Positions 1 through 64,000 of a stretch of 64,000 bases of DNA are shown here, piece by piece. Each line of letters opens with the position of its first letter. Position 1 is the first letter of the stretch. The stretch is taken from assembly GCA_942491115.1 (NCBI GenBank), contig CALNZV010000020.1, positions 896,524 through 960,523 on the forward strand. The letters are read 5' to 3'. The notes beneath the pieces are model-generated. The model was not told the DNA's origin and searched no databases. It saw only the letters and a program-made list of their open reading frames with translations. Position numbers and translations under genes: made by a program. The DNA is from an uncultured Desulfobacteraceae bacterium (GTDB lineage: Bacteria; Desulfobacterota; Desulfobacteria; Desulfobacterales; UBA5852).

Positions 1-233
1 AGAAGGATGCCGGCCGGAAAAGCCGTCAACCAGGCCAGGCCCATGGCGGCAGTCACCCTCAGAGCCGAGGCCAGAAAATGAGACCAGAATGCCCATGTCT
101 TGACCGCCGATCCGAAAGCGGAAATGGCGGTTTCCGGAGGTGGCAGCATGGCCGTGCCAAGGAGCAGGGCCGCCAGCTTCCAGCCGCATAACAGAACGAG
201 GAGCGATGCCCCGTATCGAAGAACCCCGGTCAT
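1..233 (-). CDS. ABC transporter permease (nitrate/sulfonate/bicarbonate type), 5' part only, runs off the window edge
   Basis: Manual minus-strand translation from ATG at 233 gives MTGVLRYGASLLVLLCGWKLAALLLGTAMLPPPETAISAFGSAVKTWAFWSHFLASALRV... This is a hydrophobic, TM-rich N-terminus. It starts 5 nt after the stop of the ATPase gene, in the order SBP-ATPase-permease. Confidence 0.6.
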   Translation of the reverse strand, partial: MTGVLRYGASLLVLLCGWKLAALLLGTAMLPPPETAISAFGSAVKTWAFWSHFLASALRVTAAMGLAWLTAFPAGIL

Positions 234-237
234 CCCC

Positions 238-978
238 CTAAGCCTCCATGACCCGACGCACCTCCTTGATCCGCAGAAAATAGCGGTCATGGGTGCGGTA
301 GCCGGGCATACCGACATCCCCGTTGTCTACCATGGCTTTCACACGGGTCGGCCGATCGGTCAGGATCAGTACCCGGGTGCCCAGAATCACCGCCTCCTCC
401 ACGCTGTGGGTGACGACAATGGTGGTGACCTGTCGACGCCGCCACATGTCCACCATGGTATCCTGGAGACGTTCCCGGGAGAGGGCGTCCAGGGATGAAA
501 AGGGTTCATCCATGAGAATCAAATCCGGCCGCACCGCCAGGGCCCTGGCGATGGCCACCCGCTGCTTTTGTCCGCCGGAAAGCTGGGCCGGGTAGCGGTT
601 TTCAAGCCCCTCCAGCCCTAGTTCCTTCATGAGGCCGTCAACCGTTGCCCTGCGGTCAGCCGCCGGTACCCCCTTTAGATGGAGCCCCAGTCCGATATTG
701 TCCGATGCGGTTTTCCATGGGAAAAGCCCAAAATCTTGAAGGATGAATGCGGTTTTACCGACTGAGTACTTTCCGTCCCTGCCCTGGACGGCCACCCTTC
801 CGGAGGCGGGGGCCAACAAACCCGCCAGAATGTAAAGCAGAGTGGTCTTTCCACAGCCGGACGGCCCGATGATGGACAGAGACTCACCCTTGGGCACCGT
901 AAAGGAGATGCCGCCCAGCACCTCCCCATCCCTGCCGCCGAAGCCCTTTCTGATATCGGATACCGTGATCATGAACAT
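238..978 (-). CDS. ABC transporter ATP-binding protein (nitrate/sulfonate/taurine family)
   Basis: 246 aa with Walker A GPSGCGKTT, ABC signature LSGGQKQRVAIARAL and Walker B LILMDEPFSSLD. Confidence 0.92.
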   Translation of the reverse strand: MFMITVSDIRKGFGGRDGEVLGGISFTVPKGESLSIIGPSGCGKTTLLYILAGLLAPASGRVAVQGRDGKYSVGKTAFILQDFGLFPWKTASDNIGLGLHLKGVPAADRRATVDGLMKELGLEGLENRYPAQLSGGQKQRVAIARALAVRPDLILMDEPFSSLDALSRERLQDTMVDMWRRRQVTTIVVTHSVEEAVILGTRVLILTDRPTRVKAMVDNGDVGMPGYRTHDRYFLRIKEVRRVMEA

Positions 979-997
979 TCCACAGACGGCCGCTGTG

Positions 998-1930
998 TCA
1001 GGGGGTGTAAACGATCTCCCCGTAGCGCAACCGATCGGTCATCATGCCGTTTGTCACCAACCAGTCCTGGACGGCTGACACATCAGCCTCACTGGGGATT
1101 CCCACCGTCGGAAAGACCGGGATCCGATAGCGGTCCTTCACCGGCATGGGAAAACGGGTCTTTTCGATCAAGAGTTCCTGGTAGGCATCGGGCCTGGCAT
1201 TGATTCTTGCCACCGCTTTTCCGTAGGCCTCAAGAAACCGTGTCACCAGACCGTGCGTCCTTCCCGTCATCTCAAGGGCCAGTATCGTTTCGGTCGTGTC
1301 CAGGGTGCGATCGTCACCGATAACCCTGGCTCCTTTGGACTCGGAAAGGGTCAGCAACGGCTCGGGCAAAAGCGCTGCAGGCACCTCATCGGCCAGCAGC
1401 ATCTGTAGCCGGATAGGGATTTTTTTGATTTCCTGTTTGGCCACCGAGCCGACCGGCAGTCCCTCCCGCTCGGTCATCCGATCGAGAAGGTATTCGATAA
1501 CGGTGGATTTGGAAATGGCGACGGGTTGATGCCTCAGGTCTCGGATCGAATGGACGCCAGATCCAGGGGCAACGGCGATTCCGAACATCCGGTGCTCCGG
1601 ATGGGTGCGGTAGGCGGTAGTGATGATCTTAAGCGGGTATCCCGCTCGAATCAACATGATGGTGTTCAGCAGGTCCCCGAAATACCCATCGAGGGTTTTG
1701 GCCTGGAGGGCGGCATCCCGTTCGAGTGCGCTCTGAAACGACACCATTTGAAGGTCGATGCCTTCTGCGGCAAACAACCCTTCCGATTCCCCCACCAGAA
1801 GGGGCAAGGTGTCCACTACCGGCAGAACCCCAAATCGCAGAACGTCGTTTCCGGCTGAAGCCGGGGACGCCCCCGCCGACAAGACAGCGATCACCACCAT
1901 CCACAGAAAACCGATGGACTTGGGCATCAT
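998..1930 (-). CDS. ABC transporter substrate-binding protein (NMT1/THI5-SsuA-like), secreted
   Basis: 310 aa with an N-terminal signal peptide (MMPKSIGFLWMVVIAVLSAGASPASA). It has the general periplasmic-binding layout, sits first in the operon with the ATPase and permease, and has RBS AAAGGAG upstream. Confidence 0.8.
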   Translation of the reverse strand: MMPKSIGFLWMVVIAVLSAGASPASAGNDVLRFGVLPVVDTLPLLVGESEGLFAAEGIDLQMVSFQSALERDAALQAKTLDGYFGDLLNTIMLIRAGYPLKIITTAYRTHPEHRMFGIAVAPGSGVHSIRDLRHQPVAISKSTVIEYLLDRMTEREGLPVGSVAKQEIKKIPIRLQMLLADEVPAALLPEPLLTLSESKGARVIGDDRTLDTTETILALEMTGRTHGLVTRFLEAYGKAVARINARPDAYQELLIEKTRFPMPVKDRYRIPVFPTVGIPSEADVSAVQDWLVTNGMMTDRLRYGEIVYTP

Positions 1931-1992
1931 GGCCAGACTCCTTTTGTTGATGAGACGGCGCCATTTCGAGGTTTCGATTCATTTGGGCCGGG

Positions 1993-2021
1993 AGCCTATG
2001 GGAACGGAGGACCCCTGTCAA
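1993..2021 (-). promoter_or_regulatory. Candidate sigma70-type promoter for the ABC transporter operon
   Basis: The minus strand reads TTGACA-17 nt-TAGGCT, about 60 nt upstream of the SBP start codon and downstream of the thioredoxin-gene terminator. Confidence 0.35.
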
Positions 2022-2077
2022 CCGAAAGCCGAAGCCACAGGGACCGATTCGGAAGGACCTGTCGAACGGGCTGGCAG

Positions 2078-2124
2078 CTCAAAACGGAGAAAAACGGCGG
2101 GAGGATTCGGGTTCGATCCCGCCC
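2078..2124 (-). terminator. Rho-independent terminator after the thioredoxin-like gene
   Basis: The minus strand reads GGCGGGA-14 nt loop-TCCCGCC followed by GTTTTTCTCCGTTTT, 43 nt after the stop at 2167. Confidence 0.6.
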
Positions 2125-2166
2125 AGAGGCGTTGAGAAGACATGGCATGGTGGCCATGGGCGACCG

Positions 2167-2646
2167 TCAGCTCGGAGGGCTGTTCTCGCCTTCATTGCTC
2201 TGGGGGATATATGGAGGGACGATTCCCATTTGTTCCAACTGCCGGATGATGGCCGCTTCCTCCATAATCCCCAGGTGGCGCTTGACCTCTTTACCGTCCT
2301 CGTCAAAAAAGATGAGGGTGGGAATGGCCCTAACCCCAAACTGAGACATGGCCGAACGGTGTTCGACCACATCGATTTGGACGATGTCGGCTTTTCCCCG
2401 GTAGGCTTTTTCCAGTTTCACAAGGACGGGCTTCATGACACGGCAGGGGGCGCAAAAATCAGCCCCCAGCTCCACCAGGGAAATTCGACCCATGCGGGGG
2501 TAGGCCTTTGGGTTGCCGGAGTCGCCGAGGGCAAGCGCCGGAAGAAGCATGAGGATCACTAGGGAGATCCAACAGAGGACCGCCGGGGAGGCGTTTTTGG
2601 TATCGGTCATGGCATCTACTTTTCGGATGGGGTTAGTCCCATTCAT
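2167..2646 (-). CDS. Thioredoxin-fold protein, membrane-anchored or secreted (CAPC active site)
   Basis: 159 aa with an N-terminal hydrophobic segment. The thioredoxin motif is FCAPCRVMKPVL, with the IPTLIFFD cis-Pro region. Confidence 0.8.
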   Translation of the reverse strand: MNGTNPIRKVDAMTDTKNASPAVLCWISLVILMLLPALALGDSGNPKAYPRMGRISLVELGADFCAPCRVMKPVLVKLEKAYRGKADIVQIDVVEHRSAMSQFGVRAIPTLIFFDEDGKEVKRHLGIMEEAAIIRQLEQMGIVPPYIPQSNEGENSPPS

Positions 2647-2742
2647 TGCGGACGGCCGCGATTTAAGATTAACGTGATGCTGAACATCAGCACCGGGGGG
2701 TCATTTTGCAAGGTCAGGTAGCCTCCGATGGCCCGACACCGG

Positions 2743-3855
2743 TCAGATCACCAGATTGAACAGATAGCCAACCATCAGTATCCCTCCGGAGACCACCCCG
2801 ACAAAGGCGCCGATCAACCTCGGTTTGAGCACTTTTCTGAGAATGATGAGTTCCGGAAGGGACAGAGCGATGACAGACATCATAAAGGCCAACACCGTAC
2901 CGAGGGCAGCGCCTTTCCCCATCAAAGCCTCCACCACCGGGATGATGCCCGCCGCGTTGGAGTACATGGGCACCCCCATCAGCACCGCCAGGGGGACGGT
3001 CCACCAGGCCCCCTTACCCATAAAAGCCGCCATGACGCCCTCGGGTACAAACCCGTGAATGAGGGCGCCGATGGCAATCCCCAGCAAGATGAACTTCCAG
3101 ACCCTGCCCAGTATCTCGACAACGGCATCCCGGCCGAATACCAGCCGGTCCTGCCAGGACAGTCTTGCGTCTGTCCCCCCATTCCCCGACGTCATGGTGT
3201 AGACCCAGTCTTCAACGTGGGCCTCCATTCCGAGTCTTCCGATCACCCATCCGGCGCCGATCGCCACCACCAACCCGGTGCCCGCATACAACAGCGCCAC
3301 CTTCCACCCCACCAGGCCCACCAGCAGCCCAAGAGCGATTTCGTTGACCATAGGGGCCGAAATGAGAAAAGAGAAAGTGACCCCAAGGGGTACACCAGCC
3401 GTCACAAATCCGATAAAGAGGGGGACCGCTGAGCAGGAGCAGAAGGGGGTTACGATGCCCAGGAGGGCCGCCAGAATATTGCCGGCTAGAAGCCCCTTCC
3501 CGGCGAGAAGGCCACGGGTGCGATCCGGTGAAAAATAGCTGCGGACAACCCCGACCCCGAAGACAACGAGGATGAGCAGCATGAACACTTTTGGGGTGTC
3601 GTAGAGAAAAAACTCGATGGCCGAGCCCAGAGGGGAGCTCTCTTGGAAGGAGAGCACCCGGTAGGTAAAAAACCGGGCTCCCGGCAGCAGGTGGCTGTAG
3701 ACAATCCACCAAAGGGCCGCAGCTGCCGGCACCAGTCCAATCCATAACCATGCGGGCGCCCGAGCCGATGCCTGTGGCGTCCGGCAGCGGCAGTCAATGG
3801 GTGGGGAGGGTTTCATCGGTATCGGCCTTTCTCCGTCCTCGGATCCGATTGACAC
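2743..3855 (-). CDS. Permease, YraQ/ArsP-like (UPF0718/DUF318 family)
   Basis: Polytopic membrane protein carrying the family-typical TPFCSCSAVPLF motif. The ORF opens with GTG at 3855. ATG at 3816 (MKPSPP...) with GGAGAAAGG upstream is an equally likely start. Confidence 0.8.
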   Translation of the reverse strand: MSIGSEDGERPIPMKPSPPIDCRCRTPQASARAPAWLWIGLVPAAAALWWIVYSHLLPGARFFTYRVLSFQESSPLGSAIEFFLYDTPKVFMLLILVVFGVGVVRSYFSPDRTRGLLAGKGLLAGNILAALLGIVTPFCSCSAVPLFIGFVTAGVPLGVTFSFLISAPMVNEIALGLLVGLVGWKVALLYAGTGLVVAIGAGWVIGRLGMEAHVEDWVYTMTSGNGGTDARLSWQDRLVFGRDAVVEILGRVWKFILLGIAIGALIHGFVPEGVMAAFMGKGAWWTVPLAVLMGVPMYSNAAGIIPVVEALMGKGAALGTVLAFMMSVIALSLPELIILRKVLKPRLIGAFVGVVSGGILMVGYLFNLVI

Positions 3856-3874
3856 CGAGGGGGTTCGGGGGACG

Positions 3875-4108
3875 TCAGGCCCCGATCATCTGCTTCACGT
3901 CGGCAATCGTCGGCACTTTGCCCACAAGCCTGACATCGCCGTCGATAACGATCGCCGGGGTGGACATGATGCCGAAGCCGGCAATCTGCATCATATCGGT
4001 AATTTTCTCAACCGTCGCCGTAACGCCGGCCTCCGCCAGGGCCTCCTTTACGATCTGCTCGGTTTTATCGCACTTTTTACATCCAGGTCCCAACACTTTG
4101 ATATTCAT
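3875..4108 (-). CDS. Small thioredoxin-fold protein (redox-active disulfide protein 2 type)
   Basis: 77 aa, MNIKVLGPGCKKCDKT..., with a CxxC near the N-terminus. Its start overlaps the ArsR stop (ATGA), which is typical of partners of ArsR plus YraQ-type permease. Confidence 0.8.
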   Translation of the reverse strand: MNIKVLGPGCKKCDKTEQIVKEALAEAGVTATVEKITDMMQIAGFGIMSTPAIVIDGDVRLVGKVPTIADVKQMIGA

Positions 4109-4521
4109 CGGTTCTCCCCATTCACCAAAGGTCTTGACGAGGTCGGCCGCCCCCCTCCTGAAATAGCGGGGCTCCTTCCGCAGAGGGTCTGCCGGTCAAC
4201 GAAAGGCAGCTGTCGAACAGCGGCCGACACCTCCGGGGCATCCTCCAACCAGTGTCGAAGGTTCCCAAGAAGACTGGCGACATACGGACTCGTTCGACCG
4301 TCCGACAGAGAGTAGTTTACCCAAAGACCCTGTTTTTCTGAAATGACGACCCCCGCTTCTTCCAGCACCTTCAACTGCTTGGAGACCGTCGGTTGAGCAA
4401 CACCCAGAACCGCCTGGATCTCACAGACACAGAGGGTTCTGTGCTGAAGCAGCTTGACAATTTTTACCCGGGTGGAATCGGACAGGGCCTTCATCACTTG
4501 TAGAAAGGTTTCCATAAACAA
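4105..4521 (-). CDS. ArsR/SmtB family transcriptional regulator
   Basis: Winged-helix core LSDSTRVKIVKLL...CVCEIQAVLGVAQPTVSKQLKVLEEAGVV. The ORF opens with TTG at 4521 and the first ATG is at 4515. Confidence 0.88.
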   Translation of the reverse strand: MFMETFLQVMKALSDSTRVKIVKLLQHRTLCVCEIQAVLGVAQPTVSKQLKVLEEAGVVISEKQGLWVNYSLSDGRTSPYVASLLGNLRHWLEDAPEVSAAVRQLPFVDRQTLCGRSPAISGGGRPTSSRPLVNGENR

Positions 4522-4522
4522 C

Positions 4523-4551
4523 TATATATTCTTTATTTGGAATATAATCAA
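4523..4551 (-). promoter_or_regulatory. Candidate promoter (TTGATT-17-TATATA) with an embedded operator-like inverted repeat ATATTC-N8-GAATAT (4526-4545)
   Basis: This is the only strongly AT-rich stretch in the window (4520-4640). The inverted repeat sits inside the promoter spacer directly upstream of the ArsR gene, and the -10 lies only a few nt from the start codon. Confidence 0.35.
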
Positions 4552-4642
4552 TTATAAAAATATATCTTTACAGATAGATGTAAAAAAAATTTTTCTACAA
4601 ATGGAATTTATCAGAGAAAACAGGCCCCGGAGGCGGTCTGTG

Positions 4643-5941
4643 TCAATCCCCGCCCACTTCAGGGCTGCGGTATCCGATCTTTAGGAGCGCATCCCGGGAA
4701 ATCATGCCGCGGTAACGCCCGCCCGCATCCACCACCGGCAGGCGCTTCAACCGCTTTTCAATCATCAGTCCAATGGCGTCTTGGATAGGGGTGGACTCTC
4801 CCACGATCACCAACGCGGTCTCCATGACATCCGAGGCCGTCTTTTCTTTGAGGGTTTTTCGCAACTCGCCTCGGCAGCCGTGGGTGTCCTGGGCTTTCAA
4901 CCGGCAAGCCAGATACTCCCAGAATCCCAGGCCCTGCCCTGAAAAGGCGTTCAGGAGATTCCTGTCCGATATCATGCCGAGAAACCCCCCATCACCGCCG
5001 ACGACAGCCACCCGCTGGATGTCGTCGGCGGTGATGATCCGAATCACCTCCTCGACCGGTGTCTCGGGCCCGACGGTCTGAGTGTCCCGCCGCATGATGT
5101 CAGAGACGTATTTTAGGCGGTCCACGGCCACCTGCTCCCGGGCGAGGGCGCTCCAGTCGGGGGCTTCACGGGCAATGGTCTGGAAGATGTCCACCCTTGA
5201 GATCATGCCGACGAGCCGTCCGTGATCGTCGACCACCGGCAGTCGCTTGACGCGATGCCTAAGCATTTTGTTCGCCGCCGCTGCGACGCCTTGGGTCTCT
5301 TCGATACAAATCGGCGACGGGGTCATGACCGCCTCGGCCCTCCTTGTGGCCAGCTGTCCCATGATCCGGCTCCGCTGCTCCGGCTCCGACGCGGCCACCA
5401 ATCCAATGCGAAGGGGCATGCCGGCCTTGTAAATAAGGTCGCCCTGGGTGATCATGCCCTCCGGCCTGCCATGGGCGTCCACCACCGGAACCCCCCCGAA
5501 TACCGCACTCAACAGCACACTGGCCACCTCGTCGAGGGGCGAGTTCCCCGTCACCGCCACCGGATTTCGGGTCATGATGTCCTTGATGCGAATTTGCCGC
5601 GGGATAAGCTGATGCCGGGTTCGATAGGAGCGAACCGACACCTCCCTGACGGCCACGATACCGTCTTCCACAATGGTTTCGAGTCTGGAGAGGGCTTTTT
5701 CCAGCTCGGTGGCGGGCAGGATGATTTCGATCTTGACCGGTAGGTTGTAGGAAATGGTCAGGAGGCTTTTGGATGCGATTTCCCCGGATTCATAGGCGCC
5801 CGCTCGCCCCACGACGGTGATGCAGCGGGCGGCAGCCTTGAGGGACTTTACCATTTCGACCACCCCATCGGCCACCGGCCGCTTGTCGTGTCTGGCCTCC
5901 TCGGAGGTATAGATCTCGATCACCCGATAGTCGAGGGACAT
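4643..5941 (-). CDS. DUF190 (PII-like, CrcB-associated) domain fused to four CBS domains
   Basis: 432 aa. The N-terminal ~105 aa (MSLDYRVIEIYTSEEARHDKRPV...) look like DUF190. The rest is repeated CBS motifs (IMTRNPVAV..., VMTPSPICI..., IMRRDTQTV..., VMETALVIV...). It starts 5 nt after the crcB stop. Confidence 0.8.
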   Translation of the reverse strand: MSLDYRVIEIYTSEEARHDKRPVADGVVEMVKSLKAAARCITVVGRAGAYESGEIASKSLLTISYNLPVKIEIILPATELEKALSRLETIVEDGIVAVREVSVRSYRTRHQLIPRQIRIKDIMTRNPVAVTGNSPLDEVASVLLSAVFGGVPVVDAHGRPEGMITQGDLIYKAGMPLRIGLVAASEPEQRSRIMGQLATRRAEAVMTPSPICIEETQGVAAAANKMLRHRVKRLPVVDDHGRLVGMISRVDIFQTIAREAPDWSALAREQVAVDRLKYVSDIMRRDTQTVGPETPVEEVIRIITADDIQRVAVVGGDGGFLGMISDRNLLNAFSGQGLGFWEYLACRLKAQDTHGCRGELRKTLKEKTASDVMETALVIVGESTPIQDAIGLMIEKRLKRLPVVDAGGRYRGMISRDALLKIGYRSPEVGGD

Positions 5942-5945
5942 GCGG

Positions 5946-6344
5946 TCACCTCCCTCTGTAGAGGATTTGTACCACGGTGATCCCGGTCATCACCAGAACG
6001 ATGCCCCCGAGATTGTTGGCCGCCACGGTGAGCGCAGCCTCTGCGAGACGCCCTGAGCGCGCCGCATCGACCGTTTCGAGGGCGTAGGTGGAAAAGGTCG
6101 TCAGGGCCCCCAAAAAGCCGGTCATGAGGAAGAGACGAACCGGCGGGGTCAAGGCGGCCCAGCGATCGGCCAGGGCAAACAGAATCCCGATGAAGAAACA
6201 GCCGATCATGTTGGCGGTGAAGGTGCCCCAGGACAGTCCGGTGCCGAAGAGCCGTATGGCCGCCAGGGATACACCATAGCGACACAGGGCACCAAGGCTG
6301 CCGCCGATCATTACCAGCAGTAGTTTGGTCAGTATCCCGGTCAA
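5946..6344 (-). CDS. crcB: Fluoride ion channel CrcB/FluC
   Basis: 132 aa with four TM segments. Family motifs are GGSLGALCRY and GFLGALTTFSTY. The start codon is TTG at 6344, with an internal ATG alternative at MIGGSLG. Confidence 0.88.
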   Translation of the reverse strand: MTGILTKLLLVMIGGSLGALCRYGVSLAAIRLFGTGLSWGTFTANMIGCFFIGILFALADRWAALTPPVRLFLMTGFLGALTTFSTYALETVDAARSGRLAEAALTVAANNLGGIVLVMTGITVVQILYRGR

Positions 6345-6599
6345 GGGGAAGAAAAACCTTTCTGATGTCGGGAGAACCAGCTAATGGGGCGCCGCCCGCA
6401 GAATCATTTAGACGATGGATCAACGATCTTGTCAAGGCGGCCCCCGGCCCTTGATAGGCCGCGGATGCCCCTTGGGGGCAACCATCTCTTCTGGACAGGG
6501 AGCAGCCGGTCGGGGCGACGAGGGAAAGGGAGGCTAAACGGGCCGCCCCCGTGGGGATGATCCGTCCGGTCGGCTATCCCGGGGGCCGCGGCCTATTGG

Positions 6600-7340
6600 T
6601 TAGGCGTCGTCGACAGGAATCCGGTATAGGCAGATCTTGCATCTGGCGCCTTCCTGTTGAATATAGTCCGCGCTGACCAGTTTTTGAAGCTCCCAAATGC
6701 CATCGTTTTCGATTTCCCGCATCCGGGCGCGGTAGCGGTCTTTCTCCCAGGCCTGCTCACGCACGGTGAAGCACACATAGCCTCCGGGCTTGGTGATGCG
6801 GATGAGTTCATCCAGGGCTTCCGGCCCCACATGACCGCAGGTGAAGGTGCCCACACTGATGACCGCATCGTAAGTATTGTCCGACATATTTAAGTGTTGG
6901 GTCATATCGCCTCGCCTCAGTGTGTTGTAGACCCCCTTTGCCCTGGCCTTTTCCAGCATGGCCTGGGAATAATCCAGGCCCTCGATGTTGCGGTAACCTC
7001 CCCGGCGCAGGCACTCGCCCACGATACCGGTGCCGCAACCGGCATCCAAGATGCGGTTCCCCTTGCCGGTCAGATGGTCCGCCAGCAGCCTGCTGGCAAT
7101 CATGGGAGCGACGTAGCCCATCTCCCCCAGAAGATCCCTGTCGTATCGGCCGGCCCACTCGCTGTAGGCAACCATCAGTTCTTCCTTGTTCGATGCGTTC
7201 AGCACTCTTTCATGAATGTCCTTGCGGTTGGTCACGGAGATCTCCAAATCAGCGGCGGATAGGGTCTTGTGAAGCGCCCGTTCGGGGCGAGCGGGATCGG
7301 CGTCACTTTTCGACAGTTGCCGGAGGCGTGAAAACGACAT
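6600..7340 (-). CDS. Class I SAM-dependent methyltransferase
   Basis: Motif I ILDAGCGTGIVGE followed by GLDYSQAML. I chose ATG at 7340 (MSFSRLRQL...). The longer ORF reaching 7565 adds a Pro/Arg-rich extension that does not look protein-like. Confidence 0.8.
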   Translation of the reverse strand: MSFSRLRQLSKSDADPARPERALHKTLSAADLEISVTNRKDIHERVLNASNKEELMVAYSEWAGRYDRDLLGEMGYVAPMIASRLLADHLTGKGNRILDAGCGTGIVGECLRRGGYRNIEGLDYSQAMLEKARAKGVYNTLRRGDMTQHLNMSDNTYDAVISVGTFTCGHVGPEALDELIRITKPGGYVCFTVREQAWEKDRYRARMREIENDGIWELQKLVSADYIQQEGARCKICLYRIPVDDA

Positions 7341-7575
7341 GAGGCCAGGGGCGTCGTCGGCATCCGTCCTCCGAGGAATCCCGTGCCGGCAGACGTTCAG
7401 GCCCTGCCGCATCGGCCAGGCGGCCTGCCTCATCGCCCTTTGGACGACGGGGTGGATGATAGGAAAAGGCGGTGACGATGTCAAACCAAGGGGAGGTTGA
7501 ATCAGGAACGTTCCCGGTCGAGACCGTGCCGCCATGAGACCGATTGGCGGTGACCGAGAGGTCAAAGGGTAGCTA

Positions 7576-7605
7576 CCGCCCGGGGCCGTTTAAGCCCCCG
7601 GGCGG
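7576..7605 (-). terminator. GC-rich stem-loop downstream of the peroxiredoxin gene (candidate terminator)
   Basis: Perfect 10-bp stem CCGCCCGGGG / CCCCGGGCGG with a 10-nt loop, 37 nt after the stop at 7642. The trailing U-tract is weak. Confidence 0.4.
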
Positions 7606-7641
7606 ATGGGTGTTTCTCACAGTCCGATGCAATGGAGTGTC

Positions 7642-8295
7642 TTATTTATCCAAGGGTTTGTGGCAGAACCACCAGTCGAAGTTTTCGAACTGGCCAAGCC
7701 GCTCTTTGGCGGTGTTGACGTCCGTGGCCGGGGGCACGATCACCCGGTCCTTGATCAATTCGTTGTTCGGCCAGCCGGCGGGCAGGGCCACGGAGTTGGC
7801 ATCGGACACCTGAAGCGCCTTCACCGCCCGAAGGATCTCATCCATGTTTCGCCCGACTTCCTGGGGGTAATAGAGGATGAGACGTACCCGTCCCTCCGGG
7901 TCCCCCACGAACACCGCACGGACGGTATTGCTGCCCTTGGCCGGGTGCATCATGCCCAGGCGCTCGGCAATCGTATCGTTGCCGGCAATGATGGGATAAG
8001 TGATCTCGACGTCGAGTTTCTCCCGAATCCACTCTATCCATTTGATGTGGGAGAAGACCTGGTCGATAGACAAGCCCACCAGTTTGCAGCCAAGAGAGTC
8101 GAATTCCGCCATCCGTTTCTGAAAAGCCACAAACTCGGTTGTGCAGACGGGGGTGAAGTCCGCCGGGTGGCTGAACAACACGAACCAAGACCCTTTGAAG
8201 TCGCCGGGGATGGTCATGGGGCCATGGGTGGACTGGACGGACAGCTCCGGAAAATGCTCCCCCAACAGGGGCATGCCGGTGTGTTTCTCTTCCAT
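7642..8295 (-). CDS. Peroxiredoxin (1-Cys / Prx6-like)
   Basis: 217 aa with the peroxidatic-Cys motif FTPVCTTEF and a length and C-terminus typical of the Prx6 subgroup. It is probably co-transcribed with the upstream MBL-rhodanese gene (45-nt gap, RBS AAAGGA). Confidence 0.9.
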
Positions 8296-8340
8296 TTTGT
8301 TGTTCCTTTCTGGTTAATGGTCCTTAAGGGTTGAGGTCTG

Positions 8341-9717
8341 TCAGCGGGTGACCTCGTGGCCTGCACTCATCCAGGCCTTCATGCCGCCAGCCAGGCTGTG
8401 GACGTGGGAGAAACCCATTCCTTCCAGGAAACTGGCGGCGATGTTGCCCCGGTAGCCGATACCGCACATAGCAATGATCTCCTCGTTCTTGGGAAAGTCC
8501 GGGGGATCTTTCAGAAGCGCTGTCAGCGGCACATGCATCGCCCCCTCGACGTGGCCCATCTGCCATTCGGCAGGCGTGCGGACATCGATGAGGAGCCGAT
8601 GGTTGCCGGCAAGTTTTTCTTTCAAGGTCTCCGCTGAGATCTGCCACAGATGCCGAATGGGGTAGCCGGCTTCCTGCCAGGCGGCGATACCCCCGTAAAG
8701 ATATCCGGAGATATTGTCGTATCCGATCCGGTGGAGGTGGGTGCACATGGCGTTGTAGGCCGTTTCATCGGAGACCACGAGAATCAGTTCGGCGGTCGGA
8801 TCGATCACCATGCCGATCCAGTTGGCGGTCTGCTTGGCCAGCCCGATGTTGATGCTGCCGGGGATGTGCACACCCCCGAAAGCAGCCGTGTCCCGGGCAT
8901 CCAGAACCGTAGCGCCAGCATCGATTCGCGCCTTCACCTGGTCCGGCGAGAGGTCTCGACTGACAGGGCAGCGCTCCAGCAGGGGTGCTCCTTGCTTGTT
9001 GGTCTCGATGATGTGGGTAAAGCTCTTTGGCCGTTCGGGGAAGCTGGCGGAAAAAACGCTCTTGAAAGCACTTTCCTCCATATCCAGAACAGGATTGTTG
9101 CGCTTCTCAAAGCCGATGGTTGAGCTGGACTTGGCACTCATCCCCTTGCCGCAGAGAGAGCCCTCGCCGTGGGCCGGGAAGACCTCGACGCTTTCCGGCA
9201 GCTGACCTAGCTTCCCGTAGAGGGACCGGTACAGGTTGTCCACCTGTTCGCCGATCAGCTCTTCTCCCGCCAAGTCCGGCCGGCCCACATCACCGACGAA
9301 CAGGCAGTCCCCGGTCAGCACCAGCCAGGGTTCCTCACCCCGGGATCGATCGGTGACCAGAATGGACATGGCATGGGGGGTGTGTCCCGGGGTGTTTAGG
9401 ATCTCGAGCTTGGCATTGCCGAACTCGAAGATGTCCCCCTCTCTCACGGCCACGTGGTCGAAGGTGACGGGAGACCCCTCGAAGAAGTGAATCTTGGCCC
9501 TTGTCCGGGACTTTAGCTCCATATTTCCGCTGACGTGGTCCGCATGGACATGGGTCTCAAACACATGGGTGATTGTCATGTCGTTTTTCCGGGCAAGCTC
9601 GATATAATCCTGAACATCCCTCTTGGGGTCCACCACACAGGCCACCTTTGCAACCGGGCAGCCGATCAGGTACGAGAGACACCCCATTCCCTCCACGGCG
9701 ATCTGTTTGAAATACAT
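8341..9717 (-). CDS. MBL-fold persulfide-dioxygenase-like domain fused to two rhodanese domains (CstB-like architecture)
   Basis: 458 aa. The metallo-beta-lactamase motif is THVHADHVSG. The C-terminal rhodanese repeats end in the active-site loop CGIGYRGN. Confidence 0.85.
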   Translation of the reverse strand: MYFKQIAVEGMGCLSYLIGCPVAKVACVVDPKRDVQDYIELARKNDMTITHVFETHVHADHVSGNMELKSRTRAKIHFFEGSPVTFDHVAVREGDIFEFGNAKLEILNTPGHTPHAMSILVTDRSRGEEPWLVLTGDCLFVGDVGRPDLAGEELIGEQVDNLYRSLYGKLGQLPESVEVFPAHGEGSLCGKGMSAKSSSTIGFEKRNNPVLDMEESAFKSVFSASFPERPKSFTHIIETNKQGAPLLERCPVSRDLSPDQVKARIDAGATVLDARDTAAFGGVHIPGSINIGLAKQTANWIGMVIDPTAELILVVSDETAYNAMCTHLHRIGYDNISGYLYGGIAAWQEAGYPIRHLWQISAETLKEKLAGNHRLLIDVRTPAEWQMGHVEGAMHVPLTALLKDPPDFPKNEEIIAMCGIGYRGNIAASFLEGMGFSHVHSLAGGMKAWMSAGHEVTR

Positions 9718-10169
9718 GTTTCTCCTCCTGGATTTGATATGGACCCAATGGGTCTAAGCGACAACCGGTAAGGTCATAAGGAGCCTCTGGGAAAGAGAGG
9801 GTTACAGCTCCGCAGACAGAAATCGGCAACCAATAATAAGCATATGCCTGAAATTAATCGTCAACCACTAGTCCGTCAAGGGCATCGACACCGGGCATTT
9901 CCCGGCAAGATGCCTTCATCTACTCGCCGGGCCAATGCATTCCCCTATTGGTCCCGGAGCCAACCCTATGGAGGATGCCGTCCCGATATTTTTCAAAGCC
10001 CTGGTCCCGATAGGCAGCGCCGGACCGTCGGCCGAATTCCCTGTCGATTCGAATGAGGCCCCCGATCCTGACATCCATCGAATCCTTTTCTGCCATTTGA
10101 GTTGGATTGCCACTGCCGACAGCATGTTGATCCAACGGGGATAGCCGATCCACAGGACATCGAGGCGCT

Positions 10170-11373
10170 ATGAAAATATTGATGATTTCAGATGTCTACT
10201 TCCCGAGGGTCAATGGGGTATCCACCTCCATAGGGACCTTCCGGAAAGATCTCTTCTCTCTGGGCCATGAAGTGCTTCTCGTGGTCCCCTCTTACGGGCC
10301 CAAGGATAGGGCCGAAGACCGTGTGCTACGGATACCGTCCCGGTACCTGCCGATAGCCCCTGAGGACCGGATCATGAAGAGCGGGAGGGGTGGCTTCTCT
10401 CACCGATCATTTTAGACGGCAGGCCTTCGATCTGATTCATATTCAAACACCGTTTATCGCCCATTACGCCGGCATCCGTCTGTCCAATCGTCTGGGAATC
10501 CCGAGGGTCGAGACCTATTACACCTACTTCGAAGAATACCTTGACCACTATCTGCCGTTGATACCCCCTGCCCTCATGCGAAGCATCGCCCGGTGGTTTT
10601 GCAACCACGTTGATGCCGTCATTGCTCCCTCCCGCGCCATGAAGGACGCGCTCAGGGGCTATGGCGTATACATCCCGATTCACATCATCCCGACGGGAAG
10701 CGAAGACATCTTCCTCAACCCGAGGGAACAATCCGGCTACAGACGCCGGAAAGGGATTCATCCGGATAGACCCGTCTTGTTGACCGTGGGCAGAGTGGCC
10801 TATGAAAAGAACATTGATTTTCTGCTGGACGTGCTGGCGGGGGTGCGCCGTTCGATTCCGGAGGTACTGTTCGTCATCGCCGGGGCAGGTCCGGCCCTGC
10901 CCGGCCTTAAAAACTGGGCCCGCCGGCTCGGAATCGACGACCATATCCCTTTTGTCGGGTATCTGGACCGAGAGACCTCTCTGCTGGACCTATATGGCGC
11001 CGGCGATCTTTTTGTCTTCGCCTCCCGAACCGAAACCCAAGGGTTGGTATTCCTGGAGGCGATGGCCATGGGAGTGCCGGTGGTCTCCACGGCGGTGATG
11101 GGTACAAAGGATATTCTTCGGCGTGCAATAGGAGCGATAGTGGCGGAAGAACATGCGGGGAAGTTCGCCTCGGAGGTGGTCAAGGTTCTTCAAGACCCGA
11201 AGATGCGGAACCGCTTAGGGGAAGAGGCGATAACATACGCCCGCTCAAGGTCGTCGGGGGAGATGGCAGCCAGAATGTCATCCTTGTACGAATCGGTTAT
11301 CGAAAAGGGTGACGGTCGTTTCCGAAAAGGATGGAAGTCCCCCGTGAGAAAGGGCCCAGGGGGCTGTTATTGA
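10170..11373 (+). pseudogene. GT4 (group 1) glycosyltransferase interrupted by a +1 frameshift near 10381-10392
   Basis: ORF 10170-10415 (MKILMISDVYFPRVNGVSTSI...PEDRIMKSGR) carries the GT4 N-terminus. ORF 10390-11373 in the next frame continues with ...FDLIHIQTPFIAHYAG... through the C-terminal Rossmann domain (ETQGLVFLEAMAMGVPVV). The junction lies at the G-run agcGGGAGGGGtgg. Confidence 0.75.
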
Positions 11374-11439
11374 CCCCCTCTTCAAAGAGAGCCGCACATG
11401 GCGGAATCGGAAATCAGTGTTGTCACCAGGGACGCCGGG

Positions 11440-11712
11440 TCAGGCGGCCTTGCAAAGGTGCTTTTTGGAGGAGACGCCGATAAATACCCGTCGAATGATC
11501 CCTTTGTGACGCTGTATATCGAAATAAATGCCGTTGTGGCTGACCACCGCCATGGAAAATTTCTGAATCATCCGAGAGGTCAGGTGATTTGCTGTGCACC
11601 ACTCCATGAACTGAGTGAAAAGCTCATTGACCGGTTCGACAGCACCCTCCACGACGCAGCACTTTTCCTGAAGAAAACGGCTCACCTGATCCTGGTATTC
11701 TTTGTCGTCCAT
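11440..11712 (-). CDS. Hypothetical protein resembling the C-terminal ~90 aa of P4-family phage/plasmid primases (orphan fragment)
   Basis: MDDKEYQDQVSRFLQEKCCVVEGAVEPVNELFTQFMEWCTANHLTSRMIQKFSMAV...RRVFIGV follows the pattern FL.E.C...v..LY..Y..WC...s...F...L....R...GI seen at primase C-termini. GC looks lower (roughly 50% by eye) than in the neighbouring genes. Confidence 0.45.
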   Translation of the reverse strand: MDDKEYQDQVSRFLQEKCCVVEGAVEPVNELFTQFMEWCTANHLTSRMIQKFSMAVVSHNGIYFDIQRHKGIIRRVFIGVSSKKHLCKAA

Positions 11713-11913
11713 TTTTACCAATCCATGCTTAGGAGCAAAAGAAGGCTGCAATGCAGGACGAAATCCGTTGCGTTGCGGACTGCGGTCGCAGATATCAATT
11801 GCCATTTCCCACATAAACAGGGGACGCCGGATCAATAGGGAGACCCCATTGTCCCGGCCTGCGATAGGGTACCGGATTTCCGGTTTCCGGTCTTATCATA
11901 TGGAACCATGGTA

Positions 11914-11946
11914 GGCATCCCCCGGACAAATGCAACGGGGGATGCC
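11914..11946. repeat. Perfect 11-bp inverted repeat / stem-loop
   Basis: GGCATCCCCCG-11 nt-CGGGGGATGCC in the gap between the rhodanese gene and the primase-fragment ORF. No flanking U/T tract. Confidence 0.5.
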
Positions 11947-12031
11947 CCCCAACGATCCATTGCCCCCGCCGCTAATACCGAGCCGGCGAGGGGGGACCCC
12001 TTGGTGGCCCCTCGGCTGGAATCGGCATTGG

Positions 12032-12460
12032 TTATTTTTCTTCCACCGGATATTTGGCTCTGAACCATTCCCGCCATCCTCCCTTCAGAGCAAAAACGTC
12101 CGTAAACCCATTGTCCATCAGCTTGCGTGCCAGACCGGCACTGGTTTTCTCGTCCGGTCAGGCGCAATAAAGGACAAGGGTTTGGTCTTTCGAATAGCTG
12201 TCTTTCCAATCGTCGACGGTTTTCGGATTTGCCTGCACGGCACCTTTGATCTTGAACTCGGAAGCCTTCCAGTCCTTTCCGATTCGGACATCGAGGATGG
12301 CCACATCGGGATTGCCGATGAGAGGCTTGAGTTCCTCTTTGGTCATCAGGGCGACGGTCGTATCCGCGACGGCCGTGGTCCATCCCAGTCCAAGAACGAC
12401 CACAGCGGCGGCCGCCGAAGCAATCCAGCATTTCCAGTTGAATGGAACAAGTAAGGTCAT
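12032..12460 (-). CDS. Rhodanese-domain sulfurtransferase, secreted or membrane-anchored; predicted selenoprotein (in-frame UGA at 12158-12160)
   Basis: The start ATG at 12460 has a strong RBS (GGGAGG). The ORF track stops at ...TLVLYCA-TGA. The same frame continues for 41 more codons, PDEKTSAGLARKLMDNGFTDVFALKGGWREWFRAKYPVEEK-TAA, which is the conserved C-terminal half of a rhodanese domain. The UGA lies two residues after the catalytic Cys, and a stem-loop follows it. Confidence 0.65.
12130..12160 (-). other. Candidate bacterial SECIS element
   Basis: The mRNA reads UGACCGGACGAGAAAACCAGUGCCGGUCUGG. A GACCGG/CCGGUC 6-bp stem includes part of the UGA. Alternatively, a CCAG/CUGG stem with loop UGCCGGU lies ~17 nt after the UGA. 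Confidence 0.45.
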
Positions 12461-12485
12461 TGGTTCCTCCCTTGGTTGTTTGCGG

Positions 12486-13802
12486 TTAAGACCCCCGGCG
12501 AAGGCGTCCTCCACTCGCCCAGAATCCACAGAAAACGAGAATAAAAACGGCAACCACCGCCGATGTCATTAATTCGATTATTGCCACTTTGTCCGGATCC
12601 CCGGCGACGAGCAGCACCGCGCCGATCGCAAACGCTATGGCAGCCCCGGCCCTGGACCACGGACTGGATAGAAGGAAGAGCACCGACGGCCTCCCGGCGA
12701 TTCGCCGCCGCCCACCTCGAAGGGCGGCCAGGTTGACCGCTCCGTAATGGATCAGAACCAGTGTCAGGCCGGCCCTCAGGGCCGTATCGACCGCTTCGGT
12801 GCCCGCTGCACCGACGGCCATCATGATCCCGATGGCAACCGCCAAAGCCAGGGGGGGCATAGCCCGCCAGAGGGCATCCGCACCCGGCGCTGCGGTCGGA
12901 CGCTCCCTGGCGATCAGATAGCGACAGATCTCGGACAGGGACATAAACAGACCGTTGACCGCGGCGCAAACTCCGGTGATGGCAACGACACCAATCGTCA
13001 CTCTGCCGGATTGACCCCAGATGGACTTCGCTACAAGGATGTGCCCAATGGTCGATCCGACCAACCGATCGGCCGCCACCGCCCCCACGGTGACCCAGGT
13101 CCAGACGCCGATCAGGACGCCGGAACCGATAAGGCCTGTCATCAGATATCGAAAATACAGCCCGGAGGCTTCAGGTCCTCGGCCGGCGTTCAGGAATAGC
13201 CACTCGACCCCGACGAACACCCAGAGCAGTGCCAGGGGAACCCCCTCGTCAGGCTTCGGCAATGGGATGGTTGTGGGGCCGCCGGATTCCCATCCCCACA
13301 GACCGACGACCACCAGCAACCCCAGGCCAAGTGCCGCCGTCCCCGAAAAAACCACCTGAAATCCTTCGACCCAAGGTTTTCCGGCCAGGTGAATGGCCAA
13401 GATGACCCCCAGCAGAAGATAGGCAAATCCAAAATTGGGAAACCAGTAAACGAACACCTCGTTAAAGACGAAGCCGGCCGTTACCAAGAGCCCCGTGGCT
13501 CCTGCTAGGGCAACGACGATTCTGCCGCACAGGGGCATGGCCGCTCCCGCCAGGTTCCCGAAGACCATGCCTAACCGGTCGACCTCCATGGCCGGACCGG
13601 TGGCGGACTGGGCTGCCAGATCCCGGTAGGAAGACCCCGTGATGCCGTAAATCCAGAGGACGACCCCCAACCACGGAACCAGTCCCATGCCCCTGCTGCC
13701 GGCCTCGTCGGCCAGGAGGGCCAAACTGAATGGGGAGATGACGAATCCTGCCAGCCAGGCAATGGCGATCCATCTTTCTGCATGGGCCGATCGGTTCGTC
13801 AT
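12486..13802 (-). CDS. Polytopic membrane transporter (APC-superfamily-like permease)
   Basis: ~438 aa from ATG at 13802 (RBS GGAAGGA) with ~12 hydrophobic segments. It lies immediately upstream of, and in the same orientation as, the rhodanese gene. The family assignment is tentative. Confidence 0.65.
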   Translation of the reverse strand: MTNRSAHAERWIAIAWLAGFVISPFSLALLADEAGSRGMGLVPWLGVVLWIYGITGSSYRDLAAQSATGPAMEVDRLGMVFGNLAGAAMPLCGRIVVALAGATGLLVTAGFVFNEVFVYWFPNFGFAYLLLGVILAIHLAGKPWVEGFQVVFSGTAALGLGLLVVVGLWGWESGGPTTIPLPKPDEGVPLALLWVFVGVEWLFLNAGRGPEASGLYFRYLMTGLIGSGVLIGVWTWVTVGAVAADRLVGSTIGHILVAKSIWGQSGRVTIGVVAITGVCAAVNGLFMSLSEICRYLIARERPTAAPGADALWRAMPPLALAVAIGIMMAVGAAGTEAVDTALRAGLTLVLIHYGAVNLAALRGGRRRIAGRPSVLFLLSSPWSRAGAAIAFAIGAVLLVAGDPDKVAIIELMTSAVVAVFILVFCGFWASGGRLRRGS

Positions 13803-14138
13803 TGATTTTCCTTCCGGTTCCTGGTTCCTCCCGTAACCCTGTCTGCGCGGGTGTACCGCGTGACGGGTCGGCTGATCCGTCGGCTGCGGTGTCGCACAAA
13901 CCACCGGCTTAAATCAGGAGCGTTCCACTCCTTAAGGGGCTGCGGGGGTTCTGTTTATTCCGACTTTTTTGACACTGAGGCCGTCAGCACCCAAAAGACG
14001 AAGGGGATCGTCTTGTATTTGTGGACCGTTTTCGTTAGGAACGGGGCATTGTCCGCGTCCGCACCGGATAGGGATTGATCCCCTGCCGGACGCCGCCGGT
14101 CGTCATCTGCCCAATCCTTGGAAGCTAGGGAGGTCCCT

Positions 14139-15092
14139 GTGGCTGCCGCCGCCCCCAAGAAAGTCATCATCGCCGCCCTCATCGGCAACCTTTTGATTGC
14201 CATCACCAAATTTATCGCCGCAATCATTACCGGAAGCTCTGCCATGTTTTCCGAAGGAATCCACTCCGTCGTGGATACCGGGAATCAGGTCCTTCTTCTC
14301 TATGGACTTCACCGGGCAAAAAAGCCCCCTGATGACCAATTCCCCTTCGGTCACGGCAAGGAAGTCTATTTTTGGAGTTTTGTTGTGGCCATCCTTATTT
14401 TTGCCGTCGGGTCCGGGTTTTCCATTTACGAGGGCATCCATCGAGTGCTCGACCCCCATCCCATCGAGCGTCCGCTGATCAGCTACGCCGTGCTCGTTCT
14501 CGCAATGATTTTCGAAGGGGCCGCCTGGTATTTCGCCTGGACGGAATTTACGAAAACCAAGGGGAAATGGGGCTATATTGAGGCGGTTCAACGGGGGAAA
14601 GATCCCAGCATGTTCGTGGTCTTGTTTGAAGATTCCGCCGCCATGATCGGCCTTGGAGTCGCTTTCTCCGGAATCGCCCTCAGCCAGGCGACGGGCATCC
14701 TATGGTTCGACGGTGCGGCCTCCATCGTCATCGGCCTCATCCTGGCCGGCACCGCCGTTTGGCTGGCTTACGAAACCAAGGGTCTCCTGATCGGTGAAAG
14801 CGCCAACATGGCCGTGGTGGAGGATATCCGTCGGATTGCGAACTCCTACGAGGAAATCCGTCGGGTCCATGAGGTGCTGACCATGCATATGGGGCCGGAT
14901 TTCATCCTGGTAAACATCTCTGTCAAGTTCAGGGGTGAAGTAAGAGCTTCCGCCATTGAAGCCGCCATCACCAGGCTTGATGGGGATCTAAAAAAAGGCT
15001 TCCCGGCGATCAAGCGGGTATTCGTTGAGGCTGAAGGGCTGAAGCAGGACCCTGTGGACACCCCGCCGGCCGATGACAGCCTCCAACGCTAG
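14139..15092 (+). CDS. Cation diffusion facilitator (CDF) family metal efflux transporter
   Basis: CDF motifs are ALIGNLLIAITKFIAAIITGSSAMFSEGIHSVVD and a C-terminal cytoplasmic domain. GTG at 14139 has GGGAGG 6 nt upstream. The ORF track opens at TTG 14118. Confidence 0.85.
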   Translation: MAAAAPKKVIIAALIGNLLIAITKFIAAIITGSSAMFSEGIHSVVDTGNQVLLLYGLHRAKKPPDDQFPFGHGKEVYFWSFVVAILIFAVGSGFSIYEGIHRVLDPHPIERPLISYAVLVLAMIFEGAAWYFAWTEFTKTKGKWGYIEAVQRGKDPSMFVVLFEDSAAMIGLGVAFSGIALSQATGILWFDGAASIVIGLILAGTAVWLAYETKGLLIGESANMAVVEDIRRIANSYEEIRRVHEVLTMHMGPDFILVNISVKFRGEVRASAIEAAITRLDGDLKKGFPAIKRVFVEAEGLKQDPVDTPPADDSLQR

Positions 15093-15543
15093 TGTAAATC
15101 CCCCTCTCCATTGCCGGGGTCCAGGGGACATGGCCGACTGACGAAGGGATGGCGAAAGGGGCTGCATCCGCCCGTTAGTGCGGTAGCCGAAACGATCTGG
15201 TGTCACCGGGGAAAAGGCCCGCCCACACCCGTCAACACCCCCGAGTTCTGGACGATATTCATTTTCTCGGTTATCCAAAAAGCTCCAGACGGTCCACATC
15301 GGCGGTCAGTGGGTGTCGGATCGGATGCTGGGCAACTGTCTGAGCCACACAGGCCGCGTTCAGACGGTGGCAAGCCGAGGGTCTCAGATGGCTGGGGCTT
15401 GGCGGTTAGCCGAGATTTTATTCAAGAAAGTCCCTCATCGACCGTCTTTACGCGGCCTTGGTGGCGAGTTTTGGCCAGTAGGAGAGCCGATGCCCAAGGG
15501 CCGCCAGGACCCATACTGGAGAATTCCCCATAACCGCATTCAT

Positions 15544-16959
15544 TTAGATGTCGAAGAGTCTCATTATCGACTCATGGTCGACCTTCCCGGCCCGGGACCG
15601 AGGAATCTCTGCCACCACCTTGATTTGGCGCGGCCGCTCGTGAGGCTCCAGGGAGTGGGTTGCCCATGCCTGAACCGATTCGATGCTGACGCTGCCCGCC
15701 ACGATGGCAAATAGGATGTTGTCCCGCCCGCTGTCGGCTGGCGCCGAAACGACCTGAACATCTCGGACACCCTCACACCCTCCCAACACTTCCGTGACCC
15801 TTCCCAAATCGACCCGTTTGCCCCCCACCTTGACAATGCCGTCATTGCGACCCGCCACCTCGAACCCATGGTCGCCCATGGCTTTAACCCGGTCGGGCAC
15901 CGAATAGAATCCATCGGCATCCCTTCCCAGTTCAGGGGATAGAAAGGCAGAACGGATGTCGAGCCGATCGGCGTCGATCCGCCAATCGACAACGCTGTAT
16001 GGCACCAGATAGGGCCGGCCCAGCCCCCGGCAGCGGGTGGCGATGCCCCCGGTTTCGGTTGAGCCGTAGATTTCGGTGACGGCGCACTGGCTTTTGGAGG
16101 TGAAGGCCTGGTCATCTTGAGGCCTGAGGGGGCCTGCCGAGGACAGGGCAAGCCGCAGACCAAGAGCGCCGAACCGCTGTCCTGCCAATACTCGGTAATG
16201 GGCGGGGATGCTGACAAGGACCGTGGACTGCTCCCCTTCCAGGGTGGATAGGATTTCCGCTGGATAGGCCGGTGTTCTCAAGGATACCGATGCGCCGGAA
16301 ACCAGGGGCAGAAGGATGGAATAAAGCAAGCCGTAAATATGATTGACCGGCACGGTGGCCAGGAATCGATCGTCGGCAGTCACATGGAACCGGTCAATAA
16401 GATGGCGGGTTTCACCGAGAAGGTTTCGTGGGGTTTTGGACCAGAGGCAGGGTTTCCCAGTGGACCCGCCGGTAAACAGATACACCCATGGGTGGTCTGG
16501 CTCCAGGGGGGACATCCGTGGCAGTGCCCGCTCCGGTAATGCCGACGGGCCCGCGGTAACGGCCTTTACGCCATGGGGAAGGGATCGGGGGCGGTCAACC
16601 ACGGCAAGCCTAAAATCCATGGCTTTTCGTGCGGCCTCCAGAGCCGACACGGTGTAAGCATGGGGCACCACGATGGGTATTTTTGACGACAGGGCCGCCA
16701 GAAGCGCCGCTGAAACCACTGCCCGGTTCTCGGCACACAGGCAGACAGGCCTTTGGGGGTCGCCCCCAGAGGCAACGGCGTCCCGGAGGGCCACGGCCAT
16801 GCGGTATACCTCTTCCCGGCGGGTGCCGTGGGGGGCGAAGGACGCGCTGCGGCTGGAACCGTCCAACAGCGAGGTCACCAGGGACCGGATAGCGCCCTCC
16901 CCGGTCCGGTTGCCCCGGACGGCCACATGAATAGGGTCGGATGACGGTATTTTTCTCAT
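15544..16959 (-). CDS. AMP-dependent synthetase/ligase (adenylate-forming; cluster loading enzyme candidate)
   Basis: Adenylation motifs FTGGSTGKPC (A3), EIYGSTETGG (A5) and VGGKRV (A8-A10 region). ATG at 16959 (MRKIPSS...). Confidence 0.85.
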   Translation of the reverse strand: MRKIPSSDPIHVAVRGNRTGEGAIRSLVTSLLDGSSRSASFAPHGTRREEVYRMAVALRDAVASGGDPQRPVCLCAENRAVVSAALLAALSSKIPIVVPHAYTVSALEAARKAMDFRLAVVDRPRSLPHGVKAVTAGPSALPERALPRMSPLEPDHPWVYLFTGGSTGKPCLWSKTPRNLLGETRHLIDRFHVTADDRFLATVPVNHIYGLLYSILLPLVSGASVSLRTPAYPAEILSTLEGEQSTVLVSIPAHYRVLAGQRFGALGLRLALSSAGPLRPQDDQAFTSKSQCAVTEIYGSTETGGIATRCRGLGRPYLVPYSVVDWRIDADRLDIRSAFLSPELGRDADGFYSVPDRVKAMGDHGFEVAGRNDGIVKVGGKRVDLGRVTEVLGGCEGVRDVQVVSAPADSGRDNILFAIVAGSVSIESVQAWATHSLEPHERPRQIKVVAEIPRSRAGKVDHESIMRLFDI

Positions 16960-17110
16960 GATACCCTTAAGGGACGCCGCTGCCGAGTGATGTTCCGCGG
17001 CCACCCCCTGTTGATGGAAACCTCCTTGACCATAACTGAATGAACACATAATATTTGGGTTGATGTTTTCCGCGCAATCCCGCGGTTAACGGATGGGGAG
17101 GAAACCCGAC

Positions 17111-18220
17111 ATGAGCGGCTGCTTCAATCAATTGATCGACTTTACAGTACCCCGCCAGGCCGTCGCCCAAGCGGTTGGTGACGGCCGTCTGCTGTCGATG
17201 GAAATCGAATTCAGTCTCAAATGCAATTTCAGCTGTCCCTACTGCTATGTCCCCCAACAGGAGGAGTTGAACGGCGAGTTGACGCCTGCGGAGCACCGGG
17301 ACGTCATCCTTCAAGCCAAAGCGATCGGTGCCGAACGGATCATCGTTCTTGGGGGCGAACCCAGCATCTATCCCAATATCGAGGACATGATCCGTTTTAT
17401 GGTCTCCCAGGGCCTGTCGGTGGAGCTGTTCACCAACGGAACCGGCATTAGCTCTACATTCGCGGAATTCCTTCACCGGCACCATGTCAGGGTTGTGCTC
17501 AAGATGAACACCTTCGACCCTGATCTTCAGGATCGGCTGTCGGGAAAAACCGGCGCCTATCACATCATACAAGCGGCTCTATCCCATCTGAAAAAGGCTG
17601 GATATCCCTCCAACGACGCTTTTTTGGCCGTTAGCTCCGTCATCTGCCGCCAGAACATCCCCGAATTGCCGCGGTTGTGGCGATGGCTTAGAGACCAGGG
17701 CATTGCGCCCTATTTCGAAATAATGACACCCCAGGAAAACGCTGCGAATAACCAGTGGCTCGCGGTCGAGTCCCAGGAGCTCTACCACCTGTTCGAGAAG
17801 CTGTCGGATATCGACCGAAGCGTCTACGGCAGATGGTGGGATCCCCAGCCCCCCCTGGTGGGAAACCGCTGCATGCGGCATTCCTTCTCCTGTCTGGTCA
17901 CCTCGAAAGGGGACGTGATGCCTTGCGTGGGGGTGACCCTCTCAGTGGGCAACGTCCGGGATACCCCTCTTGCCGACATCATCAAAAACAGCACCGTCCT
18001 CAACCAGTTGAAAAACCATCGGGAAACCATCAAAGGCGGGTGCGGAACCTGTGAAAGAGCCGACCGTTGCTATGGTTGCCGGGGAGCGGCGTATCAACTC
18101 ACCGGCGATTATCTGGCCTCCGACCCCCTGTGCTGGCGAAACAGCGGCTGTGGTGAAAACCCGTTGGGCATGGGCGACCCCAAATACCGGGAACGACAAC
18201 GACCGCCATCTAAATCTTGA
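17111..18220 (+). CDS. Radical SAM / SPASM-domain protein
   Basis: CNFSCPYC (CxxxCxxC) near the N-terminus, and a C-terminal Cys-rich SPASM-type region GGCGTCERADRCYGCRGAAY...DPLCW. ATG at 17111 has a GGAGG RBS. The ORF track opens at 17093. Confidence 0.85.
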   Translation: MSGCFNQLIDFTVPRQAVAQAVGDGRLLSMEIEFSLKCNFSCPYCYVPQQEELNGELTPAEHRDVILQAKAIGAERIIVLGGEPSIYPNIEDMIRFMVSQGLSVELFTNGTGISSTFAEFLHRHHVRVVLKMNTFDPDLQDRLSGKTGAYHIIQAALSHLKKAGYPSNDAFLAVSSVICRQNIPELPRLWRWLRDQGIAPYFEIMTPQENAANNQWLAVESQELYHLFEKLSDIDRSVYGRWWDPQPPLVGNRCMRHSFSCLVTSKGDVMPCVGVTLSVGNVRDTPLADIIKNSTVLNQLKNHRETIKGGCGTCERADRCYGCRGAAYQLTGDYLASDPLCWRNSGCGENPLGMGDPKYRERQRPPSKS

Positions 18221-19130
18221 TTCCCCCGTGGGGGCAGCCTTCCAACTTGAGGCATTGGCGGTCTCGACGACTCACCCCCTCCCCTCCCGTTTTCTCCAAA
18301 GGCAGATCGCCAGAGGGGGGCACCACCAAGGCCATGGTCCGACGGTCGATAAGCTCCGAGAGGGGAACAACGACCATCCCTTTCTTTCGGATCCCTGTCA
18401 ACAGGCCTTCGATCTCGGACAGCCAGCGGGGCAAGGATCGCCTGCCATTTGGCAACCCGTCGTGAAGAAGGACGATATCCCCAGGTCGAATCCTGCCAAG
18501 AATTTTTCGGCCCATCCCTTGGATGCGGCGGTTGCCGAAATCCATTCCACGCCGATTAAAGGTAACGACCGTTAGCCCCGCTCTCATGGCCGAATCCCCC
18601 ACCCGGGGGCCTAAAATCCCTGCAGGCGGCCTGAACACAAGGGGTCGAATCCCCAGTTCTTCGAGAACGGCCTGGGTGCATTCGATCTCACGATCAAGGG
18701 TGGCGGGGGTCCTGAAGGAAAACAACGGATCATGACTGTAAGAATGATTGCCGATCCCATGACCGGAACGAATGATGTCCCTGACCAGCCCTGGATGGGC
18801 CGCCGCCTTCTCTCCAGTGACGAAGAAGGTTGCCGGGATACCGTATGTGCCGAGCAGCTTCAAGAGTGGCGGGGTCGACAGGGGGTCGGGACCGTCGTCG
18901 ACGGTCAGGGCGACCGCCTTTTCCCCGGAAGTTCCCCGGCTGACGACGGGAAAGAAAAACCCTAGCCGGTGACAGAACGGGGCCATAAAGCAAATACCGA
19001 TAAAAAGACCGACAGGAATCGGCGCCAGCCGCCAGTTCCACAGCAACGTCAGGGCGGATGCGGAAAAACAGACCAGGGCGGTCCACCCTGCCATGGACAT
19101 GTGAAACCGTCTGGAGTGTTTGGGGCCCAT
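18210..19130 (-). CDS. Polysaccharide deacetylase (NodB homology domain), N-terminal TM anchors
   Basis: NodB motifs are LTVDDGPDP and HSYSHD. Two N-terminal hydrophobic helices. The 3' end overlaps the SPASM gene by 11 bp (convergent). Confidence 0.85.
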   Translation of the reverse strand: MGPKHSRRFHMSMAGWTALVCFSASALTLLWNWRLAPIPVGLFIGICFMAPFCHRLGFFFPVVSRGTSGEKAVALTVDDGPDPLSTPPLLKLLGTYGIPATFFVTGEKAAAHPGLVRDIIRSGHGIGNHSYSHDPLFSFRTPATLDREIECTQAVLEELGIRPLVFRPPAGILGPRVGDSAMRAGLTVVTFNRRGMDFGNRRIQGMGRKILGRIRPGDIVLLHDGLPNGRRSLPRWLSEIEGLLTGIRKKGMVVVPLSELIDRRTMALVVPPSGDLPLEKTGGEGVSRRDRQCLKLEGCPHGGIKI

Positions 19131-19162
19131 GTCTATTTATCCAAAGCGTCCGAGAACGTTGT

Positions 19163-20188
19163 TCAGGGGGCCGCTGCTTCAAACGCCGACCAGATCATCT
19201 CCGCCGCGTCGAAGCCCTTGAGGGAATGACCCTCTTCGAGCCCATCGGTAAAAAAGGGGCCTGGCCATACATGGCCCCACCCATCGATCGTATAGAGTAA
19301 AACCGCCGCCCCGCTCCGGCAGTCGCTCCATCGCTTCAGCTGAACGGCGCCGGAAAACAGTTGAGTGGTCAGGGGTGACGGTCTGCAGCCGTTCCGAATC
19401 CGCCAGGTGCGGACGGATTCTTCGACGCTCCAGTAAATCCGGGGTGTCCCCCTCCTCTGGCTGGGACTTCCGGAGTAGGGCACGTCCGTATCGTTCCTCC
19501 CGTGAATGATGACGAAGGGCACCGGGGCCACCGGTTCCGGAGGTGCGGGCGGGTGGTCCTCCCCGGCCACCGTACTGAAGACGGATGCGGCAAGGGCGGC
19601 GGCACCGGCTAACAACTCCCCTCGTTCTGCGGCGAAACGGTAAGTGAACATTCCACCGTTGGAGAACCCGACCATGTATATTTGTTGAGGGTTCACGGGG
19701 AATCGATCCACCACCTCCTGAATGGCGGCGGCCACGAAACCAACATCGTCGATATCGTCGTGGGCCGCCTTACCGCAACAGTGACCGGCATTCCAATGCT
19801 GAAGCAACCCGAGAATGCCGATCCCGTTGGGGTAGAGGACGATAAGTCCTTCTCTGTCGGCAAGGTCACTGAAACCCGTATACCGCTCCATCCCAGCGGC
19901 CGTATCAAACGCGCCATGAACAACGACGATCAGGGGGAGATCACCACGATCGGCGGCAGCGGGCGGCAGGTGCACATGGTAGGTGCGTCGAAATGTCCCT
20001 GTCACCCTGTCCGTCACGACCAGGTAGGTTCCGGAGGAATTCACGTCGCCCGAGGGCATCATCGGCACGCAACCGGCGGTCATGAGCACCGAAAGCCATA
20101 AAACGGCCGCCGGAGGCCATCGCCTCCCTTGGCTCAGGGCATGATTACCGTGCCGGCCGATGGCGTTCCTCACTGGTTCCTGAGGCAT
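19163..20188 (-). CDS. Alpha/beta hydrolase, PHB-depolymerase/LpqC-family esterase, lipoprotein
   Basis: Lipobox LMTAGC. Family blocks are VVVHG...LYPNG...WNAGHCCG, with nucleophile elbow GFSNGG. Confidence 0.8.
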   Translation of the reverse strand: MPQEPVRNAIGRHGNHALSQGRRWPPAAVLWLSVLMTAGCVPMMPSGDVNSSGTYLVVTDRVTGTFRRTYHVHLPPAAADRGDLPLIVVVHGAFDTAAGMERYTGFSDLADREGLIVLYPNGIGILGLLQHWNAGHCCGKAAHDDIDDVGFVAAAIQEVVDRFPVNPQQIYMVGFSNGGMFTYRFAAERGELLAGAAALAASVFSTVAGEDHPPAPPEPVAPVPFVIIHGRNDTDVPYSGSPSQRRGTPRIYWSVEESVRTWRIRNGCRPSPLTTQLFSGAVQLKRWSDCRSGAAVLLYTIDGWGHVWPGPFFTDGLEEGHSLKGFDAAEMIWSAFEAAAP

Positions 20189-23100
20189 CCAGGTTGCGGC
20201 CGGCCACCACCCACACCAATTCTCTGGGGGAACCGGACGGCTGAACGACTGTCACATTGAATCCATGGCGCCTCATCCTCTCGATCATCTCCTCCGGACG
20301 GCGATGGTGGAGCCCGATGCCGACGACCCGTGCCTTGAGATCTTCGATCCACCATGACCAGGGAAAGCGTCGGATAGGGGGCGTCACCACCCGCATCACC
20401 AGAACACCGGTAGACTTCAATCTGCGGCCCACCGCCTCCAATGTCAAATCGAGATTCATATCCGTCAGGTAATGGGTCATGTCCAGCATGAAGACCCCGT
20501 CGGCGGCCTCCGGCGGCTGGGGCACCTCAGGAGCCGCACCCTGGCGGATCTCCCCCCGCAATCCCAGAGCCCTCGAGGCCACACGGACGCGATCCGCCAA
20601 CGGTTCGATACCGAACACCCTGGCGTCGGGGAAGCGGGTCAGCAGCCAGGACGCCGGCACGCCGTATCCGGTGCCAATGTCGATGATGGTTTTCATGGGA
20701 TAAGCGGTCTCCAGGAGGTGATCCAACTCCTCGAACATGGGGTCCAGGCGCAGCTTGAAACGGGCGAAGAGCCGGGGATAGGCTTCCATGTTTCGGTACC
20801 GGTATCGGACGCTCGCCCCAATGGTTGACGGCGGGGGCGGACGGTCTACGAAGCGGCGATCCAAAATGGGCGGCAATATGAAAAACGCCCCTGTGAGCGC
20901 GTAGGCAATGGCCAGAAATGAGGTGATGCCGGCGGATTTGAGGAGAGCGTGTTCGGCCGTCAACAGGACGCCGAACCCGATTAGGGTCGAGGCCGAAGCC
21001 ATGAACACCGCCATTCGAATGAGGGTGAAATGCTCATGACTTCGGTTCTGATAACGCTGGTAGGATCGAACCCAGAACAGGGAGTAATCGATCCCCAGCC
21101 CGAGGACGATGATGGCCAGCATCAGGGAGGGGATGTCCAGGGGCCGGCCTATCAATCCGAGCGTACCCAGAGTGCAGACAAAGGAGAAGGCGATGGGCAG
21201 CAGGGATACCAGGGTCAACCGCCAGTCCACGAAAAAGAAAAAGAGGAGTACCACAACGCTGATGCCAAGGATGACGAGCATCCGAGAGAAGGTGTCAAAG
21301 AGAAGACGGCCCATTTGCTCTGAAAACAACAGTGGATCGAAGATTTTTGCTGTTTCAGCCAGGGATTCCCGAAATGCGTCGCCAGAATATCCGGGTCCGG
21401 TGCCCATTCCCGTGAACTGACGCCACTTGCCCGATTCCAGATCTCTGACGATCCCCATGAGATCGAGGGTTTCAGAAGGAATTCCGACCGTATCGTCACC
21501 GCTTCCCCTCACTGACAGCGTTTCCAAAAACGGCAAAAAGGCATCGGATGAAAAGCCGAATCGATCGCCAGCGCGATTCAGCTCGAGGCGAAGACCCCTC
21601 ACCCGTTGGGGGCTCCAGAATGCCGTCCAGGCGGACAGATTTGCCTCCCGACGTCCGGCACCGGGAAAGATATCGGAGGACAGAAAGCCAGACGTCACCC
21701 AGCCCTCAGCCCTGGCGGCTTCGACGATATCGAGAAGTCGGTCGTTTTTTTCCTGGAGGGCCGGGAGGGTGTCGGCCTCGGTCATGATAAATACCCGGTT
21801 GAACATGTCCCCCCACACCTCGGTGATGAGTTGATCGGCGGCCATGGTGGCATCGGTCACCGTCCCCATGGCCTTGAGATCCACGAGGAACCGGGGCCGC
21901 ATCCAAAATGCGAGGAGCACGGCGAGACCGAGACAGAGCCAGGCGCCGGTGTCTCCAGCACCCGCCAGCCGGTCCACCCACCCCCTCAAGGGCAGGATTC
22001 GCGCTTTGGGGGTCGGGGGCATCCGGGGGAGCATCAGGGGAAATACGGCGTGCACGAACAGAAAGGAAAACCCGATTCCCATGGCGGTGAACCATCCCAG
22101 TTGCTCGAAAACAGGGAAACCGCTGAAGCCCAGAACAGCGAATGCCCCCATGGACGTCAGCGCCGCCAGGAGTCCGACGGCCCACACTTCCCGGGAGGCG
22201 CCTCTGCCGTCACCACCCTGGGGCTGGTCCAGAAAGAGCAGATAGGCAATGCCGTGGTCGACCGTGATGGAGACAATGGCCCCGCCGAACCCAAGGGCCA
22301 TAATGGACAACGACTCCGTAAACAGGGAGGTGACAAAAAGGGCAGCGACGGTCCCGACGACGGCCGGCAGCAGGGCCAATAGCCCCAGCCAGGGTCGGGG
22401 AAAGGCCGCGATCAGCATGACAGCGATTCCCAGGGTGGCAAGAATCAGAGCGTTGCGCACGTCCTTTCGAACGATGGTTTCATTGTCGAGGGCGGCTCTG
22501 AATGCCCCCACCGGCGTCAGCGTGACATCGCTCCCGCCGATATCTCCGTCAGTGATCACCTGTTTTTCAACCGACGCCATGAGGCGATCGAGATTCCGGG
22601 CATCGGCCGTATTCGTTCCCGATCCAACGGGTCGGGCCACCACCAGCAGATGCCGGCTGTCTCCGGACAACAGTTTGCCCCTGTAGATGCGGGCGTCCTG
22701 GGTGGGCGCCAGATCGATAAGGCCCGACATCTTGAGCTCTCTCAGCCCCAATGGGTCTTTCGCAATCATTCCGGCTTGTCCGATCCCATCAAGGCGGGTC
22801 AACTGATCGTGAATGAGGCGGACCCTGTCATGGATGGCCCTAGTGCGGATCAGGGGCTGAACCTGGGCTTCAAGGGTCTTCTCGCTGAACAGGTAGGGTA
22901 GATGCGTGACGATTCGACCAACCAGATCCGGCAACCCCTTCTGAAAAGCGTCGACCCCGACGCTGGCGAAAAGCCCGCTTTCCTGAAAGCGTTTTTCCAC
23001 GGCGTCCCCGAGACTCACGAGTCGCTCAGGGTCCGGGGCGGGCAGCCCGATATCGACGGCGATCTGATCCTGGATGGGGTGATGCTTGAAAATATCCACC

Positions 23101-23270
23101 GCGTCGGAGACGGCACCGCCGTCGTCAGGCAAGGCGCTGACGACATCCGTATCCACATGAAGGCGGGTGAGGGAAAATCCCAACATTGCCGCCGTTATCA
23201 AAAGGACCGCTATAAGGAGGATCCAATTGACGGAACTGAGTTCCGTCACTTCCGGTGTCGTGCGATTCAA
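20145..23270 (-). CDS. MMPL/RND-type exporter fused to a C-terminal class I SAM methyltransferase
   Basis: 1041 aa. The first ~800 aa are two 6-TM bundles with large loops, as in APE-cluster MMPL exporters. The last ~230 aa (about 20148-20840) carry methyltransferase motif I IIDIGTGYGVPASW. Confidence 0.85.
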   Translation of the reverse strand: MNRTTPEVTELSSVNWILLIAVLLITAAMLGFSLTRLHVDTDVVSALPDDGGAVSDAVDIFKHHPIQDQIAVDIGLPAPDPERLVSLGDAVEKRFQESGLFASVGVDAFQKGLPDLVGRIVTHLPYLFSEKTLEAQVQPLIRTRAIHDRVRLIHDQLTRLDGIGQAGMIAKDPLGLRELKMSGLIDLAPTQDARIYRGKLLSGDSRHLLVVARPVGSGTNTADARNLDRLMASVEKQVITDGDIGGSDVTLTPVGAFRAALDNETIVRKDVRNALILATLGIAVMLIAAFPRPWLGLLALLPAVVGTVAALFVTSLFTESLSIMALGFGGAIVSITVDHGIAYLLFLDQPQGGDGRGASREVWAVGLLAALTSMGAFAVLGFSGFPVFEQLGWFTAMGIGFSFLFVHAVFPLMLPRMPPTPKARILPLRGWVDRLAGAGDTGAWLCLGLAVLLAFWMRPRFLVDLKAMGTVTDATMAADQLITEVWGDMFNRVFIMTEADTLPALQEKNDRLLDIVEAARAEGWVTSGFLSSDIFPGAGRREANLSAWTAFWSPQRVRGLRLELNRAGDRFGFSSDAFLPFLETLSVRGSGDDTVGIPSETLDLMGIVRDLESGKWRQFTGMGTGPGYSGDAFRESLAETAKIFDPLLFSEQMGRLLFDTFSRMLVILGISVVVLLFFFFVDWRLTLVSLLPIAFSFVCTLGTLGLIGRPLDIPSLMLAIIVLGLGIDYSLFWVRSYQRYQNRSHEHFTLIRMAVFMASASTLIGFGVLLTAEHALLKSAGITSFLAIAYALTGAFFILPPILDRRFVDRPPPPSTIGASVRYRYRNMEAYPRLFARFKLRLDPMFEELDHLLETAYPMKTIIDIGTGYGVPASWLLTRFPDARVFGIEPLADRVRVASRALGLRGEIRQGAAPEVPQPPEAADGVFMLDMTHYLTDMNLDLTLEAVGRRLKSTGVLVMRVVTPPIRRFPWSWWIEDLKARVVGIGLHHRRPEEMIERMRRHGFNVTVVQPSGSPRELVWVVAGRNLDASGTSEERHRPAR

Positions 23271-23983
23271 AGCAGCAGTGCCCCCAAGGTCAGGGCCCCC
23301 AGCAGATGCAGCATGAGCACCACCCGCCGGTGACGGTGATAGCGTTCATTCACCTTTTGAATGATGAGAAGCCCCCCGAATAGTCGCCGCACCCGCTCAA
23401 GGGTGCGGTGGCGCCGGTTGTCCGAGGGGGAATTGCTCTGAAAGGCGATGGCCGGGTAAATCACGTAGGGGGTAACGTCGAGCCCGGCGAGCATGGCATC
23501 GAAGGGTAAACCGTCCCAGGGCTTGTGAACCAGGGTCTGGGCGAATTCCCGGCTCACCCCGTAGCCGTGAGCGAGGCACCGATACCGGGCGCTGCGAACC
23601 CCAGCGCAAGGGGTCTGGTGACTGCCTGAAACCAAGCACCCCAGAAACAGCAGATTCCACTGGGGTAGTGCAGATAGATACTGGGTGCAGGCGGCCAGCC
23701 GTCGTGGGCAGAACTGGTCAAAGACGATGTCGTCCTCGAAGACCACCATGCGTCTGGCACCGGATCCCAGCCCCTTCCGTAGACAGGTCATGTGGGAGTC
23801 GTAGATGCCTGCCTCGCTCCCCTCCGGATGTCTGTCGACAATTAAAAATTCCACCCTGTCTGATAGACCGACCCTGACAAACTGATGCCGGGCGCTTTGC
23901 CGTCGGTCTTCCCGTTCGGCCAAGGAAATGCAATAGAACCGATCGAAAAAGTCCCAGCCGCTGGCATCTGTTCGAGTGGCCAT
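23267..23983 (-). CDS. Glycosyltransferase family 25-like protein with a C-terminal TM helix
   Basis: The pattern FDRFYCISL.ERE.DRR...F...G....VEF...D......G...SH...L......VFEDDIVF resembles GT25 LPS glycosyltransferases. Its stop overlaps the MMPL start. Confidence 0.55.
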   Translation of the reverse strand: MATRTDASGWDFFDRFYCISLAEREDRRQSARHQFVRVGLSDRVEFLIVDRHPEGSEAGIYDSHMTCLRKGLGSGARRMVVFEDDIVFDQFCPRRLAACTQYLSALPQWNLLFLGCLVSGSHQTPCAGVRSARYRCLAHGYGVSREFAQTLVHKPWDGLPFDAMLAGLDVTPYVIYPAIAFQSNSPSDNRRHRTLERVRRLFGGLLIIQKVNERYHRHRRVVLMLHLLGALTLGALLL

Positions 23984-24072
23984 AATCGCCTTCTTGCCCG
24001 AAAAGACTCGGAAGCATCTCCCTTGCGGGGCGGGTTCCGGTTGACGGGGCCCCGATCTGCCCCTATAGGGGG

Positions 24073-24534
24073 ATGATGCCTCTATGGTTGAAAAAGATGG
24101 CCGAACGCGCCGCTCGCATCCCCTTCGTCCGGTCGGCGGTGGAAGACAAGGCCGACCTCAGCGCGTTCAAGCAGCCCCCCACCCTGCGCATTCTGACCGG
24201 GGTGGGTGCAATCATTCTCAGCTACATCATCGGGTGGCCCCTGATCAGCCTCTTGGGGGCCGTTTCGGTCTACACCAGGGAACCCCTGATCGTCGGGATC
24301 GGAGGTCCCCTTGCCTACGGGCTGTCTCATCTGGTATTTCTCTTAGGCATGGCCCTTGCCGGGGCTGAATACTCCTATATTTTCCTGAGATGGGCCGTCA
24401 GAAAGGCCGTCATGGCGTTCCTGGAGACCCCAATACCCCGCCACAATGGATCGGCCGGATCCGAGCCAGGCCCCCCTGGCAATATCCCCCCGGGTGACGA
24501 CAGTGTCGACAGCCGGCATGACACCGCTCCATGA
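24073..24534 (+). CDS. Hypothetical small membrane protein (3 predicted TM helices)
   Basis: 153 aa with hydrophobic segments GVGAIILSYIIGWPLISLLGAV, LIVGIGGPLAYGLSHLVFLLGMALAG. It is the only plus-strand ORF with a plausible composition between two minus-strand operons. Confidence 0.5.
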   Translation: MMPLWLKKMAERAARIPFVRSAVEDKADLSAFKQPPTLRILTGVGAIILSYIIGWPLISLLGAVSVYTREPLIVGIGGPLAYGLSHLVFLLGMALAGAEYSYIFLRWAVRKAVMAFLETPIPRHNGSAGSEPGPPGNIPPGDDSVDSRHDTAP

Positions 24535-24575
24535 TGCCGACAAACCGGCGGAACTCGCCAATGGCAGGGGGCTCA

Positions 24576-25439
24576 TCAGGGGGCGCGGACCATCCCCGAT
24601 GGCGGCGTCAGTCTACCGCCGCTCACATCCCGCATGGACAGTCCGGCGACGGTCTCTCTCAGCCGACCCCACCCATCCAGAATCCACAAATCGACGGTGA
24701 AACCGGTAGAATCAATCTCCCTGGGCTTGACGCAACAGTCATAGACCAAGCCCCCTTGCAGGGGGGCATTCACTACACGCCAGTCGATAGCCACCGGAAA
24801 ACCGACGATTCCCGCATACCGTTGCCCCCACACACACGCGACATGAAAAGCGGTGTCCAGGGGAAATCCCTTGCCCAGCAGTCGAACGGTTCTGTCTCCG
24901 GAGACCTCAGGGCTGAGAAGGCGGGCCCCCGCTCCCTCGGAAGATAGCGACACCGGTGATCCCAGGTTCCGGTAGGCGGGCCCGAAGGGCACGAAGTCTC
25001 TGTATATCGTTTCCGGACTTATGGACTCCTCGGTCCGGAGGGCGGCGGGGTCGACAGGCGGTATCGAAGGCGGTGGGGATTCCCTTGAAAACACTGCCCG
25101 TGCATGGGTTTTGGTGCGGGTGATGGCGGCCCCCGGAGCCCGAGAACGGGTGACAAGAGCGGCACCCAACGCACCGCTTTCCAGGACCTCCAGATCGACA
25201 TACGCACCGATCCGGGGGCTGTGGTGATCGAGGTAAAGGAACTTCTCAAAGCGAATCGCCCTCATGACCGTTACCGGGCGGTCCGGATCATGGGATCGAA
25301 CGCCTCGCGCGAGCACTTCCATGGCGTCCACAGCCGGAAGGACCGCCCTGCCCAACAGATGATGGTCGCCGGCATAGTCAGGGATGCCGAAGGTCGCGGG
25401 AAGCCGCTCCCTCCGGCCTAGATCGGGAATATGTCCCAT
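24576..25439 (-). CDS. Free-standing polyketide-synthase-type dehydratase (double hotdog, PS-DH)
   Basis: The N-terminal half has HHLLGRAVLP (HxxxGxxxxP) and the C-terminal half has DTAFH (DxxxH/Q). ATG at 25439 (MGHIPDL...). Confidence 0.75.
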   Translation of the reverse strand: MGHIPDLGRRERLPATFGIPDYAGDHHLLGRAVLPAVDAMEVLARGVRSHDPDRPVTVMRAIRFEKFLYLDHHSPRIGAYVDLEVLESGALGAALVTRSRAPGAAITRTKTHARAVFSRESPPPSIPPVDPAALRTEESISPETIYRDFVPFGPAYRNLGSPVSLSSEGAGARLLSPEVSGDRTVRLLGKGFPLDTAFHVACVWGQRYAGIVGFPVAIDWRVVNAPLQGGLVYDCCVKPREIDSTGFTVDLWILDGWGRLRETVAGLSMRDVSGGRLTPPSGMVRAP

Positions 25440-25897
25440 AGCTGCACCGTCTTCTGGTCCACTTCTACCGGGATGCCGGAGGCATTGACCGCGCAGTGGC
25501 GGGTGAATCCCCGACACACGATATCGGTACCGTCGGTTCGGGTGATGACGTAGTCGAACTGTAGCCGAACCCGCTCCATGGGACCCGGTCGGGTATGAAT
25601 GTACATGGCGTCATCGTAGTGGAGGGGCAGATAATAGTCGATGTCCACCTTGATGATGGGGTACACATACCCGCTTTCCTCGATCTCGCGGTAAGGGTAG
25701 GCCGCATCCCTCATCAAAGACGCCCGTCCGTATTCAAAATACCGCAGATAGTTGGCATGATACACCACCTGACTCCTATCAGTGTCGGCATACAGGGTCC
25801 GCAGGTCGCATCGATGCCACACCCGGCCGCTGATCGTCTCCCGCACGTAGCAAGGATGGCTGTTCAGGGGGTCGGTGACAAACGGTTTGGGTTTCAC
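25418..25897 (-). CDS. Acyl-CoA/ACP thioesterase, YbgC/4HBT hotdog family
   Basis: Motifs are DTDRSQVVYHANYLRYFEYGR and the YbgC-like core. GTG start with a GAGGAG RBS, 4 nt after the KS stop. Confidence 0.85.
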   Translation of the reverse strand: MKPKPFVTDPLNSHPCYVRETISGRVWHRCDLRTLYADTDRSQVVYHANYLRYFEYGRASLMRDAAYPYREIEESGYVYPIIKVDIDYYLPLHYDDAMYIHTRPGPMERVRLQFDYVITRTDGTDIVCRGFTRHCAVNASGIPVEVDQKTVQLWDIFPI

Positions 25898-25900
25898 ACG

Positions 25901-27166
25901 CTACACTCCTCTGAAAACCAGACAGCAGTTGGTCCCCCCGAAACCGAAAGCGTTGGTCAGCACCGTCTCGTGGGGATGGCGGCGGGAATGGTTCGGGACC
26001 ACATCCACATCGGCCAAGGCCGGGTCCGGAATATGGTTGATCGTCGGCAGCAACAGCCCCTGTTGCATACCCTCGATGGCCAGGACCGCTTCGACCGCCG
26101 CCGCCGCACCGAGGGAATGACCCAGCTGGGATTTGTTGGAAGATACCGGCAGCCGCGCCAGAAGGGGACCGAACACCGTCCGCAGGCTTTCGATTTCAAC
26201 CAGGTCCCCCTTGCTGGTGGATGTGCCGTGGGCGTTGACATAGTGGATGTCAGCGGGGGAGAGGCCGGCATCGTCGATGGCTTCGTGAATGGCTCGAACC
26301 ACCGTCGTTTGATTGGGCCGCGTAAAGTGATGGGCATCCGAGGTCCAGCCGACACCGAGGACCTCCGCTTTGGGGGACAACCCCGACGATTGCATCACCT
26401 CTTCGGCGGCCAGAACCAGCACGCCTCCTCCCTCCGCCAGCACGAACCCCTTCCGGTCGATACTGAAGGGCCTTGAGGCCTGGCCCGGATCCCCATGGGC
26501 CCGGTCATTGGAGCCCACCTTGATGGTTGCCCACATATTGGCAAACCCCTGGATAATTTCAGGGACAAGGCACATTTCCACCCCGCCGGCGAGGGCAAAG
26601 TCACAGTCCCCGTCGCGAATCATTCGGGCGCCCAAGGCAATGGCATGATTCCCGGAAGCACAGGCACCCTGGGGGGAAAAGATGGGGCCGGTAAATCCCA
26701 GCATCATACTGGCCTTTCCGGCCGGCACGTTGGCGCAGAGATTGGGCAGGAGATAGGGGCTGATCTTTGTGGGCCCATGGCGGGTGTAGTTTTCCATGGC
26801 CACTCGGTAAGCGTCGGTACCGTTGAGGGCGGAGCCGACCAAGCAGGCGGTTCTGGGACCGGCGTCCCCGTCGATGACCAGGCGGGCATGACTCAGGGCC
26901 CGTTTGCAGAGGACCATGGTCAGGTGGACGAAGCTCGCCTCCCAGTTACCGGCATCCCGCCCGCCGATCCCGTCGATGGCGCGCGGATCCCAATCCGGGA
27001 TTTCCCCAACCACATTGCTCCGTGTGTCCACCCGACAGCGGGTAAGGGTCCTGAATCCGCTCTCGCCCCGCACCGCCCGCTCCCAGGTCCGCTCCAAATC
27101 GTTACCAAGGGCGGTGGCGACATCGTAGCCGACAACGAAAACCCGTCTATTGAGAGGTGCTTTCAT
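25901..27166 (-). CDS. Beta-ketoacyl-ACP synthase (KS), catalytically complete
   Basis: Active-site Cys (GACASGNHAI), His (NAHGTSTSKGD) and His (LGHSLGAAAA). ATG at 27166 (MKAPLNRRVFVVG...). Confidence 0.9.
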   Translation of the reverse strand: MKAPLNRRVFVVGYDVATALGNDLERTWERAVRGESGFRTLTRCRVDTRSNVVGEIPDWDPRAIDGIGGRDAGNWEASFVHLTMVLCKRALSHARLVIDGDAGPRTACLVGSALNGTDAYRVAMENYTRHGPTKISPYLLPNLCANVPAGKASMMLGFTGPIFSPQGACASGNHAIALGARMIRDGDCDFALAGGVEMCLVPEIIQGFANMWATIKVGSNDRAHGDPGQASRPFSIDRKGFVLAEGGGVLVLAAEEVMQSSGLSPKAEVLGVGWTSDAHHFTRPNQTTVVRAIHEAIDDAGLSPADIHYVNAHGTSTSKGDLVEIESLRTVFGPLLARLPVSSNKSQLGHSLGAAAAVEAVLAIEGMQQGLLLPTINHIPDPALADVDVVPNHSRRHPHETVLTNAFGFGGTNCCLVFRGV

Positions 27167-27182
27167 GGTTCCACCAGGGGGC

Positions 27183-28433
27183 TCAGCCCCATCTCCGAAA
27201 AACGATGCATGCGTTGCAGCCTCCGAAACCAAAGGCGTTTTTGAGCACATATTCCTGTTGGACACTCCGGCTGCCTTCGGCCACACAGTCGATGTCAAGT
27301 TCCGGGTCGGGCCTGTGGTTGATCGTCGGCGGCAGCCGCTGATCCTCGAGTCCCCGAAGGGCAAAAATGGCTTCGATGGCGCTGGAAGCCCCCATGGCAT
27401 GGCCGGTCAGGGATTTGTTGGCGGTTACCGGCGGCAGTTGCCCACTGAAAACCGCTTTCAAGGCCTCCACCTCCACCTTGTCGCCGACCCGGGTCGACGT
27501 GGCATGGGCGTTGATCGCATCGATGCGATCGGGGCCGACACCCGCATCGGATATGGCCTCGGCAATGCATCGAGTAACGGTTTCCGGATAGGGCGAGACA
27601 AAGTGGTGGGCGTCCGAGGTCATGGACCATCCGGCAACCCCACAAGAATAGGGCAATCCGTGGGTGTTGGCGAACTCCGGCGTGGCGATGACGATGCATC
27701 CGGCCCCTTCTGAAATCACGAACCCCCTGCGGCCGGCGGAAAAGGGGCGACTGGCCCGCTCCGGAGGCTCAGGCGGAGCGCCTTCTTTAGGGACGTAGGC
27801 CCCGTTCATCGTCGCAAACCCGGCAACGATGGGTTCGACGAGGGCCATGTCCACCGCACCGCAGATGGCCACGTCCGCTCGGCCCAGAGCCAGCAGCATG
27901 GTACCGACGATGACCGAAGTGACCCCCGTTGCGCAAGCGGTGATGGTGGCGCTGATGGGCCCCCTTGCTCCCGTCCACATGGACACGACGCCCCCGACCA
28001 TGTTAATGCAGGCATTGGGGTTGGACCACGGCATGGGAAGCCGTCCCTCGGCGATCCACCGCCGGTCCGCCGCCAATAAGGCGTCCACTCCCCCCACAGC
28101 GGAACTGTAGGTCACCGCCACGCGGGGAGCTATTTCCGGCGTGATGATCAGGCCGCTTCTCTCCAGGGCGCGGTGAACGGTCAGAAGTGCAACCTTGAAA
28201 ATCGGTGACGGCCACCTTGCCTGCTCTCTTGCCGACAGAAACGGATAGGGCAAATGGTCGATGGCGTCGATCTCTCCGGCGATTTGCACCGGAAAATCCC
28301 TGTCGGTTGGGAACCGTGTCAGGAGGCCGACGCCGCTCCGGCCCTCGAGGGCCCGTTGCCATTGGTCCTCGAGCTCTATTCCCAAAGGAGATACGGCGTC
28401 GTAACCGATAATGACGGGGGCATTGGTTTTCAT
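27183..28433 (-). CDS. Beta-ketoacyl-ACP synthase (KS), catalytically complete
   Basis: Active-site Cys (TACATGVTS), His (NAHATSTRVGD) and His (TGHAMGASSA). It sits in tandem with the preceding KS. Confidence 0.9.
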   Translation of the reverse strand: MKTNAPVIIGYDAVSPLGIELEDQWQRALEGRSGVGLLTRFPTDRDFPVQIAGEIDAIDHLPYPFLSAREQARWPSPIFKVALLTVHRALERSGLIITPEIAPRVAVTYSSAVGGVDALLAADRRWIAEGRLPMPWSNPNACINMVGGVVSMWTGARGPISATITACATGVTSVIVGTMLLALGRADVAICGAVDMALVEPIVAGFATMNGAYVPKEGAPPEPPERASRPFSAGRRGFVISEGAGCIVIATPEFANTHGLPYSCGVAGWSMTSDAHHFVSPYPETVTRCIAEAISDAGVGPDRIDAINAHATSTRVGDKVEVEALKAVFSGQLPPVTANKSLTGHAMGASSAIEAIFALRGLEDQRLPPTINHRPDPELDIDCVAEGSRSVQQEYVLKNAFGFGGCNACIVFRRWG

Positions 28434-28456
28434 GTCAGTCGGCGGCGTCGGATGGG

Positions 28457-29455
28457 CTACCAGGGAATGAACTGGTAGAGTTTGGCAAACATCTCATAGA
28501 TTTCGATCCAGTTTTGAAGATCCCGGGAGCTTCTCATGTGGGCCCGCTTGTTCACCATCACCCAGCTCATATGGGCCGCTCCGTCCTTGCAGGTCGTGCA
28601 GTCCCGGGTTTCGGAGGTGCAGCATCGGTGCATGGTGTCGAGATCGGAGGCCCACCGGATGAAATTGGTCAGCCGTTTGGGTTTAGGGGATCGATCGTCG
28701 AGGGGGTCGGAAACCGAGGGGCATTCCATCCAGCCAAACCGCCGATCCAGCATTTTCCCGGTGGTGATGATTTCATGGTAATACTTGGAGGAGATGACGG
28801 TATCGGGGTAGGCCTCCAGCATCTCATCCATTTCATCACGGATGGCCGACAGTTCCCCTGTTGTCCAACTGAATCCGTCGACCCCTTCGTCGTTGGACAG
28901 CAGCTGCATGTGCACCTTGAGGCCCGCATCTCGAATTTTTCGAATAACGTTCTCGGTTTTGCCGATCTGTTTAGGGGTAATGGTAAAGAGATAATAGGTG
29001 TGTGGGTCCCCTTCGTAGTTCTTGCTGGAGACGGCAAACGTGTCTTTCCCCCGAAGGGTCGTTTCGTCCGCCTCGTCGCCCCAGAGGGAAATGCCGATCA
29101 TCATGTCGGGAAACCGGTCCCTGGGAACCTTGATCAACCCGTTGGTAGCGCAGAAAGTGGGCAGCCGCCGGTAGAATGCCTCCACCCGGTCAAGGCAGAG
29201 GGTCGGCTCGCCGCCAATAAGAATGGCCAGATTGACCCCTCGCCCCATCTCCTTGTCGACGAATGCTTCCCATTGACGGAGGTCGGTTTCCTCGGGGGCG
29301 GCCTCGTGCTCGCCGGATGAAAAGAAGAAGCACCCCTTGCAGCGCAGATTGCAGCGGTTGGTGACGTCGTAGATCGAGCTTCTGATGTTAAGCTTGGAGA
29401 TGCGCTTGTAGCGTTCGTACCAGTGTGCGTCCAGAAGGGAACTGACGGTTTTCAT
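28457..29455 (-). CDS. Radical SAM protein (paralog B of a tandem pair), C-terminal CC-x6-DC-xx-C motif
   Basis: CNLRCKGC (CxxxCxxC) at ~aa 35 and a C-terminal RCCTSETRDCTTC. AGGAG RBS, ATG at 29455. Confidence 0.85.
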   Translation of the reverse strand: MKTVSSLLDAHWYERYKRISKLNIRSSIYDVTNRCNLRCKGCFFFSSGEHEAAPEETDLRQWEAFVDKEMGRGVNLAILIGGEPTLCLDRVEAFYRRLPTFCATNGLIKVPRDRFPDMMIGISLWGDEADETTLRGKDTFAVSSKNYEGDPHTYYLFTITPKQIGKTENVIRKIRDAGLKVHMQLLSNDEGVDGFSWTTGELSAIRDEMDEMLEAYPDTVISSKYYHEIITTGKMLDRRFGWMECPSVSDPLDDRSPKPKRLTNFIRWASDLDTMHRCCTSETRDCTTCKDGAAHMSWVMVNKRAHMRSSRDLQNWIEIYEMFAKLYQFIPW

Positions 29456-29466
29456 CGGTGGCTCCT

Positions 29467-30591
29467 TCAGTCGGAGGGCAGCTCGAAGCCGGGAGGAGAT
29501 ATCGGGACGCTGCACAAGGGCGATCCCTTGATATAGGGCATCACCCATACAGCCAGATAATTGTCCACATAGTCAAGCCAAGAGCGGAAGGTGGCCGGGT
29601 CGACGGCATGGCGGAACAGCCGTGCCGTCACGATCGCGCTTCCGGCGGCATAGTGGCGGCAGTCATGGCAGTCGGTGTCCGGAACGCAGCAGGCGGCGTC
29701 CCGGTTCCAGGTCAGATTTGCCCGATACTGGCGGAAGGACCGGCTCAACCCGATGGTGGCGGACGGCTGGCGACGGGGATAGGGGCATCCGAACAGGCTG
29801 TGAAGCCCCATGGGATGCGTATGGACGACGGCATTGTATCGGGAGAACAAGACATGGTCGGGGAACGCCGCCAGCAGACGGTCCATCGTCTTCCGGGTGT
29901 TGGCGAGGGAGGCGTCGGTATGCCCGAGATCACCCCTGTAGCCGACCGGGGCCGAAAACATGTTGAAAGTCACCCGGCAATCTTCTTGAGCCAGACGGCC
30001 GACGACCTCCTCGGATTCGGAAATGTTGTACCGGGTAAAGGTGTAGACGAACACGGCACGGGAATCCCCCCGGTAGTTGTCGATCTGTCGATCCAGCATG
30101 TGCTTTGCGTTTCGGACCCGGAGGCTGGTCCGGTCATTGCCCCATACGGATAGGTGAATTCGGTAGCCGATGTCGTCCGGAAACCGCTTCAGTCCGTTGG
30201 TGGCGATGGCGCCCAAAGGAATAGCGTCGTAACAGACACGGCACCGGTCGATGGCAAGGGAGGGCTCCGCCCCGGCAAGCACCACGAATGTGACGCCCCG
30301 TGCTTTCTCCGCGGCCATGAGGGCTCGCCAATCGCCGATGGCCTCGTTGTCGGTGACGAGCTGCTTTTCGCCTTCGTAATAGTAGCATCCGTCGCATCGG
30401 ATGTTGCACCGGGACGTCATGTCGTAAGTGGACTCCCGAAGAAAAAAATAGCGACGAACCTTTTCCCACCGGTTTTTCACCTCGGGAGCTGAAATGAGAT
30501 CGCTGAATTTGCAGGGCGGATCCACTTGGTTGCCAGCTGATTGCCGAAAGGGTTGAGGTGCCGTGGTCACGATCGCTTCCGTTCCCCGCAT
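29467..30591 (-). CDS. Radical SAM protein (paralog A of a tandem pair), C-terminal CC-x5-DC-xx-C motif
   Basis: CNIRCDGC motif and a C-terminal ACCVPDTDCHDC. It can be aligned by eye with the downstream paralog over its whole length (STYDMTSRCNIRCDGCYYY vs SIYDVTNRCNLRCKGCFFF, ATNGL, WG, NY.GD). Confidence 0.85.
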   Translation of the reverse strand: MRGTEAIVTTAPQPFRQSAGNQVDPPCKFSDLISAPEVKNRWEKVRRYFFLRESTYDMTSRCNIRCDGCYYYEGEKQLVTDNEAIGDWRALMAAEKARGVTFVVLAGAEPSLAIDRCRVCYDAIPLGAIATNGLKRFPDDIGYRIHLSVWGNDRTSLRVRNAKHMLDRQIDNYRGDSRAVFVYTFTRYNISESEEVVGRLAQEDCRVTFNMFSAPVGYRGDLGHTDASLANTRKTMDRLLAAFPDHVLFSRYNAVVHTHPMGLHSLFGCPYPRRQPSATIGLSRSFRQYRANLTWNRDAACCVPDTDCHDCRHYAAGSAIVTARLFRHAVDPATFRSWLDYVDNYLAVWVMPYIKGSPLCSVPISPPGFELPSD

Positions 30592-30592
30592 G

Positions 30593-30853
30593 TCACGCCG
30601 CCAGCTTCTGCTGCAGATATTCCGCTATCAGGCGAACGGTTGTCAGTTTGGGGTAATCGTCTTCGTCAATCCTGACACTGTAGTCATCCCTGAGAACCAG
30701 GGCAACCGTTGCCAGATCCATGCTGTCGATCCCCACCTCGTCGACGAGGTCGATATCCGGATCGAAAGTTTCGGGGGTGACATCTTCAAGTTTCAATTCA
30801 TTGATCATGATTTCTGCCACGCGCAGAATGGTTTGGTCCAGATCTGTCGACAT
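30593..30853 (-). CDS. Acyl carrier protein
   Basis: 86 aa, acidic, with phosphopantetheine Ser motif GIDSMDLATV. Confidence 0.88.
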   Translation of the reverse strand: MSTDLDQTILRVAEIMINELKLEDVTPETFDPDIDLVDEVGIDSMDLATVALVLRDDYSVRIDEDDYPKLTTVRLIAEYLQQKLAA

Positions 30854-30920
30854 CGTTGTTTCCGTCTCCTTGGGTGTGCACCGATGGTCACATTCGGTGC
30901 GGGCGGTTGGGCATCAACCG

Positions 30921-31328
30921 TCAAGGCACCGGCCGTTCGAGTTCCATGATGCCCGAGCAGCAAAGCTCCCCCCGGCTGAATAGTTTAAAGGAATAGGCTT
31001 GCCCACTCTCGTCGATGGGCAAGGCCTCGATGGATAGGGTATCGTCCGGGTGTATGGCCAGCTTGAATCGAACCCTTCGCAGTCGGGATACCCGGGCAGT
31101 ATTGCCAGTGTGACGCCCCAGCATCTCCTCGACCAGGCACAGTTGAGCGACACCGGGCAGAATCGGCTCTTGTGGGAAATGGCCGTCGAACCAGACCGCA
31201 TCTTCCGGTATCTTCCTTTCGGATCGAATCGGCTCCGGGGACAAGGGGCGGGGCGGTCGTGGTGGTTCCAAAGCCATATTGCTCCATGTGTCGACGGCTG
31301 GCAGCGGGCCCTGAACTGGGGGTCTCAT
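30921..31328 (-). CDS. FabA/FabZ-type 3-hydroxyacyl-ACP dehydratase (ApeI-like hotdog)
   Basis: Motif FDGHFPQEPILPGV (catalytic His). It starts 4 nt after the B12-rSAM stop. Confidence 0.8.
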   Translation of the reverse strand: MRPPVQGPLPAVDTWSNMALEPPRPPRPLSPEPIRSERKIPEDAVWFDGHFPQEPILPGVAQLCLVEEMLGRHTGNTARVSRLRRVRFKLAIHPDDTLSIEALPIDESGQAYSFKLFSRGELCCSGIMELERPVP

Positions 31329-31331
31329 CTG

Positions 31332-32681
31332 CTAGCACCTAAGCATTTCCCAAAGAGGGCCTTTATACCCTTTTTCATAGAGTCGAAGCAAGGTCCGGGC
31401 CGTCTCCTGCCCACCGGATCCGATCACCCAGTTCGGCCGGTCTTTCCCTGCAGCCTCCAGCTGCCGGTGAATCGCCCGGCTGTCGACGAACGGGGAGCGG
31501 TAGAACACCGGCGACAGAAGATCCTGATCGACCGTCACCTGCCCTTCTTTTAGGGCCCGGTCATAGAGTGCGGTATTGGGATAAATCCTCATACCGCAGA
31601 AAAAAAACAGCACACAGTTCCTCAACCCCTGAGCGGTCTCCAGGGTGTCGTCGAGAGTCTCCTGGGTTTCTCCCGGTCCTCCGAGTAGCAGGTAGTGGGC
31701 CACATGGAGACGGGACGCCAGCGCGGACCGATGGGCGTCCAGGGCCTCCTGCCGACGAAAAGGCTTCCCGTAGGCTTCCAGAACCGGGTTGCAGAACGAC
31801 TCGGTCCCGAATTCCACATGGGTCAGGCCAGCGCTCCTCAGCCTTTCGAAATACCGGTCGGGCATCCGGTTCGGAATAAAAAAGGCTCCCCAGGGAATGG
31901 AAAGCCCTGATTTACGGAAGTGTTCTGCAACCGATAGGCTGTGATCGATATCGGCGTTGAAGGCGGAATCGGTGATGAACAGATAGGCGGCCCCCGCCCG
32001 CTGAAGAGCCATGGCCGTATCGGCCACCTCTTCGGGGTCGATGAGCCGCAGCCGACGTCCTTCGATGTGGGGGTAGGTGCAGTAGATGCAGCGAAAACAG
32101 CACCCTCTGTGGGTCTGGAGGTTCAGCATCCCCCCCTTGTTGAGGTAGAAACCCAAATGGGCCGTTTCCGGATCGAACCGACGGTGAAAGGAACGGGTCA
32201 GGGGACGGGGGACATCGACCCCTTCCGAAGCCACCATGACCCCGGTCAGCAGTCGGGGATCCTCACCCTTTTCCAGGGCGTCGACCAGACGGACCAAGCG
32301 CTCTCCTTCCCCCACAATGCCGTAGTCGGCTCCCAGCGCCCCCATCATCTGGGATGGGAAAATGGTAAAGCCGCTGCCACCGAGTACGATCGGAGCCCCA
32401 CTGGCAGCTTTGAGCTCACCGATCATCTTCCGGTAGCCGTCCATGAATCCTTTGGGGTCCTGGGCCTCGGTGTTGTCCACATTCCGGATCGACACACCGA
32501 TCAGGCCGGGATCAAACCCCCGCACCTGGCCACTGAGATCCGCCATGGACGACAGGGTATTCACGTCCATGATCCGGACCTCGTGGCGGTCTCCTATGGC
32601 CCCGGCGACATAATCCAACCCCAGGGGATAGACCGGATAGGGGTCGATGGAAGTGTTTGCGGAAACCAGCAGTATTCTCAT
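31332..32681 (-). CDS. Cobalamin-binding-domain (class B) radical SAM protein
   Basis: The N-terminus MRILLVSANT...PLGLDYVAG is a Rossmann-like B12-binding-type domain, followed by HRGCCFRCIYC (CxxxCxxC). Its ATG overlaps the KS-CLF stop (ATGA). Confidence 0.85.
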   Translation of the reverse strand: MRILLVSANTSIDPYPVYPLGLDYVAGAIGDRHEVRIMDVNTLSSMADLSGQVRGFDPGLIGVSIRNVDNTEAQDPKGFMDGYRKMIGELKAASGAPIVLGGSGFTIFPSQMMGALGADYGIVGEGERLVRLVDALEKGEDPRLLTGVMVASEGVDVPRPLTRSFHRRFDPETAHLGFYLNKGGMLNLQTHRGCCFRCIYCTYPHIEGRRLRLIDPEEVADTAMALQRAGAAYLFITDSAFNADIDHSLSVAEHFRKSGLSIPWGAFFIPNRMPDRYFERLRSAGLTHVEFGTESFCNPVLEAYGKPFRRQEALDAHRSALASRLHVAHYLLLGGPGETQETLDDTLETAQGLRNCVLFFFCGMRIYPNTALYDRALKEGQVTVDQDLLSPVFYRSPFVDSRAIHRQLEAAGKDRPNWVIGSGGQETARTLLRLYEKGYKGPLWEMLRC

Positions 32682-34843
32682 GGGGGAGACACCACGACGG
32701 CAGAGACGACCTGCCCCAGTCCGAGCACGAGAATCGATCCACTGACGGCATTGATTCCAAGCCGAGGCGGCCGGGGTCGGAACGATCGCCGTTTGTCCAC
32801 CAGGGATGCCGCCAATACCGTGGCCACGGCGGATGCGGCGGCATAGTTCCCGGTCAGTTCACGATAGTCGATCCGGTGGTCGCTGTAGCCGGTCAAACGG
32901 GAAAACGCCTTCAGTTGATTCTGGGCGCTGTCGGTTTCTGCCGCCGGGATTCCCGCCAGCAGGAGGCCGAACCGGTTCTTGACCCCTGTCCGCCCTCCCA
33001 GACGCTTCACCAGCTCGTCCACAGAAGGGGGTCCGTCCAGGCCGATCTCGATGTGGACGGTCTCGACCGTCGGGGCCCCGGGGATCGCCTCCCGGGTCAG
33101 TACCAGAGCCCCACCGCCATCCGACGGATCCCCATCGGCGGATACCGACGAGTCGAATAGGGGCGAGAGAACCGGATGGCCTTCGTCGGCGCCGACCACC
33201 AGAACCGCCCCTGCGTCGGGAGCCAACAGCTCGGCGGATAAGAGGGCCTGCTCAAAGGAGTCGTTGCCGCCGGTGAGAGTCAAATTGACCCCCTTCGCAC
33301 CGGTCATCATGGCCACCTGGCCAGCAGGCGCATTGTGCACGGAACCGATAAAATCCGTTGGGCTGGCAAACTGTTCGCCGCTCTCGAAAAGGGCGGTAAG
33401 AAAATCGTGGGTCTCCGACAGCGATCCCCAAGCCGTTCCGGCGAATACCGCTTCGATCGGACCTGGGAAATCGGTGTGTTTGATGGCTTCAGCAGCCAGT
33501 ACCATGGTCATCAGAGATAGCCGTTTGACACGGCGAATGGCTGGGCTTGGCATCATCCTGCCCACCTCAGCGGCCGGGTATCGTCCCCGGCAGGATTTCC
33601 GGAGCCGGATCCGATCAAGGGTTTCAAGGGTCATACCGGCCCCGGTAATGGCAGACCACCCCGCTACCCGAAGCCGACCGTCGTCAGGGGTGTCGATTTT
33701 CCGCCGGTCCGGGTTACTGCGACCAACCACCACGGCCCCGTTGTTTCCTCCGAAACCGAATGCGTTGACGAGGATCTTTTCCGGTCGGATCCGAAGCGGC
33801 GCCGCCAAGGGCTCGACGCCAAGGGCCGGGTCCGGCACCCGGCAGCCGCTGTTGGCGGGGATCACCCCCCGGTCGATGGATAGAGCCGCCATCACCGTTC
33901 CGATGGCACCGGCGGCGGCAAGGCTGTGCCCCGTCGCCCCCTTGACCGAAGAAAACGGAGGCATTCTGTCACCGAAAAGAGAACGCACGGCACCCATCTC
34001 TATGCGGTCGTTGTCGATAGTGCCGGTGCCATGGAGATGAATGGCATCGATGTCCCCGGCCTCAAGACCCGCCCGGTCCAAGGCCAGCCGCATCGCAGAC
34101 AGAGCCCCTTCACCCTCCGGATGGGGTAGGGTCGGATGGAAGGCATCGCAGCTTAAGCCGGCACCCATCAATTCGATCCGATCACAGGCCGCTTCGGAGG
34201 CCTCAAGCAGGCACATGGCCGCCCCTTCCGCCACCGAGAGGCCTCGGCGATCCGCATCCAGCGGCCTGGCACCCAACGGATCGATCAGTTTCAGAGATCT
34301 AAACCCATAGTAGGTCAGGCGGCACAGGGAGTCCACACCTCCGACAAGCACTCGCTTGGCCCGACCGGCTCTCAACAACGCCAGGGCCAGAGCCAGGGCC
34401 GACACCCCGGAGGAGCAGGCTGTGGTTACCGTCAATACCGGTCCGCGGCAGCGGTAGCGCCGGGCCAGGGCGACCGCCACCGTACCCAGCCCGTGCTGGC
34501 TGAAATCGCCGGCGACGCCGTCGCCGAAACGCAGACGGTCCTCGGTCATGTCCATGCCGCCGGTAGTGCTTCCAACGACGATGACATCAGGGGGCTGCAG
34601 GGGGTGCCCCATGGCTTGGTCCGACGCCTGTATGGCCAACTGATGCGCCACCGGCATTCCTGGCTTCAAAAGACCCGGAGGAGCCTCGCCCACTATTAGG
34701 GGGCGATGGGAGGCGGGTTTGAACCGTGTCAGCGGGGCCAATCCGCTTCGACCCAAGGTCAGCGCCTTGACGGTGTCTTCCAGGCCGCAGCCGAGAGCCG
34801 AAACGATGCCCATACCACGAATATAAACGGGAAGAACGGTCAC
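32678..34843 (-). CDS. Fused beta-ketoacyl synthase + chain-length-factor-like domain (KS-CLF)
   Basis: The N-terminal half is a complete KS (TACSSGVSA, HGTGTIDND, GHSLAAAGA, FGFGGNN). The C-terminal half (about 32681-33690) is KS-like without the Cys (TGGNDSFEQAL) and has SVHNAPAG, typical of ApeC-type CLF. GTG start overlaps the ACP stop. Confidence 0.85.
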   Translation of the reverse strand: MTVLPVYIRGMGIVSALGCGLEDTVKALTLGRSGLAPLTRFKPASHRPLIVGEAPPGLLKPGMPVAHQLAIQASDQAMGHPLQPPDVIVVGSTTGGMDMTEDRLRFGDGVAGDFSQHGLGTVAVALARRYRCRGPVLTVTTACSSGVSALALALALLRAGRAKRVLVGGVDSLCRLTYYGFRSLKLIDPLGARPLDADRRGLSVAEGAAMCLLEASEAACDRIELMGAGLSCDAFHPTLPHPEGEGALSAMRLALDRAGLEAGDIDAIHLHGTGTIDNDRIEMGAVRSLFGDRMPPFSSVKGATGHSLAAAGAIGTVMAALSIDRGVIPANSGCRVPDPALGVEPLAAPLRIRPEKILVNAFGFGGNNGAVVVGRSNPDRRKIDTPDDGRLRVAGWSAITGAGMTLETLDRIRLRKSCRGRYPAAEVGRMMPSPAIRRVKRLSLMTMVLAAEAIKHTDFPGPIEAVFAGTAWGSLSETHDFLTALFESGEQFASPTDFIGSVHNAPAGQVAMMTGAKGVNLTLTGGNDSFEQALLSAELLAPDAGAVLVVGADEGHPVLSPLFDSSVSADGDPSDGGGALVLTREAIPGAPTVETVHIEIGLDGPPSVDELVKRLGGRTGVKNRFGLLLAGIPAAETDSAQNQLKAFSRLTGYSDHRIDYRELTGNYAAASAVATVLAASLVDKRRSFRPRPPRLGINAVSGSILVLGLGQVVSAVVVSPP

Positions 34844-35121
34844 GAGGGAAGCGGGGCCGATGAATTCTTGATGCAGCCGGCCATGGTTCGAAGGGATGCA
34901 AACACCTCGGCGCCCCGCTCTTTGCTGTCGATGACGATTCCGTAGTCTTTTTCCATCATCATCACCAGTTCCAGAACGTCGATGGAATCAATGCCAAGCC
35001 GCCCGCCCACCAAAGGCTCGTCCGGATCGATGCCGTTCGGATCGACAGTGGCAAGATTCAGCAGTTCGACGATTTTTAGTTTCAGCTGGTCTATCAGATC
35101 GTCCATGGCTATCCTGTCCAC
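34840..35121 (-). CDS. Acyl carrier protein
   Basis: 93 aa with Ser motif GIDSIDVLELV. It is the first gene of the minus-strand core operon. Confidence 0.85.
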   Translation of the reverse strand: MDRIAMDDLIDQLKLKIVELLNLATVDPNGIDPDEPLVGGRLGIDSIDVLELVMMMEKDYGIVIDSKERGAEVFASLRTMAGCIKNSSAPLPS

Positions 35122-35260
35122 ACCGGCAACCCCGTGGATCAGAGGCTGACGGCGAAGGCGTCTCGGATGGTTTACAGCCGAGGTCGCCTGTAGTATGGGT
35201 TTGTTAAAGCTATGAACTTTAGCATGACAGAGACAAAGTGCAATCCATCAATTCCCCTTT
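35122..35260. promoter_or_regulatory. Divergent promoter region of the two core operons (inferred)
   Basis: 140-bp gap between divergently transcribed ACP and dehydratase genes, with a local AT-rich patch (tagtatgggtttgttaaagctatgaactttagc). Confidence 0.3.
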
Positions 35261-35716
35261 TTGGAAAAAACCGGTTCCATAGTGACGGATCGAGACCATC
35301 CACCCGATCTGGAAGACCTTCTTCCCCACCGAGGGCCCATGCTTCTGATCGACGATATCCTGGCCGTCGACAGAAACCACGCCGTATCCCAAGCAAGGGT
35401 CAGGGATCGATGGCCGGGATTCGACGGATCGACAGTCAGTCCTCTGCTGATCATCGAATTGGTGGCCCAGACCTCCGGACTCAGCAACGGTCTGGATCGA
35501 ATGCTGACGGAAGGGCCCGCTGCCGACAAGAGGGGGTGGATTGTCGGCGTCAAAGAGGCGCGCTTCTCTGCCGATCGGCTGATCCCGGGGACCCTGATCA
35601 TTACCGAAGCCTCCAACAGTTTCAAATTCGAGGGGTTTAGAGAAATCAGAGGCACCTCCAGAATCGGTACCGATATCATCGGAGAGGTCGTGCTTCAAGT
35701 CATGCGCTCGGGGTAG
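35261..35716 (+). CDS. 3-hydroxyacyl-ACP dehydratase, ApeP-like hotdog
   Basis: N-terminal motif LLPHRGPMLLIDDI. TTG start at 35261, with GTG at 35282 as an alternative. Confidence 0.75.
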   Translation: MEKTGSIVTDRDHPPDLEDLLPHRGPMLLIDDILAVDRNHAVSQARVRDRWPGFDGSTVSPLLIIELVAQTSGLSNGLDRMLTEGPAADKRGWIVGVKEARFSADRLIPGTLIITEASNSFKFEGFREIRGTSRIGTDIIGEVVLQVMRSG

Positions 35717-35815
35717 GGCCCGAGACCGGGTATGATGGGCTCGGCGTTGTCATGACCCTAACCCCATCGGAGGGCCCCGGAAACGGCCCCCCGCCATCAC
35801 CATCGGATTCCGCTT

Positions 35816-36559
35816 ATGGTCATGGAAGCCTTCACAGATCCCCCCATCGCCCTGGTAACAGGGGCCAGCAAAGGTATCGGCCGGGCCGTCAGTGTCGAGC
35901 TGGCCCGCAGCGGGTACACGGTGGCCGTCAATTACCGTGCCGATGAAGCGGGCGCTCTCGAGACCGTCTCCCTGGTCACGGCACAGGGTGCCCGGGGACA
36001 GGCCGTCGGCTTTGATGTTACCGACCGCCGCGCCGCCACTGACGCCATTTCCACGATTCTCTCGGAGGTCGGCCCCATCGACGTTCTGATCAATAACGCC
36101 GGCATCACCTCGGACGGCCTTTTTGTCATGATGTCCAAGGAGAGCTGGGACCGGGTGATCCGCACCAGTCTGGACGGTTTTTATCATTGTACGAAGCCTG
36201 TTATCGAATCCATGATCCGTCGGAAGCATGGCAGCATCGTCTCCATAGCCTCGGTGGCCGGTCTGGTGGCCAATCGGGGGCAGTCCAACTACTCAGCCGC
36301 CAAGGCGGGGGTCATTGCGGCCAGCCGCTGCCTGGCCGCAGAGGTGGGTCGACTCGGTATCCGGGTAAACGTGGTGGCGCCGGGACTGATCGATACGGAC
36401 ATGATCAAAGACGCGCCGGTGCCTCACATCAAATCCATGATCCCGATGGCCCGTATCGGCCGGCCGGAGGAGGTGGCACGGGTGGTACGCTTTCTGTGCT
36501 CCGAAGATGCCTCCTATGTCACCGGTCAGGTCATCGGTGTTAATGGCGGCATGGCCTGA
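35816..36559 (+). CDS. fabG: 3-oxoacyl-ACP reductase (SDR, FabG-type ketoreductase)
   Basis: TGASKGIGRA cofactor motif, catalytic NYSAAKAG (YxxxK), 247 aa. Confidence 0.9.
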   Translation: MVMEAFTDPPIALVTGASKGIGRAVSVELARSGYTVAVNYRADEAGALETVSLVTAQGARGQAVGFDVTDRRAATDAISTILSEVGPIDVLINNAGITSDGLFVMMSKESWDRVIRTSLDGFYHCTKPVIESMIRRKHGSIVSIASVAGLVANRGQSNYSAAKAGVIAASRCLAAEVGRLGIRVNVVAPGLIDTDMIKDAPVPHIKSMIPMARIGRPEEVARVVRFLCSEDASYVTGQVIGVNGGMA

Positions 36560-36591
36560 ACCCCCATGCGAGGATTCCTGACAGACGCCGA

Positions 36592-37209
36592 ATGAAACGC
36601 GCTCAAGACATATGGATGCCATTGGGGGCCTCCGCCATTGCATTCCTACTGCTGGTCGGTTGGGCTGACAGCTTCGAGGCCCTGCGCCGGGAAGGCAATG
36701 CCATCCGGTCGATTAGGGCGGAGTTTACCCAGCAGAAAGAAATGCGGATGCTTGTCCGCCCGATCCTCTCCGAGGGCCGGTTTTTCTTCCAGAAACCCGG
36801 TTCCCTGCGCTGGGAATATACCTCCCCCGTAAAAAGCGTTCTGCTCATGCACGACGGATCGGTTCGGCGATTCTTTCAACAGACGGGCGACTGGACCGAA
36901 GACACGACGGCCGGCCTTCAGGCCATGGACGTTGTCATGGAGGAAATCACCCGATGGCTGAACGGCCGATTTGAAGACAATCCGGTCTTCCTGGCCGAAC
37001 TGGTGCCGGGCCGACTGATACGGCTTAGGCCTAAAAGCGATGCCATGGCAGGCATCATACAAAAAATCGAGCTCATTCTTGCCGACCGGCCCGGCGTTCT
37101 CGAGGAGGTCGTTATCTACGAGAGCGAATCTTCCCTGACGCGATTAATTTTCAGCGGATCACGGGTCAACCTTGCCATCCCGGAATGGGTGTTTAAAACG
37201 GCCCAATGA
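36592..37209 (+). CDS. LolA-like outer-membrane lipoprotein carrier protein
   Basis: Signal peptide followed by FTQQKEMRMLVRPILSEGRFFFQKPGSLRWEY, the LolA-fold signature seen in APE clusters. Confidence 0.8.
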   Translation: MKRAQDIWMPLGASAIAFLLLVGWADSFEALRREGNAIRSIRAEFTQQKEMRMLVRPILSEGRFFFQKPGSLRWEYTSPVKSVLLMHDGSVRRFFQQTGDWTEDTTAGLQAMDVVMEEITRWLNGRFEDNPVFLAELVPGRLIRLRPKSDAMAGIIQKIELILADRPGVLEEVVIYESESSLTRLIFSGSRVNLAIPEWVFKTAQ

Positions 37210-37886
37210 GACGACATCTCACCCTTGCTGCTCTTGCGATACTTTGGGTGGCCTGCGCCCGTCCGCCGGCATCGACGACCTTGCCCGGCGATGGAATTCC
37301 CCCCAGTGACTGCACGGCGGGCTTTCCGCCGGGCCGCTGGCAGGTCAGCCACTCCCTGGTCGTCTCTGCGCCGTTCGGCAACACCGCCCAGCTGATCGGG
37401 GTGTCGCTCGTCGATGGGGAGACCCGCCGTTTGGACTGCGCCCTGATGACCGTCGAAGGCCTGATTTTATTCAGCGGCCGGTACGACGGGCAAGTCGTTG
37501 TGGAACGTGCCCTGCCTCCGATGGATCGGCGTGGATTCGCCGAAGGCCTGATGTCCGACCTGAAGCTCATCTTTTTCCGCCCGTCCGCCCCCCTGATGAG
37601 AGCCGCCAGGACGACAGACGGAAACCGGATCTGCCGATATGGCCGCCCCGGTGATCCCCAGACCGATCTGAAACTCACAGCCGACGGGTGGGAGCTTCGC
37701 CGGTACGGCGAGGCATCCCGTCTGGAGAGGACCATAAAAGCCGTCTATTCGCCGGGCCCACTGCCGTCCCCCGGGGGCCGCTTTGCGGACCGTTTGATCC
37801 TCGAGGCCCATGGTACCGGCGCCTACACCATCGACATGGTCCTTGTGGAAGCCGTTCCCCTGCCCCCGGAGGCGCTCCATCAATGA
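37206..37886 (+). CDS. Lipoprotein, DUF3261-like (APE-cluster-associated)
   Basis: Lipobox LWVAC. ATGA overlap with the LolA-like gene. The family call rests on position and overall pattern only. Confidence 0.6.
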   Translation: MRRHLTLAALAILWVACARPPASTTLPGDGIPPSDCTAGFPPGRWQVSHSLVVSAPFGNTAQLIGVSLVDGETRRLDCALMTVEGLILFSGRYDGQVVVERALPPMDRRGFAEGLMSDLKLIFFRPSAPLMRAARTTDGNRICRYGRPGDPQTDLKLTADGWELRRYGEASRLERTIKAVYSPGPLPSPGGRFADRLILEAHGTGAYTIDMVLVEAVPLPPEALHQ

Positions 37887-37933
37887 TCCAACAAACCGGA
37901 CTCCCCATCCGGCGTGAATAGGAAGACCACCCA

Positions 37934-39238
37934 ATGAAGATCTTGCTTATCTATCCCCGGTGGCCAAAGCTCAGCCGCCAAACCGAGTTTCACCTCCCTC
38001 CCCATGGCCCGGTGGTTTTTGCCGCCGCCCTCCCCGGGGATGTGGAGGTCGAATTCATCGACGAGAATCTGGAAACCGTCGATACCGACGCCGATGTCGA
38101 CCTGGTGGCCATTTCCATGATGCTGACCCTTCAAGTCAAACGGGGGTGGGAGATCGCCGGGGCCTTTCGCCGCCGGGGGGTCAAGGTCATCTTCGGGGGC
38201 ATCGCCACGATGCTCCATGCCGAGGAAACCAAGGCCCATGGGGATGCCATCTTCCTGGGAGAGGCTGAGGGACGCATGGAGGAAGTCATCTCCGATTTCA
38301 GGCGTGGACGGTTGAAAGGCGTCTACGACTACCTCGACAGTCCGCCTCCCATCGAATCGGTGGGGACCGCCAGGCGGGATCTGCTGAAGCGGAACCTGTA
38401 CAACTACAAAGGCGTTCAGATGGTGGATCTTGTCCACGCGTCGAGGGGCTGCCGCTACAACTGCTACCCCTGTTGCGTGGCCTTTCTGGGGGGGCGACAG
38501 TTCAGGCCGCGGCCGGTACACAAGGCGGTGGCTGAAATGGCGGCCATCGACAACAACCGCCTGTTCATCGTGGACAACTCACTGGCCCAGGACACCCAGT
38601 GGGAAAAAGATCTCTTCAAGGCCATGATCCCGTTGAAGAAGCATTGGTGCAGCCACCCCATCGAAGACCGTTCCGACATCCTTGACCTGGCCGCCCAGGC
38701 GGGGGCCTGGTATGTCTATCAGGCCGTGTTCGACACTTCCGATCATATTCGGGAGCGCATCCGGCGCTACCATGACCACGGCATCGGCGTGGAGGGAACC
38801 ATTCTTCTTGGACTGGACGACCAGACCGAAGACGATATTCTACGCCTGGTGGATTTTCTGCAGGAGATCGAGCTCGATCTGGCGGAATTCACGGTGCTCA
38901 CTCCGTTTCCCCACACCCAGGCATACAGGGATCTCAACGGGCAGAACCGGATATTCTCCACCGACTGGAACGACTACTCCGCAGAGAAGGTGGTCTTCCA
39001 GCCCAAACACATGTCCCCAGGCCGGCTCCAGGAGCTGCTGGCCTATGCCTGGGACAGCTTCTACCGAGATGAACCCCAGGAAATCAAGATGTTCAAGCTA
39101 CTCCAGCGGGTGGTGGCGAAGGAAAAGGCCCAGGACACCTTCCGTCCTCGCAACCGGGATCTCGCCGGGATGGCCTTCGGCCGAAACACGGCCGGAGACG
39201 TGCCGGATGACCCCGAGGACCGTCAGTCCAGATCCTGA
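37934..39238 (+). CDS. Cobalamin-binding-domain (class B) radical SAM protein
   Basis: MKILLIYPRWP... is a B12-type N-terminal domain, followed by SRGCRYNCYPC (CxxxCxxC). It is the last gene of the plus-strand operon. Confidence 0.85.
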   Translation: MKILLIYPRWPKLSRQTEFHLPPHGPVVFAAALPGDVEVEFIDENLETVDTDADVDLVAISMMLTLQVKRGWEIAGAFRRRGVKVIFGGIATMLHAEETKAHGDAIFLGEAEGRMEEVISDFRRGRLKGVYDYLDSPPPIESVGTARRDLLKRNLYNYKGVQMVDLVHASRGCRYNCYPCCVAFLGGRQFRPRPVHKAVAEMAAIDNNRLFIVDNSLAQDTQWEKDLFKAMIPLKKHWCSHPIEDRSDILDLAAQAGAWYVYQAVFDTSDHIRERIRRYHDHGIGVEGTILLGLDDQTEDDILRLVDFLQEIELDLAEFTVLTPFPHTQAYRDLNGQNRIFSTDWNDYSAEKVVFQPKHMSPGRLQELLAYAWDSFYRDEPQEIKMFKLLQRVVAKEKAQDTFRPRNRDLAGMAFGRNTAGDVPDDPEDRQSRS

Positions 39239-40707
39239 AACCGGTTGACCCCTCTCTGGCGGGCCATGTCCAGCTCATAGCGCCCCCTCCACCCGAGGGC
39301 TTTCAGTTTCCGTCCGAGCACGATCTTCAGAAATGGTTTGAACGCATAGAGCCAGATTCCCGTCCACATCCGCCCCTGCTCACGAACCCGGGGCGACGGC
39401 TCCCACCACCCCATGGTTACCTGGCGATGGTACCAAACCAGGTACTGAAGGGTGTCGGTGTCCATCTGACGGGTTCTCACGTTGGCCCAGATGCCGTTGT
39501 ACCATCGGTAGTCGTCAGGGTTGGACACCAGCCCCTCGTCCATCAGGTGCTGACGGATGCCGGTTTTGGGATAGGGGGTGAGAATCTGGCAGTAGGCGGT
39601 ATCCGCCCCCGAGGACTTGAGGAAGCGGTAGTTTTCGACGATCTCCTCCTCTCCGTCATCCGGGAACCCGAAGATCATCCCCCCCACCACCATGATTCCG
39701 TATCGATGGCAGGTATCGATGGCCTTTCGGGACGCCGCCACGATATCCCCCTTTTTCGCAGTCTTGAGGTTCTTCTTGGAGACATTTTCGATACCCAGAA
39801 AGATCGTCTTAAAGCCGGCCTTGGCCATCAGTCGAACCATATCCTCGTTGGCGGCCATGGTCACGCAGTCCGCCTGAACCACGAAATGCAGGTTCCGGTA
39901 GCCACGGGCGATGATGGCGTCGCACAGGGCCATCACCCGATCGGGCGAAAGGACCAGATTGTCGTCGGAAACGAAGATCCACCGGCAGTGTCGCCGGTAG
40001 TAGATATCGTCGATATCCGCCAGCACCCTGTCGATGGGAAAAGGTCTGAAGGAGCGGCCGTACATGTGGCGAATGCTGCAGAAATTGCAGTTTCGCGTAC
40101 ATCCCCGGGAGGTCTCCATCACCTCCACCTTGCTGTTCATGATGTGATAGCCCCAGGTCAGCCGCCGCTTGTCACGGATGGGGATCTTCAACCGCGACAG
40201 ATCCAGGAGCTCCCCCCGGGGGTTGTGACGGAACCCTCCGTCGGTTCGATAGGACAGGGATGGAATGGCCTCCAGACGGTCCCGGTCCTCCAGAGCATTC
40301 ACCAGCCGTCGAAAGGTGTCTTCGCCCTCTCCACGGATCATGAAATCGATGCCCTCCGTCCCGTCGGAGTCGCCGATTTCCTCGTACATCAGGGTGGCAT
40401 GGTAGCCACCAAGGGCAATCTTGACCCGTGGCAGAAGGTCCTTGATGAGCCGGGTCAGCTTGATGCAGGTGTCAAACTGCCAGGTCATGGACGACAGCCC
40501 GACCAGGTCCGGCTGAATTCTGGTGAGAACCCGGGTGAGGTAGCGCCGAACCGAGCGACGGGTGCGGATCAGGTCGATCAGACGGACATCGTGATCACCG
40601 TCGATGTTGGCGCCGATGCTGGCGATCCCCAGGTTGGGCATGTGGAAGGCGGCCTCGTGCATGATCACAGGCGCTACATCCGGCATGGATATCAGGACTA
40701 TCTTCAT
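39223..40707 (-). CDS. Cobalamin-binding-domain (class B) radical SAM protein
   Basis: MKIVLISMPD...NLGIASIGA is a B12-type N-terminal domain, followed by SRGCTRNCNFC (CxxxCxxC). The 3' end overlaps the convergent B12-rSAM gene by 16 bp. Confidence 0.85.
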   Translation of the reverse strand: MKIVLISMPDVAPVIMHEAAFHMPNLGIASIGANIDGDHDVRLIDLIRTRRSVRRYLTRVLTRIQPDLVGLSSMTWQFDTCIKLTRLIKDLLPRVKIALGGYHATLMYEEIGDSDGTEGIDFMIRGEGEDTFRRLVNALEDRDRLEAIPSLSYRTDGGFRHNPRGELLDLSRLKIPIRDKRRLTWGYHIMNSKVEVMETSRGCTRNCNFCSIRHMYGRSFRPFPIDRVLADIDDIYYRRHCRWIFVSDDNLVLSPDRVMALCDAIIARGYRNLHFVVQADCVTMAANEDMVRLMAKAGFKTIFLGIENVSKKNLKTAKKGDIVAASRKAIDTCHRYGIMVVGGMIFGFPDDGEEEIVENYRFLKSSGADTAYCQILTPYPKTGIRQHLMDEGLVSNPDDYRWYNGIWANVRTRQMDTDTLQYLVWYHRQVTMGWWEPSPRVREQGRMWTGIWLYAFKPFLKIVLGRKLKALGWRGRYELDMARQRGVNRFQDLD

Positions 40708-40766
40708 GGTACCTCACTAACCCGACGCCGCCAAATAACTGCTTTCAATGGCGGAGGCGGTGGGGG

Positions 40767-41570
40767 TCAATGCCTCAGATGGGCTTCTAGGCGACGGCGA
40801 ACATCGGCCATGAGAGAACCGACCCCGACGGCTATGCCGTCGATCTCCGTGGGGATGTCCGCCACCAGTTCAACGGTGACGGTATTGGCCCGGCAAGTGT
40901 TGAACAAAAACTTGCCGGGCTGGAAAAGGGTTTCCGATCCTTGGACGGCCACCACTTTGATCGGCACCCTCATCCTTTTGGCAAGGGTGAATACGCCTCT
41001 TCGAAACCGCCCCATCCCACCGTCTTTGCTGCGGGTTCCTTCAGGGAAAACGATTAAATTGCCCCCCCCTGCCAGAAGGCTATCCAGGCGGCTTAGGCCA
41101 TCGATCATCACCCCCCCGTGGCGGCTGTTGGCCTGGGAAGGGATATAGCCGGACAGGGCAAGCATGGTGCCAAAGACCGGAATATCGAACAACCTCGCCT
41201 TGGCAATAGTGGTGTGCTTCTCAAATAAAGAAATCAATAAGATCGGATCAATATAAGAGACGTGGTTGCTCACGACGATGGAGGAGCGGATGTGACGGAC
41301 GTCATCGGCGATCTCCCAGTGCTGGAGGGGCGCCAGCCATTTCAGCAGCCGGAAGAAACCTTTGTAGAACCGGTGGTTCAGCCGCTGGAATGCCTCACGG
41401 CGATCGGCGGAGAAAAGGGCTGCCAAAAAATATCTCGGGGCAAAGAACCCCACGAACCCGATGGTAAAATACCCCCATAGGCAGAGGGTGATCGCAAGGT
41501 CTTTCAGCCGCTCGGCCCGGGTGGCCCCGCGCGGTGAAGCGCCCCTTCCGGTGGTCGACCGGCTGCTCAT
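40767..41570 (-). CDS. Lysophospholipid (1-acyl-sn-glycerol-3-phosphate, PlsC-type) acyltransferase
   Basis: Catalytic block NHVSYIDP (HxxxxD) and FPEGTRS. N-terminal TM segment. Confidence 0.85.
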   Translation of the reverse strand: MSSRSTTGRGASPRGATRAERLKDLAITLCLWGYFTIGFVGFFAPRYFLAALFSADRREAFQRLNHRFYKGFFRLLKWLAPLQHWEIADDVRHIRSSIVVSNHVSYIDPILLISLFEKHTTIAKARLFDIPVFGTMLALSGYIPSQANSRHGGVMIDGLSRLDSLLAGGGNLIVFPEGTRSKDGGMGRFRRGVFTLAKRMRVPIKVVAVQGSETLFQPGKFLFNTCRANTVTVELVADIPTEIDGIAVGVGSLMADVRRRLEAHLRH

Positions 41571-42808
41571 GGGTCTTCAGGCCTCGTCAGAAACAAGCAG
41601 GTGTTGACCCCGCCGAATGCAAAGTTCTGCACCGCGGCCGTCCCGATGGGGCTCGATTCCAGGCCGGCGGTGTGTCGGATACCGCTGCAGCGAGGGTCGA
41701 CCTCATCCAGATTCAGTGTCGGAGCGATGAATCCTTCCGCCATCATATGAAGCGTCATGATGGATTCGATGACGCCGCAGGCCCCCATGGTATGGCCCAT
41801 ATAGCTTTTGAGGCCGCTCACCGCCGGTGATTTTCCATAGATCCGTTCGATGGCCTGGGCCTCCATGACGTCCCCGGTCTTGGTGGCGGTGGCGTGAGCG
41901 CTGATGAAATCCACCTGCCCGGGGTCTAGCCCCGCGCTGTCAAGCCCGGTCTGGATGGCGCGCACGATGCCGTCGATATTGGGAAGGATCAGGTCTCCGC
42001 CGTTGTTGGTGCAGGAGAACCCGACAACCTCACCCAAAATACGTGCCCCCCGGCTTTTGGCGGATTCGTGGGATTCCAGAAGCACGGCCCCGGCGCCCTC
42101 CCCCACCACAAGCCCGTCCCGTCGGCGGTCAAAGGGGCGGGGGGTTTTTTCAGGCGTATCGTTGTAGTCCGTCGAACAGGCCAGAAGATTGTCGAATACC
42201 GCCACGGTGGTGGTATCATATTCATCCGCTCCTCCGCAGAGCATGGCATCCTGAAGGCCGTATTTGACCGCTTCGTATCCGAACCCAATGGACTGGCTGC
42301 TCGTGGTGCAGGCTGTCGAGGAGGAAATCACCCGACCCGTAATTCCAAACATCTTGGCGATGTTGACCGCCGTCGTGTGCACCATGGACTTAAGATAGTC
42401 TACGGCGCCGATATGGCTCAACTTGTTGCCGTCGTCACTGAAAAAGGTCCGGTAGATGTCCCGTTGCACCGTGGGGCTGCCGTGGGTGGAGCCAAAGGCC
42501 ACCCCGAGCCGGCCCGACCGGATGAAATCCTCCGACACGCCAGACTGCATCAAGGTTTCCTTTGCCACGTGGCAGGCATAAAAGGCCACCGGTCCCATGG
42601 TCTTCCGATCCCGCCGGAGAAAATCGAAATCCGGTGGCTCGGCCACGGTGCCGAAAACCCCGGAGTGGATGTGGCGGGTCAGCAGATCATCGTCCCGAAT
42701 ACGGCGAACCCCGGAGCGGCCCGAACGGAGGCTGTCCACGATGGTCTCCCGGGTGCAACCGATCGGGGTGATGGCCGAACAGCCGGTGATTACAACCCGA
42801 TTATCCAT
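41567..42808 (-). CDS. Beta-ketoacyl-ACP synthase (KS), catalytically complete
   Basis: Active-site Cys (STACTTSSQ), His (SAHATATKTGD) and His (MGHTMGACG). ATG at 42808 (MDNRVVITG...), with an alternative ATG at 42832. Confidence 0.9.
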   Translation of the reverse strand: MDNRVVITGCSAITPIGCTRETIVDSLRSGRSGVRRIRDDDLLTRHIHSGVFGTVAEPPDFDFLRRDRKTMGPVAFYACHVAKETLMQSGVSEDFIRSGRLGVAFGSTHGSPTVQRDIYRTFFSDDGNKLSHIGAVDYLKSMVHTTAVNIAKMFGITGRVISSSTACTTSSQSIGFGYEAVKYGLQDAMLCGGADEYDTTTVAVFDNLLACSTDYNDTPEKTPRPFDRRRDGLVVGEGAGAVLLESHESAKSRGARILGEVVGFSCTNNGGDLILPNIDGIVRAIQTGLDSAGLDPGQVDFISAHATATKTGDVMEAQAIERIYGKSPAVSGLKSYMGHTMGACGVIESIMTLHMMAEGFIAPTLNLDEVDPRCSGIRHTAGLESSPIGTAAVQNFAFGGVNTCLFLTRPEDP

Positions 42809-42856
42809 CAAACGGCCCTTTCGCCCATCCATTGGAAAACGCCGGCGATTCGGATC

Positions 42857-43120
42857 TCAGTCATCGGTTGCCCTTTTTGTAACGAGGTTGTCCACGTAAT
42901 CGACGATCTGTCGGATGGTGCGGATATCCATCGCGGCCTTCTTTTCGTCACGGGTCAGTTCAGAATCGAGGAGCACTTCGATTTCCCGCAGCAGTTCGAT
43001 GGCATCGATGCTGTCAAACTCATGGGCATCCCTGAGATCATCGTCAGCCCCCGGATCGACGATTTCGAATTGATCGGCGAAGATCGTAAGGATTGCAGAG
43101 TGAATTTTCGATTTCGTCAT
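42857..43120 (-). CDS. Acyl carrier protein
   Basis: 87 aa from ATG at 43120 (RBS GAGGG) with Ser motif EFDSIDAIELL. Confidence 0.85.
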   Translation of the reverse strand: MTKSKIHSAILTIFADQFEIVDPGADDDLRDAHEFDSIDAIELLREIEVLLDSELTRDEKKAAMDIRTIRQIVDYVDNLVTKRATDD

Positions 43121-43216
43121 TACCCTCGACCCTTTGGAACAGCGTTGAATGAAAAGCGGTATCATACAACAATTCCCGATTAACGGCAAAAGCCCCCCCT
43201 TCGAACCACCATACTT

Positions 43217-44101
43217 TCAGGGGTCAGGGGACAGAAAGGGCTGGAAATGAAACCAGTCGAAAGGGTAGACCCTCAGGGCGGCCTCCAGGTGGTCGGTGTA
43301 GATCTGGGCGGCCTCTTGAATCGCCTGACCTCTGCAGCGCCGGTCCGACACCGTCAAATGGATCGGTTCGTGGGCGACAAGCCGATAGTCCCGGTTCCCC
43401 TGCCGAAAGGCGAAAAAGACCACGATGGGCACACGGGACGCCGAGGCCAGCAGAAAGGGGGATTCCGGCAGTTCCACCCGCCGGCCGAACATGGTGGCGG
43501 CTACCGTTCGCTGGCCGCGTTTCCAGACCCGATCGCCTGCCATGGAGACCAGCCCCCCCGATTTGAGAAACCGGATCCCCTCCACGATGTCGAAGGGAGA
43601 CCCGCCACCCTCCTCTACCCCCACAACACGGACTCCCGCGCCCGCAAGCCCTTTCTTCTGGAGGGCTTCGATTTCATCGGTTTGACGAGTGCCCATGTAA
43701 AGCAGTAGACGGAGGCCCGGAAGCCGTCGCTGCAGCAAGTGGGCCGCCATCTCCCAGTTGCCCATGTGGGACATGAGCAATATCCCCCCATTGCCGGAAT
43801 CGATCACCGCCTCCAGGTAATGGGCGCCATCGATGGAATACCGGATGCCCTCCCCATGGTCCATTAGGGTCCGGTCCAGAAACACGTATGTAAAGTGACG
43901 AAATTGCCGCCAGGAGCAGCGAAGGTGATGCCATCGTCCGGTCCCTGGAAACAGGACGGCATAGAAGGCTGTACTGGATCGTCTCACTTTCGGCCGCATT
44001 ATAAAATAGCCGGCGGCAATACCGGCAGCCACCAGGGAAAACAAACCGCTTCCAAACCGATTGGACGCAAGAACAAGAAGCCGATAAAATCTTTCAATCA
44101 T
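43217..44101 (-). CDS. LpxL/HtrB-family (lipid A lauroyl-type) acyltransferase
   Basis: N-terminal TM segment and catalytic block LLMSHMGNWE (HxxxxE/D). ~294 aa, as expected for LpxL-like enzymes of APE clusters. Confidence 0.8.
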   Translation of the reverse strand: MIERFYRLLVLASNRFGSGLFSLVAAGIAAGYFIMRPKVRRSSTAFYAVLFPGTGRWHHLRCSWRQFRHFTYVFLDRTLMDHGEGIRYSIDGAHYLEAVIDSGNGGILLMSHMGNWEMAAHLLQRRLPGLRLLLYMGTRQTDEIEALQKKGLAGAGVRVVGVEEGGGSPFDIVEGIRFLKSGGLVSMAGDRVWKRGQRTVAATMFGRRVELPESPFLLASASRVPIVVFFAFRQGNRDYRLVAHEPIHLTVSDRRCRGQAIQEAAQIYTDHLEAALRVYPFDWFHFQPFLSPDP

Positions 44102-44847
44102 TTGCTCGACCGTTGGCCTTTATATCGATCTGTGATCCTCCACAGTGGTGGCGAGACCACCCGACGGGTAATCAGGCGGGCAAATGTTCCGGTATTCCTG
44201 AAAAAATCAGGAATCGGACGAAAATGTGAAATCCGGGACCCGGATCGACTGTAACGCACCGACACCGGCACCTCGATTATGGGAAGGCCGGCCCAGGCGG
44301 CCTTGGCCAAGACCTCCACTTCGAATTGATATCGCCGAGCCTCGACCTTCAGGGTCAAGACCTCGGGCAGTGGATACACCCGCATCCCCGTCTGGGTGTC
44401 GTGGAGATAGACCCCACCGGACACCCACACCCAGAAATTGGAAAACGCCCGGCCCGAGCGACTGGTCCACGGTGCGGTCTCCATTCCTTTACGACAACCA
44501 ATCACGATGGCCTTTCCGGAGGCGGGCACTGCGGACATAAGGGCTCCGATATCGGTCGGATCGTGCTGACCGTCAGCATCCAGGGTGACGACCCAATCCA
44601 CTCTGTTCCCCAGGTGGCGAAATCCCGACAACAAGGCGGCCCCTTTGCCCCGGTTGCAGGGATGACGCAGGATCTCTATGTTGGAAATCGATCGGAGCCG
44701 TTTGCACGTATCGTCTGTGGACCCGTCGTCGACGACCACAACGGGCGCCTGCCAGGCGAGGGTTTTTTGAGCGATGTCGGCGACGGTCCCCCCATGGTTG
44801 TAAGCCGGAATAACGACGGCGAAGGGAGGATGGGGGCTTGGGCTCAT
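44098..44847 (-). CDS. Glycosyltransferase family 2
   Basis: VVIPAYNHG...VVVDDGSTDDT and a DAD (DxD) block LDADGQHDP. The ATG overlaps the upstream stop (ATGA at 44844-44847). Confidence 0.88.
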   Translation of the reverse strand: MSPSPHPPFAVVIPAYNHGGTVADIAQKTLAWQAPVVVVDDGSTDDTCKRLRSISNIEILRHPCNRGKGAALLSGFRHLGNRVDWVVTLDADGQHDPTDIGALMSAVPASGKAIVIGCRKGMETAPWTSRSGRAFSNFWVWVSGGVYLHDTQTGMRVYPLPEVLTLKVEARRYQFEVEVLAKAAWAGLPIIEVPVSVRYSRSGSRISHFRPIPDFFRNTGTFARLITRRVVSPPLWRITDRYKGQRSSK

Positions 44848-46580
44848 GGGGGGTGATCTCCAGGAGATGGACGGGCCGGCAAGTAGGCAACGGCCCAGGT
44901 GCCGGGCCCCATGTGGGCCCCGGAAGTCGACGACATGGGTTCGATCCAACCCACCGTGGCGCCGAGACGGGCTTCGATTGCCGGCTTAGCCACCGTTTCG
45001 ACCCAGTCGCGGTTATCCGTGTAGGCCAGAAGAATATGGACCGGACCCGTTTCGGGAAAGGCCGCCGCCATGGTGTCGAGGGCGAAGCGGACCTGGGCGC
45101 TTCGGCTTTTAACCGCACCCGCCTTTTCGGCCCCCCTGGCTGTGGGTCGAATCACCGGTTTGTAGCGGATGAAGTCACCGACCATCCCCCGGACCTTGGA
45201 TATTCGGCCGCCGGCAGCCAGAAATTTTAGCTGATCCAGAAACACCAGTTCATCACACTGTTCCGCCCGGGCCGCTGCGAAGGCGGCCACCGCTTCCAGA
45301 CCATGCCCTTCGGCGGCAAACCGGGAGACGTCTATTGCCAAAAGCCCCAGTTTGCCGGAGGCGGCCGCCGTATCGATCACCGCCATGCGGGCCCTGCACC
45401 GGTGGTCGCGAACCCACTTTCTGGCAATCTGGCAATTGCCGGTGAAGGCGGATCCCACCGCCAAATAGACCACTCGTTCATAGCGATCCACGAGCCGCTC
45501 GTAATGCTGATGCCGTTCAAATGTCGACGCCTGGGCCGTGGACACCTTCTCCCCTTGGGCCATGGCGTCGTAGAGAGCGTCGGGTTGAACCAAGCTTTCA
45601 GGAATGACCCGGTCATCGAAGACGAGATAGCTGTCCAGCAGAGAAATGCCCATCCGCCGGGCCGTATCGGGGCTGAGAGATCCAGCGGCATCGGTGACCA
45701 CATGAACCCCCGGGGACGAAATGGGCGGCGGCAGTGGGCTCGGCGGCAGATGGATTTCCTCTGGCTGCCAACGGAGAAGGGTTCCCAGTTCAGCCAGATG
45801 CCGGCGGGTGTCATCGATACGATCGACGTGGAGATGGACTTTTAGCAGTCGGTCATCGGATTGGGTCACCACACTGTTTCCCAGTCCGGCAACGATTCCG
45901 GCGGCATTGTCGACACCGTCGTTCAGCCGAATGGCGGCGTCGACACAATAGGCGTTAGACCTCCCCCTGTCCCCGGATGCCACCACATCCAGCAATCCGT
46001 TGAAAAGGGCCATCGGTGTCGGAAAGGTGAGTTTCCCACCCACCAGGCAGATCAGAAAACCTTCGAAAAACAAATACATGCCTAGTGCACCGGCATCCAC
46101 GACCCCTGCCGTCGTCAGAGCCGACAGCTGGTCTCGGGTTCGGATGACCGTCTCTTTGAGATGGGCGATCACCTCGGTTGCAGCCTCCGGCCCCATGGGC
46201 TGGGAGCGCTTGTCCAAGGCATCCGACAGGGCGTCGAAAACGGATAGCATCGTCCCCTGCTGGGGAGCGGCCAGGGCATCCCAGGCTGCCCTGGCCCCTT
46301 CGGCAGCGGGTAGCCCCAGCCGGCCAGGATCATCGACAGCCGTAAAGCGGGAAAAAAAGGCCGCAGCGATATTACCGGCATTGCCGGTGGCCGAAATGAG
46401 AAGCCGCCGGTCCAGGTCCGGCTTGGCCCCGATCGTCGTGAGAGGGGCCAGACTCGCGCGAAGGTTGCGGCCCGTATCCGCGTCGGCCACCGGGAAGACA
46501 TTGATGGTGTCGAGGAGTTCGCTCCAGGCGGCCATCCGCTCATAGCCGGTTGAAAACGCCTCTGCCAGGGGCGCTTTCAT
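44844..46580 (-). CDS. DAK2 (DhaL-like) domain fused to a DegV fatty-acid-binding domain
   Basis: The N-terminal INVFPVADADTGRN is a Dak2-type nucleotide-binding motif. The C-terminal ~280 aa is DegV-like (VHVVTDAAGSL...STAQAS...GSAFTGN...VIDTAAASG...GAHMGPGTWAV). The ATG at 46580 shares 1 nt with the thioesterase stop. Confidence 0.8.
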   Translation of the reverse strand: MKAPLAEAFSTGYERMAAWSELLDTINVFPVADADTGRNLRASLAPLTTIGAKPDLDRRLLISATGNAGNIAAAFFSRFTAVDDPGRLGLPAAEGARAAWDALAAPQQGTMLSVFDALSDALDKRSQPMGPEAATEVIAHLKETVIRTRDQLSALTTAGVVDAGALGMYLFFEGFLICLVGGKLTFPTPMALFNGLLDVVASGDRGRSNAYCVDAAIRLNDGVDNAAGIVAGLGNSVVTQSDDRLLKVHLHVDRIDDTRRHLAELGTLLRWQPEEIHLPPSPLPPPISSPGVHVVTDAAGSLSPDTARRMGISLLDSYLVFDDRVIPESLVQPDALYDAMAQGEKVSTAQASTFERHQHYERLVDRYERVVYLAVGSAFTGNCQIARKWVRDHRCRARMAVIDTAAASGKLGLLAIDVSRFAAEGHGLEAVAAFAAARAEQCDELVFLDQLKFLAAGGRISKVRGMVGDFIRYKPVIRPTARGAEKAGAVKSRSAQVRFALDTMAAAFPETGPVHILLAYTDNRDWVETVAKPAIEARLGATVGWIEPMSSTSGAHMGPGTWAVAYLPARPSPGDHPP

Positions 46581-46990
46581 TAATCGCAACCCAAGGCCGT
46601 CTGAATCTCCGGAGGAATCTCGAAGTCGAGGACCATATCCGGAAGCTTGACAGCCACCTGCTCGCTGGTGGCCCGGGTGCAAATCTCGCCGTCGGGCATT
46701 CGGCGGATCTCAAAAGCCATGGCAATCTTGTAACGCGCTTCGGTAACGGTGGCCTTGCAGACAAAATCGTCTCGAGGCCCCAAAGCGGCGATGTGTTTGC
46801 AGGAGGTTCGGGTGATCGGAAATACGACCTGCTTTTCATGGAGATAGCGGAACAGGTCGATGCCAGCCGCCTCGAAGAGAGCAAAACGGGTTTCGTCAAA
46901 ATAGGAGGCGTAGTTGCCGTGCCAGACCACCCGCATGGGGTCGAGATGGTGGAAGGGAACTTTGAAGGATTTTTCGTAACTGAAGGCCAT
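46580..46990 (-). CDS. Hotdog-fold acyl thioesterase (4HBT/YbgC-like)
   Basis: 136 aa with HHLDPMRVVWHGNYASYFDETR, as in 4HBT-type thioesterases. It is the first gene of the right-hand minus-strand operon. Confidence 0.8.
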   Translation of the reverse strand: MAFSYEKSFKVPFHHLDPMRVVWHGNYASYFDETRFALFEAAGIDLFRYLHEKQVVFPITRTSCKHIAALGPRDDFVCKATVTEARYKIAMAFEIRRMPDGEICTRATSEQVAVKLPDMVLDFEIPPEIQTALGCD

Positions 46991-47221
46991 CGTCGGTCTC
47001 ACTGATCGAGTCATCGCTTGGGGCGGTGGGTGGAATAGACCTGTTTGTTCTGCAGACGTCCCCAGGGGACCCTCCAACCGCCCCTGCCGGCACCGGCCTG
47101 TGCCCGGAGTCCGGAAAGGGTTGGACCCGGCGTTGCCTGGGCCGCCAACCGGGAGCAGGCTGGGAAGTGGGAATCGATCAGTCCGGGCATCAGGGGTCGG
47201 AATGCCTACCGTCGCCAGGAG

Positions 47222-47905
47222 TCAGGGTCGGCCATCGGAAGCGTCGCCGGTTAAAACCAGCACAATGAGCTCTTTAGGTCCATGAACGCCGAAGGCCAGG
47301 GTCATCTCGATATCCGCTGTCTTTGACGGGCCTGAAACGAGTATTGCGTTGGTGGGCATGTGGTCGGCCCAGTCTCGCTCTTGGATAAGTTCACAGAAAC
47401 TGTTGTAAATGGTTTCGGCTTTCACCAGGGCAATGTGAATCGGAGGCACCAGGGACATGGTTCTGGGCTCATTTTCGTCTGGCCAGAGAACGATGGCGCC
47501 GGTTTCGGCAATGGCTCCGATGGTGGTGGTGATCGCTGCATCGATCTCGAAAAGGGTGTCCTTAACCCTTTCGATGGGGTCGGTAAATGGGATTCGATCG
47601 GGCAAATTCGGGTCTCCGGCTTCCCAGGCATCCTTCAGGGAATCGACGATCCAAGTCCCCTCACCGTAGAGAAGGGATTTGACGCCCCGTTTGGCAAGAA
47701 TGGATTTCAACAGGCCGACCCACTCCCCTTCGCCCACCACGTGAACCTCGCTCCGGATGGCCTCCATGCAGGTTTTCAAGCGCTCGATCCGATCGTTTAC
47801 CGACAGGGAAGCAATGGGCATGCAGACAGAGGCCGGCTCGGGGGGGGAGGATCCCAATGACCGGCGCAGGCGTTTCAGTATCTTCTCACGGGATGGGCTA
47901 CTCAC
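47222..47905 (-). CDS. lutC: Lactate utilization protein C (LUD domain, LutC/YkgG)
   Basis: 227 aa LUD-domain pattern. Its start overlaps the lutB stop, and it is the third gene of lutABC. Confidence 0.85.
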   Translation of the reverse strand: MSSPSREKILKRLRRSLGSSPPEPASVCMPIASLSVNDRIERLKTCMEAIRSEVHVVGEGEWVGLLKSILAKRGVKSLLYGEGTWIVDSLKDAWEAGDPNLPDRIPFTDPIERVKDTLFEIDAAITTTIGAIAETGAIVLWPDENEPRTMSLVPPIHIALVKAETIYNSFCELIQERDWADHMPTNAILVSGPSKTADIEMTLAFGVHGPKELIVLVLTGDASDGRP

Positions 47906-49328
47906 GGGGCAGTCCCTCCTCTTTGGCCATCACATGGAGGCTCTTTGGAGCAAACCGTGGCGCCGATCGGGCGGAGGTCCACGCCAAAAGAGGCCCGAGA
48001 CGCGGGAGCAGATGGCCGATTCTCCCGAGTACGGCGTTGTTGATGGTGTTGAGCCCGGGGGAAGTGTTCAACAGGGCCCAGGCCTTCCATGTCAGCGACT
48101 CAATAATGTTCTTCTTGTATCCATGGCCGGGCACCCGACCTGACGGGCCCCGCTGGTAGCTCTCGGTCCGCATTCGGCGAATCAGGTCCGGCAGCGGAAT
48201 CTTTACCGGGCAAACGTCCCCGCATGCCTGACACAGGCTGGATGCCGTGGCTAGCTCCCCCGCCTTCTCGAGCCCTTCGAGCTGTGGGGTCAACACTTCG
48301 CCGATAGGACCGGGGTAGACAAACCCGTAGGCATGGCCTCCGATTCGGACATAAACCGGACAGTGGTTCAGGCAGGTGCCGCACCGGATGCACTGAAGGG
48401 ACTGCCGCAGCTCCGGATCGGCAAGAATATCGGAGCGCCCGTTGTCGAGGATGAGCAGATGCACCTCCTCCGGGCCATCCTTCTCCCCCTGGCGGCGGGG
48501 AGACGTGATCATATTGACGTAGGTGGTAATGAGTTGGCCCGTTGCCGATCCGGTCAGCAGTCGCAGCAGAGGCGGAACCTCCTCGAGGCGCTCCACCACC
48601 TTTTCGAGCCCCATGACGGCAATGTGTACCGGTGGCACCGTCGTGCACATCCGACCGTTTCCTTCATTTTCCACCAGACACAGGGTGCCCGTCTCGGCAA
48701 CGGCCATGTTCACGCCGCTTAAGCCCACCTGCCCGTCGAAGAACTTCTGCCTGAGGGTCTTGCGGGCAATGGCGTTCAACTCCTCCACGACCTCGGTATA
48801 GGGGGTGTCGGGGATCATTTCATGAAAAATACGGGCAATCTGGTCTTTGTTTTTGTGAACGGCAGGAACGATGATATGGGATGGCGGCTCCCCCGCCAGC
48901 TGGATGATGAACTCCCCCAGATCGGTTTCGATCGCCTCAGCGCCCTGGGCTTCCAGGAAGTGGTTAAGACCCATCTCCTCGGACAACATGGATTTGCCTT
49001 TGACAAGCCGCGTGGCCCCGTGCCGATTCATAATGGACAGAACCACCCTATTGGCCTCCTCGACGGTCTCCGCCCAGTGCACGTGGATGCCGTTGGCCGT
49101 GCAATTGGCTTCGAGCTGCTCCAAGAGGTCCGGCAGGCGGCTGAGGGCGCGCCGTTTGATGTCGCTGCCCAGGGCCCGAAGGGAGGCCAACTCATCCGGA
49201 TCCGAAAAGACGGCCCTACGCTTGGCGATCAGACCATCCATGGCCGATTTCAGATTGCGACGCAGCTGGGAATCGGCAAGGGCCTTGGCGATGTTGCTTT
49301 TGAAATTGAAGCCGGTCGGGTTATGCAT
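47898..49328 (-). CDS. lutB: Lactate utilization iron-sulfur protein LutB/YkgF
   Basis: Two ferredoxin-type motifs, CIRCGTCLNHCPVY and CQACGDVCPVKIP, plus the LUD domain. ATG at 49328 (MHNPTGF...). Confidence 0.9.
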   Translation of the reverse strand: MHNPTGFNFKSNIAKALADSQLRRNLKSAMDGLIAKRRAVFSDPDELASLRALGSDIKRRALSRLPDLLEQLEANCTANGIHVHWAETVEEANRVVLSIMNRHGATRLVKGKSMLSEEMGLNHFLEAQGAEAIETDLGEFIIQLAGEPPSHIIVPAVHKNKDQIARIFHEMIPDTPYTEVVEELNAIARKTLRQKFFDGQVGLSGVNMAVAETGTLCLVENEGNGRMCTTVPPVHIAVMGLEKVVERLEEVPPLLRLLTGSATGQLITTYVNMITSPRRQGEKDGPEEVHLLILDNGRSDILADPELRQSLQCIRCGTCLNHCPVYVRIGGHAYGFVYPGPIGEVLTPQLEGLEKAGELATASSLCQACGDVCPVKIPLPDLIRRMRTESYQRGPSGRVPGHGYKKNIIESLTWKAWALLNTSPGLNTINNAVLGRIGHLLPRLGPLLAWTSARSAPRFAPKSLHVMAKEEGLPRE

Positions 49329-50079
49329 GGGTTCGCTCCCAGATAAAATCGGCAATGTGCTGCCCCCTCACCGGAATTTTCCGGTACTCGAGAGCCCCTG
49401 TAATGTTCATGAGACAGCCGCAGTCCCCGGAGATGACTCGTCTGGCACCGGTCAATCGGATGTCGGCAATCTTGTCCGTCACCATGGCGGCCGAGATGGC
49501 GGGCTGTTTTACGGAAAAGGTCCCTCCGAATCCGCAGCATTCATCCTCACGCTCCAACTCGATGAGCTCAACCCGGTCGAGCTGGCGGATCAAGGATTTG
49601 GAGTCTTCGGTAACCTTCATTTCCCGCTTGGCATGGCAGGAGGAGTGCCAGGTCACCGATATCGGCCGCCCCCGATCTTTCAGCCTCGCCTTCATGATGT
49701 GCACCATGAACTCCGTCCACTCGAAAACCCGTCCGGCAAATCGACGGGCTTCGTCCCACTCGGGCTGGCCAGCAAAGAGATACGGGTAGTGGTGCTTCAT
49801 CATGCCGGCACAGGATCCCGAGGGCACAATCAGGGGATAGTTCTTGTCGAATACGGCCATCTGTTTTCGGGCCACCTGGCGGGCCTCATCCGGGAATCCC
49901 GAATTGTAGGCGGGCTGACCGCAGCAAGACTGGCCGGGAGGGAAAACCACGTCGACCCCTTCGGCCTTCAGGAGCCGGATGGCTGCCATGCCGGCATCCG
50001 GAAACATAGAGTCAACCAAGCAGGTACCAAAAAAATACACTCTGTCGGGTTTGGGGGGATAGGGTTGATTGGCATTCAT
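49321..50079 (-). CDS. lutA: Lactate utilization protein A, (Fe-S)-binding CCG-domain oxidoreductase LutA/YkgE
   Basis: VYFFGTCLVD...GQSCCGQPAYNSG and a second CCG block ECCGFGG. ATG at 50079. Confidence 0.9.
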   Translation of the reverse strand: MNANQPYPPKPDRVYFFGTCLVDSMFPDAGMAAIRLLKAEGVDVVFPPGQSCCGQPAYNSGFPDEARQVARKQMAVFDKNYPLIVPSGSCAGMMKHHYPYLFAGQPEWDEARRFAGRVFEWTEFMVHIMKARLKDRGRPISVTWHSSCHAKREMKVTEDSKSLIRQLDRVELIELEREDECCGFGGTFSVKQPAISAAMVTDKIADIRLTGARRVISGDCGCLMNITGALEYRKIPVRGQHIADFIWERTHA

Positions 50080-50358
50080 TTTTAGACACCACCTGACGGT
50101 TTCGGATTGCTGATTCCATATTGCCTTCAAGAGTTACTAAGACCGCTGATCCAGAAGATCAAGTGAAACCTTCCCGGGACGGATTCCCTATCGCGATGAA
50201 ACGGTCGTCTCCAAACACCCCGGCGTGCCTCCCTGGAAACCCTTGCGCGAACCCGGCACTTCCTTTATGCTTCTTCGGGGTGAGGGGGCACAGAGAGAGC
50301 CCCGGGTCAAGGACAATTGAATCAATCCGATTAGTTCAACACGACAAGGAGAGAGGCC

Positions 50359-50553
50359 ATGAAGGTCAAGATCGACTATGATTTATGCATGGGCGACCGC
50401 AACTGCAACAAAGTGTGCCCAACGGTTTTCGCATACGACGAAGACCAGATGCTCTCCCGAGTGACTGTGGATGAGGTTCCGGAAGACTTGAAATCGCTGG
50501 TGTTGCAGGCGGCTCAGGAATGCGCCCCCGGCGCCATCGTGGTTGAAGAATAG
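50359..50553 (+). CDS. Small ferredoxin with a CxxDxxC...CP cluster motif
   Basis: 64 aa with CMGDRNC (C10, D13, C16), C20-P and C55-A-P. GGAGAG RBS. Confidence 0.8.
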   Translation: MKVKIDYDLCMGDRNCNKVCPTVFAYDEDQMLSRVTVDEVPEDLKSLVLQAAQECAPGAIVVEE

Positions 50554-50700
50554 ACCGGGGGAATCGCCCCGTCATCCGATAGGTTATCGATCCGTCGAGA
50601 GAGGGCCAGGCGGGAAACGGACCCGGGTGTATTCGCAGTTGAGACCGACCGGTCCCTGCCCTCGACAGGGCACCTCCCCCGATTATTTGAGAAGACATCC

Positions 50701-51066
50701 ATGGAAACGAGGAACACGAAGGACAGGGGCTTGGTCTATTCGACGGCCCACGGCAGAATGTGTCCCCGTTGCGAGAATCCTGCCTCCCAATGCCGCTGTA
50801 AGAACGAGATGGCGCCGACGACAGGAGGCGGGACGGTCAGGGTGGGAAGACAGACCCGTGGCCGAAAGGGAAAGGATGTGACCACCATCAGCGGCCTCCC
50901 TCTGGACAAGACCGGCCTGAAGGCAATGTGCCGGCAGATGAAAAAAGGGTGTGGATCGGGGGGAACCGTCAAAGACGGCACCATCGAGATCCAGGGAGAT
51001 CACCGGAAAGCGGTGCTGGAAATGTTGAAGGGTCAGGGCTGGGCAGCACAAAAAGACGGCCGCTGA
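50701..51066 (+). CDS. yciH: Translation initiation factor SUI1/YciH family
   Basis: CPRC...C.C zinc-knuckle-like N-terminus and a SUI1 core KGKDVTTISGL...LKAMCRQMKKGCGSGGTVKDGTIEIQGDHR. Confidence 0.88.
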   Translation: METRNTKDRGLVYSTAHGRMCPRCENPASQCRCKNEMAPTTGGGTVRVGRQTRGRKGKDVTTISGLPLDKTGLKAMCRQMKKGCGSGGTVKDGTIEIQGDHRKAVLEMLKGQGWAAQKDGR

Positions 51067-51189
51067 TGTCGACGGTATCTCCGCCTCGCCACCCCCGATA
51101 AACCCATCGACGACCATCCCCGGGGGGGCGTCATGGAAGCCCCATGGACACCGGTCAGCCGATCGGTCATTCGGCCCGTCCGCGCAAGC

Positions 51190-51531
51190 CTACCACACGG
51201 CCATGTGATTGGTAACCCGGGCGCCCAGACCGTTTCGGAGACCAAATCCGATGACGGCCCCACATTGGTCGCAGGGTTCTTCATCCCAAATGACATCCTC
51301 CAGGACCGATAACGGACAATCTCCCAACTCGTATCGTGCCATGGTACATTCGCCACCCTCCCTGACGAACTCAACCCGATGCCTGCACCTGGGGCACTGC
51401 ACTGTCAGTACGTCAACCATCTCCACATCCTCCTGAGTTTCTTCTATCCCGAACCGAAACCGATCGTTCTGATCACGGGTCAGCGGCCATGGCCGTTTCA
51501 GCTGAACGGTTTTAGACAATGAAATGTCCAT
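51190..51531 (-). CDS. Hypothetical zinc-ribbon protein
   Basis: 113 aa with CPRC...CDQC (two CxxC pairs). Plausible composition, but I recognise no family. Confidence 0.5.
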   Translation of the reverse strand: MDISLSKTVQLKRPWPLTRDQNDRFRFGIEETQEDVEMVDVLTVQCPRCRHRVEFVREGGECTMARYELGDCPLSVLEDVIWDEEPCDQCGAVIGFGLRNGLGARVTNHMAVW

Positions 51532-51679
51532 CGGTCAATACCCACCGGATCTTTATGTCGACCTTGGACAGAATCCCCCTCAGTTCCTGATCACGACCCT
51601 ACAAAGTTAGACAATGCGTTTACATCTTGTTGACATGAAAAGCCTGCTGAATAGATTGGTGGTGAAAGGAATCCGATTT

Positions 51680-52060
51680 ATGACCGATTACCATCGAAAG
51701 CATCGACGATGCAGTGGAAGCACTCCAATCAGTTTCGGTTTTCTAAACCAGGACACCCGATATCTGGGCATCGCCAAAAACGTCTGCCGGGAGGGGATGT
51801 TTTTTGTCGCCGATAGGCCCCTGACACTCGGGGCGACCATTTCCATCAAACCCATCGACTGTCGACCCACCGAAGGACAAGACAGTCAAGAAACAGACTC
51901 GTCGGCAGACATCTGTCAAATCGTCCCTAAAGATGACCGTGAATCGTGCTTTCGAGTCAACAGCCTCGTCACTGCAAGGGTTAAACACTGTAAACGAATT
52001 CGGTTCAAAGCCCCGATGGAATATGGGATCGGTGTTCATTATCTGGGCCCCGCGGTTTGA
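51680..52060 (+). CDS. PilZ-domain-like protein
   Basis: RKHRRCSGSTPISF...GIAKNVCREGMFF resembles the RxxxR ... D/NxSxxG c-di-GMP-binding pattern. GC looks lower than in neighbouring genes. Confidence 0.5.
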   Translation: MTDYHRKHRRCSGSTPISFGFLNQDTRYLGIAKNVCREGMFFVADRPLTLGATISIKPIDCRPTEGQDSQETDSSADICQIVPKDDRESCFRVNSLVTARVKHCKRIRFKAPMEYGIGVHYLGPAV

Positions 52061-52508
52061 CGCCTTTCCATCGGATCCAGTATGGGGTAACCGATTGGCT
52101 TTACGGGGCAGGGGGGACAGGAGATAGAAAACTCCCTGGCACCATCACTCCGAATCCAACGGGTAACCAGTCATCGATCTTTCGCACTTAATGGTGAACG
52201 TCTTTCATCGATGGGGTCAACAACGATGGATCCCTCCGGACTCCGAGACGAAAAAGAAGTCGTCGGTCGTCCAGGCCGGCCGTCACCATCGGGGGGGTCC
52301 CCGGGCTCGCCACTATCCAATCCGAGGTCGTCGCTTTACCTGAGCCCCTTATACCGCCATAGTGGGACACCGATCGCTTGCCATGGATTCGACGACATCG
52401 GGATGGTGGACATTTAAACCTCAGCGGTTCCCGTAAGACCATCGTTAGCCGAAAGACGGTCGATGGTCCCTGGGGCAAGCGATCATCACTTATAAAAAGC
52501 TTTTCGAG

Positions 52509-53147
52509 GTGGGGATGACCGACCTGATCTGTCATGGAGACAGCCTTACCGAAGGCGCAGAGGTCGAACCGGCCTACCGATGGCCGGCCCTCGTTGCGAA
52601 CGGTTTGCGGATAGCGGTGGTCAATACGGGCATCGGGGGAGACACCACCGGTGGCCTGTTGAGCCGGCTTTCTGTCGACGTGGTGCCGAAACAGCCCAGG
52701 TTCGTGATTCTGCTGGGCGGCACCAACGACCTGTGGTGGGATCTGCCAGTGAACACGGTTCTTGCCAATATCTGTGCCATGGCCAGTCAATCGAGCTTCC
52801 ATGGAATCGCACCGATCATTGGGACGCCGCCCCCGGTCTGGGTGGATGGGGCTGTTCGCCAGTCTTATGCGCCGCCTGTCGGCGGTTACGGGCGGCTGAC
52901 CGAAACACTCGCCCGGCTTTCGGACGAGTTGAAAGCGGCTGCACACCGCATGGACATCCCCTGTGTAGACTTCCACAAACGGTTCGCCTCTGAAGCGGGA
53001 GAGCCCCTGGAAGCCTTCTACAACGAAGACGGGCTTCACCCGAATCGGGCAGGCCACCGCGAAATGGCGGCATCCGTTTGCACAGTGATGACCCGCATAT
53101 TCCTGATGAACAGAGGGACAGAAGACCCCGGTGCCGGCACGACCTGA
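52509..53147 (+). CDS. SGNH/GDSL hydrolase (lipase/acylhydrolase)
   Basis: Block I CHGDSLTEG, block II GIGGDT, block III GGTNDL and block V DGLHPN. Confidence 0.88.
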   Translation: MGMTDLICHGDSLTEGAEVEPAYRWPALVANGLRIAVVNTGIGGDTTGGLLSRLSVDVVPKQPRFVILLGGTNDLWWDLPVNTVLANICAMASQSSFHGIAPIIGTPPPVWVDGAVRQSYAPPVGGYGRLTETLARLSDELKAAAHRMDIPCVDFHKRFASEAGEPLEAFYNEDGLHPNRAGHREMAASVCTVMTRIFLMNRGTEDPGAGTT

Positions 53148-53260
53148 GCCCCCCCGGTGGGACCCAAGGAAAGCGCAATGACGTCGGTGACGTTCCTGGA
53201 AAGCCACCCCCATCAAGGGACTGAGCCCGCTTGGGGGGAACCCGAAGAGCGAAAAGAGAG

Positions 53261-53791
53261 ATGATGACGAACAATGGAGAGCACCCACCGGCGCCGGAAA
53301 TCGAACAGGCCGGGGAAGATCTTTTCAATTACGCCATCGACCGGGAGGACGTCAAATGGCTGCTGGCCCGCCTGCCAGATGGGGCGGAGACCAAGACCGG
53401 CATGGTGGAATACGAACTTCAACTTCTCAAAATCATCAGCGTCGGTTGGAGCCTTTCTTTCCACCTGGAAAGCAGCGCCCGGAAAACCCCTCTTTTGGAA
53501 TGCTTCTGGGAAACCGTGTATGAGTTCTCTCAAAAACTGTCGACCACGACCGGCATGATGATCGGACACGATGTCGACTATTTTCAGACCCTGAGAGACC
53601 GGCTGGATTTCTACGTGGAAGCACTCGGCAGAAGCAGGAAGAAAAACGATCCCGCCCATGTCATCGGTCCCGAATTCGCGGACGTCTGCGGAGACCGAGG
53701 CAATTTATTCTTAGCCCACACCGGATCGAAACTGTTCCTTTCCGCCGTGAGCAGAGTCAAAGCGTACCTGACGGCCATCCGATATGTCTGA
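53261..53791 (+). CDS. Hypothetical protein
   Basis: 176 aa from ATG-ATG at 53261, helical-looking, with good coding composition. No family recognised. Confidence 0.55.
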   Translation: MMTNNGEHPPAPEIEQAGEDLFNYAIDREDVKWLLARLPDGAETKTGMVEYELQLLKIISVGWSLSFHLESSARKTPLLECFWETVYEFSQKLSTTTGMMIGHDVDYFQTLRDRLDFYVEALGRSRKKNDPAHVIGPEFADVCGDRGNLFLAHTGSKLFLSAVSRVKAYLTAIRYV

Positions 53792-53823
53792 ACCGGACCC
53801 AGAAGTAAAACGCCCGTGGTCAG

Positions 53824-53870
53824 CGATTGAAATGTAGGCCGTGGACCCGGTCTGGGCAGTGTTTCAATCG
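53824..53870. terminator. Stem-loop between convergent genes (candidate bidirectional terminator)
   Basis: Perfect 9-bp arms CGATTGAAA / TTTCAATCG around a 29-nt GC-rich insert, between the stops at 53791 (+) and 53876 (-). Confidence 0.35.
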
Positions 53871-53875
53871 TCAGA

Positions 53876-54298
53876 TCAGCTGCCAGCGGCCTTTTTCGAC
53901 ACAGACGCATTGAACGCCTCCGCATCGATAATGAAGCGATCATGGGTCCCTTTGGAAATGGGGTCCTTGTCGTCGAATGCCTCCAGAGAAAAGTGCAGCT
54001 TTTTACCGTCGATTTTTTCCAGGCGCCCGTTGACCGTTACCGTCAGGCCGGGAGGAGTGGCGGCGATGTGGCTCACATTGACATGGATGCCGACGGTCTG
54101 CTTCCGGGGCCAGTCGATATGGGGATTGATGAATTTGATACAGGCGAATTCGAATAGCCCGACCATGAAGCCGGTGGCGAATACCTCCGGCATTTCAAGA
54201 CCCTCCTTAAATTCCGGAAACAAATGGGGAACGGTCTTGTTTTCAGGTACGGTGTAGGTGAACGAAAAGGTCATGCCTTCGGCAAGGGGTTGGGTCAT
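53876..54298 (-). CDS. Hotdog-fold thioesterase (FlK / YiiD-C-terminal-like)
   Basis: 140 aa. FSFTYTVPENKTV...VFATGFMVGLFEFACIKFI...VGIHVNVSHIAATPPG matches the thioesterase superfamily pattern. Confidence 0.75.
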   Translation of the reverse strand: MTQPLAEGMTFSFTYTVPENKTVPHLFPEFKEGLEMPEVFATGFMVGLFEFACIKFINPHIDWPRKQTVGIHVNVSHIAATPPGLTVTVNGRLEKIDGKKLHFSLEAFDDKDPISKGTHDRFIIDAEAFNASVSKKAAGS

Positions 54299-54551
54299 CG
54301 TCTCTCTCCTTCCTCATCATGGTCCATTATCGCCTGGGAGTTGGTGAAAGTAAGCGCCCGGGTGAACGCCTGGCAGGGTAGATGGCATTTCCAAAGGGGG
54401 AATGCAAGGGATGTGGAATGCGGTCCGCCCCCCGTCTTCAGCATCAGCCTGAATTCCCGTGCCGATAGATATGGTGGCAGAAGGCCATGTACCAGCGATC
54501 CCAGCCATAACCACTCGATGCCGACCACCGATCAATGAACAGGAGGTGACG

Positions 54552-54857
54552 ATGGGACGATATCCGATCGTAACGAACCCCCATATGACGGACACCGCTG
54601 AGACCTTCGTGATTGCCAGCAGCAGACTGCCGGCTTTTTACATGTCGGATTTTTCGGTTCTGGGCCTTCACGTCAGCCGGTGTGGCGATGCTACAGTCAT
54701 TCTGGAGGAAAATGAGTTTCAGATCATTCGAACGGCGGCCGGCGCCGAAGTGATCCTCGAGAATCCGGGCCAGGTCCGGCTTGCCGTAGACATTCTCAAC
54801 GCCAGAGGCATCGGCTGTGAATTGGCCGACGTGGCCCAGACCCTATACCAGGGGTGA
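54552..54857 (+). CDS. Hypothetical small protein
   Basis: 101 aa from ATG at 54552, with a perfect AGGAGG RBS 6 nt upstream. No family recognised. Confidence 0.55.
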   Translation: MGRYPIVTNPHMTDTAETFVIASSRLPAFYMSDFSVLGLHVSRCGDATVILEENEFQIIRTAAGAEVILENPGQVRLAVDILNARGIGCELADVAQTLYQG

Positions 54858-54930
54858 TAGGGAATCGCCTCCGCCCGTGGGGCGGATGATCCCAGGGACG
54901 GTGCACGGCGACCGCCACGGCCATTTTTGA

Positions 54931-55707
54931 TTAGGGCTTGCAGGCCGTCACGAGCATGCGGTGATTCATGAACCCAAGATCGCCGTCCTCTTTGAAGGGT
55001 GAAAAATCGGTAACCCCCCGAACCGACGAAAAGCCGGCGTTTTCGACCAGCCCCATCAGGCTCTCCAGAGAATAGAGGCGAATGCTGTAGGTCTGATCCC
55101 TGACCATCCCCGAGGTTTTATTCAGGACCAGCTCCCGTGCGCAGATTCTATCGCCTTGAAGTTCCCGCTGCCGGCAAACCACCGTATCGGCGCCGATTTC
55201 GTGCCAGGCATTGGGGGCGAACCGGCGGCGCACCGCATCACCGTTGGTGACATCGATCAGCAGCCATCCACCGGGCTTCAGCACTCGTCGGCTTTCCTTT
55301 AGCATCTGAAGATCGTCTTCCGCCTCGGCCGCATACCCCAGGGAGTTGCCAAGAATCAGTACGTGGTGGTAGGCGCCGGCGTCCAGTTCCAGATGACGGG
55401 CATCACCCTTGATAAACCGGACCGGCCGGTTTTCCCGGGTGGCTTCGGTGGCGCCGATATTGAGCAGGGACTCCGAATAATCCACCACGGTGACCTTATG
55501 AAATCCCTGCCGAGAGAACTCCAGAGAGTGCCGGCCATGGCCGCCGCATAAATCCAGTATTTGGTCCCCCGGTCGAAGGGGAATCAGTTTCCGGATGACC
55601 TTCACCTCACGCCGGGTCAGTTCCGCGTTGCAAACCGAGCGGGCGTCGGTGACAAGGTAGATGTCGTCGAAAAGCGCCTTCCACCAGTCCGGATCCACTT
55701 GAATCAC
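54931..55707 (-). CDS. Class I SAM-dependent methyltransferase
   Basis: Motif I ILDLCGGHGRHS. GTG start at 55707 with a GGAGG RBS, 3 nt after the upstream stop. The long N-terminal part of ORF 54931-56025 overlaps the upstream gene and is rejected. Confidence 0.8.
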   Translation of the reverse strand: MIQVDPDWWKALFDDIYLVTDARSVCNAELTRREVKVIRKLIPLRPGDQILDLCGGHGRHSLEFSRQGFHKVTVVDYSESLLNIGATEATRENRPVRFIKGDARHLELDAGAYHHVLILGNSLGYAAEAEDDLQMLKESRRVLKPGGWLLIDVTNGDAVRRRFAPNAWHEIGADTVVCRQRELQGDRICARELVLNKTSGMVRDQTYSIRLYSLESLMGLVENAGFSSVRGVTDFSPFKEDGDLGFMNHRMLVTACKP

Positions 55708-55709
55708 CG

Positions 55710-57098
55710 TTACACCTCCGGATGGGCCCCGAAACTGAAAAGGCCGTCCGCTGCGAAGATGGCAGGGCCGCCTTTCCAGGGCTGGAGCCTGGCGATATCG
55801 AGTTCCTCGGCTTCGATGTCGATATAGTCGTCCAAGACCCCCGCGTGCCACATTTGTTCGAGCACCAGGCAGTCCTTCCACATGGCCGTGCAGTAGGCAT
55901 CTAACGCCGACAACTGACCGACACTCACAATCCTGGGCCTCAGGGCGATCTTTATGGGGCCGAGAACATAGGTGAACCGCTCCTCGATGGCCAGGCTCTT
56001 CTGGAGATCCTCCAGCTCGCAGCATTCTCGAAAGGACAATCCGGCGATCAACTGGTTGATGCGATCCACCGTCTCGCGAACCCCTGCCCTGTCGTTGATG
56101 ATGGCCACCGGCTGGACCCCGCCGCCGCTTCCCACGTTTGTGGGGACGTCACCGAAACGGCCCAGAAAACCAAACACCCTTCCCGGTCCCACCAGACAGC
56201 GAAAATCGGTTTGCCGGATGACCAGATCGATCGATCCGCGCTCACGGTCGATTTCCGGCATTTCCTCCGCCCACAAGGGCAGGGACACTCGCTCCTGGAC
56301 AATATACCGGCCCTTCTCAAGGGCCAGATCGATGGCCTCATCGGCATTCGGGTGAACGTCCCCGACCCTCACGCCGATACCGGAATACCCCCGTTCGGGT
56401 TTGAGCACCAACCGTTGCCAGTGGCGCCGTGTCCACTCGACCAGATCCCCGACGGCCTCCCCGTCGGGCCCGCTGGTGGACCGTTGGAAAAACCGGCGGG
56501 TCCAGGGGGTCCGTTGGAGGGTTTCAGGATGAAACCGCTCCGGGAAGACCCCCGTGATCACCTCAAACATGCTCTTCACGTTGAAGGGCTCCGTGCCCCG
56601 GGGATTGAGGACCCGGTTCTCCCTGACCGCTTGAATCAGGGGAGAGAGATCGTGCCGGCGGTGCAGCCGCAAGAGGACATCGTTGTTGAAATCCATAAAT
56701 ACGAGGGACACGGGCCGTCCGTTGTGGCAGACTTTCCCATGTCGAATCTCGAACTCGTGGGGCGCCGACAGAATCCCGATGACGCCCTCCTCCCGGTCGA
56801 GCCGCTTGGCCAGGTTGATGTTTTCGGTAACGGTTTCAAGGGTTTCCTCTTCCGCCACCACAGCAATCACGTCTCCAGGTGAGGGGTTGCGGCGCCGGTG
56901 AACGTCCAGGAGCATTTCTGTAAATCCCACCACCGGAAAAAGCAACGGGTGCTCGAAATCGAGGTGGATATCGACCGGGCGCATGCCACAGAGACGGTCC
57001 CATACCTTTTTGGCAATCTCCTGGGTAATCCGCTGATAATCCCACCCACCGGGGCTGCCCAAATTCCATTCCGAATGAAACCCCCAAAATGTCGTCAC
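55710..57098 (-). CDS. Hypothetical protein with an ATP-grasp-like core (possibly circularly permuted type)
   Basis: 462 aa. LVLKPERGYSGIGVRVG...IVQERV...NVGSGGGVQPV resembles ATP-grasp nucleotide-binding strands. The assignment is tentative. Confidence 0.6.
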   Translation of the reverse strand: MTTFWGFHSEWNLGSPGGWDYQRITQEIAKKVWDRLCGMRPVDIHLDFEHPLLFPVVGFTEMLLDVHRRRNPSPGDVIAVVAEEETLETVTENINLAKRLDREEGVIGILSAPHEFEIRHGKVCHNGRPVSLVFMDFNNDVLLRLHRRHDLSPLIQAVRENRVLNPRGTEPFNVKSMFEVITGVFPERFHPETLQRTPWTRRFFQRSTSGPDGEAVGDLVEWTRRHWQRLVLKPERGYSGIGVRVGDVHPNADEAIDLALEKGRYIVQERVSLPLWAEEMPEIDRERGSIDLVIRQTDFRCLVGPGRVFGFLGRFGDVPTNVGSGGGVQPVAIINDRAGVRETVDRINQLIAGLSFRECCELEDLQKSLAIEERFTYVLGPIKIALRPRIVSVGQLSALDAYCTAMWKDCLVLEQMWHAGVLDDYIDIEAEELDIARLQPWKGGPAIFAADGLFSFGAHPEV

Positions 57099-58681
57099 GA
57101 ATCGTCTCCTTTTGCCAGCAGTAAACCTGAAAGATCATCCCAATCGATCTCACCCTCAGTCATTATCCCCCGGACGAAGCCGTCCCTTCGCCCCCCCCCA
57201 CGCTTGAAGGATTCGAACAGATCACGGAAACGGCGGCGGCCGATCGTGTAGGACAGCTGGTAGCCTGGTTTTAGGGCATAGCGCTGAACCATGGCGACGG
57301 CCTTCGTCACCGGCAGCCCTTCGTGGACCAAAGCGGCGACGGCGCTGTCGGGGGATCGCCATCCGGCATGAATGTCCAGGTCGGTTCGACCTCTCAGAGC
57401 TCTCCAAAACCGGCGTTTGGCCATCAACAGGCGCTCCACCGGACCTGAAAAGAATCCCGTATCGAAAAGGACCTCTTCTGAAAAACTGGCCCACCCTTCA
57501 TAGAATAGGGGATATTCGATGGGGCGTCTCAGGGGCCGCCGCAGCGCCCACCGGTTCGCATCCAAGAGGTGGTGCCCAGGAAAGGTTTCGTGGGCGGCCA
57601 GGAGACGATAATCGGCGGGAAGCGAGACCGAGGGCCCTTCCGGCATCAGGAAAAACGTGCCGCCCTTGGGAGGGTGACCGGGGGGCATGCTGAAAGCCGC
57701 TCCGCTTCTGACGAGCCGGAGATAACCGGGAATATCCCGGATGGAGACGACGCAGGCATTGGCCAGTCTCCGGGGTGCCAGGCCCTGCTGAACGCAGTGG
57801 GACCGGAGGTCCGCGATCACCAGTTGATAGAGGGATTTGTGACGGCCTTCGGACTGGCCCGGAACGGGCAGCTCCTTCACCACACTCTGCCACTTTCGCC
57901 CCGGACCCAGGCGTCCGGCCTCCGCTTCCAGCACCTGCCTGCAATCGTCGATCTCCGCCTCGAGCTGCCCGGCAATGGCTCCCAGATCCATCCGGCAGCC
58001 GATATGCCGCTCGGCAATGCGGGCATACTGCTCTTCTGGAAGTCGGAAAGCCTCTGTCACCGGAATGGTGTCGAAATGCCGGGAAAACCGCTCCAGAGAC
58101 TCGAGGGCCCCGGCAATGCCAGGGCCACCGATAGGCGCCATGGATCGTACCCACCGCTTGAGGTCACGGGCCATCCGAAGGCCAATGTCACGAAAGAGAC
58201 GGGGGGGGCGCGGGAGATTGAGGACGGCTGTATCCAGTAGGGCCGGCAGGGAGGACATGCGCAGGCGAAAGGGCTCGTCCCCGGCGTCCAGGGCTTCTGC
58301 CAGACCGATGCCGGCAACGGTAAGATAGAAGGACGGCTGGGTTTTGTGGCCGCCTCCCCAGTCCAGCTGTTCCCGGAGGGTTCTCACCATACCGGTCAAC
58401 ATGCCGAGATCGACCTGATCTTCCGGCAGGATGGCCGCCGTTCGCCGCTCGTCGAGGCATTTCTGCCATTCGGTCATCCTAGCGAGCACCGAGTCGATGG
58501 ACTCTGGGGAGAAATCGTCCCAGCGGGTCCAATCCCGTTCCGGTGAGATGTACTGGGGAAAAAAGTGGAACTCGTCACTGGAAAGGCAGACCGGAAAGTG
58601 GAATGCCAGGGTGCGGTATATATGATCGGCCACCGTCTCGAGGCTGTCGGCCAACGGTGGGGACCCGGTCCTTGAATCCAT
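57095..58681 (-). CDS. DUF885-family protein (metallopeptidase-like HExxPGHH motif)
   Basis: 528 aa with AHETFPGHHLL, characteristic of DUF885. Its stop overlaps the next gene's start. Confidence 0.75.
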   Translation of the reverse strand: MDSRTGSPPLADSLETVADHIYRTLAFHFPVCLSSDEFHFFPQYISPERDWTRWDDFSPESIDSVLARMTEWQKCLDERRTAAILPEDQVDLGMLTGMVRTLREQLDWGGGHKTQPSFYLTVAGIGLAEALDAGDEPFRLRMSSLPALLDTAVLNLPRPPRLFRDIGLRMARDLKRWVRSMAPIGGPGIAGALESLERFSRHFDTIPVTEAFRLPEEQYARIAERHIGCRMDLGAIAGQLEAEIDDCRQVLEAEAGRLGPGRKWQSVVKELPVPGQSEGRHKSLYQLVIADLRSHCVQQGLAPRRLANACVVSIRDIPGYLRLVRSGAAFSMPPGHPPKGGTFFLMPEGPSVSLPADYRLLAAHETFPGHHLLDANRWALRRPLRRPIEYPLFYEGWASFSEEVLFDTGFFSGPVERLLMAKRRFWRALRGRTDLDIHAGWRSPDSAVAALVHEGLPVTKAVAMVQRYALKPGYQLSYTIGRRRFRDLFESFKRGGGRRDGFVRGIMTEGEIDWDDLSGLLLAKGDDS

Positions 58682-59043
58682 TGGGGCGCCTGTGTGCTCC
58701 TAGCCCGGCTCCCCTGGCGCCTCGTCGCGCCTTGCCGGGTTGCTGGCGGTCACGGGTCATAGGGGGGGGAAATCCCACGCCCTTCGACTGACGAATGCCC
58801 ATTCTGTTAGCACAATCGGGATGGACAGGAAACCGCCCACCGCCATTTAACCGCTGGAGGACGACCGTTAAATCCCCCGTTGAAAAGCATGGGAGGTGTT
58901 GGTATGGATGACGTCAACTGCCGTCGGACCCGGTACCATCGACACGCCGACGCCGCCTCCGCCAACCGGGTCTTTATGGATGCCCAGGGGGTCGAAAAGC
59001 GGCGCCGATATTTTCCGGCAGAAGCAGAACCGAGTCTCCGCCC

Positions 59044-59610
59044 ATGAAACCCTCACCGACACCATCCAAAGAGCGATTGCGCTCGATGGTTCAGAGAATC
59101 ACCGACGAGGTGTCGGAACACTATCCATTTACCGTCATTCTATACGGCTCGGCAGCCCGCTATCTGATCGATCAGACCGACGATGCCCCACCCAACGATA
59201 TCGACCTGATGGTGGCCTGCAACAATTCCCTGGCGGCCGTCGAATCCCGGGACTTCGGCTTTCCTTTGGAGCTGCATCGGTTCCATACCGACGAGATAAT
59301 CGCCATTGCGAGGAGCCTTCGCTACGACAGCATCCCCATTGCGCTCTCGAAGCTCTACGGCAAACAAACCCTTCGGGGGCATGCAAGGGACGTGATCGCA
59401 GCCTGCCTGCTTCTTGGCCCGGGCTACCGGGACTTCGGAATCGAACAAATCGATGTGGACGGATTGACGGATTCCCGGGACTATTCGATCCACGAGGTGT
59501 TCCATGGCCGCCAATGGTGGGGTCGACTTCAGGAATATGCCAGGGAGCGCAGAGGGCCATTGAAGCGATGGAGCGACCGGATCGTCATGAATGACCGCTT
59601 CACCCCTTAA
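59044..59610 (+). CDS. Nucleotidyltransferase-domain protein
   Basis: Pol-beta-type NTase signature LYGSAARY...PNDIDLMV (GS...DxD). Confidence 0.65.
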   Translation: MKPSPTPSKERLRSMVQRITDEVSEHYPFTVILYGSAARYLIDQTDDAPPNDIDLMVACNNSLAAVESRDFGFPLELHRFHTDEIIAIARSLRYDSIPIALSKLYGKQTLRGHARDVIAACLLLGPGYRDFGIEQIDVDGLTDSRDYSIHEVFHGRQWWGRLQEYARERRGPLKRWSDRIVMNDRFTP

Positions 59611-59633
59611 CGGCCCGTCCTTCGGTCGGCAGG

Positions 59634-60323
59634 TTATTCGATATCGAACACCATCATCACTTCGGCGCCGATGGACAGCTCTCCCGGCTCGATAGAAGTC
59701 GAAGCCGCAGCCATTCGGGCCTCGGCCATTAGCCGAGGAGCCGGGTGCCGCGGCGTATAGTGGATCTGACGCACCCTTCGAATCGACACCTCTGCCGCTT
59801 CTGCAAGGGCCGTGGCCGTCCTGCGGGCATTCTTCACCGCTAACGCCGCCGCCTTCAGTTCGTATTCGCTCTCGCGGCTGCTCTTGAAGACCAGCCCTCC
59901 CATGCCGCTGGCACCGGCAGAGGCGGCGGCGTCGATCAAGGCCCCTGTTTTCTCTATCGAGTGGGTTTCGACGATGATCTGATTGCGAACCCGATACCCG
60001 GCGGGCCGCAGTCGGTCCCCATTGTCGTACACCGGCGATACGCTGTAGCTGCCCGTCTGAATCCGATCGCCGCCGCCCAGACGCCCTTTTAGAGCGTCGA
60101 AGAGGGCCTTGGATTTTTCGGCGTTCTCCTCCACGGCCTCCGACCCCCGGGGCCGATTGGACTCCACGGTGAAAGCAATCACCGCCATGTCGGGGGCTAC
60201 CGAAACGGCCGCCCTGCCATTCACGTTCAATGTCGACGGAGATGTGTCTTGGGCAGCCGCCGGATGGGTGATCAAAACCGCCACGATCAAAGCCGCGGCC
60301 ACGTTGAAGGGTTTCAGTTTCAT
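59634..60323 (-). CDS. SIMPL-domain (DUF541) periplasmic protein
   Basis: Signal peptide followed by LNVNGRAAVSVAPDMAVIAFTVE...GSYSVSPVY, typical of SIMPL/26-kDa periplasmic proteins. ATG at 60323 with an AAGGAG RBS. Confidence 0.8.
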   Translation of the reverse strand: MKLKPFNVAAALIVAVLITHPAAAQDTSPSTLNVNGRAAVSVAPDMAVIAFTVESNRPRGSEAVEENAEKSKALFDALKGRLGGGDRIQTGSYSVSPVYDNGDRLRPAGYRVRNQIIVETHSIEKTGALIDAAASAGASGMGGLVFKSSRESEYELKAAALAVKNARRTATALAEAAEVSIRRVRQIHYTPRHPAPRLMAEARMAAASTSIEPGELSIGAEVMMVFDIE

Positions 60324-60387
60324 CGGAGACACTCCTTTCAACGGGTGTCGTCAACCATCGAAAGTTGTCCCAGGCGCCGGAATCCGC

Positions 60388-61026
60388 TCACGCCTCGGCA
60401 ATGGCGTGGGCCACCCGGTTGGCGAGGGCCCAAATCGCGTCGGCCTGAAGCACCGATTCGATCGGTCGATCAAAGAGAATTCGAACCTCCGGGGGGAACT
60501 CGTTGTCCCCGGACCAGAGAAGAAAATAAATCGGTATTCGGGGAAACGGCATCATCCGATAGGCCGCATCGGCCATGTCCATGGGGGATCCGCCTAAACT
60601 TTCGGCCGCTCGCCGAAACCCCTCGACATCCTGTCCAAACCGGCGAGCGATGGGCTCGACCTGAAATGCGTGGGGACCGGTAAAAAAATGCGACTCTTTT
60701 AAATCCTTTGCACCGACAATATCCCTCCCGACAGGATAGATGTCATCCACCCTTGCCAGGTAAACCACTGTGACCAATTCCAGAAGCGGGTCATCCGACG
60801 GAACCCACCGGTCTTTCGTCGACCTGAGGAGACATCGGGCATCGATATCGACTCTGAGGGGGTGGCCAAGAAAAGGAAACCCAAGAAGACGAGAAGAAAC
60901 GGGCTCGAATTGGGTAAGGCTACAGAGCCGGTTGATGTCCTGACGCTCTATCCGGTCCCAGAAGTCGCCGTCAACAGGCAGATGAGATCCATCGGATCGA
61001 TAAGGGCTGGATGTGTCGGAGGTCAT
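60388..61026 (-). CDS. DUF3786-domain protein
   Basis: The C-terminal pattern FPRIPIYFLLWSGDNEFPPEVRILFD is typical of DUF3786. ATG at 61026 with GGGAGGAG upstream. Confidence 0.65.
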   Translation of the reverse strand: MTSDTSSPYRSDGSHLPVDGDFWDRIERQDINRLCSLTQFEPVSSRLLGFPFLGHPLRVDIDARCLLRSTKDRWVPSDDPLLELVTVVYLARVDDIYPVGRDIVGAKDLKESHFFTGPHAFQVEPIARRFGQDVEGFRRAAESLGGSPMDMADAAYRMMPFPRIPIYFLLWSGDNEFPPEVRILFDRPIESVLQADAIWALANRVAHAIAEA

Positions 61027-61067
61027 GATCGCCTTTTCTCCTCCCGCCTTCGCCGAAGGCATCGCCG

Positions 61068-61520
61068 TCAGCGACCGATGTCCCGTGAGCCCGGAATGGC
61101 GTAGGTCACTGTCGCATGGGCAACGGGGACCGCCATCCCGTCCGAATAGATGCGAACCGCTCCGACCGCCAGGCGGCGGCCCAGTTTCAAAATTTCCGCT
61201 TCGGCAATGAGGTCCGCCACGGGTGGCTTCTGGAGAAACTGAATGGCAAGCCCGGTGGTAACCGCGAGAGGCTGTGGCCCGATCTGTGACAGCAGTGCCA
61301 GGTAAAAAGTATAATCCGCCAGAGCCATCATGACCGGACCGGATATCGTGCCTCCGGGTCGGAGATCGGCCTCCTGGGTCCGATGGCGCACGCGAGCCCC
61401 CATGACGGGCAGTGCGTCAATCTCGCCGATACCGGCGCTTTGAGGAAACACCTCGTCCATGAGCTTCTGGAGCGCTTCGGGCCCCATTCGATCGGGTTTA
61501 CCGGGGACGGTATCTGCCAT
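61068..61520 (-). CDS. PaaI-family hotdog thioesterase
   Basis: LRPGGTISGPVMMALADYTFYLALL...LAVTTGLAIQFL...GRRLAVG pattern. I chose ATG at 61520; the ORF track reaches 61793. Confidence 0.75.
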   Translation of the reverse strand: MADTVPGKPDRMGPEALQKLMDEVFPQSAGIGEIDALPVMGARVRHRTQEADLRPGGTISGPVMMALADYTFYLALLSQIGPQPLAVTTGLAIQFLQKPPVADLIAEAEILKLGRRLAVGAVRIYSDGMAVPVAHATVTYAIPGSRDIGR

Positions 61521-61893
61521 ATACGCCCTTTCATCCCTGGAGAGGGCGCCGCTGGAATCGACGCCATGACGGTCGGTTGTGGGATTGATTAAAAATAAAC
61601 CGATTTGATCCGTTTTGGCAACCCGTCGACCATCCGCCCGAGTCCATTGACCGGTCATTTCCAAAACCAACAGCCGTCCCGCGATTAGCCCCGTGGCGGG
61701 CGCTTTCTCGGATGGGTTGTTTTCGGTTAACGCTTTTCTCAGAATCAACACCGAAAAAGGCGGACACCAGAGAGGGCAAACAGCCCACAGCAATCAAGAC
61801 TTGCAGGCAAACGGCCGATGTTGTTTGGGAAACGCCTGTAAAGCATTTGAATACATCCGGTTACCTGAACAACACGCCAAAGAGAGAGACCAA

Positions 61894-62448
61894 ATGATCA
61901 GACGGTGGATGAAGCAGGGCGCGGTCCTGTGGATGGGGTTGCTGATACTGTCAGGCTGCGGTGGACTGATGGGGCCGTCAGATGGCGAGGTCATGGAAGC
62001 CTACGAGGCCTCGATCAGCCATTTCCCGGACGTGACCAATGTGCAAGTGGCCCATACTTACACCAACGGTGTCGATCTGGTCATGGCCAACGGCGACAGC
62101 TCCGCTTATCACACCGCCAGCTATGTGGTCAATGGTGGTCTGAACCGCTTCTACGGCCACTGCCTGTTCACGGACTATGAGGACACCGCCACCGGATATG
62201 TGCTAAATGGCGAGATGCGCTATGACTTCTACAGTCCCACGAACGCTCCGGACGACGATTTTTCCGGAACCCTCTCCTGTAATGTCGAACTTAACGGGGG
62301 ACTGGTCAAAACCATGGAATACGAACTCGAGCGCCTTGACAGCGGCAAATCCAAAGTGATCCAGTTCAAGGCGAACGGATCCCGGATCAGCTCGTCACGG
62401 CTGAACATGGCCTCTGTCTTCAGGGATATAAAACGGAGAATGAATTGA
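61894..62448 (+). CDS. Hypothetical lipoprotein
   Basis: MIRRWMKQGAVLWMGLLILSGC has signal peptide and lipobox LSGC. 184 aa. Confidence 0.6.
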   Translation: MIRRWMKQGAVLWMGLLILSGCGGLMGPSDGEVMEAYEASISHFPDVTNVQVAHTYTNGVDLVMANGDSSAYHTASYVVNGGLNRFYGHCLFTDYEDTATGYVLNGEMRYDFYSPTNAPDDDFSGTLSCNVELNGGLVKTMEYELERLDSGKSKVIQFKANGSRISSSRLNMASVFRDIKRRMN

Positions 62449-62558
62449 CGGGGCCGCTCGGCAGGGACGACACCACGTATCATTACCGGATTTGACCGGT
62501 GGACAGGGCGAGAGCGCTCCCACCCGAATGATCGGTCTCCACACCTGACGGAGTTGGC

Positions 62559-62984
62559 ATGGGACGGCTCTTCATCCCCATCATGATCGCAGTTATTGTC
62601 GGTTGTTCGTCACCGGACATGGAAACCATCGACAACAGACTGATCGGCAAATGGACATCCGACAGGGGAAAAACCCTCAGATGGATCAAGGACCACCGGA
62701 CCATAAGGCCGGAAATCCTACGAAAAATGGCCGGCCGATTCGGGAAAATGTCCATCGAATACACCGAAAAAAAGGTCATCGCCACCTATGGAAACCGGCA
62801 AAGCGAATTTGAGATCGTGGTCCTGGGTCGGGACCAGGACTCGGTCGCCGTGATGTCACAAGATCCCATCACCCATAAAAAAGAAATCCTTCTCCTCCAA
62901 TTTGAAAACGACGACACGTATTCCGTCTACATTTCTCCCCTTGAAATAAGGGAATTCTTTGTTAGAATACCCGAGCATCCTTGA
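62559..62984 (+). CDS. Hypothetical lipoprotein
   Basis: MGRLFIPIMIAVIVGCSS has lipobox IVGC. 141 aa. GC looks lower than the window average. Confidence 0.6.
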   Translation: MGRLFIPIMIAVIVGCSSPDMETIDNRLIGKWTSDRGKTLRWIKDHRTIRPEILRKMAGRFGKMSIEYTEKKVIATYGNRQSEFEIVVLGRDQDSVAVMSQDPITHKKEILLLQFENDDTYSVYISPLEIREFFVRIPEHP

Positions 62985-63177
62985 GGATGCGGCAACCGCC
63001 TGACCCCGTTGTCAGCCGCCGCCGGCACGCCCCCCTTTCGAACGATCAAGAGCCGCATCGGCTGCCCCGGCAGGGTGACGACAGTCCAGTCCCGAGACCT
63101 CTGCCCTCTGTATCGATATCCGAAGCGGCCGCCACATGGAGCCGTGTGCCCTATCCCGGATCAAGAAGGGAAATCCA

Positions 63178-63666
63178 ATGAACAAACCGACCGGTAGTCG
63201 ATTGGCCATCATCTGCATCGTCCCCCTGCTCGCCGCCTTGGCATGGACGCCGCTGCAGGCCGATTCCGGCAAGGGATTGACCCGAGGACAAACGGTGTAT
63301 GTTCCAATTTACTCCCATATTTATGCCGGTGACAAGGAGCAGGCCATTCATCTGGCCGCCACCTTGAGCATCCGAAATACCGACATGGAACACGGCATTT
63401 CCATAGACGCCGTGGATTACTACGACTCTAAAGGCAATCGGCTTAAACCCTATCTGAAAGACCCGATGATTTTGGGTGTCCTTGCCTCCACGCGGTTTGT
63501 CGTCGGCGAGTCGGACAAAGCAGGAGGCTCCGGCGCTAATTTTATCGTCAGGTGGTCTGCGGAAGCACCTGTAACTCCTCCGATTATCGAATCCGTCATG
63601 ATCAGCACTCGGGCACAGCTGGGGATCTCGTTCACGTCTCACGGCCAAGTCATCTCGGAGCGCTGA
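63178..63666 (+). CDS. DUF3124-domain protein, secreted
   Basis: Signal peptide followed by GQTVYVPIYSHIY...LSIRNTD...YYDSKG...GGSGANFIVRW...ESVMI, the DUF3124 signature. Confidence 0.7.
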   Translation: MNKPTGSRLAIICIVPLLAALAWTPLQADSGKGLTRGQTVYVPIYSHIYAGDKEQAIHLAATLSIRNTDMEHGISIDAVDYYDSKGNRLKPYLKDPMILGVLASTRFVVGESDKAGGSGANFIVRWSAEAPVTPPIIESVMISTRAQLGISFTSHGQVISER

Positions 63667-63916
63667 TGACCACACCGGATCAACGACCGCCATGGTTCGC
63701 TCCTTTGGAGTCGACGAGAACCACTCCTGATACCGGAGGTTTAGGCACCTCAAGACCCTTCCCCGTAAGCGGTGACGGAGCGGTTTCCGGCTCCTGCCCG
63801 CAATCCTTTTAGGCGATAGCCACCCAGGCCGGCACGATACCGTCGTCCTCTACCTGCCGACCATGGAGAACGGAAACCGTCGTCATTTCAACCACCGATC
63901 AAAGGAGAGAACATCG

Positions 63917-64000
63917 ATGCAAATCGTTCGCTTCGACAGCGCCCAACACTACGAACCCGAAAAGGACTGGCGGCGAGTCAGTCTATGCAATCAATCGGAC
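63917..64000 (+). CDS. Hypothetical protein, 5' end only (runs off the window)
   Basis: ATG at 63917 preceded by AAAGGAGAG. MQIVRFDSAQHYEPEKDWRRVSLCNQSD... is too short to assign. Confidence 0.45.
   Translation, partial: MQIVRFDSAQHYEPEKDWRRVSLCNQSD

Follow-up and report, generated by a model that had tools for sequence, protein, structure and literature searches.

Class B (cobalamin-binding) radical SAM (rSAM) enzymes comprise methylases and also the non-methylases OxsB, BchE, and HpnJ, and one protein with a B12-like domain, AprD4, uses no cobalamin. BzaD, a radical SAM methylase of the B12 lower ligand, was reportedly shown by Hazra et al. in 2015 to methylate an aromatic sp2 carbon. In TsrM, a tryptophan 2-C-methyltransferase found in a thiopeptide context (6WTE/6WTF), Arg69 sits below the cobalt, and Glu273 ligates the unique iron of the cluster and blocks SAM (PMC8992657, PMC13331322), making TsrM a non-radical enzyme. 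Class B methylases that work on pantetheinyl-tethered substrates and have solved structures include CysS (9N1B-D) and TokK (7KDY), which differ from TsrM in the residue beneath the cobalt (Trp76 in TokK); they are a precedent for rSAM proteins acting on pantetheine-bound substrates. Carrier-bound intermediates are also modified during chain building by Jaw5, which accompanies the iterative PKS Jaw4 (jawsamycin), although Jaw5 is HemN-like and not of the B12 type.

Aryl polyene (Ape) and flexirubin (Flx) clusters carry a KS/CLF pair, two ACPs, ApeI- and ApeP-like dehydratases, a ketoreductase, a thioesterase, LolA-like and DUF3261-like proteins, an MMPL exporter, LpxL-/PlsC-type acyltransferases, and glycosyltransferases. 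The putative ladderane clusters of anammox bacteria (Cluster I, with the cobalamin-rSAM Kuste3608; another such rSAM is Kuste2803) have an ACP, a FabZ-type dehydratase, a KS with an inactive KS (CLF), a cobalamin-dependent rSAM, and a phytoene-dehydrogenase-like gene. According to reviews, the rSAM enzymes that install ladderane rings are unidentified, and no experiment ties the proteins of ladderane clusters to the product. Genome-mining tools label clusters of the family described below "ladderane" in many non-anammox phyla (PMC9902471).

Here, we describe an rSAM gene in such a setting within a 64-kb stretch of DNA from an uncultured Desulfobacteraceae bacterium (the window, i.e., everything that was analyzed). 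An earlier note on this DNA overlooked that the protein belongs to an already-named family, TIGR04072, and that the genes around it form a cluster of the aryl-polyene/flexirubin-like type; the gene is not a new kind of system.

Family assignment and predicted structure

The gene (31332-32681, minus strand) is an open reading frame of 449 aa with an ATG start. Its product contains the Pfam domains PF02310 (B12-binding; residues 15 to 130, 53.7 bits against a cut-off of 32.1) and PF04055 (Radical_SAM; residues 190 to 349, 67.1 bits against a cut-off of 29.5). The former corresponds to a putative cobalamin-binding Rossmann-like domain encoded at 32292-32639, and the latter to the radical SAM core at 31635-32114 (both on the minus strand). 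Against TIGR04072 (rSAM_ladder_B12, "lipid biosynthesis B12-binding/radical SAM protein"), the protein scored 399.5 bits (curated cut-off of 360), with residues 2 to 447 aligned to positions 1 to 441 of the 443 in the model, and nothing sets it apart at the family level. NCBI gives the same name to homologs in Desulfobacterales, Planctomycetota, and Flammeovirga. The next NCBIfam matches were BzaD (TIGR04385; residues 3 to 396, 149 bits versus a cut-off of 450) and TsrM (TIGR04428; 129.4 bits versus 500); HpnJ and BchE scored far lower (67 and 27 bits), and similarity to HpnR was weaker as well. Orthology to TsrM or BzaD was rejected, given these scores far under the cut-offs and the lack of the Glu ligand, and there are no bza genes nearby.

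The AlphaFold (AF2) model had a pLDDT of 90, with strands and helices alternating along residues 1 to 150 and a soluble alpha/beta fold throughout, free of predicted membrane segments. TsrM was the top match in both the fold search (TMq 0.84) and the PDB sequence search (E value of 1.8e-27), sharing the three-part architecture, although identity is only ~22% and the protein studied here is 126 residues shorter. MgmA, AprD4, OxsB, CysS, and TokK followed at TMq values of 0.65 to 0.74, CysS and TokK being distant matches (0.67 to 0.68). Hence, Pfam, NCBIfam, a confident model of the kind that had been proposed as a check, and best matches to cobalamin-rSAM structures all agree with the class B assignment made in the earlier note, and it is almost certain that the protein is a TIGR04072 member with a class B rSAM fold.

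We found 3876 homologs at an E value of ≤1e-10 and 654 clusters (50% identity) at ≤1e-30, the closest named relatives being metagenome-assembled genomes (MAGs) of Desulfobacterales (50 to 62% identity). Membership in this large family, TIGR04072, names the protein without explaining it. The start codon is backed by homologs in 79 loci that align from residue 1, and a chance ORF or a pseudogene was ruled out by the full length, the thousands of homologs, and the confident fold. Recent horizontal acquisition was likewise rejected, since the GC content is 0.59 to 0.60 both inside and outside the cluster.

At the level of single residues, the ligands of the iron-sulfur cluster follow the pattern C194-x3-C198-x2-C201 (CCFRCIYC, 32079-32102), and these three cysteines were invariant in all 127 family sequences. 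The CFRCIYC motif noted before is indeed present, but its first cysteine (C195) is variable and is not among the conserved ligands. The cobalamin loop SIRNVD aligned with TVRNTD of TsrM, placing R66 (codon 32484-32486; in the loop after strand 3 of the AF2 model) at TsrM Arg69, and this arginine was kept in 124 of the 127 diverse representatives. The conserved TsrM-type loop (S-I-R-N-V-D) suggests that the 449-aa protein uses cobalamin. In contrast, A240 (31962-31964), in the motif ITDSAFN, aligned with Glu273 in TTDSEFN of TsrM; across the family, the residues listed at this position were V, I, L, T, A, and N, mostly the first three and all of them non-acidic, with Glu not among them. Judged by these alignments, the enzyme would combine the cobalt environment of TsrM with an open cluster iron.

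Gene order and translational coupling

The rSAM start codon (ATG, 32681-32679) shares an ATGA (32678-32681, minus strand) with the TGA of a fused KS/CLF gene (32678-34843, minus strand), in which the KS half has the Cys-His-His set and the C-terminal half (PF13723) lacks the Cys. This overlap had been pointed out in the earlier note; the coordinates agree, and the same gap of −4 nt was found at 45 of 56 related junctions. One gene further upstream, a 93-aa ACP (34840-35121, minus strand) has a stop codon that shares 4 nt (GTGA) with the start of KS-CLF, a spacing found in 39 of 49 loci. Translational coupling of the rSAM gene is thus on the upstream (KS-CLF) side, and, given the two successive overlaps, its product would be made in fixed proportion with the ACP and KS-CLF.

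On the downstream side lies an ApeI/FabZ-like hot-dog dehydratase (30921-31328, minus strand), which scored 27 bits against the ApeI-like Pfam model (cut-off of 28.5). It had been described as starting 4 nt after the rSAM stop, and an in-frame ATG is found there (31328, 3 nt past the TAG), but a second ATG at 31277 is probably the true start. Within the 17 codons between the two, there were seven nonsynonymous changes and one synonymous change with respect to a 91%-identical locus (L086), while GGAGCAATATG, preceding the second ATG, was invariant; the gene caller started the L086 dehydratase at that second ATG, and in other loci the candidate spacers between both genes ranged from roughly 10 to 180 nt. 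For these reasons, the spacer is probably 54 nt and the 4-nt link an over-extension of the ORF. The proposal that the rSAM is made in step with the chain-extending enzymes therefore holds for KS-CLF, with which it is co-translated, but probably not for the tight link to the dehydratase.

Around the operon, sites resembling promoters or terminators were no more frequent than expected by chance. The Rfam scan of the 64 kb gave no family, and hence no cobalamin riboswitch, and no tRNA was detected in the window.

The surrounding gene cluster

The rSAM gene lies in a ca. 30-kb aryl-polyene/flexirubin-like type II PKS/FAS cluster, located at about 15.5 to 45 kb of the window. Downstream of the dehydratase, on the minus strand, there is a second ACP of 86 aa (30593-30853; PF00550, 36.3 bits), with matches of at least 35% identity in 65 loci (76 to 85% in the examples listed). 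It is followed by two non-B12 radical SAM genes of 374 and 363 aa with Cys-rich C-terminal tails (28457-30591), both kept downstream in nearly all Desulfobacterales loci (73 to 85% identity for the 363-aa protein), and by two FabF-like KS, a 4HBT thioesterase, and a PS-DH-like dehydratase (24576-28433). Next on the same strand come a GT25-like glycosyltransferase and an exporter of the MMPL type that carries a fused class I methyltransferase (20145-23983). Farther away (15544-19130, no single strand), we found an AMP-binding enzyme (15544-17049), whose best match was 4-coumarate-CoA ligase at 113.6 bits, far below the cut-off of 334.7, an rSAM-SPASM protein (17093-18220, plus strand), and a polysaccharide deacetylase.

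On the other side, a divergent operon (35261-37886, plus strand) encodes an ApeP-like hot-dog protein, a FabG-type ketoreductase, assigned from sequence motifs and not from the Pfam scan, and LolA-like and DUF3261-like proteins. Some of these assignments are below the Pfam cut-offs, that is, DUF3261-like (15.7 bits versus 22.3) and ApeP-like (only 14.0 bits), the latter matching by BLAST the ApeP-like proteins of three other loci (L081, L082, and L084) at E values of 1.5e-11 to 1.6e-05. Two more B12-domain rSAM genes follow (37934-40707), one of 434 aa on the plus strand and one of 494 aa on the minus strand; the latter is BchE/HpnR-like and a separate gene (39223-40707) with 171 bits to BchE. 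With these, the cluster contains six radical SAM genes. A PlsC-type acyltransferase, a KS, an LpxL-like acyltransferase, and a GT2 (40767-44949, minus strand) complete it.

Homologs of all the components of Ape/Flx clusters named above are found here. Differences are the six rSAM genes added to the set and, among the window ORFs scanned, the presence of an AMP-binding enzyme but no tyrosine ammonia-lyase (TAL, Lyase_aromatic) gene. Flexirubin-type clusters with TAL do contain family members, although the characterized flx cluster of C. pinensis has no rSAM between FlxE and FlxF, and our search of the literature found no link between flexirubin and radical SAM. The likeness to the anammox clusters includes the ACP, the FabZ-type dehydratase, the KS with its CLF, and the cobalamin-rSAM, and the model name rSAM_ladder_B12 points to a possible link with ladderanes. 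Here, however, KS and CLF are fused, the scanned ORFs of the window include no phytoene-dehydrogenase-like gene, and there are aryl-polyene hallmarks (LolA, MMPL, LpxL-like acyltransferase, glycosyltransferase, and thioesterase).

Distribution in other genomes

In 79 related loci, mostly from Desulfobacterales MAGs, the order ACP, KS-CLF, rSAM, ApeI/FabZ-like dehydratase, and second ACP was conserved, and a KS-CLF or an ACP was directly upstream of the rSAM gene in 71 of them. Aryl-polyene-like lipid clusters with this rSAM are common in sulfate-reducing Desulfobacterales. Distant members (Bacteroidota, Planctomycetota, and one unclassified MAG) were in flexirubin/aryl-polyene-type clusters, next to ApeP-like dehydratases, LpxL-like acyltransferases, KS/CLF, ACP, and TAL. 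The fused KS-CLF shared ca. 40% identity with the KS and CLF that are encoded by two genes in a Planctomycetota locus (L081), and the 93-aa ACP was 50% identical to the ACPs adjoining KS/CLF in L081 and L084. The idea that the gene belongs with chain elongation would have been weakened by homologs never found beside KS or ACP genes; instead, this linkage was the rule in the 79 loci and recurred in other phyla.

The family also includes natural fusions of the rSAM to an ApeP-like dehydratase (hot-dog), to an LpxL-like acyltransferase, and to an rSAM-SPASM protein; the rSAM-SPASM protein of the window shares 45% identity with the one that, in other genomes, is either fused to family members or encoded immediately upstream of them. 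The fusions to the ApeP-like dehydratase and to the acyltransferase would favor action inside the assembly machinery. Giant fusions with five rSAM units (P0200 and P0270) were set aside because they belong to a sugar/carbamoyltransferase cluster and resemble the query only partially. Judged by gene adjacency, a step in line with assembly looks no different from late tailoring.

No anammox locus was identifiable among 20 family representatives sampled for source names, with 7 contigs looked up. The latter were Planctomycetota MAGs with an aryl-polyene-type or orphan context (the relatives P0125 and P0139), flexirubin-type clusters of Bacteroidota, and a bare rSAM-KS pair. In this analysis, the clusters labeled "ladderane" proved to be assembly lines of the aryl-polyene/flexirubin-like type to which radical SAM enzymes have been added.

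Proposed role and alternatives

The role that we favor, tentatively and just short of calling it probable, is that of a cobalamin-dependent C-methylase acting on an aryl-polyene intermediate bound to its carrier. Considered separately, it is moderately probable that the protein works within the ACP/KS-CLF/dehydratase machinery, and methyl transfer merits the same modest confidence; family and fold, machinery, and methyl transfer taken jointly are at or somewhat below even odds. The N-terminal domain would bind cobalamin in the base-off state, the lower face of the cofactor being blocked by Arg66 in the manner of TsrM, cob(I)alamin would be methylated by SAM, and the methyl would pass to a carbon of the carrier-protein-bound intermediate. 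This could be the starter unit, aryl or not, or else the beta-keto/enoyl polyene being built by KS-CLF, ketoreductase, and ApeI/ApeP-like dehydratases. What we infer here is the use of cobalamin, the transfer of a methyl group, a substrate bound to ACP, and the carbon that is targeted, most plausibly an sp2 or enolizable one. The unactivated carbon suggested in the earlier note is doubtful, given that BzaD and TsrM methylate electron-rich sp2 carbons and that the TsrM arginine is kept in the family. With Ala/Val in place of the Glu that caps the unique iron in TsrM, the [4Fe-4S] cluster has probably kept the ability to bind SAM and to yield a 5'-deoxyadenosyl radical, so radical methylation is as possible as polar methylation. 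On the other hand, such clusters also encode methyltransferase domains of class I (the MMPL fusion here and FlxJ in C. pinensis), and the need for a B12 methylase is therefore not evident.

An iron site that appears open, with no Glu at the Glu273 position of TsrM, would also suit an enzyme that does not methylate but uses the 5'-deoxyadenosyl radical to take hydrogen from the growing polyene or acyl chain, with cobalamin aiding C-C bond formation, cyclization, or rearrangement, as in BchE or OxsB or in the role proposed for the anammox ladderane B12-rSAM. The presence of six rSAM genes suggests heavy radical tailoring, and the NCBIfam model name and the matching parts of anammox Cluster I (ACP, FabZ, KS/CLF heterodimer, and cobalamin-rSAM) point in the same direction. 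Yet we consider this unlikely, because the nearest characterized relatives are methylases, with BchE and HpnJ scoring far below BzaD and TsrM, and because the BchE-like enzyme of the cluster is a different gene. Moreover, family members occur in flexirubin-type clusters of aerobic Bacteroidota, where no cyclized polyene is known, and no ladderanes have been found in D. psychrophila, which is syntenic. Alternatively, the rSAM might be a late tailoring enzyme that acts once assembly is over, on the pigment or lipid that has been released or on the membrane anchor of that product, much as the hopanoid methylases HpnP and HpnR work on finished lipids. Fusion or adjacency to an LpxL-like acyltransferase, which presumably hands the chain to the anchor, the weaker similarity to HpnR and HpnJ, and two members outside such clusters, one without KS or ACP nearby (L087) and one with only an adjacent KS (L088), are consistent with such a late step. 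It is nevertheless rather improbable in view of the 4-nt overlaps that couple it to ACP and KS-CLF and are conserved, the fusion to an ApeP-like dehydratase, an enzyme of the elongation cycle, and the all-soluble alpha/beta model.

Finally, AprD4 was among the better structural matches (TMq 0.66), and the cluster has no obvious enoyl reductase, which would fit a plain rSAM that binds no cobalamin and, for instance, dehydrates or reduces a beta-hydroxy or enoyl intermediate by a radical route. However, the cobalamin-loop motif S/T-x-R-N-x-D of TsrM is almost invariant in the family, and TsrM is far closer than AprD4 in both sequence and fold, making this very unlikely. A more elaborate and speculative reading, to which we give little credence as a whole, is that the rSAM works iteratively and in line with KS-CLF and the two dehydratases of the ApeI and ApeP types, modifying an ACP-bound enoyl or beta-keto intermediate in each or several elongation rounds as Jaw5 does for jawsamycin, and that together with the five other rSAMs it builds an undescribed poly-methylated or cyclized polyene lipid in sulfate reducers.

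We know of no genetic system for anammox bacteria. If the enzyme of anammox Cluster I were a true ortholog, working out the rSAM in a culturable member of the Desulfobacterales or in Flammeovirga, which is aerobic, would for the first time open the radical step of ladderane synthesis to experiment. Among the carriers of the family, Desulfosarcina ovata and Flammeovirga are in culture and represent tractable hosts.

Family assignment and predicted fold

The gene under study (31332..32681, minus strand) is a real ORF with an ATG start, encoding a protein of 449 amino acids (here, B12-rSAM). Its product carries a B12-binding domain (PF02310, residues 15 to 130) and a Radical_SAM domain (PF04055, residues 190 to 349), both above the Pfam cutoffs. 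The ligands of the [4Fe-4S] cluster are the conserved C194, C198, and C201 in CCFRCIYC; the motif CFRCIYC reported in the earlier note is present but begins one cysteine late, at the variable C195. Among NCBIfam models, TIGR04072 (rSAM_ladder_B12, "lipid biosynthesis B12-binding/radical SAM protein") matched the whole length with 399.5 bits (cutoff, 360), and BzaD (149 bits), TsrM (129), HpnJ (67), and BchE (27) all scored far below their cutoffs. Searches of a 90%-clustered database gave 3,876 matches at an E value of ≤1e-10, and those at ≤1e-30 formed 654 clusters at 50% identity; homologues from Desulfobacterales, Planctomycetota, and Flammeovirga already carry the TIGR04072 name in NCBI.

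The AlphaFold2 model, built with 49 homologues, was confident (pLDDT, 90.1; pTM, 0.90), and Foldseek against the PDB returned the tryptophan 2-C-methyltransferase TsrM as the top match (E, 1e-28; TMq, 0.84), followed by MgmA, AprD4, OxsB, CysS, and TokK (TMq, 0.65 to 0.74). Given this confident model and its matches to cobalamin-dependent radical SAM (Cbl-rSAM) folds, the B12 Rossmann domain and radical SAM barrel for which a structure prediction had been proposed were both recovered. B12-rSAM is, then, a further member of a named but uncharacterized family within a known type of cluster.

Translational coupling is confined to the upstream side

The ATGA at 32678-32681 combines the start codon of B12-rSAM with the stop of the upstream ORF (32678..34843, minus strand; 721 amino acids), a fused ketosynthase/chain-length factor (KS-CLF), exactly the overlap that had been read from the sequence. 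The N-terminal half of KS-CLF (PF00109/PF02801) has the Cys-His-His triad, and its C-terminal half (PF13723) lacks the triad cysteine. The preceding gene, for a 93-amino-acid acyl carrier protein (ACP93; 34840..35121, minus strand), likewise overlaps the KS-CLF start by 4 nt.

On the 3' side lies a FabA/ApeI-like hot-dog gene with a GHFP...PG...EE active-site pattern, whose first ATG (31328) is 3 nt past the B12-rSAM stop; the earlier note placed the start of this dehydratase 4 nt after that stop. Several observations argue for a later start: the 17 codons between this ATG and a second one at 31277 contain seven nonsynonymous changes and one synonymous change in L086, a 91%-identical relative, the GGAGCAATATG preceding the second ATG is invariant, the gene caller chose that second ATG in L086, and candidate spacers in other loci vary from roughly 10 to 180 nt. 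Judging from these comparisons, the dehydratase probably starts at 31277, not 31328, and the tight coupling of B12-rSAM is confined to the KS-CLF side.

Synteny within Desulfobacterales

Scanning a single genome for each species gave 80 loci, nearly all from Desulfobacterales MAGs, with 48 to 62% identity to B12-rSAM, and tblastn of the window cluster proteins against related loci revealed strong synteny. The main operon runs from ACP, KS-CLF, B12-rSAM, ApeI/FabZ-like dehydratase, and a second ACP through two non-B12 rSAM genes, two FabF-like KS genes, a thioesterase, and a PS-DH-like protein to a GT25 glycosyltransferase and an MMPL exporter. A divergent operon encodes an ApeP-like hot-dog protein, a ketoreductase (KR), LolA-like and DUF3261-like proteins, and a second B12-rSAM; a third, BchE-like B12-rSAM, a PlsC-type acyltransferase, a KS, and an LpxL-like acyltransferase are also part of the cluster, which in the window contains six radical SAM genes in all. 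It reaches as far as an AMP-binding enzyme, an rSAM-SPASM protein, and a polysaccharide deacetylase on one side and a GT2 gene on the other, and the GC content is uniform. The gene directly 5' of B12-rSAM was KS-CLF in 56 of 79 loci and an ACP in 15; the KS-CLF/B12-rSAM junction was exactly −4 nt in 45 of those 56, and the ACP/KS-CLF junction was −4 nt in 39 of 49.

An optional insertion in aryl-polyene-like clusters

Family representatives at 38 to 42% identity sit in flexirubin/aryl-polyene-type clusters (for example, L081, from a Planctomycetota MAG; L082, from Flammeovirga aprica; L083, whose protein cluster includes a Bacteroidetes MAG member; and L084). The three loci with a tyrosine ammonia-lyase-type lyase share the order lyase, KR, KS, ACP, LpxL-like acyltransferase, B12-rSAM, ApeP-like dehydratase, thioesterase, and KS, followed, where the locus extends (L082 and L084), by ACP, KS, CLF, LolA, ApeI-like dehydratase, GT2, and an MMPL fusion. 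A 53%-identical member comes after a KS and a CLF-like gene and before ACP, KR, and aromatic lyase genes in L068, a locus from an unclassified low-GC MAG. By pairwise comparison, ACP93 corresponded to the ACP adjoining KS/CLF in the distant clusters (50% identity), KS-CLF to their separate KS and CLF, the hot-dog protein downstream of B12-rSAM to their ApeI-like dehydratase, and the divergent hot-dog protein to their ApeP-like one. Natural fusions join family members to an LpxL-like acyltransferase (P0129), an ApeP-like hot-dog protein (P0131), and an rSAM-SPASM protein 45% identical to the product of 17093-18220 in the window (P0132). We see the value of the locus in these fusions and in the conserved ACP/KS-CLF/rSAM translational unit. 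Two family members lay outside such clusters, one without a KS or ACP nearby and one adjoining only a KS. A separate protein, P0200 (L085, 10001-16996; 2,331 amino acids), has five radical SAM domains, of which one is SPASM type and the other four have B12 domains; it is encoded among carbamoyltransferase, epimerase, and glycosyltransferase genes and is unrelated to lipid synthesis.

In the characterized flexirubin cluster of Chitinophaga pinensis, which has a class I methyltransferase (FlxJ), the dehydratase-like FlxF comes immediately after the acyltransferase FlxE and no rSAM gene intervenes (PMC3992019), whereas in L082 (10001-11377), L083, and L084 the family member sits precisely at this junction, with the FlxE-like acyltransferase on one side and the FlxF/ApeP-like dehydratase on the other. 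Since the C. pinensis slot is empty, B12-rSAM is an optional insertion in a known kind of assembly line, and the pigments of the L082, L083, and L084 organisms may carry an extra modification. Culturable hosts carry the family, so its chemistry would be testable.

Unusual fatty acid clusters with rSAM genes were described in Kuenenia as syntenic with Desulfotalea (Rattray et al., PMC2649909). Later work defined the anammox "Cluster I" (KustE3603-3608), in which a cobalamin rSAM and a phytoene-dehydrogenase-like enzyme accompany amxACP, amxFabZ, and a FabF heterodimer resembling KS/CLF. All of these sources treat the cluster functions as putative. The ACP/KS-CLF/rSAM/FabZ-like unit of the window has the same parts minus the dehydrogenase. 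The anammox cobalamin rSAM may belong to TIGR04072, a link suggested only by the model name rSAM_ladder_B12. Genome mining has reported clusters labeled "ladderane" outside anammox bacteria, in Desulfobacterota among other phyla (PMC9902471); our comparisons point to aryl-polyene-like clusters to which rSAM genes have been added.

Predicted cobalt and iron sites and proposed function

In the phmmer alignment, S-I-R66-N-V-D of B12-rSAM falls on T-V-R69-N-T-D of TsrM, and T-D-S-A240-F-N falls on T-D-S-E273-F-N. In TsrM, Arg69 lies beneath the cobalt, blocks lower-axial ligation, and stabilizes cob(I)alamin for polar methyl transfer, and Glu273 ligates the unique iron, so that neither SAM binding nor a 5'-deoxyadenosyl radical follows (PMC8992657, PMC13331322). 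In the comparison of solved Cbl-rSAM enzymes in PMC13331322, Arg occupies this position in TsrM only, with Asn/water in OxsB and Trp in TokK. Within the family, R66 was retained in 124 of 127 sequences (the query and 126 diverse representatives), and the residues listed for position 240 were Val, Ile, Leu, Thr, Ala, and Asn, Glu being absent. [quoted passage not shown] The family thus pairs cobalt surroundings like those of TsrM with a cluster iron that is probably open to SAM, and the value of the comparison is in finding both features in one family.

The observations of the earlier note hold with the dehydratase start and motif boundary corrected, and its interpretation is supported in part. 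B12-rSAM would bind cobalamin and, with methylcobalamin as the donor, methylate a carbon in a carrier-bound, aryl-polyene-like pathway intermediate; we favor such a methylase tentatively, giving it slightly less than an even chance. BzaD, the B12 lower-ligand methylase, methylates an electron-rich aromatic carbon. TsrM does so as well (PMC8992657, PMC13331322), and because these are the closest characterized families, and because Arg under the cobalt favors cob(I)/methyl-cob(III) chemistry, the target would plausibly be an sp2 or enolizable carbon, with the aryl head group, the polyene chain, and the alpha position of a beta-ketoacyl-ACP as candidates.

The missing Glu at the Glu273 position leaves radical initiation possible, and with it radical methylation or a non-methylating radical reaction; C-C chemistry of the latter kind is unlikely, if worth keeping in mind. 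Class I methyltransferase domains occur in the same clusters as family members, so the need for a B12 methylase is argued less strongly. Late tailoring of a released product, by an enzyme whose gene is coupled to KS-CLF, is improbable, and a cobalamin-independent enzyme, in a family that retains Arg at the cobalt position, is very improbable indeed.

Other genes of the cluster

The second ACP (30593-30853, minus strand; 86 amino acids, PF00550), flanked by the FabZ-like gene on one side and an rSAM gene on the other, had counterparts of ≥35% identity in 65 related loci (76 to 85% in the examples listed) and is much better conserved than B12-rSAM (50 to 62%). The two non-B12 rSAM genes (28457-29548 and 29467-30591, both minus strand) encode Cys-rich C-terminal tails and reached no NCBIfam cutoff; they may be counterparts of the Kuste3342/3343 and DP1853/DP1855 pair (Rattray 2009). 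The 363-amino-acid product is 73 to 85% identical across Desulfobacterales loci and, with the second ACP, is one of the cluster's two most conserved proteins. The longest ORFs of KS_A (25901-27400, minus strand) and of this rSAM run 218 and 82 nt, respectively, into the genes before them. Because of these overlaps, because the Pfam/NCBIfam matches of KS_A start at residue 84 or 85, just past Met79, and because an internal Met32 removes the rSAM overlap, the true starts are likely internal, at about 27166 and 29455.

The sixth rSAM gene (rSAM-SPASM; 17093-18220, plus strand; 375 amino acids) is 13 kb from B12-rSAM; the fusion of its homologue in P0132 and the presence of a homologue (45% identity) immediately ahead of the L081 family member suggest that the two form a functional pair. 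The second B12-domain rSAM (37934-39238, plus strand; 434 amino acids), with a weak Pfam match, is listed at about 68 to 79% identity across related loci. The third (39223-40707, minus strand; 494 amino acids) is BchE/HpnR-like (171 and 132 bits, below the cutoffs), and these two genes are convergent, with a 16-nt overlap at their 3' ends.

An AMP-binding enzyme (15544-17049, minus strand), best matched by 4-coumarate-CoA ligase (113.6 bits; cutoff, 334.7), is a candidate for the cluster's starter-activating enzyme; of the window ORFs scanned, none encoded an aromatic amino acid lyase. The MMPL/RND-type exporter (20145-23270, minus strand; 1,041 amino acids) ends in a fused class I SAM methyltransferase domain, and MMPL-acyltransferase-methyltransferase fusions occur in the related Bacteroidota and Planctomycetota clusters (L081 and L082). 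Directly beside the cluster, a 612-amino-acid ORF (44844-46682, minus strand) combines FakA-like (Dak2, FakA middle) and DegV (FakB-like) domains, that is, a fused fatty acid kinase, and is followed by LutB/LutC-like genes at 47222-49355.

Follow-up and report, generated by a model that had tools for sequence, protein, structure and literature searches.

The window (the whole 64-kb stretch of DNA that was analysed) contains two convergent radical SAM genes, A and B, which stand at the ends of two oppositely oriented gene modules and whose coding regions meet tail to tail. A third gene for a Rossmann-domain radical SAM protein, C, lies further upstream of A.

31332-32681, - strand: gene C, third Rossmann-domain radical SAM protein, 449 aa, TIGR04072 (rSAM_ladder_B12) member
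35261-35716, + strand: FabZ/ApeP-like dehydratase, first of the upstream genes of A's module (35261-37886)
35816-36559, + strand: ketoreductase, A's module
36592-37209, + strand: LolA2(flexirubin)-like protein, A's module
37206-37886, + strand: putative lipoprotein, A's module, no family match
37934-39238, + strand: gene A (ORF, weak Pfam matches), 434-aa radical SAM protein, Rossmann/B12-like domain at the N-terminus
38450-38473, + strand: CxxxCxxC motif of A, CRYNCYPC, residues 173-180, whose cysteines presumably ligate the [4Fe-4S]/SAM cluster
39185-39238, + strand: variable C-terminal tail of A, NTAGDVPDDPEDRQSRS plus stop, residues 418-434, located 3' of the conserved FGR motif
39223-39238, no strand assigned: tail-to-tail overlap of A and B according to ORF coordinates, also present in contig L081, replaced by a 14-bp gap in contigs L082 and L083
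39223-40707, - strand: gene B (ORF, Pfam domains), cobalamin-domain (class B type) radical SAM protein of 494 aa
40078-40101, - strand: CxxxCxxC sequence motif of B, CTRNCNFC, residues 203-210
40767-41570, - strand: PlsC-type acyltransferase, B's module (upstream genes 40767-47077)
41567-42832, - strand: KS, B's module
42857-43189, - strand: ACP, B's module
43217-44101, - strand: LpxL-like protein, B's module
44098-44949, - strand: GT2, B's module
44844-46682, - strand: Dak2-DegV fusion, B's module
46580-47077, - strand: 4HBT thioesterase, B's module

The ORFs of A and B have exactly the limits and lengths that a first-pass annotation had assigned to them, and the 16-bp overlap described there is borne out by the positions of the two stop codons in the ORF list and in the sequence of the window. 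The 3' end of A reads CGT CAG TCC AGA TCC TGA, and that of B, on the opposite strand, TTT CAG GAT CTG GAC TGA. Since stop codons fix both ends, the choice of start codons is irrelevant to the overlap. The gene content also matches the earlier description of two operons, in which A comes last after the genes for a FabZ-like dehydratase, a ketoreductase, LolA and a putative lipoprotein, and B comes last after those for a thioesterase, Dak2-DegV, GT2, an LpxL-like protein, ACP, KS and PlsC. Homologues in the thousands, 70-81% identical, exist for both proteins, and A and B are real genes. They had been called clearly different proteins, and pairwise comparison agrees with this: A and B are 25% identical, A and C 25% over 151 aa, and B and C 22%.

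A sequencing or assembly error that removed the true stop codon of A, a doubt voiced along with the first description of the locus, would be in line with the fact that the tail of A is the longest seen and that close relatives stop 10 codons earlier. However, an independent JGI metagenome contig (L081; JGI 3300040801), which is 88% identical to the window in nucleotides, carries the same 434-aa frame and the same 16-bp overlap, and therefore the overlap is not an artefact of a single assembly. The A protein of the window has, in addition, an identical NCBI entry. An artefact is thus scarcely credible.

According to the literature, convergent overlaps arise only via movement of a stop codon, and 75 convergent overlapping gene pairs are found in E. 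coli K-12 (PMC4161906), so short overlaps between convergent genes are in themselves nothing unusual. Like other short convergent overlaps of bacteria, that of A and B involves the 3' ends of both genes and would likewise derive from stop-codon movement; it has nothing distinctive when set against them. Its origin is datable to a single cluster whose proteins are at least 90% identical.

Two alleles of A were found inside one 90%-identity cluster. The window and L081 carry the long allele (434 aa, 16-bp overlap), while L083 and a second JGI contig possess a 424-aa allele separated from B by a 14-bp gap. In a close relative, L082, the contig begins within A, and the remaining tail and the 14-bp gap match the 424-aa allele. 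Alignment of the L082 and L081 DNA revealed TAA in the former vs GAA in the latter at the earlier in-frame stop of A, and that the final TGA is provided by the conserved ATCCTGAAACCGG. The window has GAT, at 39206-39208 (codon 425 of A), aligned to this earlier stop position, which is TAA in close relatives. A plausible course of events would start from a spacer of just 14 bp between A and B in the lineage of the window: once the earlier stop of A was missing, translation would proceed 10 codons further, across the spacer, to the TGA, and this new stop would sit opposite the conserved last codons of B (...RFQDLD*). The direction of this change, loss or gain of a stop, is deduced from a few sequences, compared without a rooted tree. 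Among the homologues of B, the C-terminal residues N488, F490 and L493 are invariant.

For comparison of spacing and gene order, 80 genome loci and four metagenome contigs were surveyed. The nearest genome is that of a Desulfobacterales MAG, L001 (81% identity for A, 79% for B). Adjacent convergent A and B genes were found in 13 contigs, namely five of one lineage (the window, L081, L082, L083 and a JGI contig of sample 3300042731) and eight genome loci, and among these relatives with the same gene order no conservation of the overlap was detected: it occurs in three of the 13 (the window, L081 and L018), and the other ten have gaps of 14-174 bp. In the eight genomes, the distances are -11, 17, 24, 40, 67, 93, 110 and 174 bp; the only overlap among them, that of L018 (-11 bp), is associated with a longer B (504 aa) and not with a longer A. 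In most of the 80 genome loci the order FabZ, KR, LolA, lipoprotein, A is kept. The module of B is likewise kept as a block. It faces A in some loci and runs in the same direction as A in others, the latter in Thiorhodococcus and in loci of the Desulfobulbales type. Carriers include Thiorhodococcus mannitoliphagus DSM 18266 (L022) and Desulfobulbus rhabdoformis DSM 8777 (L054). The PlsC end of this module has no B in several loci (L022, L049, L056, L064 and L073); where present, B accompanies the PlsC acyltransferase gene, not A.

Taken together, these data point to A and B as the terminal genes of two convergent modules of a lipid cluster, with the 16-bp overlap a neutral by-product of stop-codon movement (probability roughly 80%). 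The overlap is probably not kept by selection. Its presence in both the window and L081, which are 12% apart in nucleotides, indicates that it was not removed at once and that it might be mildly tolerated, or indeed be of use.

A rival reading concerns the protein. The acidic extension at the C-terminus of A, DVPDDPEDRQSRS, might be functional, for instance as a peptide that docks ACP or a partner enzyme, with the overlap as its price, and the 434-aa length is indeed kept in two lineages, those of the window and L081. Against this, the part of A past FGR comprises 17 aa in the window, the longest tail in an alignment of 23 homologues, the other 22 having 1-10 aa, and the tails of A homologues in 77 genome loci comprise 2-12 aa; the extension is absent from all other homologues. 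Only five of the 17 tail residues are identical between the window and L081, compared with 92% identity for the whole protein, and the composition shifts from acidic/proline-rich in one member of this pair to glycine/serine-rich in the other. In the structure model of A, pLDDT is below 50 across residues 411-434. Because the tail is unconserved and modelled at low confidence, a function for it is improbable; judging from the alignment and the model, the added residues are probably without function, and a docking role is very unlikely.

The statement of the first-pass annotation that no terminator can sit between the two genes holds, as there is no intergenic room for one and predicted structure at the junction does not rise above shuffled background on either strand. 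A scan for terminator patterns found 16 sites, vs 11.0 ± 3.3 expected, and the sites closest to the junction, 39285-39299 (+) and 39033-39015 (-), are weak stems of 5-6 bp. When 39200-39340 (+) and 39100-39260 (-) were folded, the z-scores were -0.12 and -0.31, respectively. These results were rejected as evidence of intrinsic terminators inside the coding 3' ends. Judged by eye, the sequence of the + strand stem near the junction differs in L081. Terminator-like hairpins are present in some relatives with longer A-B spacers (L002, L012 and L017). Since A and B have no terminator between them, transcript ends are predicted inside the opposing genes: each of the two transcripts would probably stop within the 3' part of the other coding region, through Rho or at weak signals, and putative mutual read-through of the two transcripts is possible.

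Such read-through raises the question of a selected regulatory device, in which convergent transcription couples the expression of the two modules or restricts it mutually, via transcriptional interference or antisense RNA; coupling through antisense effects had been suggested earlier for this gene pair. The lack of both terminator space and a stable hairpin at the junction is consistent with this idea, as is the very short spacer (-16 or +14 bp) throughout the lineage of the window, a compactness that sets it apart from L002, L012 and L017. However, a single codon toggles the overlap among relatives at least 90% identical, the sequence of the A tail drifts freely, and any read-through would be just as strong in the allele with the 14-bp gap, which leaves no contribution for the overlap as such. 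As the overlap is polymorphic, missing from most genomes with the same gene order, and as the B module is inverted or B-less in other lineages, antisense coupling as a selected role has no comparative support, and it is considered unlikely. In terms of the neutral reading, the overlap is ordinary and of little importance, a textbook example of stop-codon movement, observed at a stage when both alleles still coexist.

What is proposed below on the functions of the two enzymes is drawn from family resemblance and gene context. The CxxxCxxC motifs reported for both proteins are present, and their cysteines are invariant: C173, C177 and C180 of A in 23 aligned homologues, and C203, C207 and C210 of B in 22 homologues. 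The claim that both have B12-type N-terminal domains stands for B, which exceeds the Pfam cut-offs for B12-binding (76.4 bits; cut-off 32.1) and Radical_SAM (66.5 bits; cut-off 29.5), but is unproven for A, which scores below threshold with both B12-binding (PF02310; 29.1 bits, cut-off 32.1) and Radical_SAM (PF04055; 17.9 bits, gathering cut-off 29.5) and whose nearest solved relative does not bind cobalamin. An Rfam scan of the whole window matched no family and hence no cobalamin riboswitch, a result uninformative on cobalamin use by A or B.

Database search for A yielded 6325 homologues, of which the best 120 listed are 74-88% identical, the identical database copy aside. At 50% identity the family forms essentially one cluster, the next relatives being at most 38% identical, and members 74-81% identical are found across Desulfobacterota orders and in a purple sulfur gammaproteobacterium. 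By both sequence and fold, the closest solved structure is that of AprD4 (PDB 6fd2; profile search E-value, 2.8 × 10−6; Foldseek E-value, 2.4 × 10−13; TMq, 0.59), a radical SAM 1,2-diol dehydratase with an aminoglycoside substrate, which has been reported to lack cobalamin binding (PMC12931638). The two proteins have in common the layout of an N-terminal Rossmann-like domain followed by a radical SAM core, with an aligned identity of just 16-17%. With a pLDDT of 68, the model of A is moderately good, and its cluster-binding region is poorly modelled; the fold of A also matches the radical SAM structures MgmA, TsrM and MiaB. Assignment of A to the AprD4 family (NF033070) was rejected at 30.1 bits vs a cut-off of 500, with no aminoglycoside context, and assignments to TIGR04072 (38.8 bits; cut-off 360) and BchE (TIGR02026; 45.1 bits; cut-off 481.35) were rejected as well.

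Thus, A appears to be a core radical SAM enzyme, very highly conserved and of AprD4-like architecture, for which a need for cobalamin should not be assumed. Its substrate may be an acyl intermediate that is formed together with the neighbouring dehydratase and ketoreductase. A more specific proposal, that A represents an uncharacterised, cobalamin-free family performing a radical dehydration or rearrangement of a hydroxyacyl intermediate supplied by these two enzymes, is put forward tentatively and seems rather doubtful; if true, the step would be a novel radical SAM conversion of a fatty-acyl (ketoacyl) lipid, and the 16-bp overlap would still be incidental.

The homologues of B are 70-94% identical, most with 100% query coverage. 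Its best NCBIfam match is BchE (TIGR02026), and the 171.5 bits obtained are far under the cut-off of 481.35; the surrounding genes are lipid and ACP genes, not bch. Membership in HpnR (132 bits; cut-off 650), TIGR04072 (89.2 bits; cut-off 360) and the AprD4 family (NF033070; 50.5 bits; cut-off 500; no aminoglycoside context) was also rejected. As B falls below the curated cut-off of every family, it belongs to a distinct, uncharacterised subfamily. It aligns over its full length to the class B enzymes BchE (residues 15-474) and HpnR, and its sequence matches in the PDB include the class B enzymes MgmA (9ccb; MgmA/QCMT), TokK and OxsB. On these alignments, B is probably a cobalamin-dependent class B radical SAM enzyme of the methylase or cyclase type. 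It appears to be an accessory gene of the ACP-KS-PlsC/LpxL module, whose acyl or lipid product it would modify.

Each of the three main operons had been thought to deliver its own class B radical SAM enzyme. Three mutually distant Rossmann/radical SAM proteins are indeed distributed over three modules, but the cobalamin class of A is unproven, and the cluster contains six radical SAM genes with CxxxCxxC motifs rather than three. Protein C exceeds the cut-off of TIGR04072 ('lipid biosynthesis B12-binding/radical SAM protein'; 399.5 bits vs 360) and those of Pfam B12-binding and Radical_SAM, and a close homologue of the dehydratase encoded at 35261-35716 bears PF22817 (ApeP-like).

The co-localisation of genes for KS/CLF, ACP, FabZ/ApeP-like dehydratase, KR, LolA-like and MMPL proteins, together with LpxL/PlsC acyltransferases, GT2, thioesterase, tandem radical SAM proteins and the TIGR04072 protein, and synteny with 80 Desulfobacterota-type loci, identify the locus as a 'ladderane-type'/aryl-polyene-like extended FAS II lipid cluster, known in Desulfobacterota. 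The literature yielded nothing specific on a characterised function of such clusters in Desulfobacterota or on a link to 10-methylhexadecanoic acid. The antiSMASH 'ladderane' BGCs of Desulfobacterota are expressed and of unknown function (PMC9902471).

What is gained here is a cleaner map of a lipid cluster that is widespread in Desulfobacterota. The map comprises three modules, i.e., a fixed divergent core plus a module found in inverted or co-directional orientation, and six radical SAM genes, among which A is a core enzyme and B an optional add-on at the PlsC end of its module. It may aid the choice of targets for knock-out or heterologous expression in 'ladderane-like' clusters beyond anammox bacteria.

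Synteny between the clusters of Kuenenia stuttgartiensis and Desulfotalea psychrophila is described by Rattray et al. (2009; PMC2649909), with no ladderanes reported as found in D. psychrophila. A and B differ from the B12-domain protein of 'ladderane-type' clusters in not being TIGR04072 members, and they are not discussed in the consulted portions of PMC2649909 and PMC9902471. The cluster of the window has in common with those of Kuenenia and Desulfotalea several KS genes of the FabF type, dedicated ACPs, a FabZ-like dehydratase, acyltransferases, a tandem pair of non-B12 radical SAM genes and the TIGR04072 B12-domain radical SAM protein, as well as a polysaccharide deacetylase-like gene and a SAM methyltransferase domain.

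ORF calling placed two radical SAM genes tail to tail in the window:

37934–39238, + strand: gene A, radical SAM ORF of 434 aa
39223–40707, − strand: gene B, radical SAM ORF of 494 aa

A ends in CGT CAG TCC AGA TCC TGA and B, on the other strand, in TTT CAG GAT CTG GAC TGA, bases 39223–39238 (16 bp) being common to both genes. The ORF listing and the sequence of both ends are thus in agreement with the ORFs, coordinates and overlap reported in the first-pass annotation and, as the stop codons fix both ends, gene-start uncertainty is irrelevant to the overlap. Database searches revealed 6325 homologues of A (the best 120 of these are 74–88% identical, an identical database copy aside) and 2404 of B (the best are 70–94% identical, with mostly full-length coverage). 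The CxxxCxxC motifs of A (CRYNCYPC, 173–180) and B (CTRNCNFC, 203–210) have cysteines that are invariant among the aligned homologues. Judged by this conservation, A and B are real genes.

The conserved part of A is closed by an FGR motif. The tail past this motif comprises 1–10 residues in 22 aligned homologues and 2–12 residues in 77 genome loci, while that of the window's A, with 17 residues, is the longest among the sequences compared; residues 411–434 have pLDDT values below 50 in the AlphaFold model. The protein cluster (at least 90% identity) that includes the window's A holds two alleles. The 434-aa allele, found in the window and in the closely related JGI metagenome contig L081, overlaps B by 16 bp, and the 424-aa allele, found in the related contig L083 and one further contig, leaves a 14-bp gap. 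L082, a close relative in which the contig begins within A, has this short tail and the 14-bp gap as well. DNA alignment revealed a TAA stop in L082 versus GAA at the same position in L081. Downstream, all of the aligned sequences have ATCCTGAAACCGG in common, the other strand of which codes for the conserved C-terminus of B, NRFQDL[D/G], and which provides the TGA terminating the long allele. Identity between L081 and the window is 88% across 5 kb and 92% for protein A, yet no more than 5 of the 17 tail residues match. The same-frame overlap in this independent assembly rules out an artefact.

Comparison of these sequences indicates that the overlap arose by stop-codon movement in unconstrained sequence and is polymorphic. 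Convergent overlaps of such origin are common, with 75 in E. coli K-12 (PMC4161906). In eight genomes with adjacent convergent A and B, the distances are −11, 17, 24, 40, 67, 93, 110 and 174 bp, and the sole other overlap (locus L018) goes with a longer B (504 aa). The best explanation for the overlap in the window is that an A stop codon is absent, without selective effect, in a lineage with a spacer of already just 14 bp.

The spacing of −16 or +14 bp in the window's lineage is too small for an intergenic terminator, as had been noted for the overlapping pair. Folding revealed no structure above the shuffled background at the junction on either strand (z −0.12 and −0.31), and a terminator pattern scan found only weak stems nearby, the total for the scan being close to that of shuffled sequence. 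With neither room for a terminator nor junction structure, it is plausible that each transcript reads through into the 3′ end of the other gene. Read-through would be equally expected for the 14-bp-gap allele, so the overlap contributes nothing specific. The suggestion that it couples the two operons through antisense effects finds no comparative support, the overlap being polymorphic, the tail unconstrained and the spacing variable across genomes. No Rfam family reached the gathering score across window positions 1–64000, and no cobalamin riboswitch was found near the B12-domain genes. Relatives with longer spacers sometimes carry hairpins; those in loci L002 (a small stem with a U-run after it) and L012 (z −2.3) are terminator-like and smaller than the one in L017. 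In the Desulfobacteraceae MAG locus L017, the 174-bp A–B spacer folds as one long near-perfect hairpin (11276–11425; 150 nt, −77.4 kcal/mol, z −8.5), possibly a terminator acting in both directions or a palindromic repeat.

Pfam and NCBIfam scans revealed a lipid cluster spanning ~15.5 to 47 kb of the window in three modules (KS, ketosynthase), and the gene lists given previously for the operons of A and B were correct:

Module 1, 32678–34843, − strand: KS-CLF fusion
Module 1, 31332–32681, − strand: C, third Rossmann-domain radical SAM gene (TIGR04072, "lipid biosynthesis B12-binding/radical SAM protein"; 399.5 bits versus a cut-off of 360)
Module 1, 28457–30591, − strand: two tandem non-B12 radical SAM genes
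Module 1, − strand: small dehydratase-like ORF, ACP, two KS genes
Module 2, + strand: FabZ/ApeP-like dehydratase, ketoreductase, LolA2(flexirubin)-like protein, putative lipoprotein, A
Module 3, − strand: thioesterase, Dak2-DegV fusion, GT2, LpxL-like acyltransferase, ACP, KS, PlsC-type acyltransferase, B
Farther upstream: AMP-ligase, SPASM radical SAM gene, polysaccharide deacetylase, esterase, MMPL-methyltransferase fusion

These modules make up the extended FAS II cluster, initially noted for synteny between Kuenenia stuttgartiensis and Desulfotalea psychrophila (PMC2649909); in Desulfobacterota, where antiSMASH labels it "ladderane", it is described as expressed and of unknown function (PMC9902471). 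The A–B pair belongs to this known, as yet uncharacterised type of cluster. Six of the cluster's genes, rather than three, encode radical SAM proteins with a CxxxCxxC motif, and the number of radical steps is probably higher than the three proposed before; the radical SAM role in such pathways is still hypothetical according to a 2026 review (PMC13459092).

Searching a single genome for each species yielded 547 loci with an A relative, and the arrangement of the best 80 was mapped by tblastn with all cluster proteins. At these 80 loci, modules 1 and 2 form a nearly invariant divergent pair, with A closing module 2. Module 3 is less constant, facing A in a convergent arrangement in Desulfobacterales-type genomes, as in the window, and being co-directional in Desulfobulbales-type genomes and Thiorhodococcus, in the order A, AMP-ligase, Dak2-DegV ... 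PlsC, B (if present), SPASM radical SAM. The PlsC end lacks B in several loci (L022, L049, L056, L064, L073), so B is an accessory gene that moves with PlsC rather than with A, and the A–B adjacency reflects two modules placed tail to tail, nothing more. In the window, the SPASM gene (17093–18220, +) adjoins the AMP-ligase (15544–17049). In Desulfobulbales-type loci the two flank module 3, the AMP-ligase preceding Dak2-DegV and the SPASM gene following B, which indicates that the cluster is rearranged in the window genome. Modules 1–3 are also present in the purple sulfur gammaproteobacterium Thiorhodococcus mannitoliphagus DSM 18266 (L022, NZ_JAAIJR010000035.1), where A shares 76% identity with the Desulfobacterota-type protein and the PlsC end of module 3 is without B, a finding suggestive of horizontal cluster transfer.

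Pairwise identities of 25% for A–B (~370 residues; E-value, 6e-20), 25% for A–C (151 residues; 3e-5) and 22% for B–C (391 residues; 2e-9) identify the three proteins as distant paralogues with a Rossmann domain, one per module, as first described. Of the three, B and C were correctly assigned to class B, but for A the assignment is unproven. B is clearly of class B type by its Pfam scores (B12-binding, 76.4 bits; Radical_SAM, 66.5 bits), and its PDB sequence matches include MgmA, TokK and OxsB; it aligns full-length with both BchE and HpnR, but scores far under both cut-offs. The scores of A (29.1 and 17.9 bits, respectively) are each under the cut-off. AprD4 is the sole PDB match of the A profile (built from 23 homologues) and the best fold match, followed by MgmA and TsrM, of a moderate AlphaFold model (mean pLDDT 68) with a poorly modelled cluster-binding loop. 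Despite its Rossmann-like domain, AprD4 binds no cobalamin (PMC12931638), and the B12-type or class B label is therefore as yet unjustified for A. Family A is unusually tight: in a 50%-identity library, one full-length representative is at 75%, one at 53%, and the rest at ≤38%. The remaining interest lies in the enzymology of this family rather than in the A–B overlap.

The tandem non-B12 radical SAM ORFs (28457–30591, −; motifs CNLRCKGC and CNIRCDGC) overlap by 82 bp as listed, and the first is the cluster's most conserved protein across genomes (77–87% identity); the pair probably corresponds to Kuste3343/3342 and DP1855/1853 of PMC2649909. The KS ORFs 25901–27400 and 27183–28433 (−), as listed, have 218 bp in common; in the downstream one (25901–27400), the KS domain begins only at residue 85, so the true start of this ORF is probably farther downstream. 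ORF 20145–23270 (−; 1041 aa) is an unusual fusion of MMPL/sterol-sensing transporter regions and a C-terminal SAM-dependent methyltransferase domain (residues ~845–1007). ORF 44844–46682 (−; 612 aa) joins Dak2 and DegV through a FakA-like middle domain in a single protein. The protein is similar to a fused fatty-acid kinase (FakA+FakB) and, lying within the lipid cluster, may serve to load a fatty acid that is exogenous or free. A lutABC-type lactate-utilisation operon (47222–50130, −; CCG-domain protein, LutB/LldF iron-sulfur protein, LUD-domain protein) directly adjoins the thioesterase end and marks the cluster boundary there.
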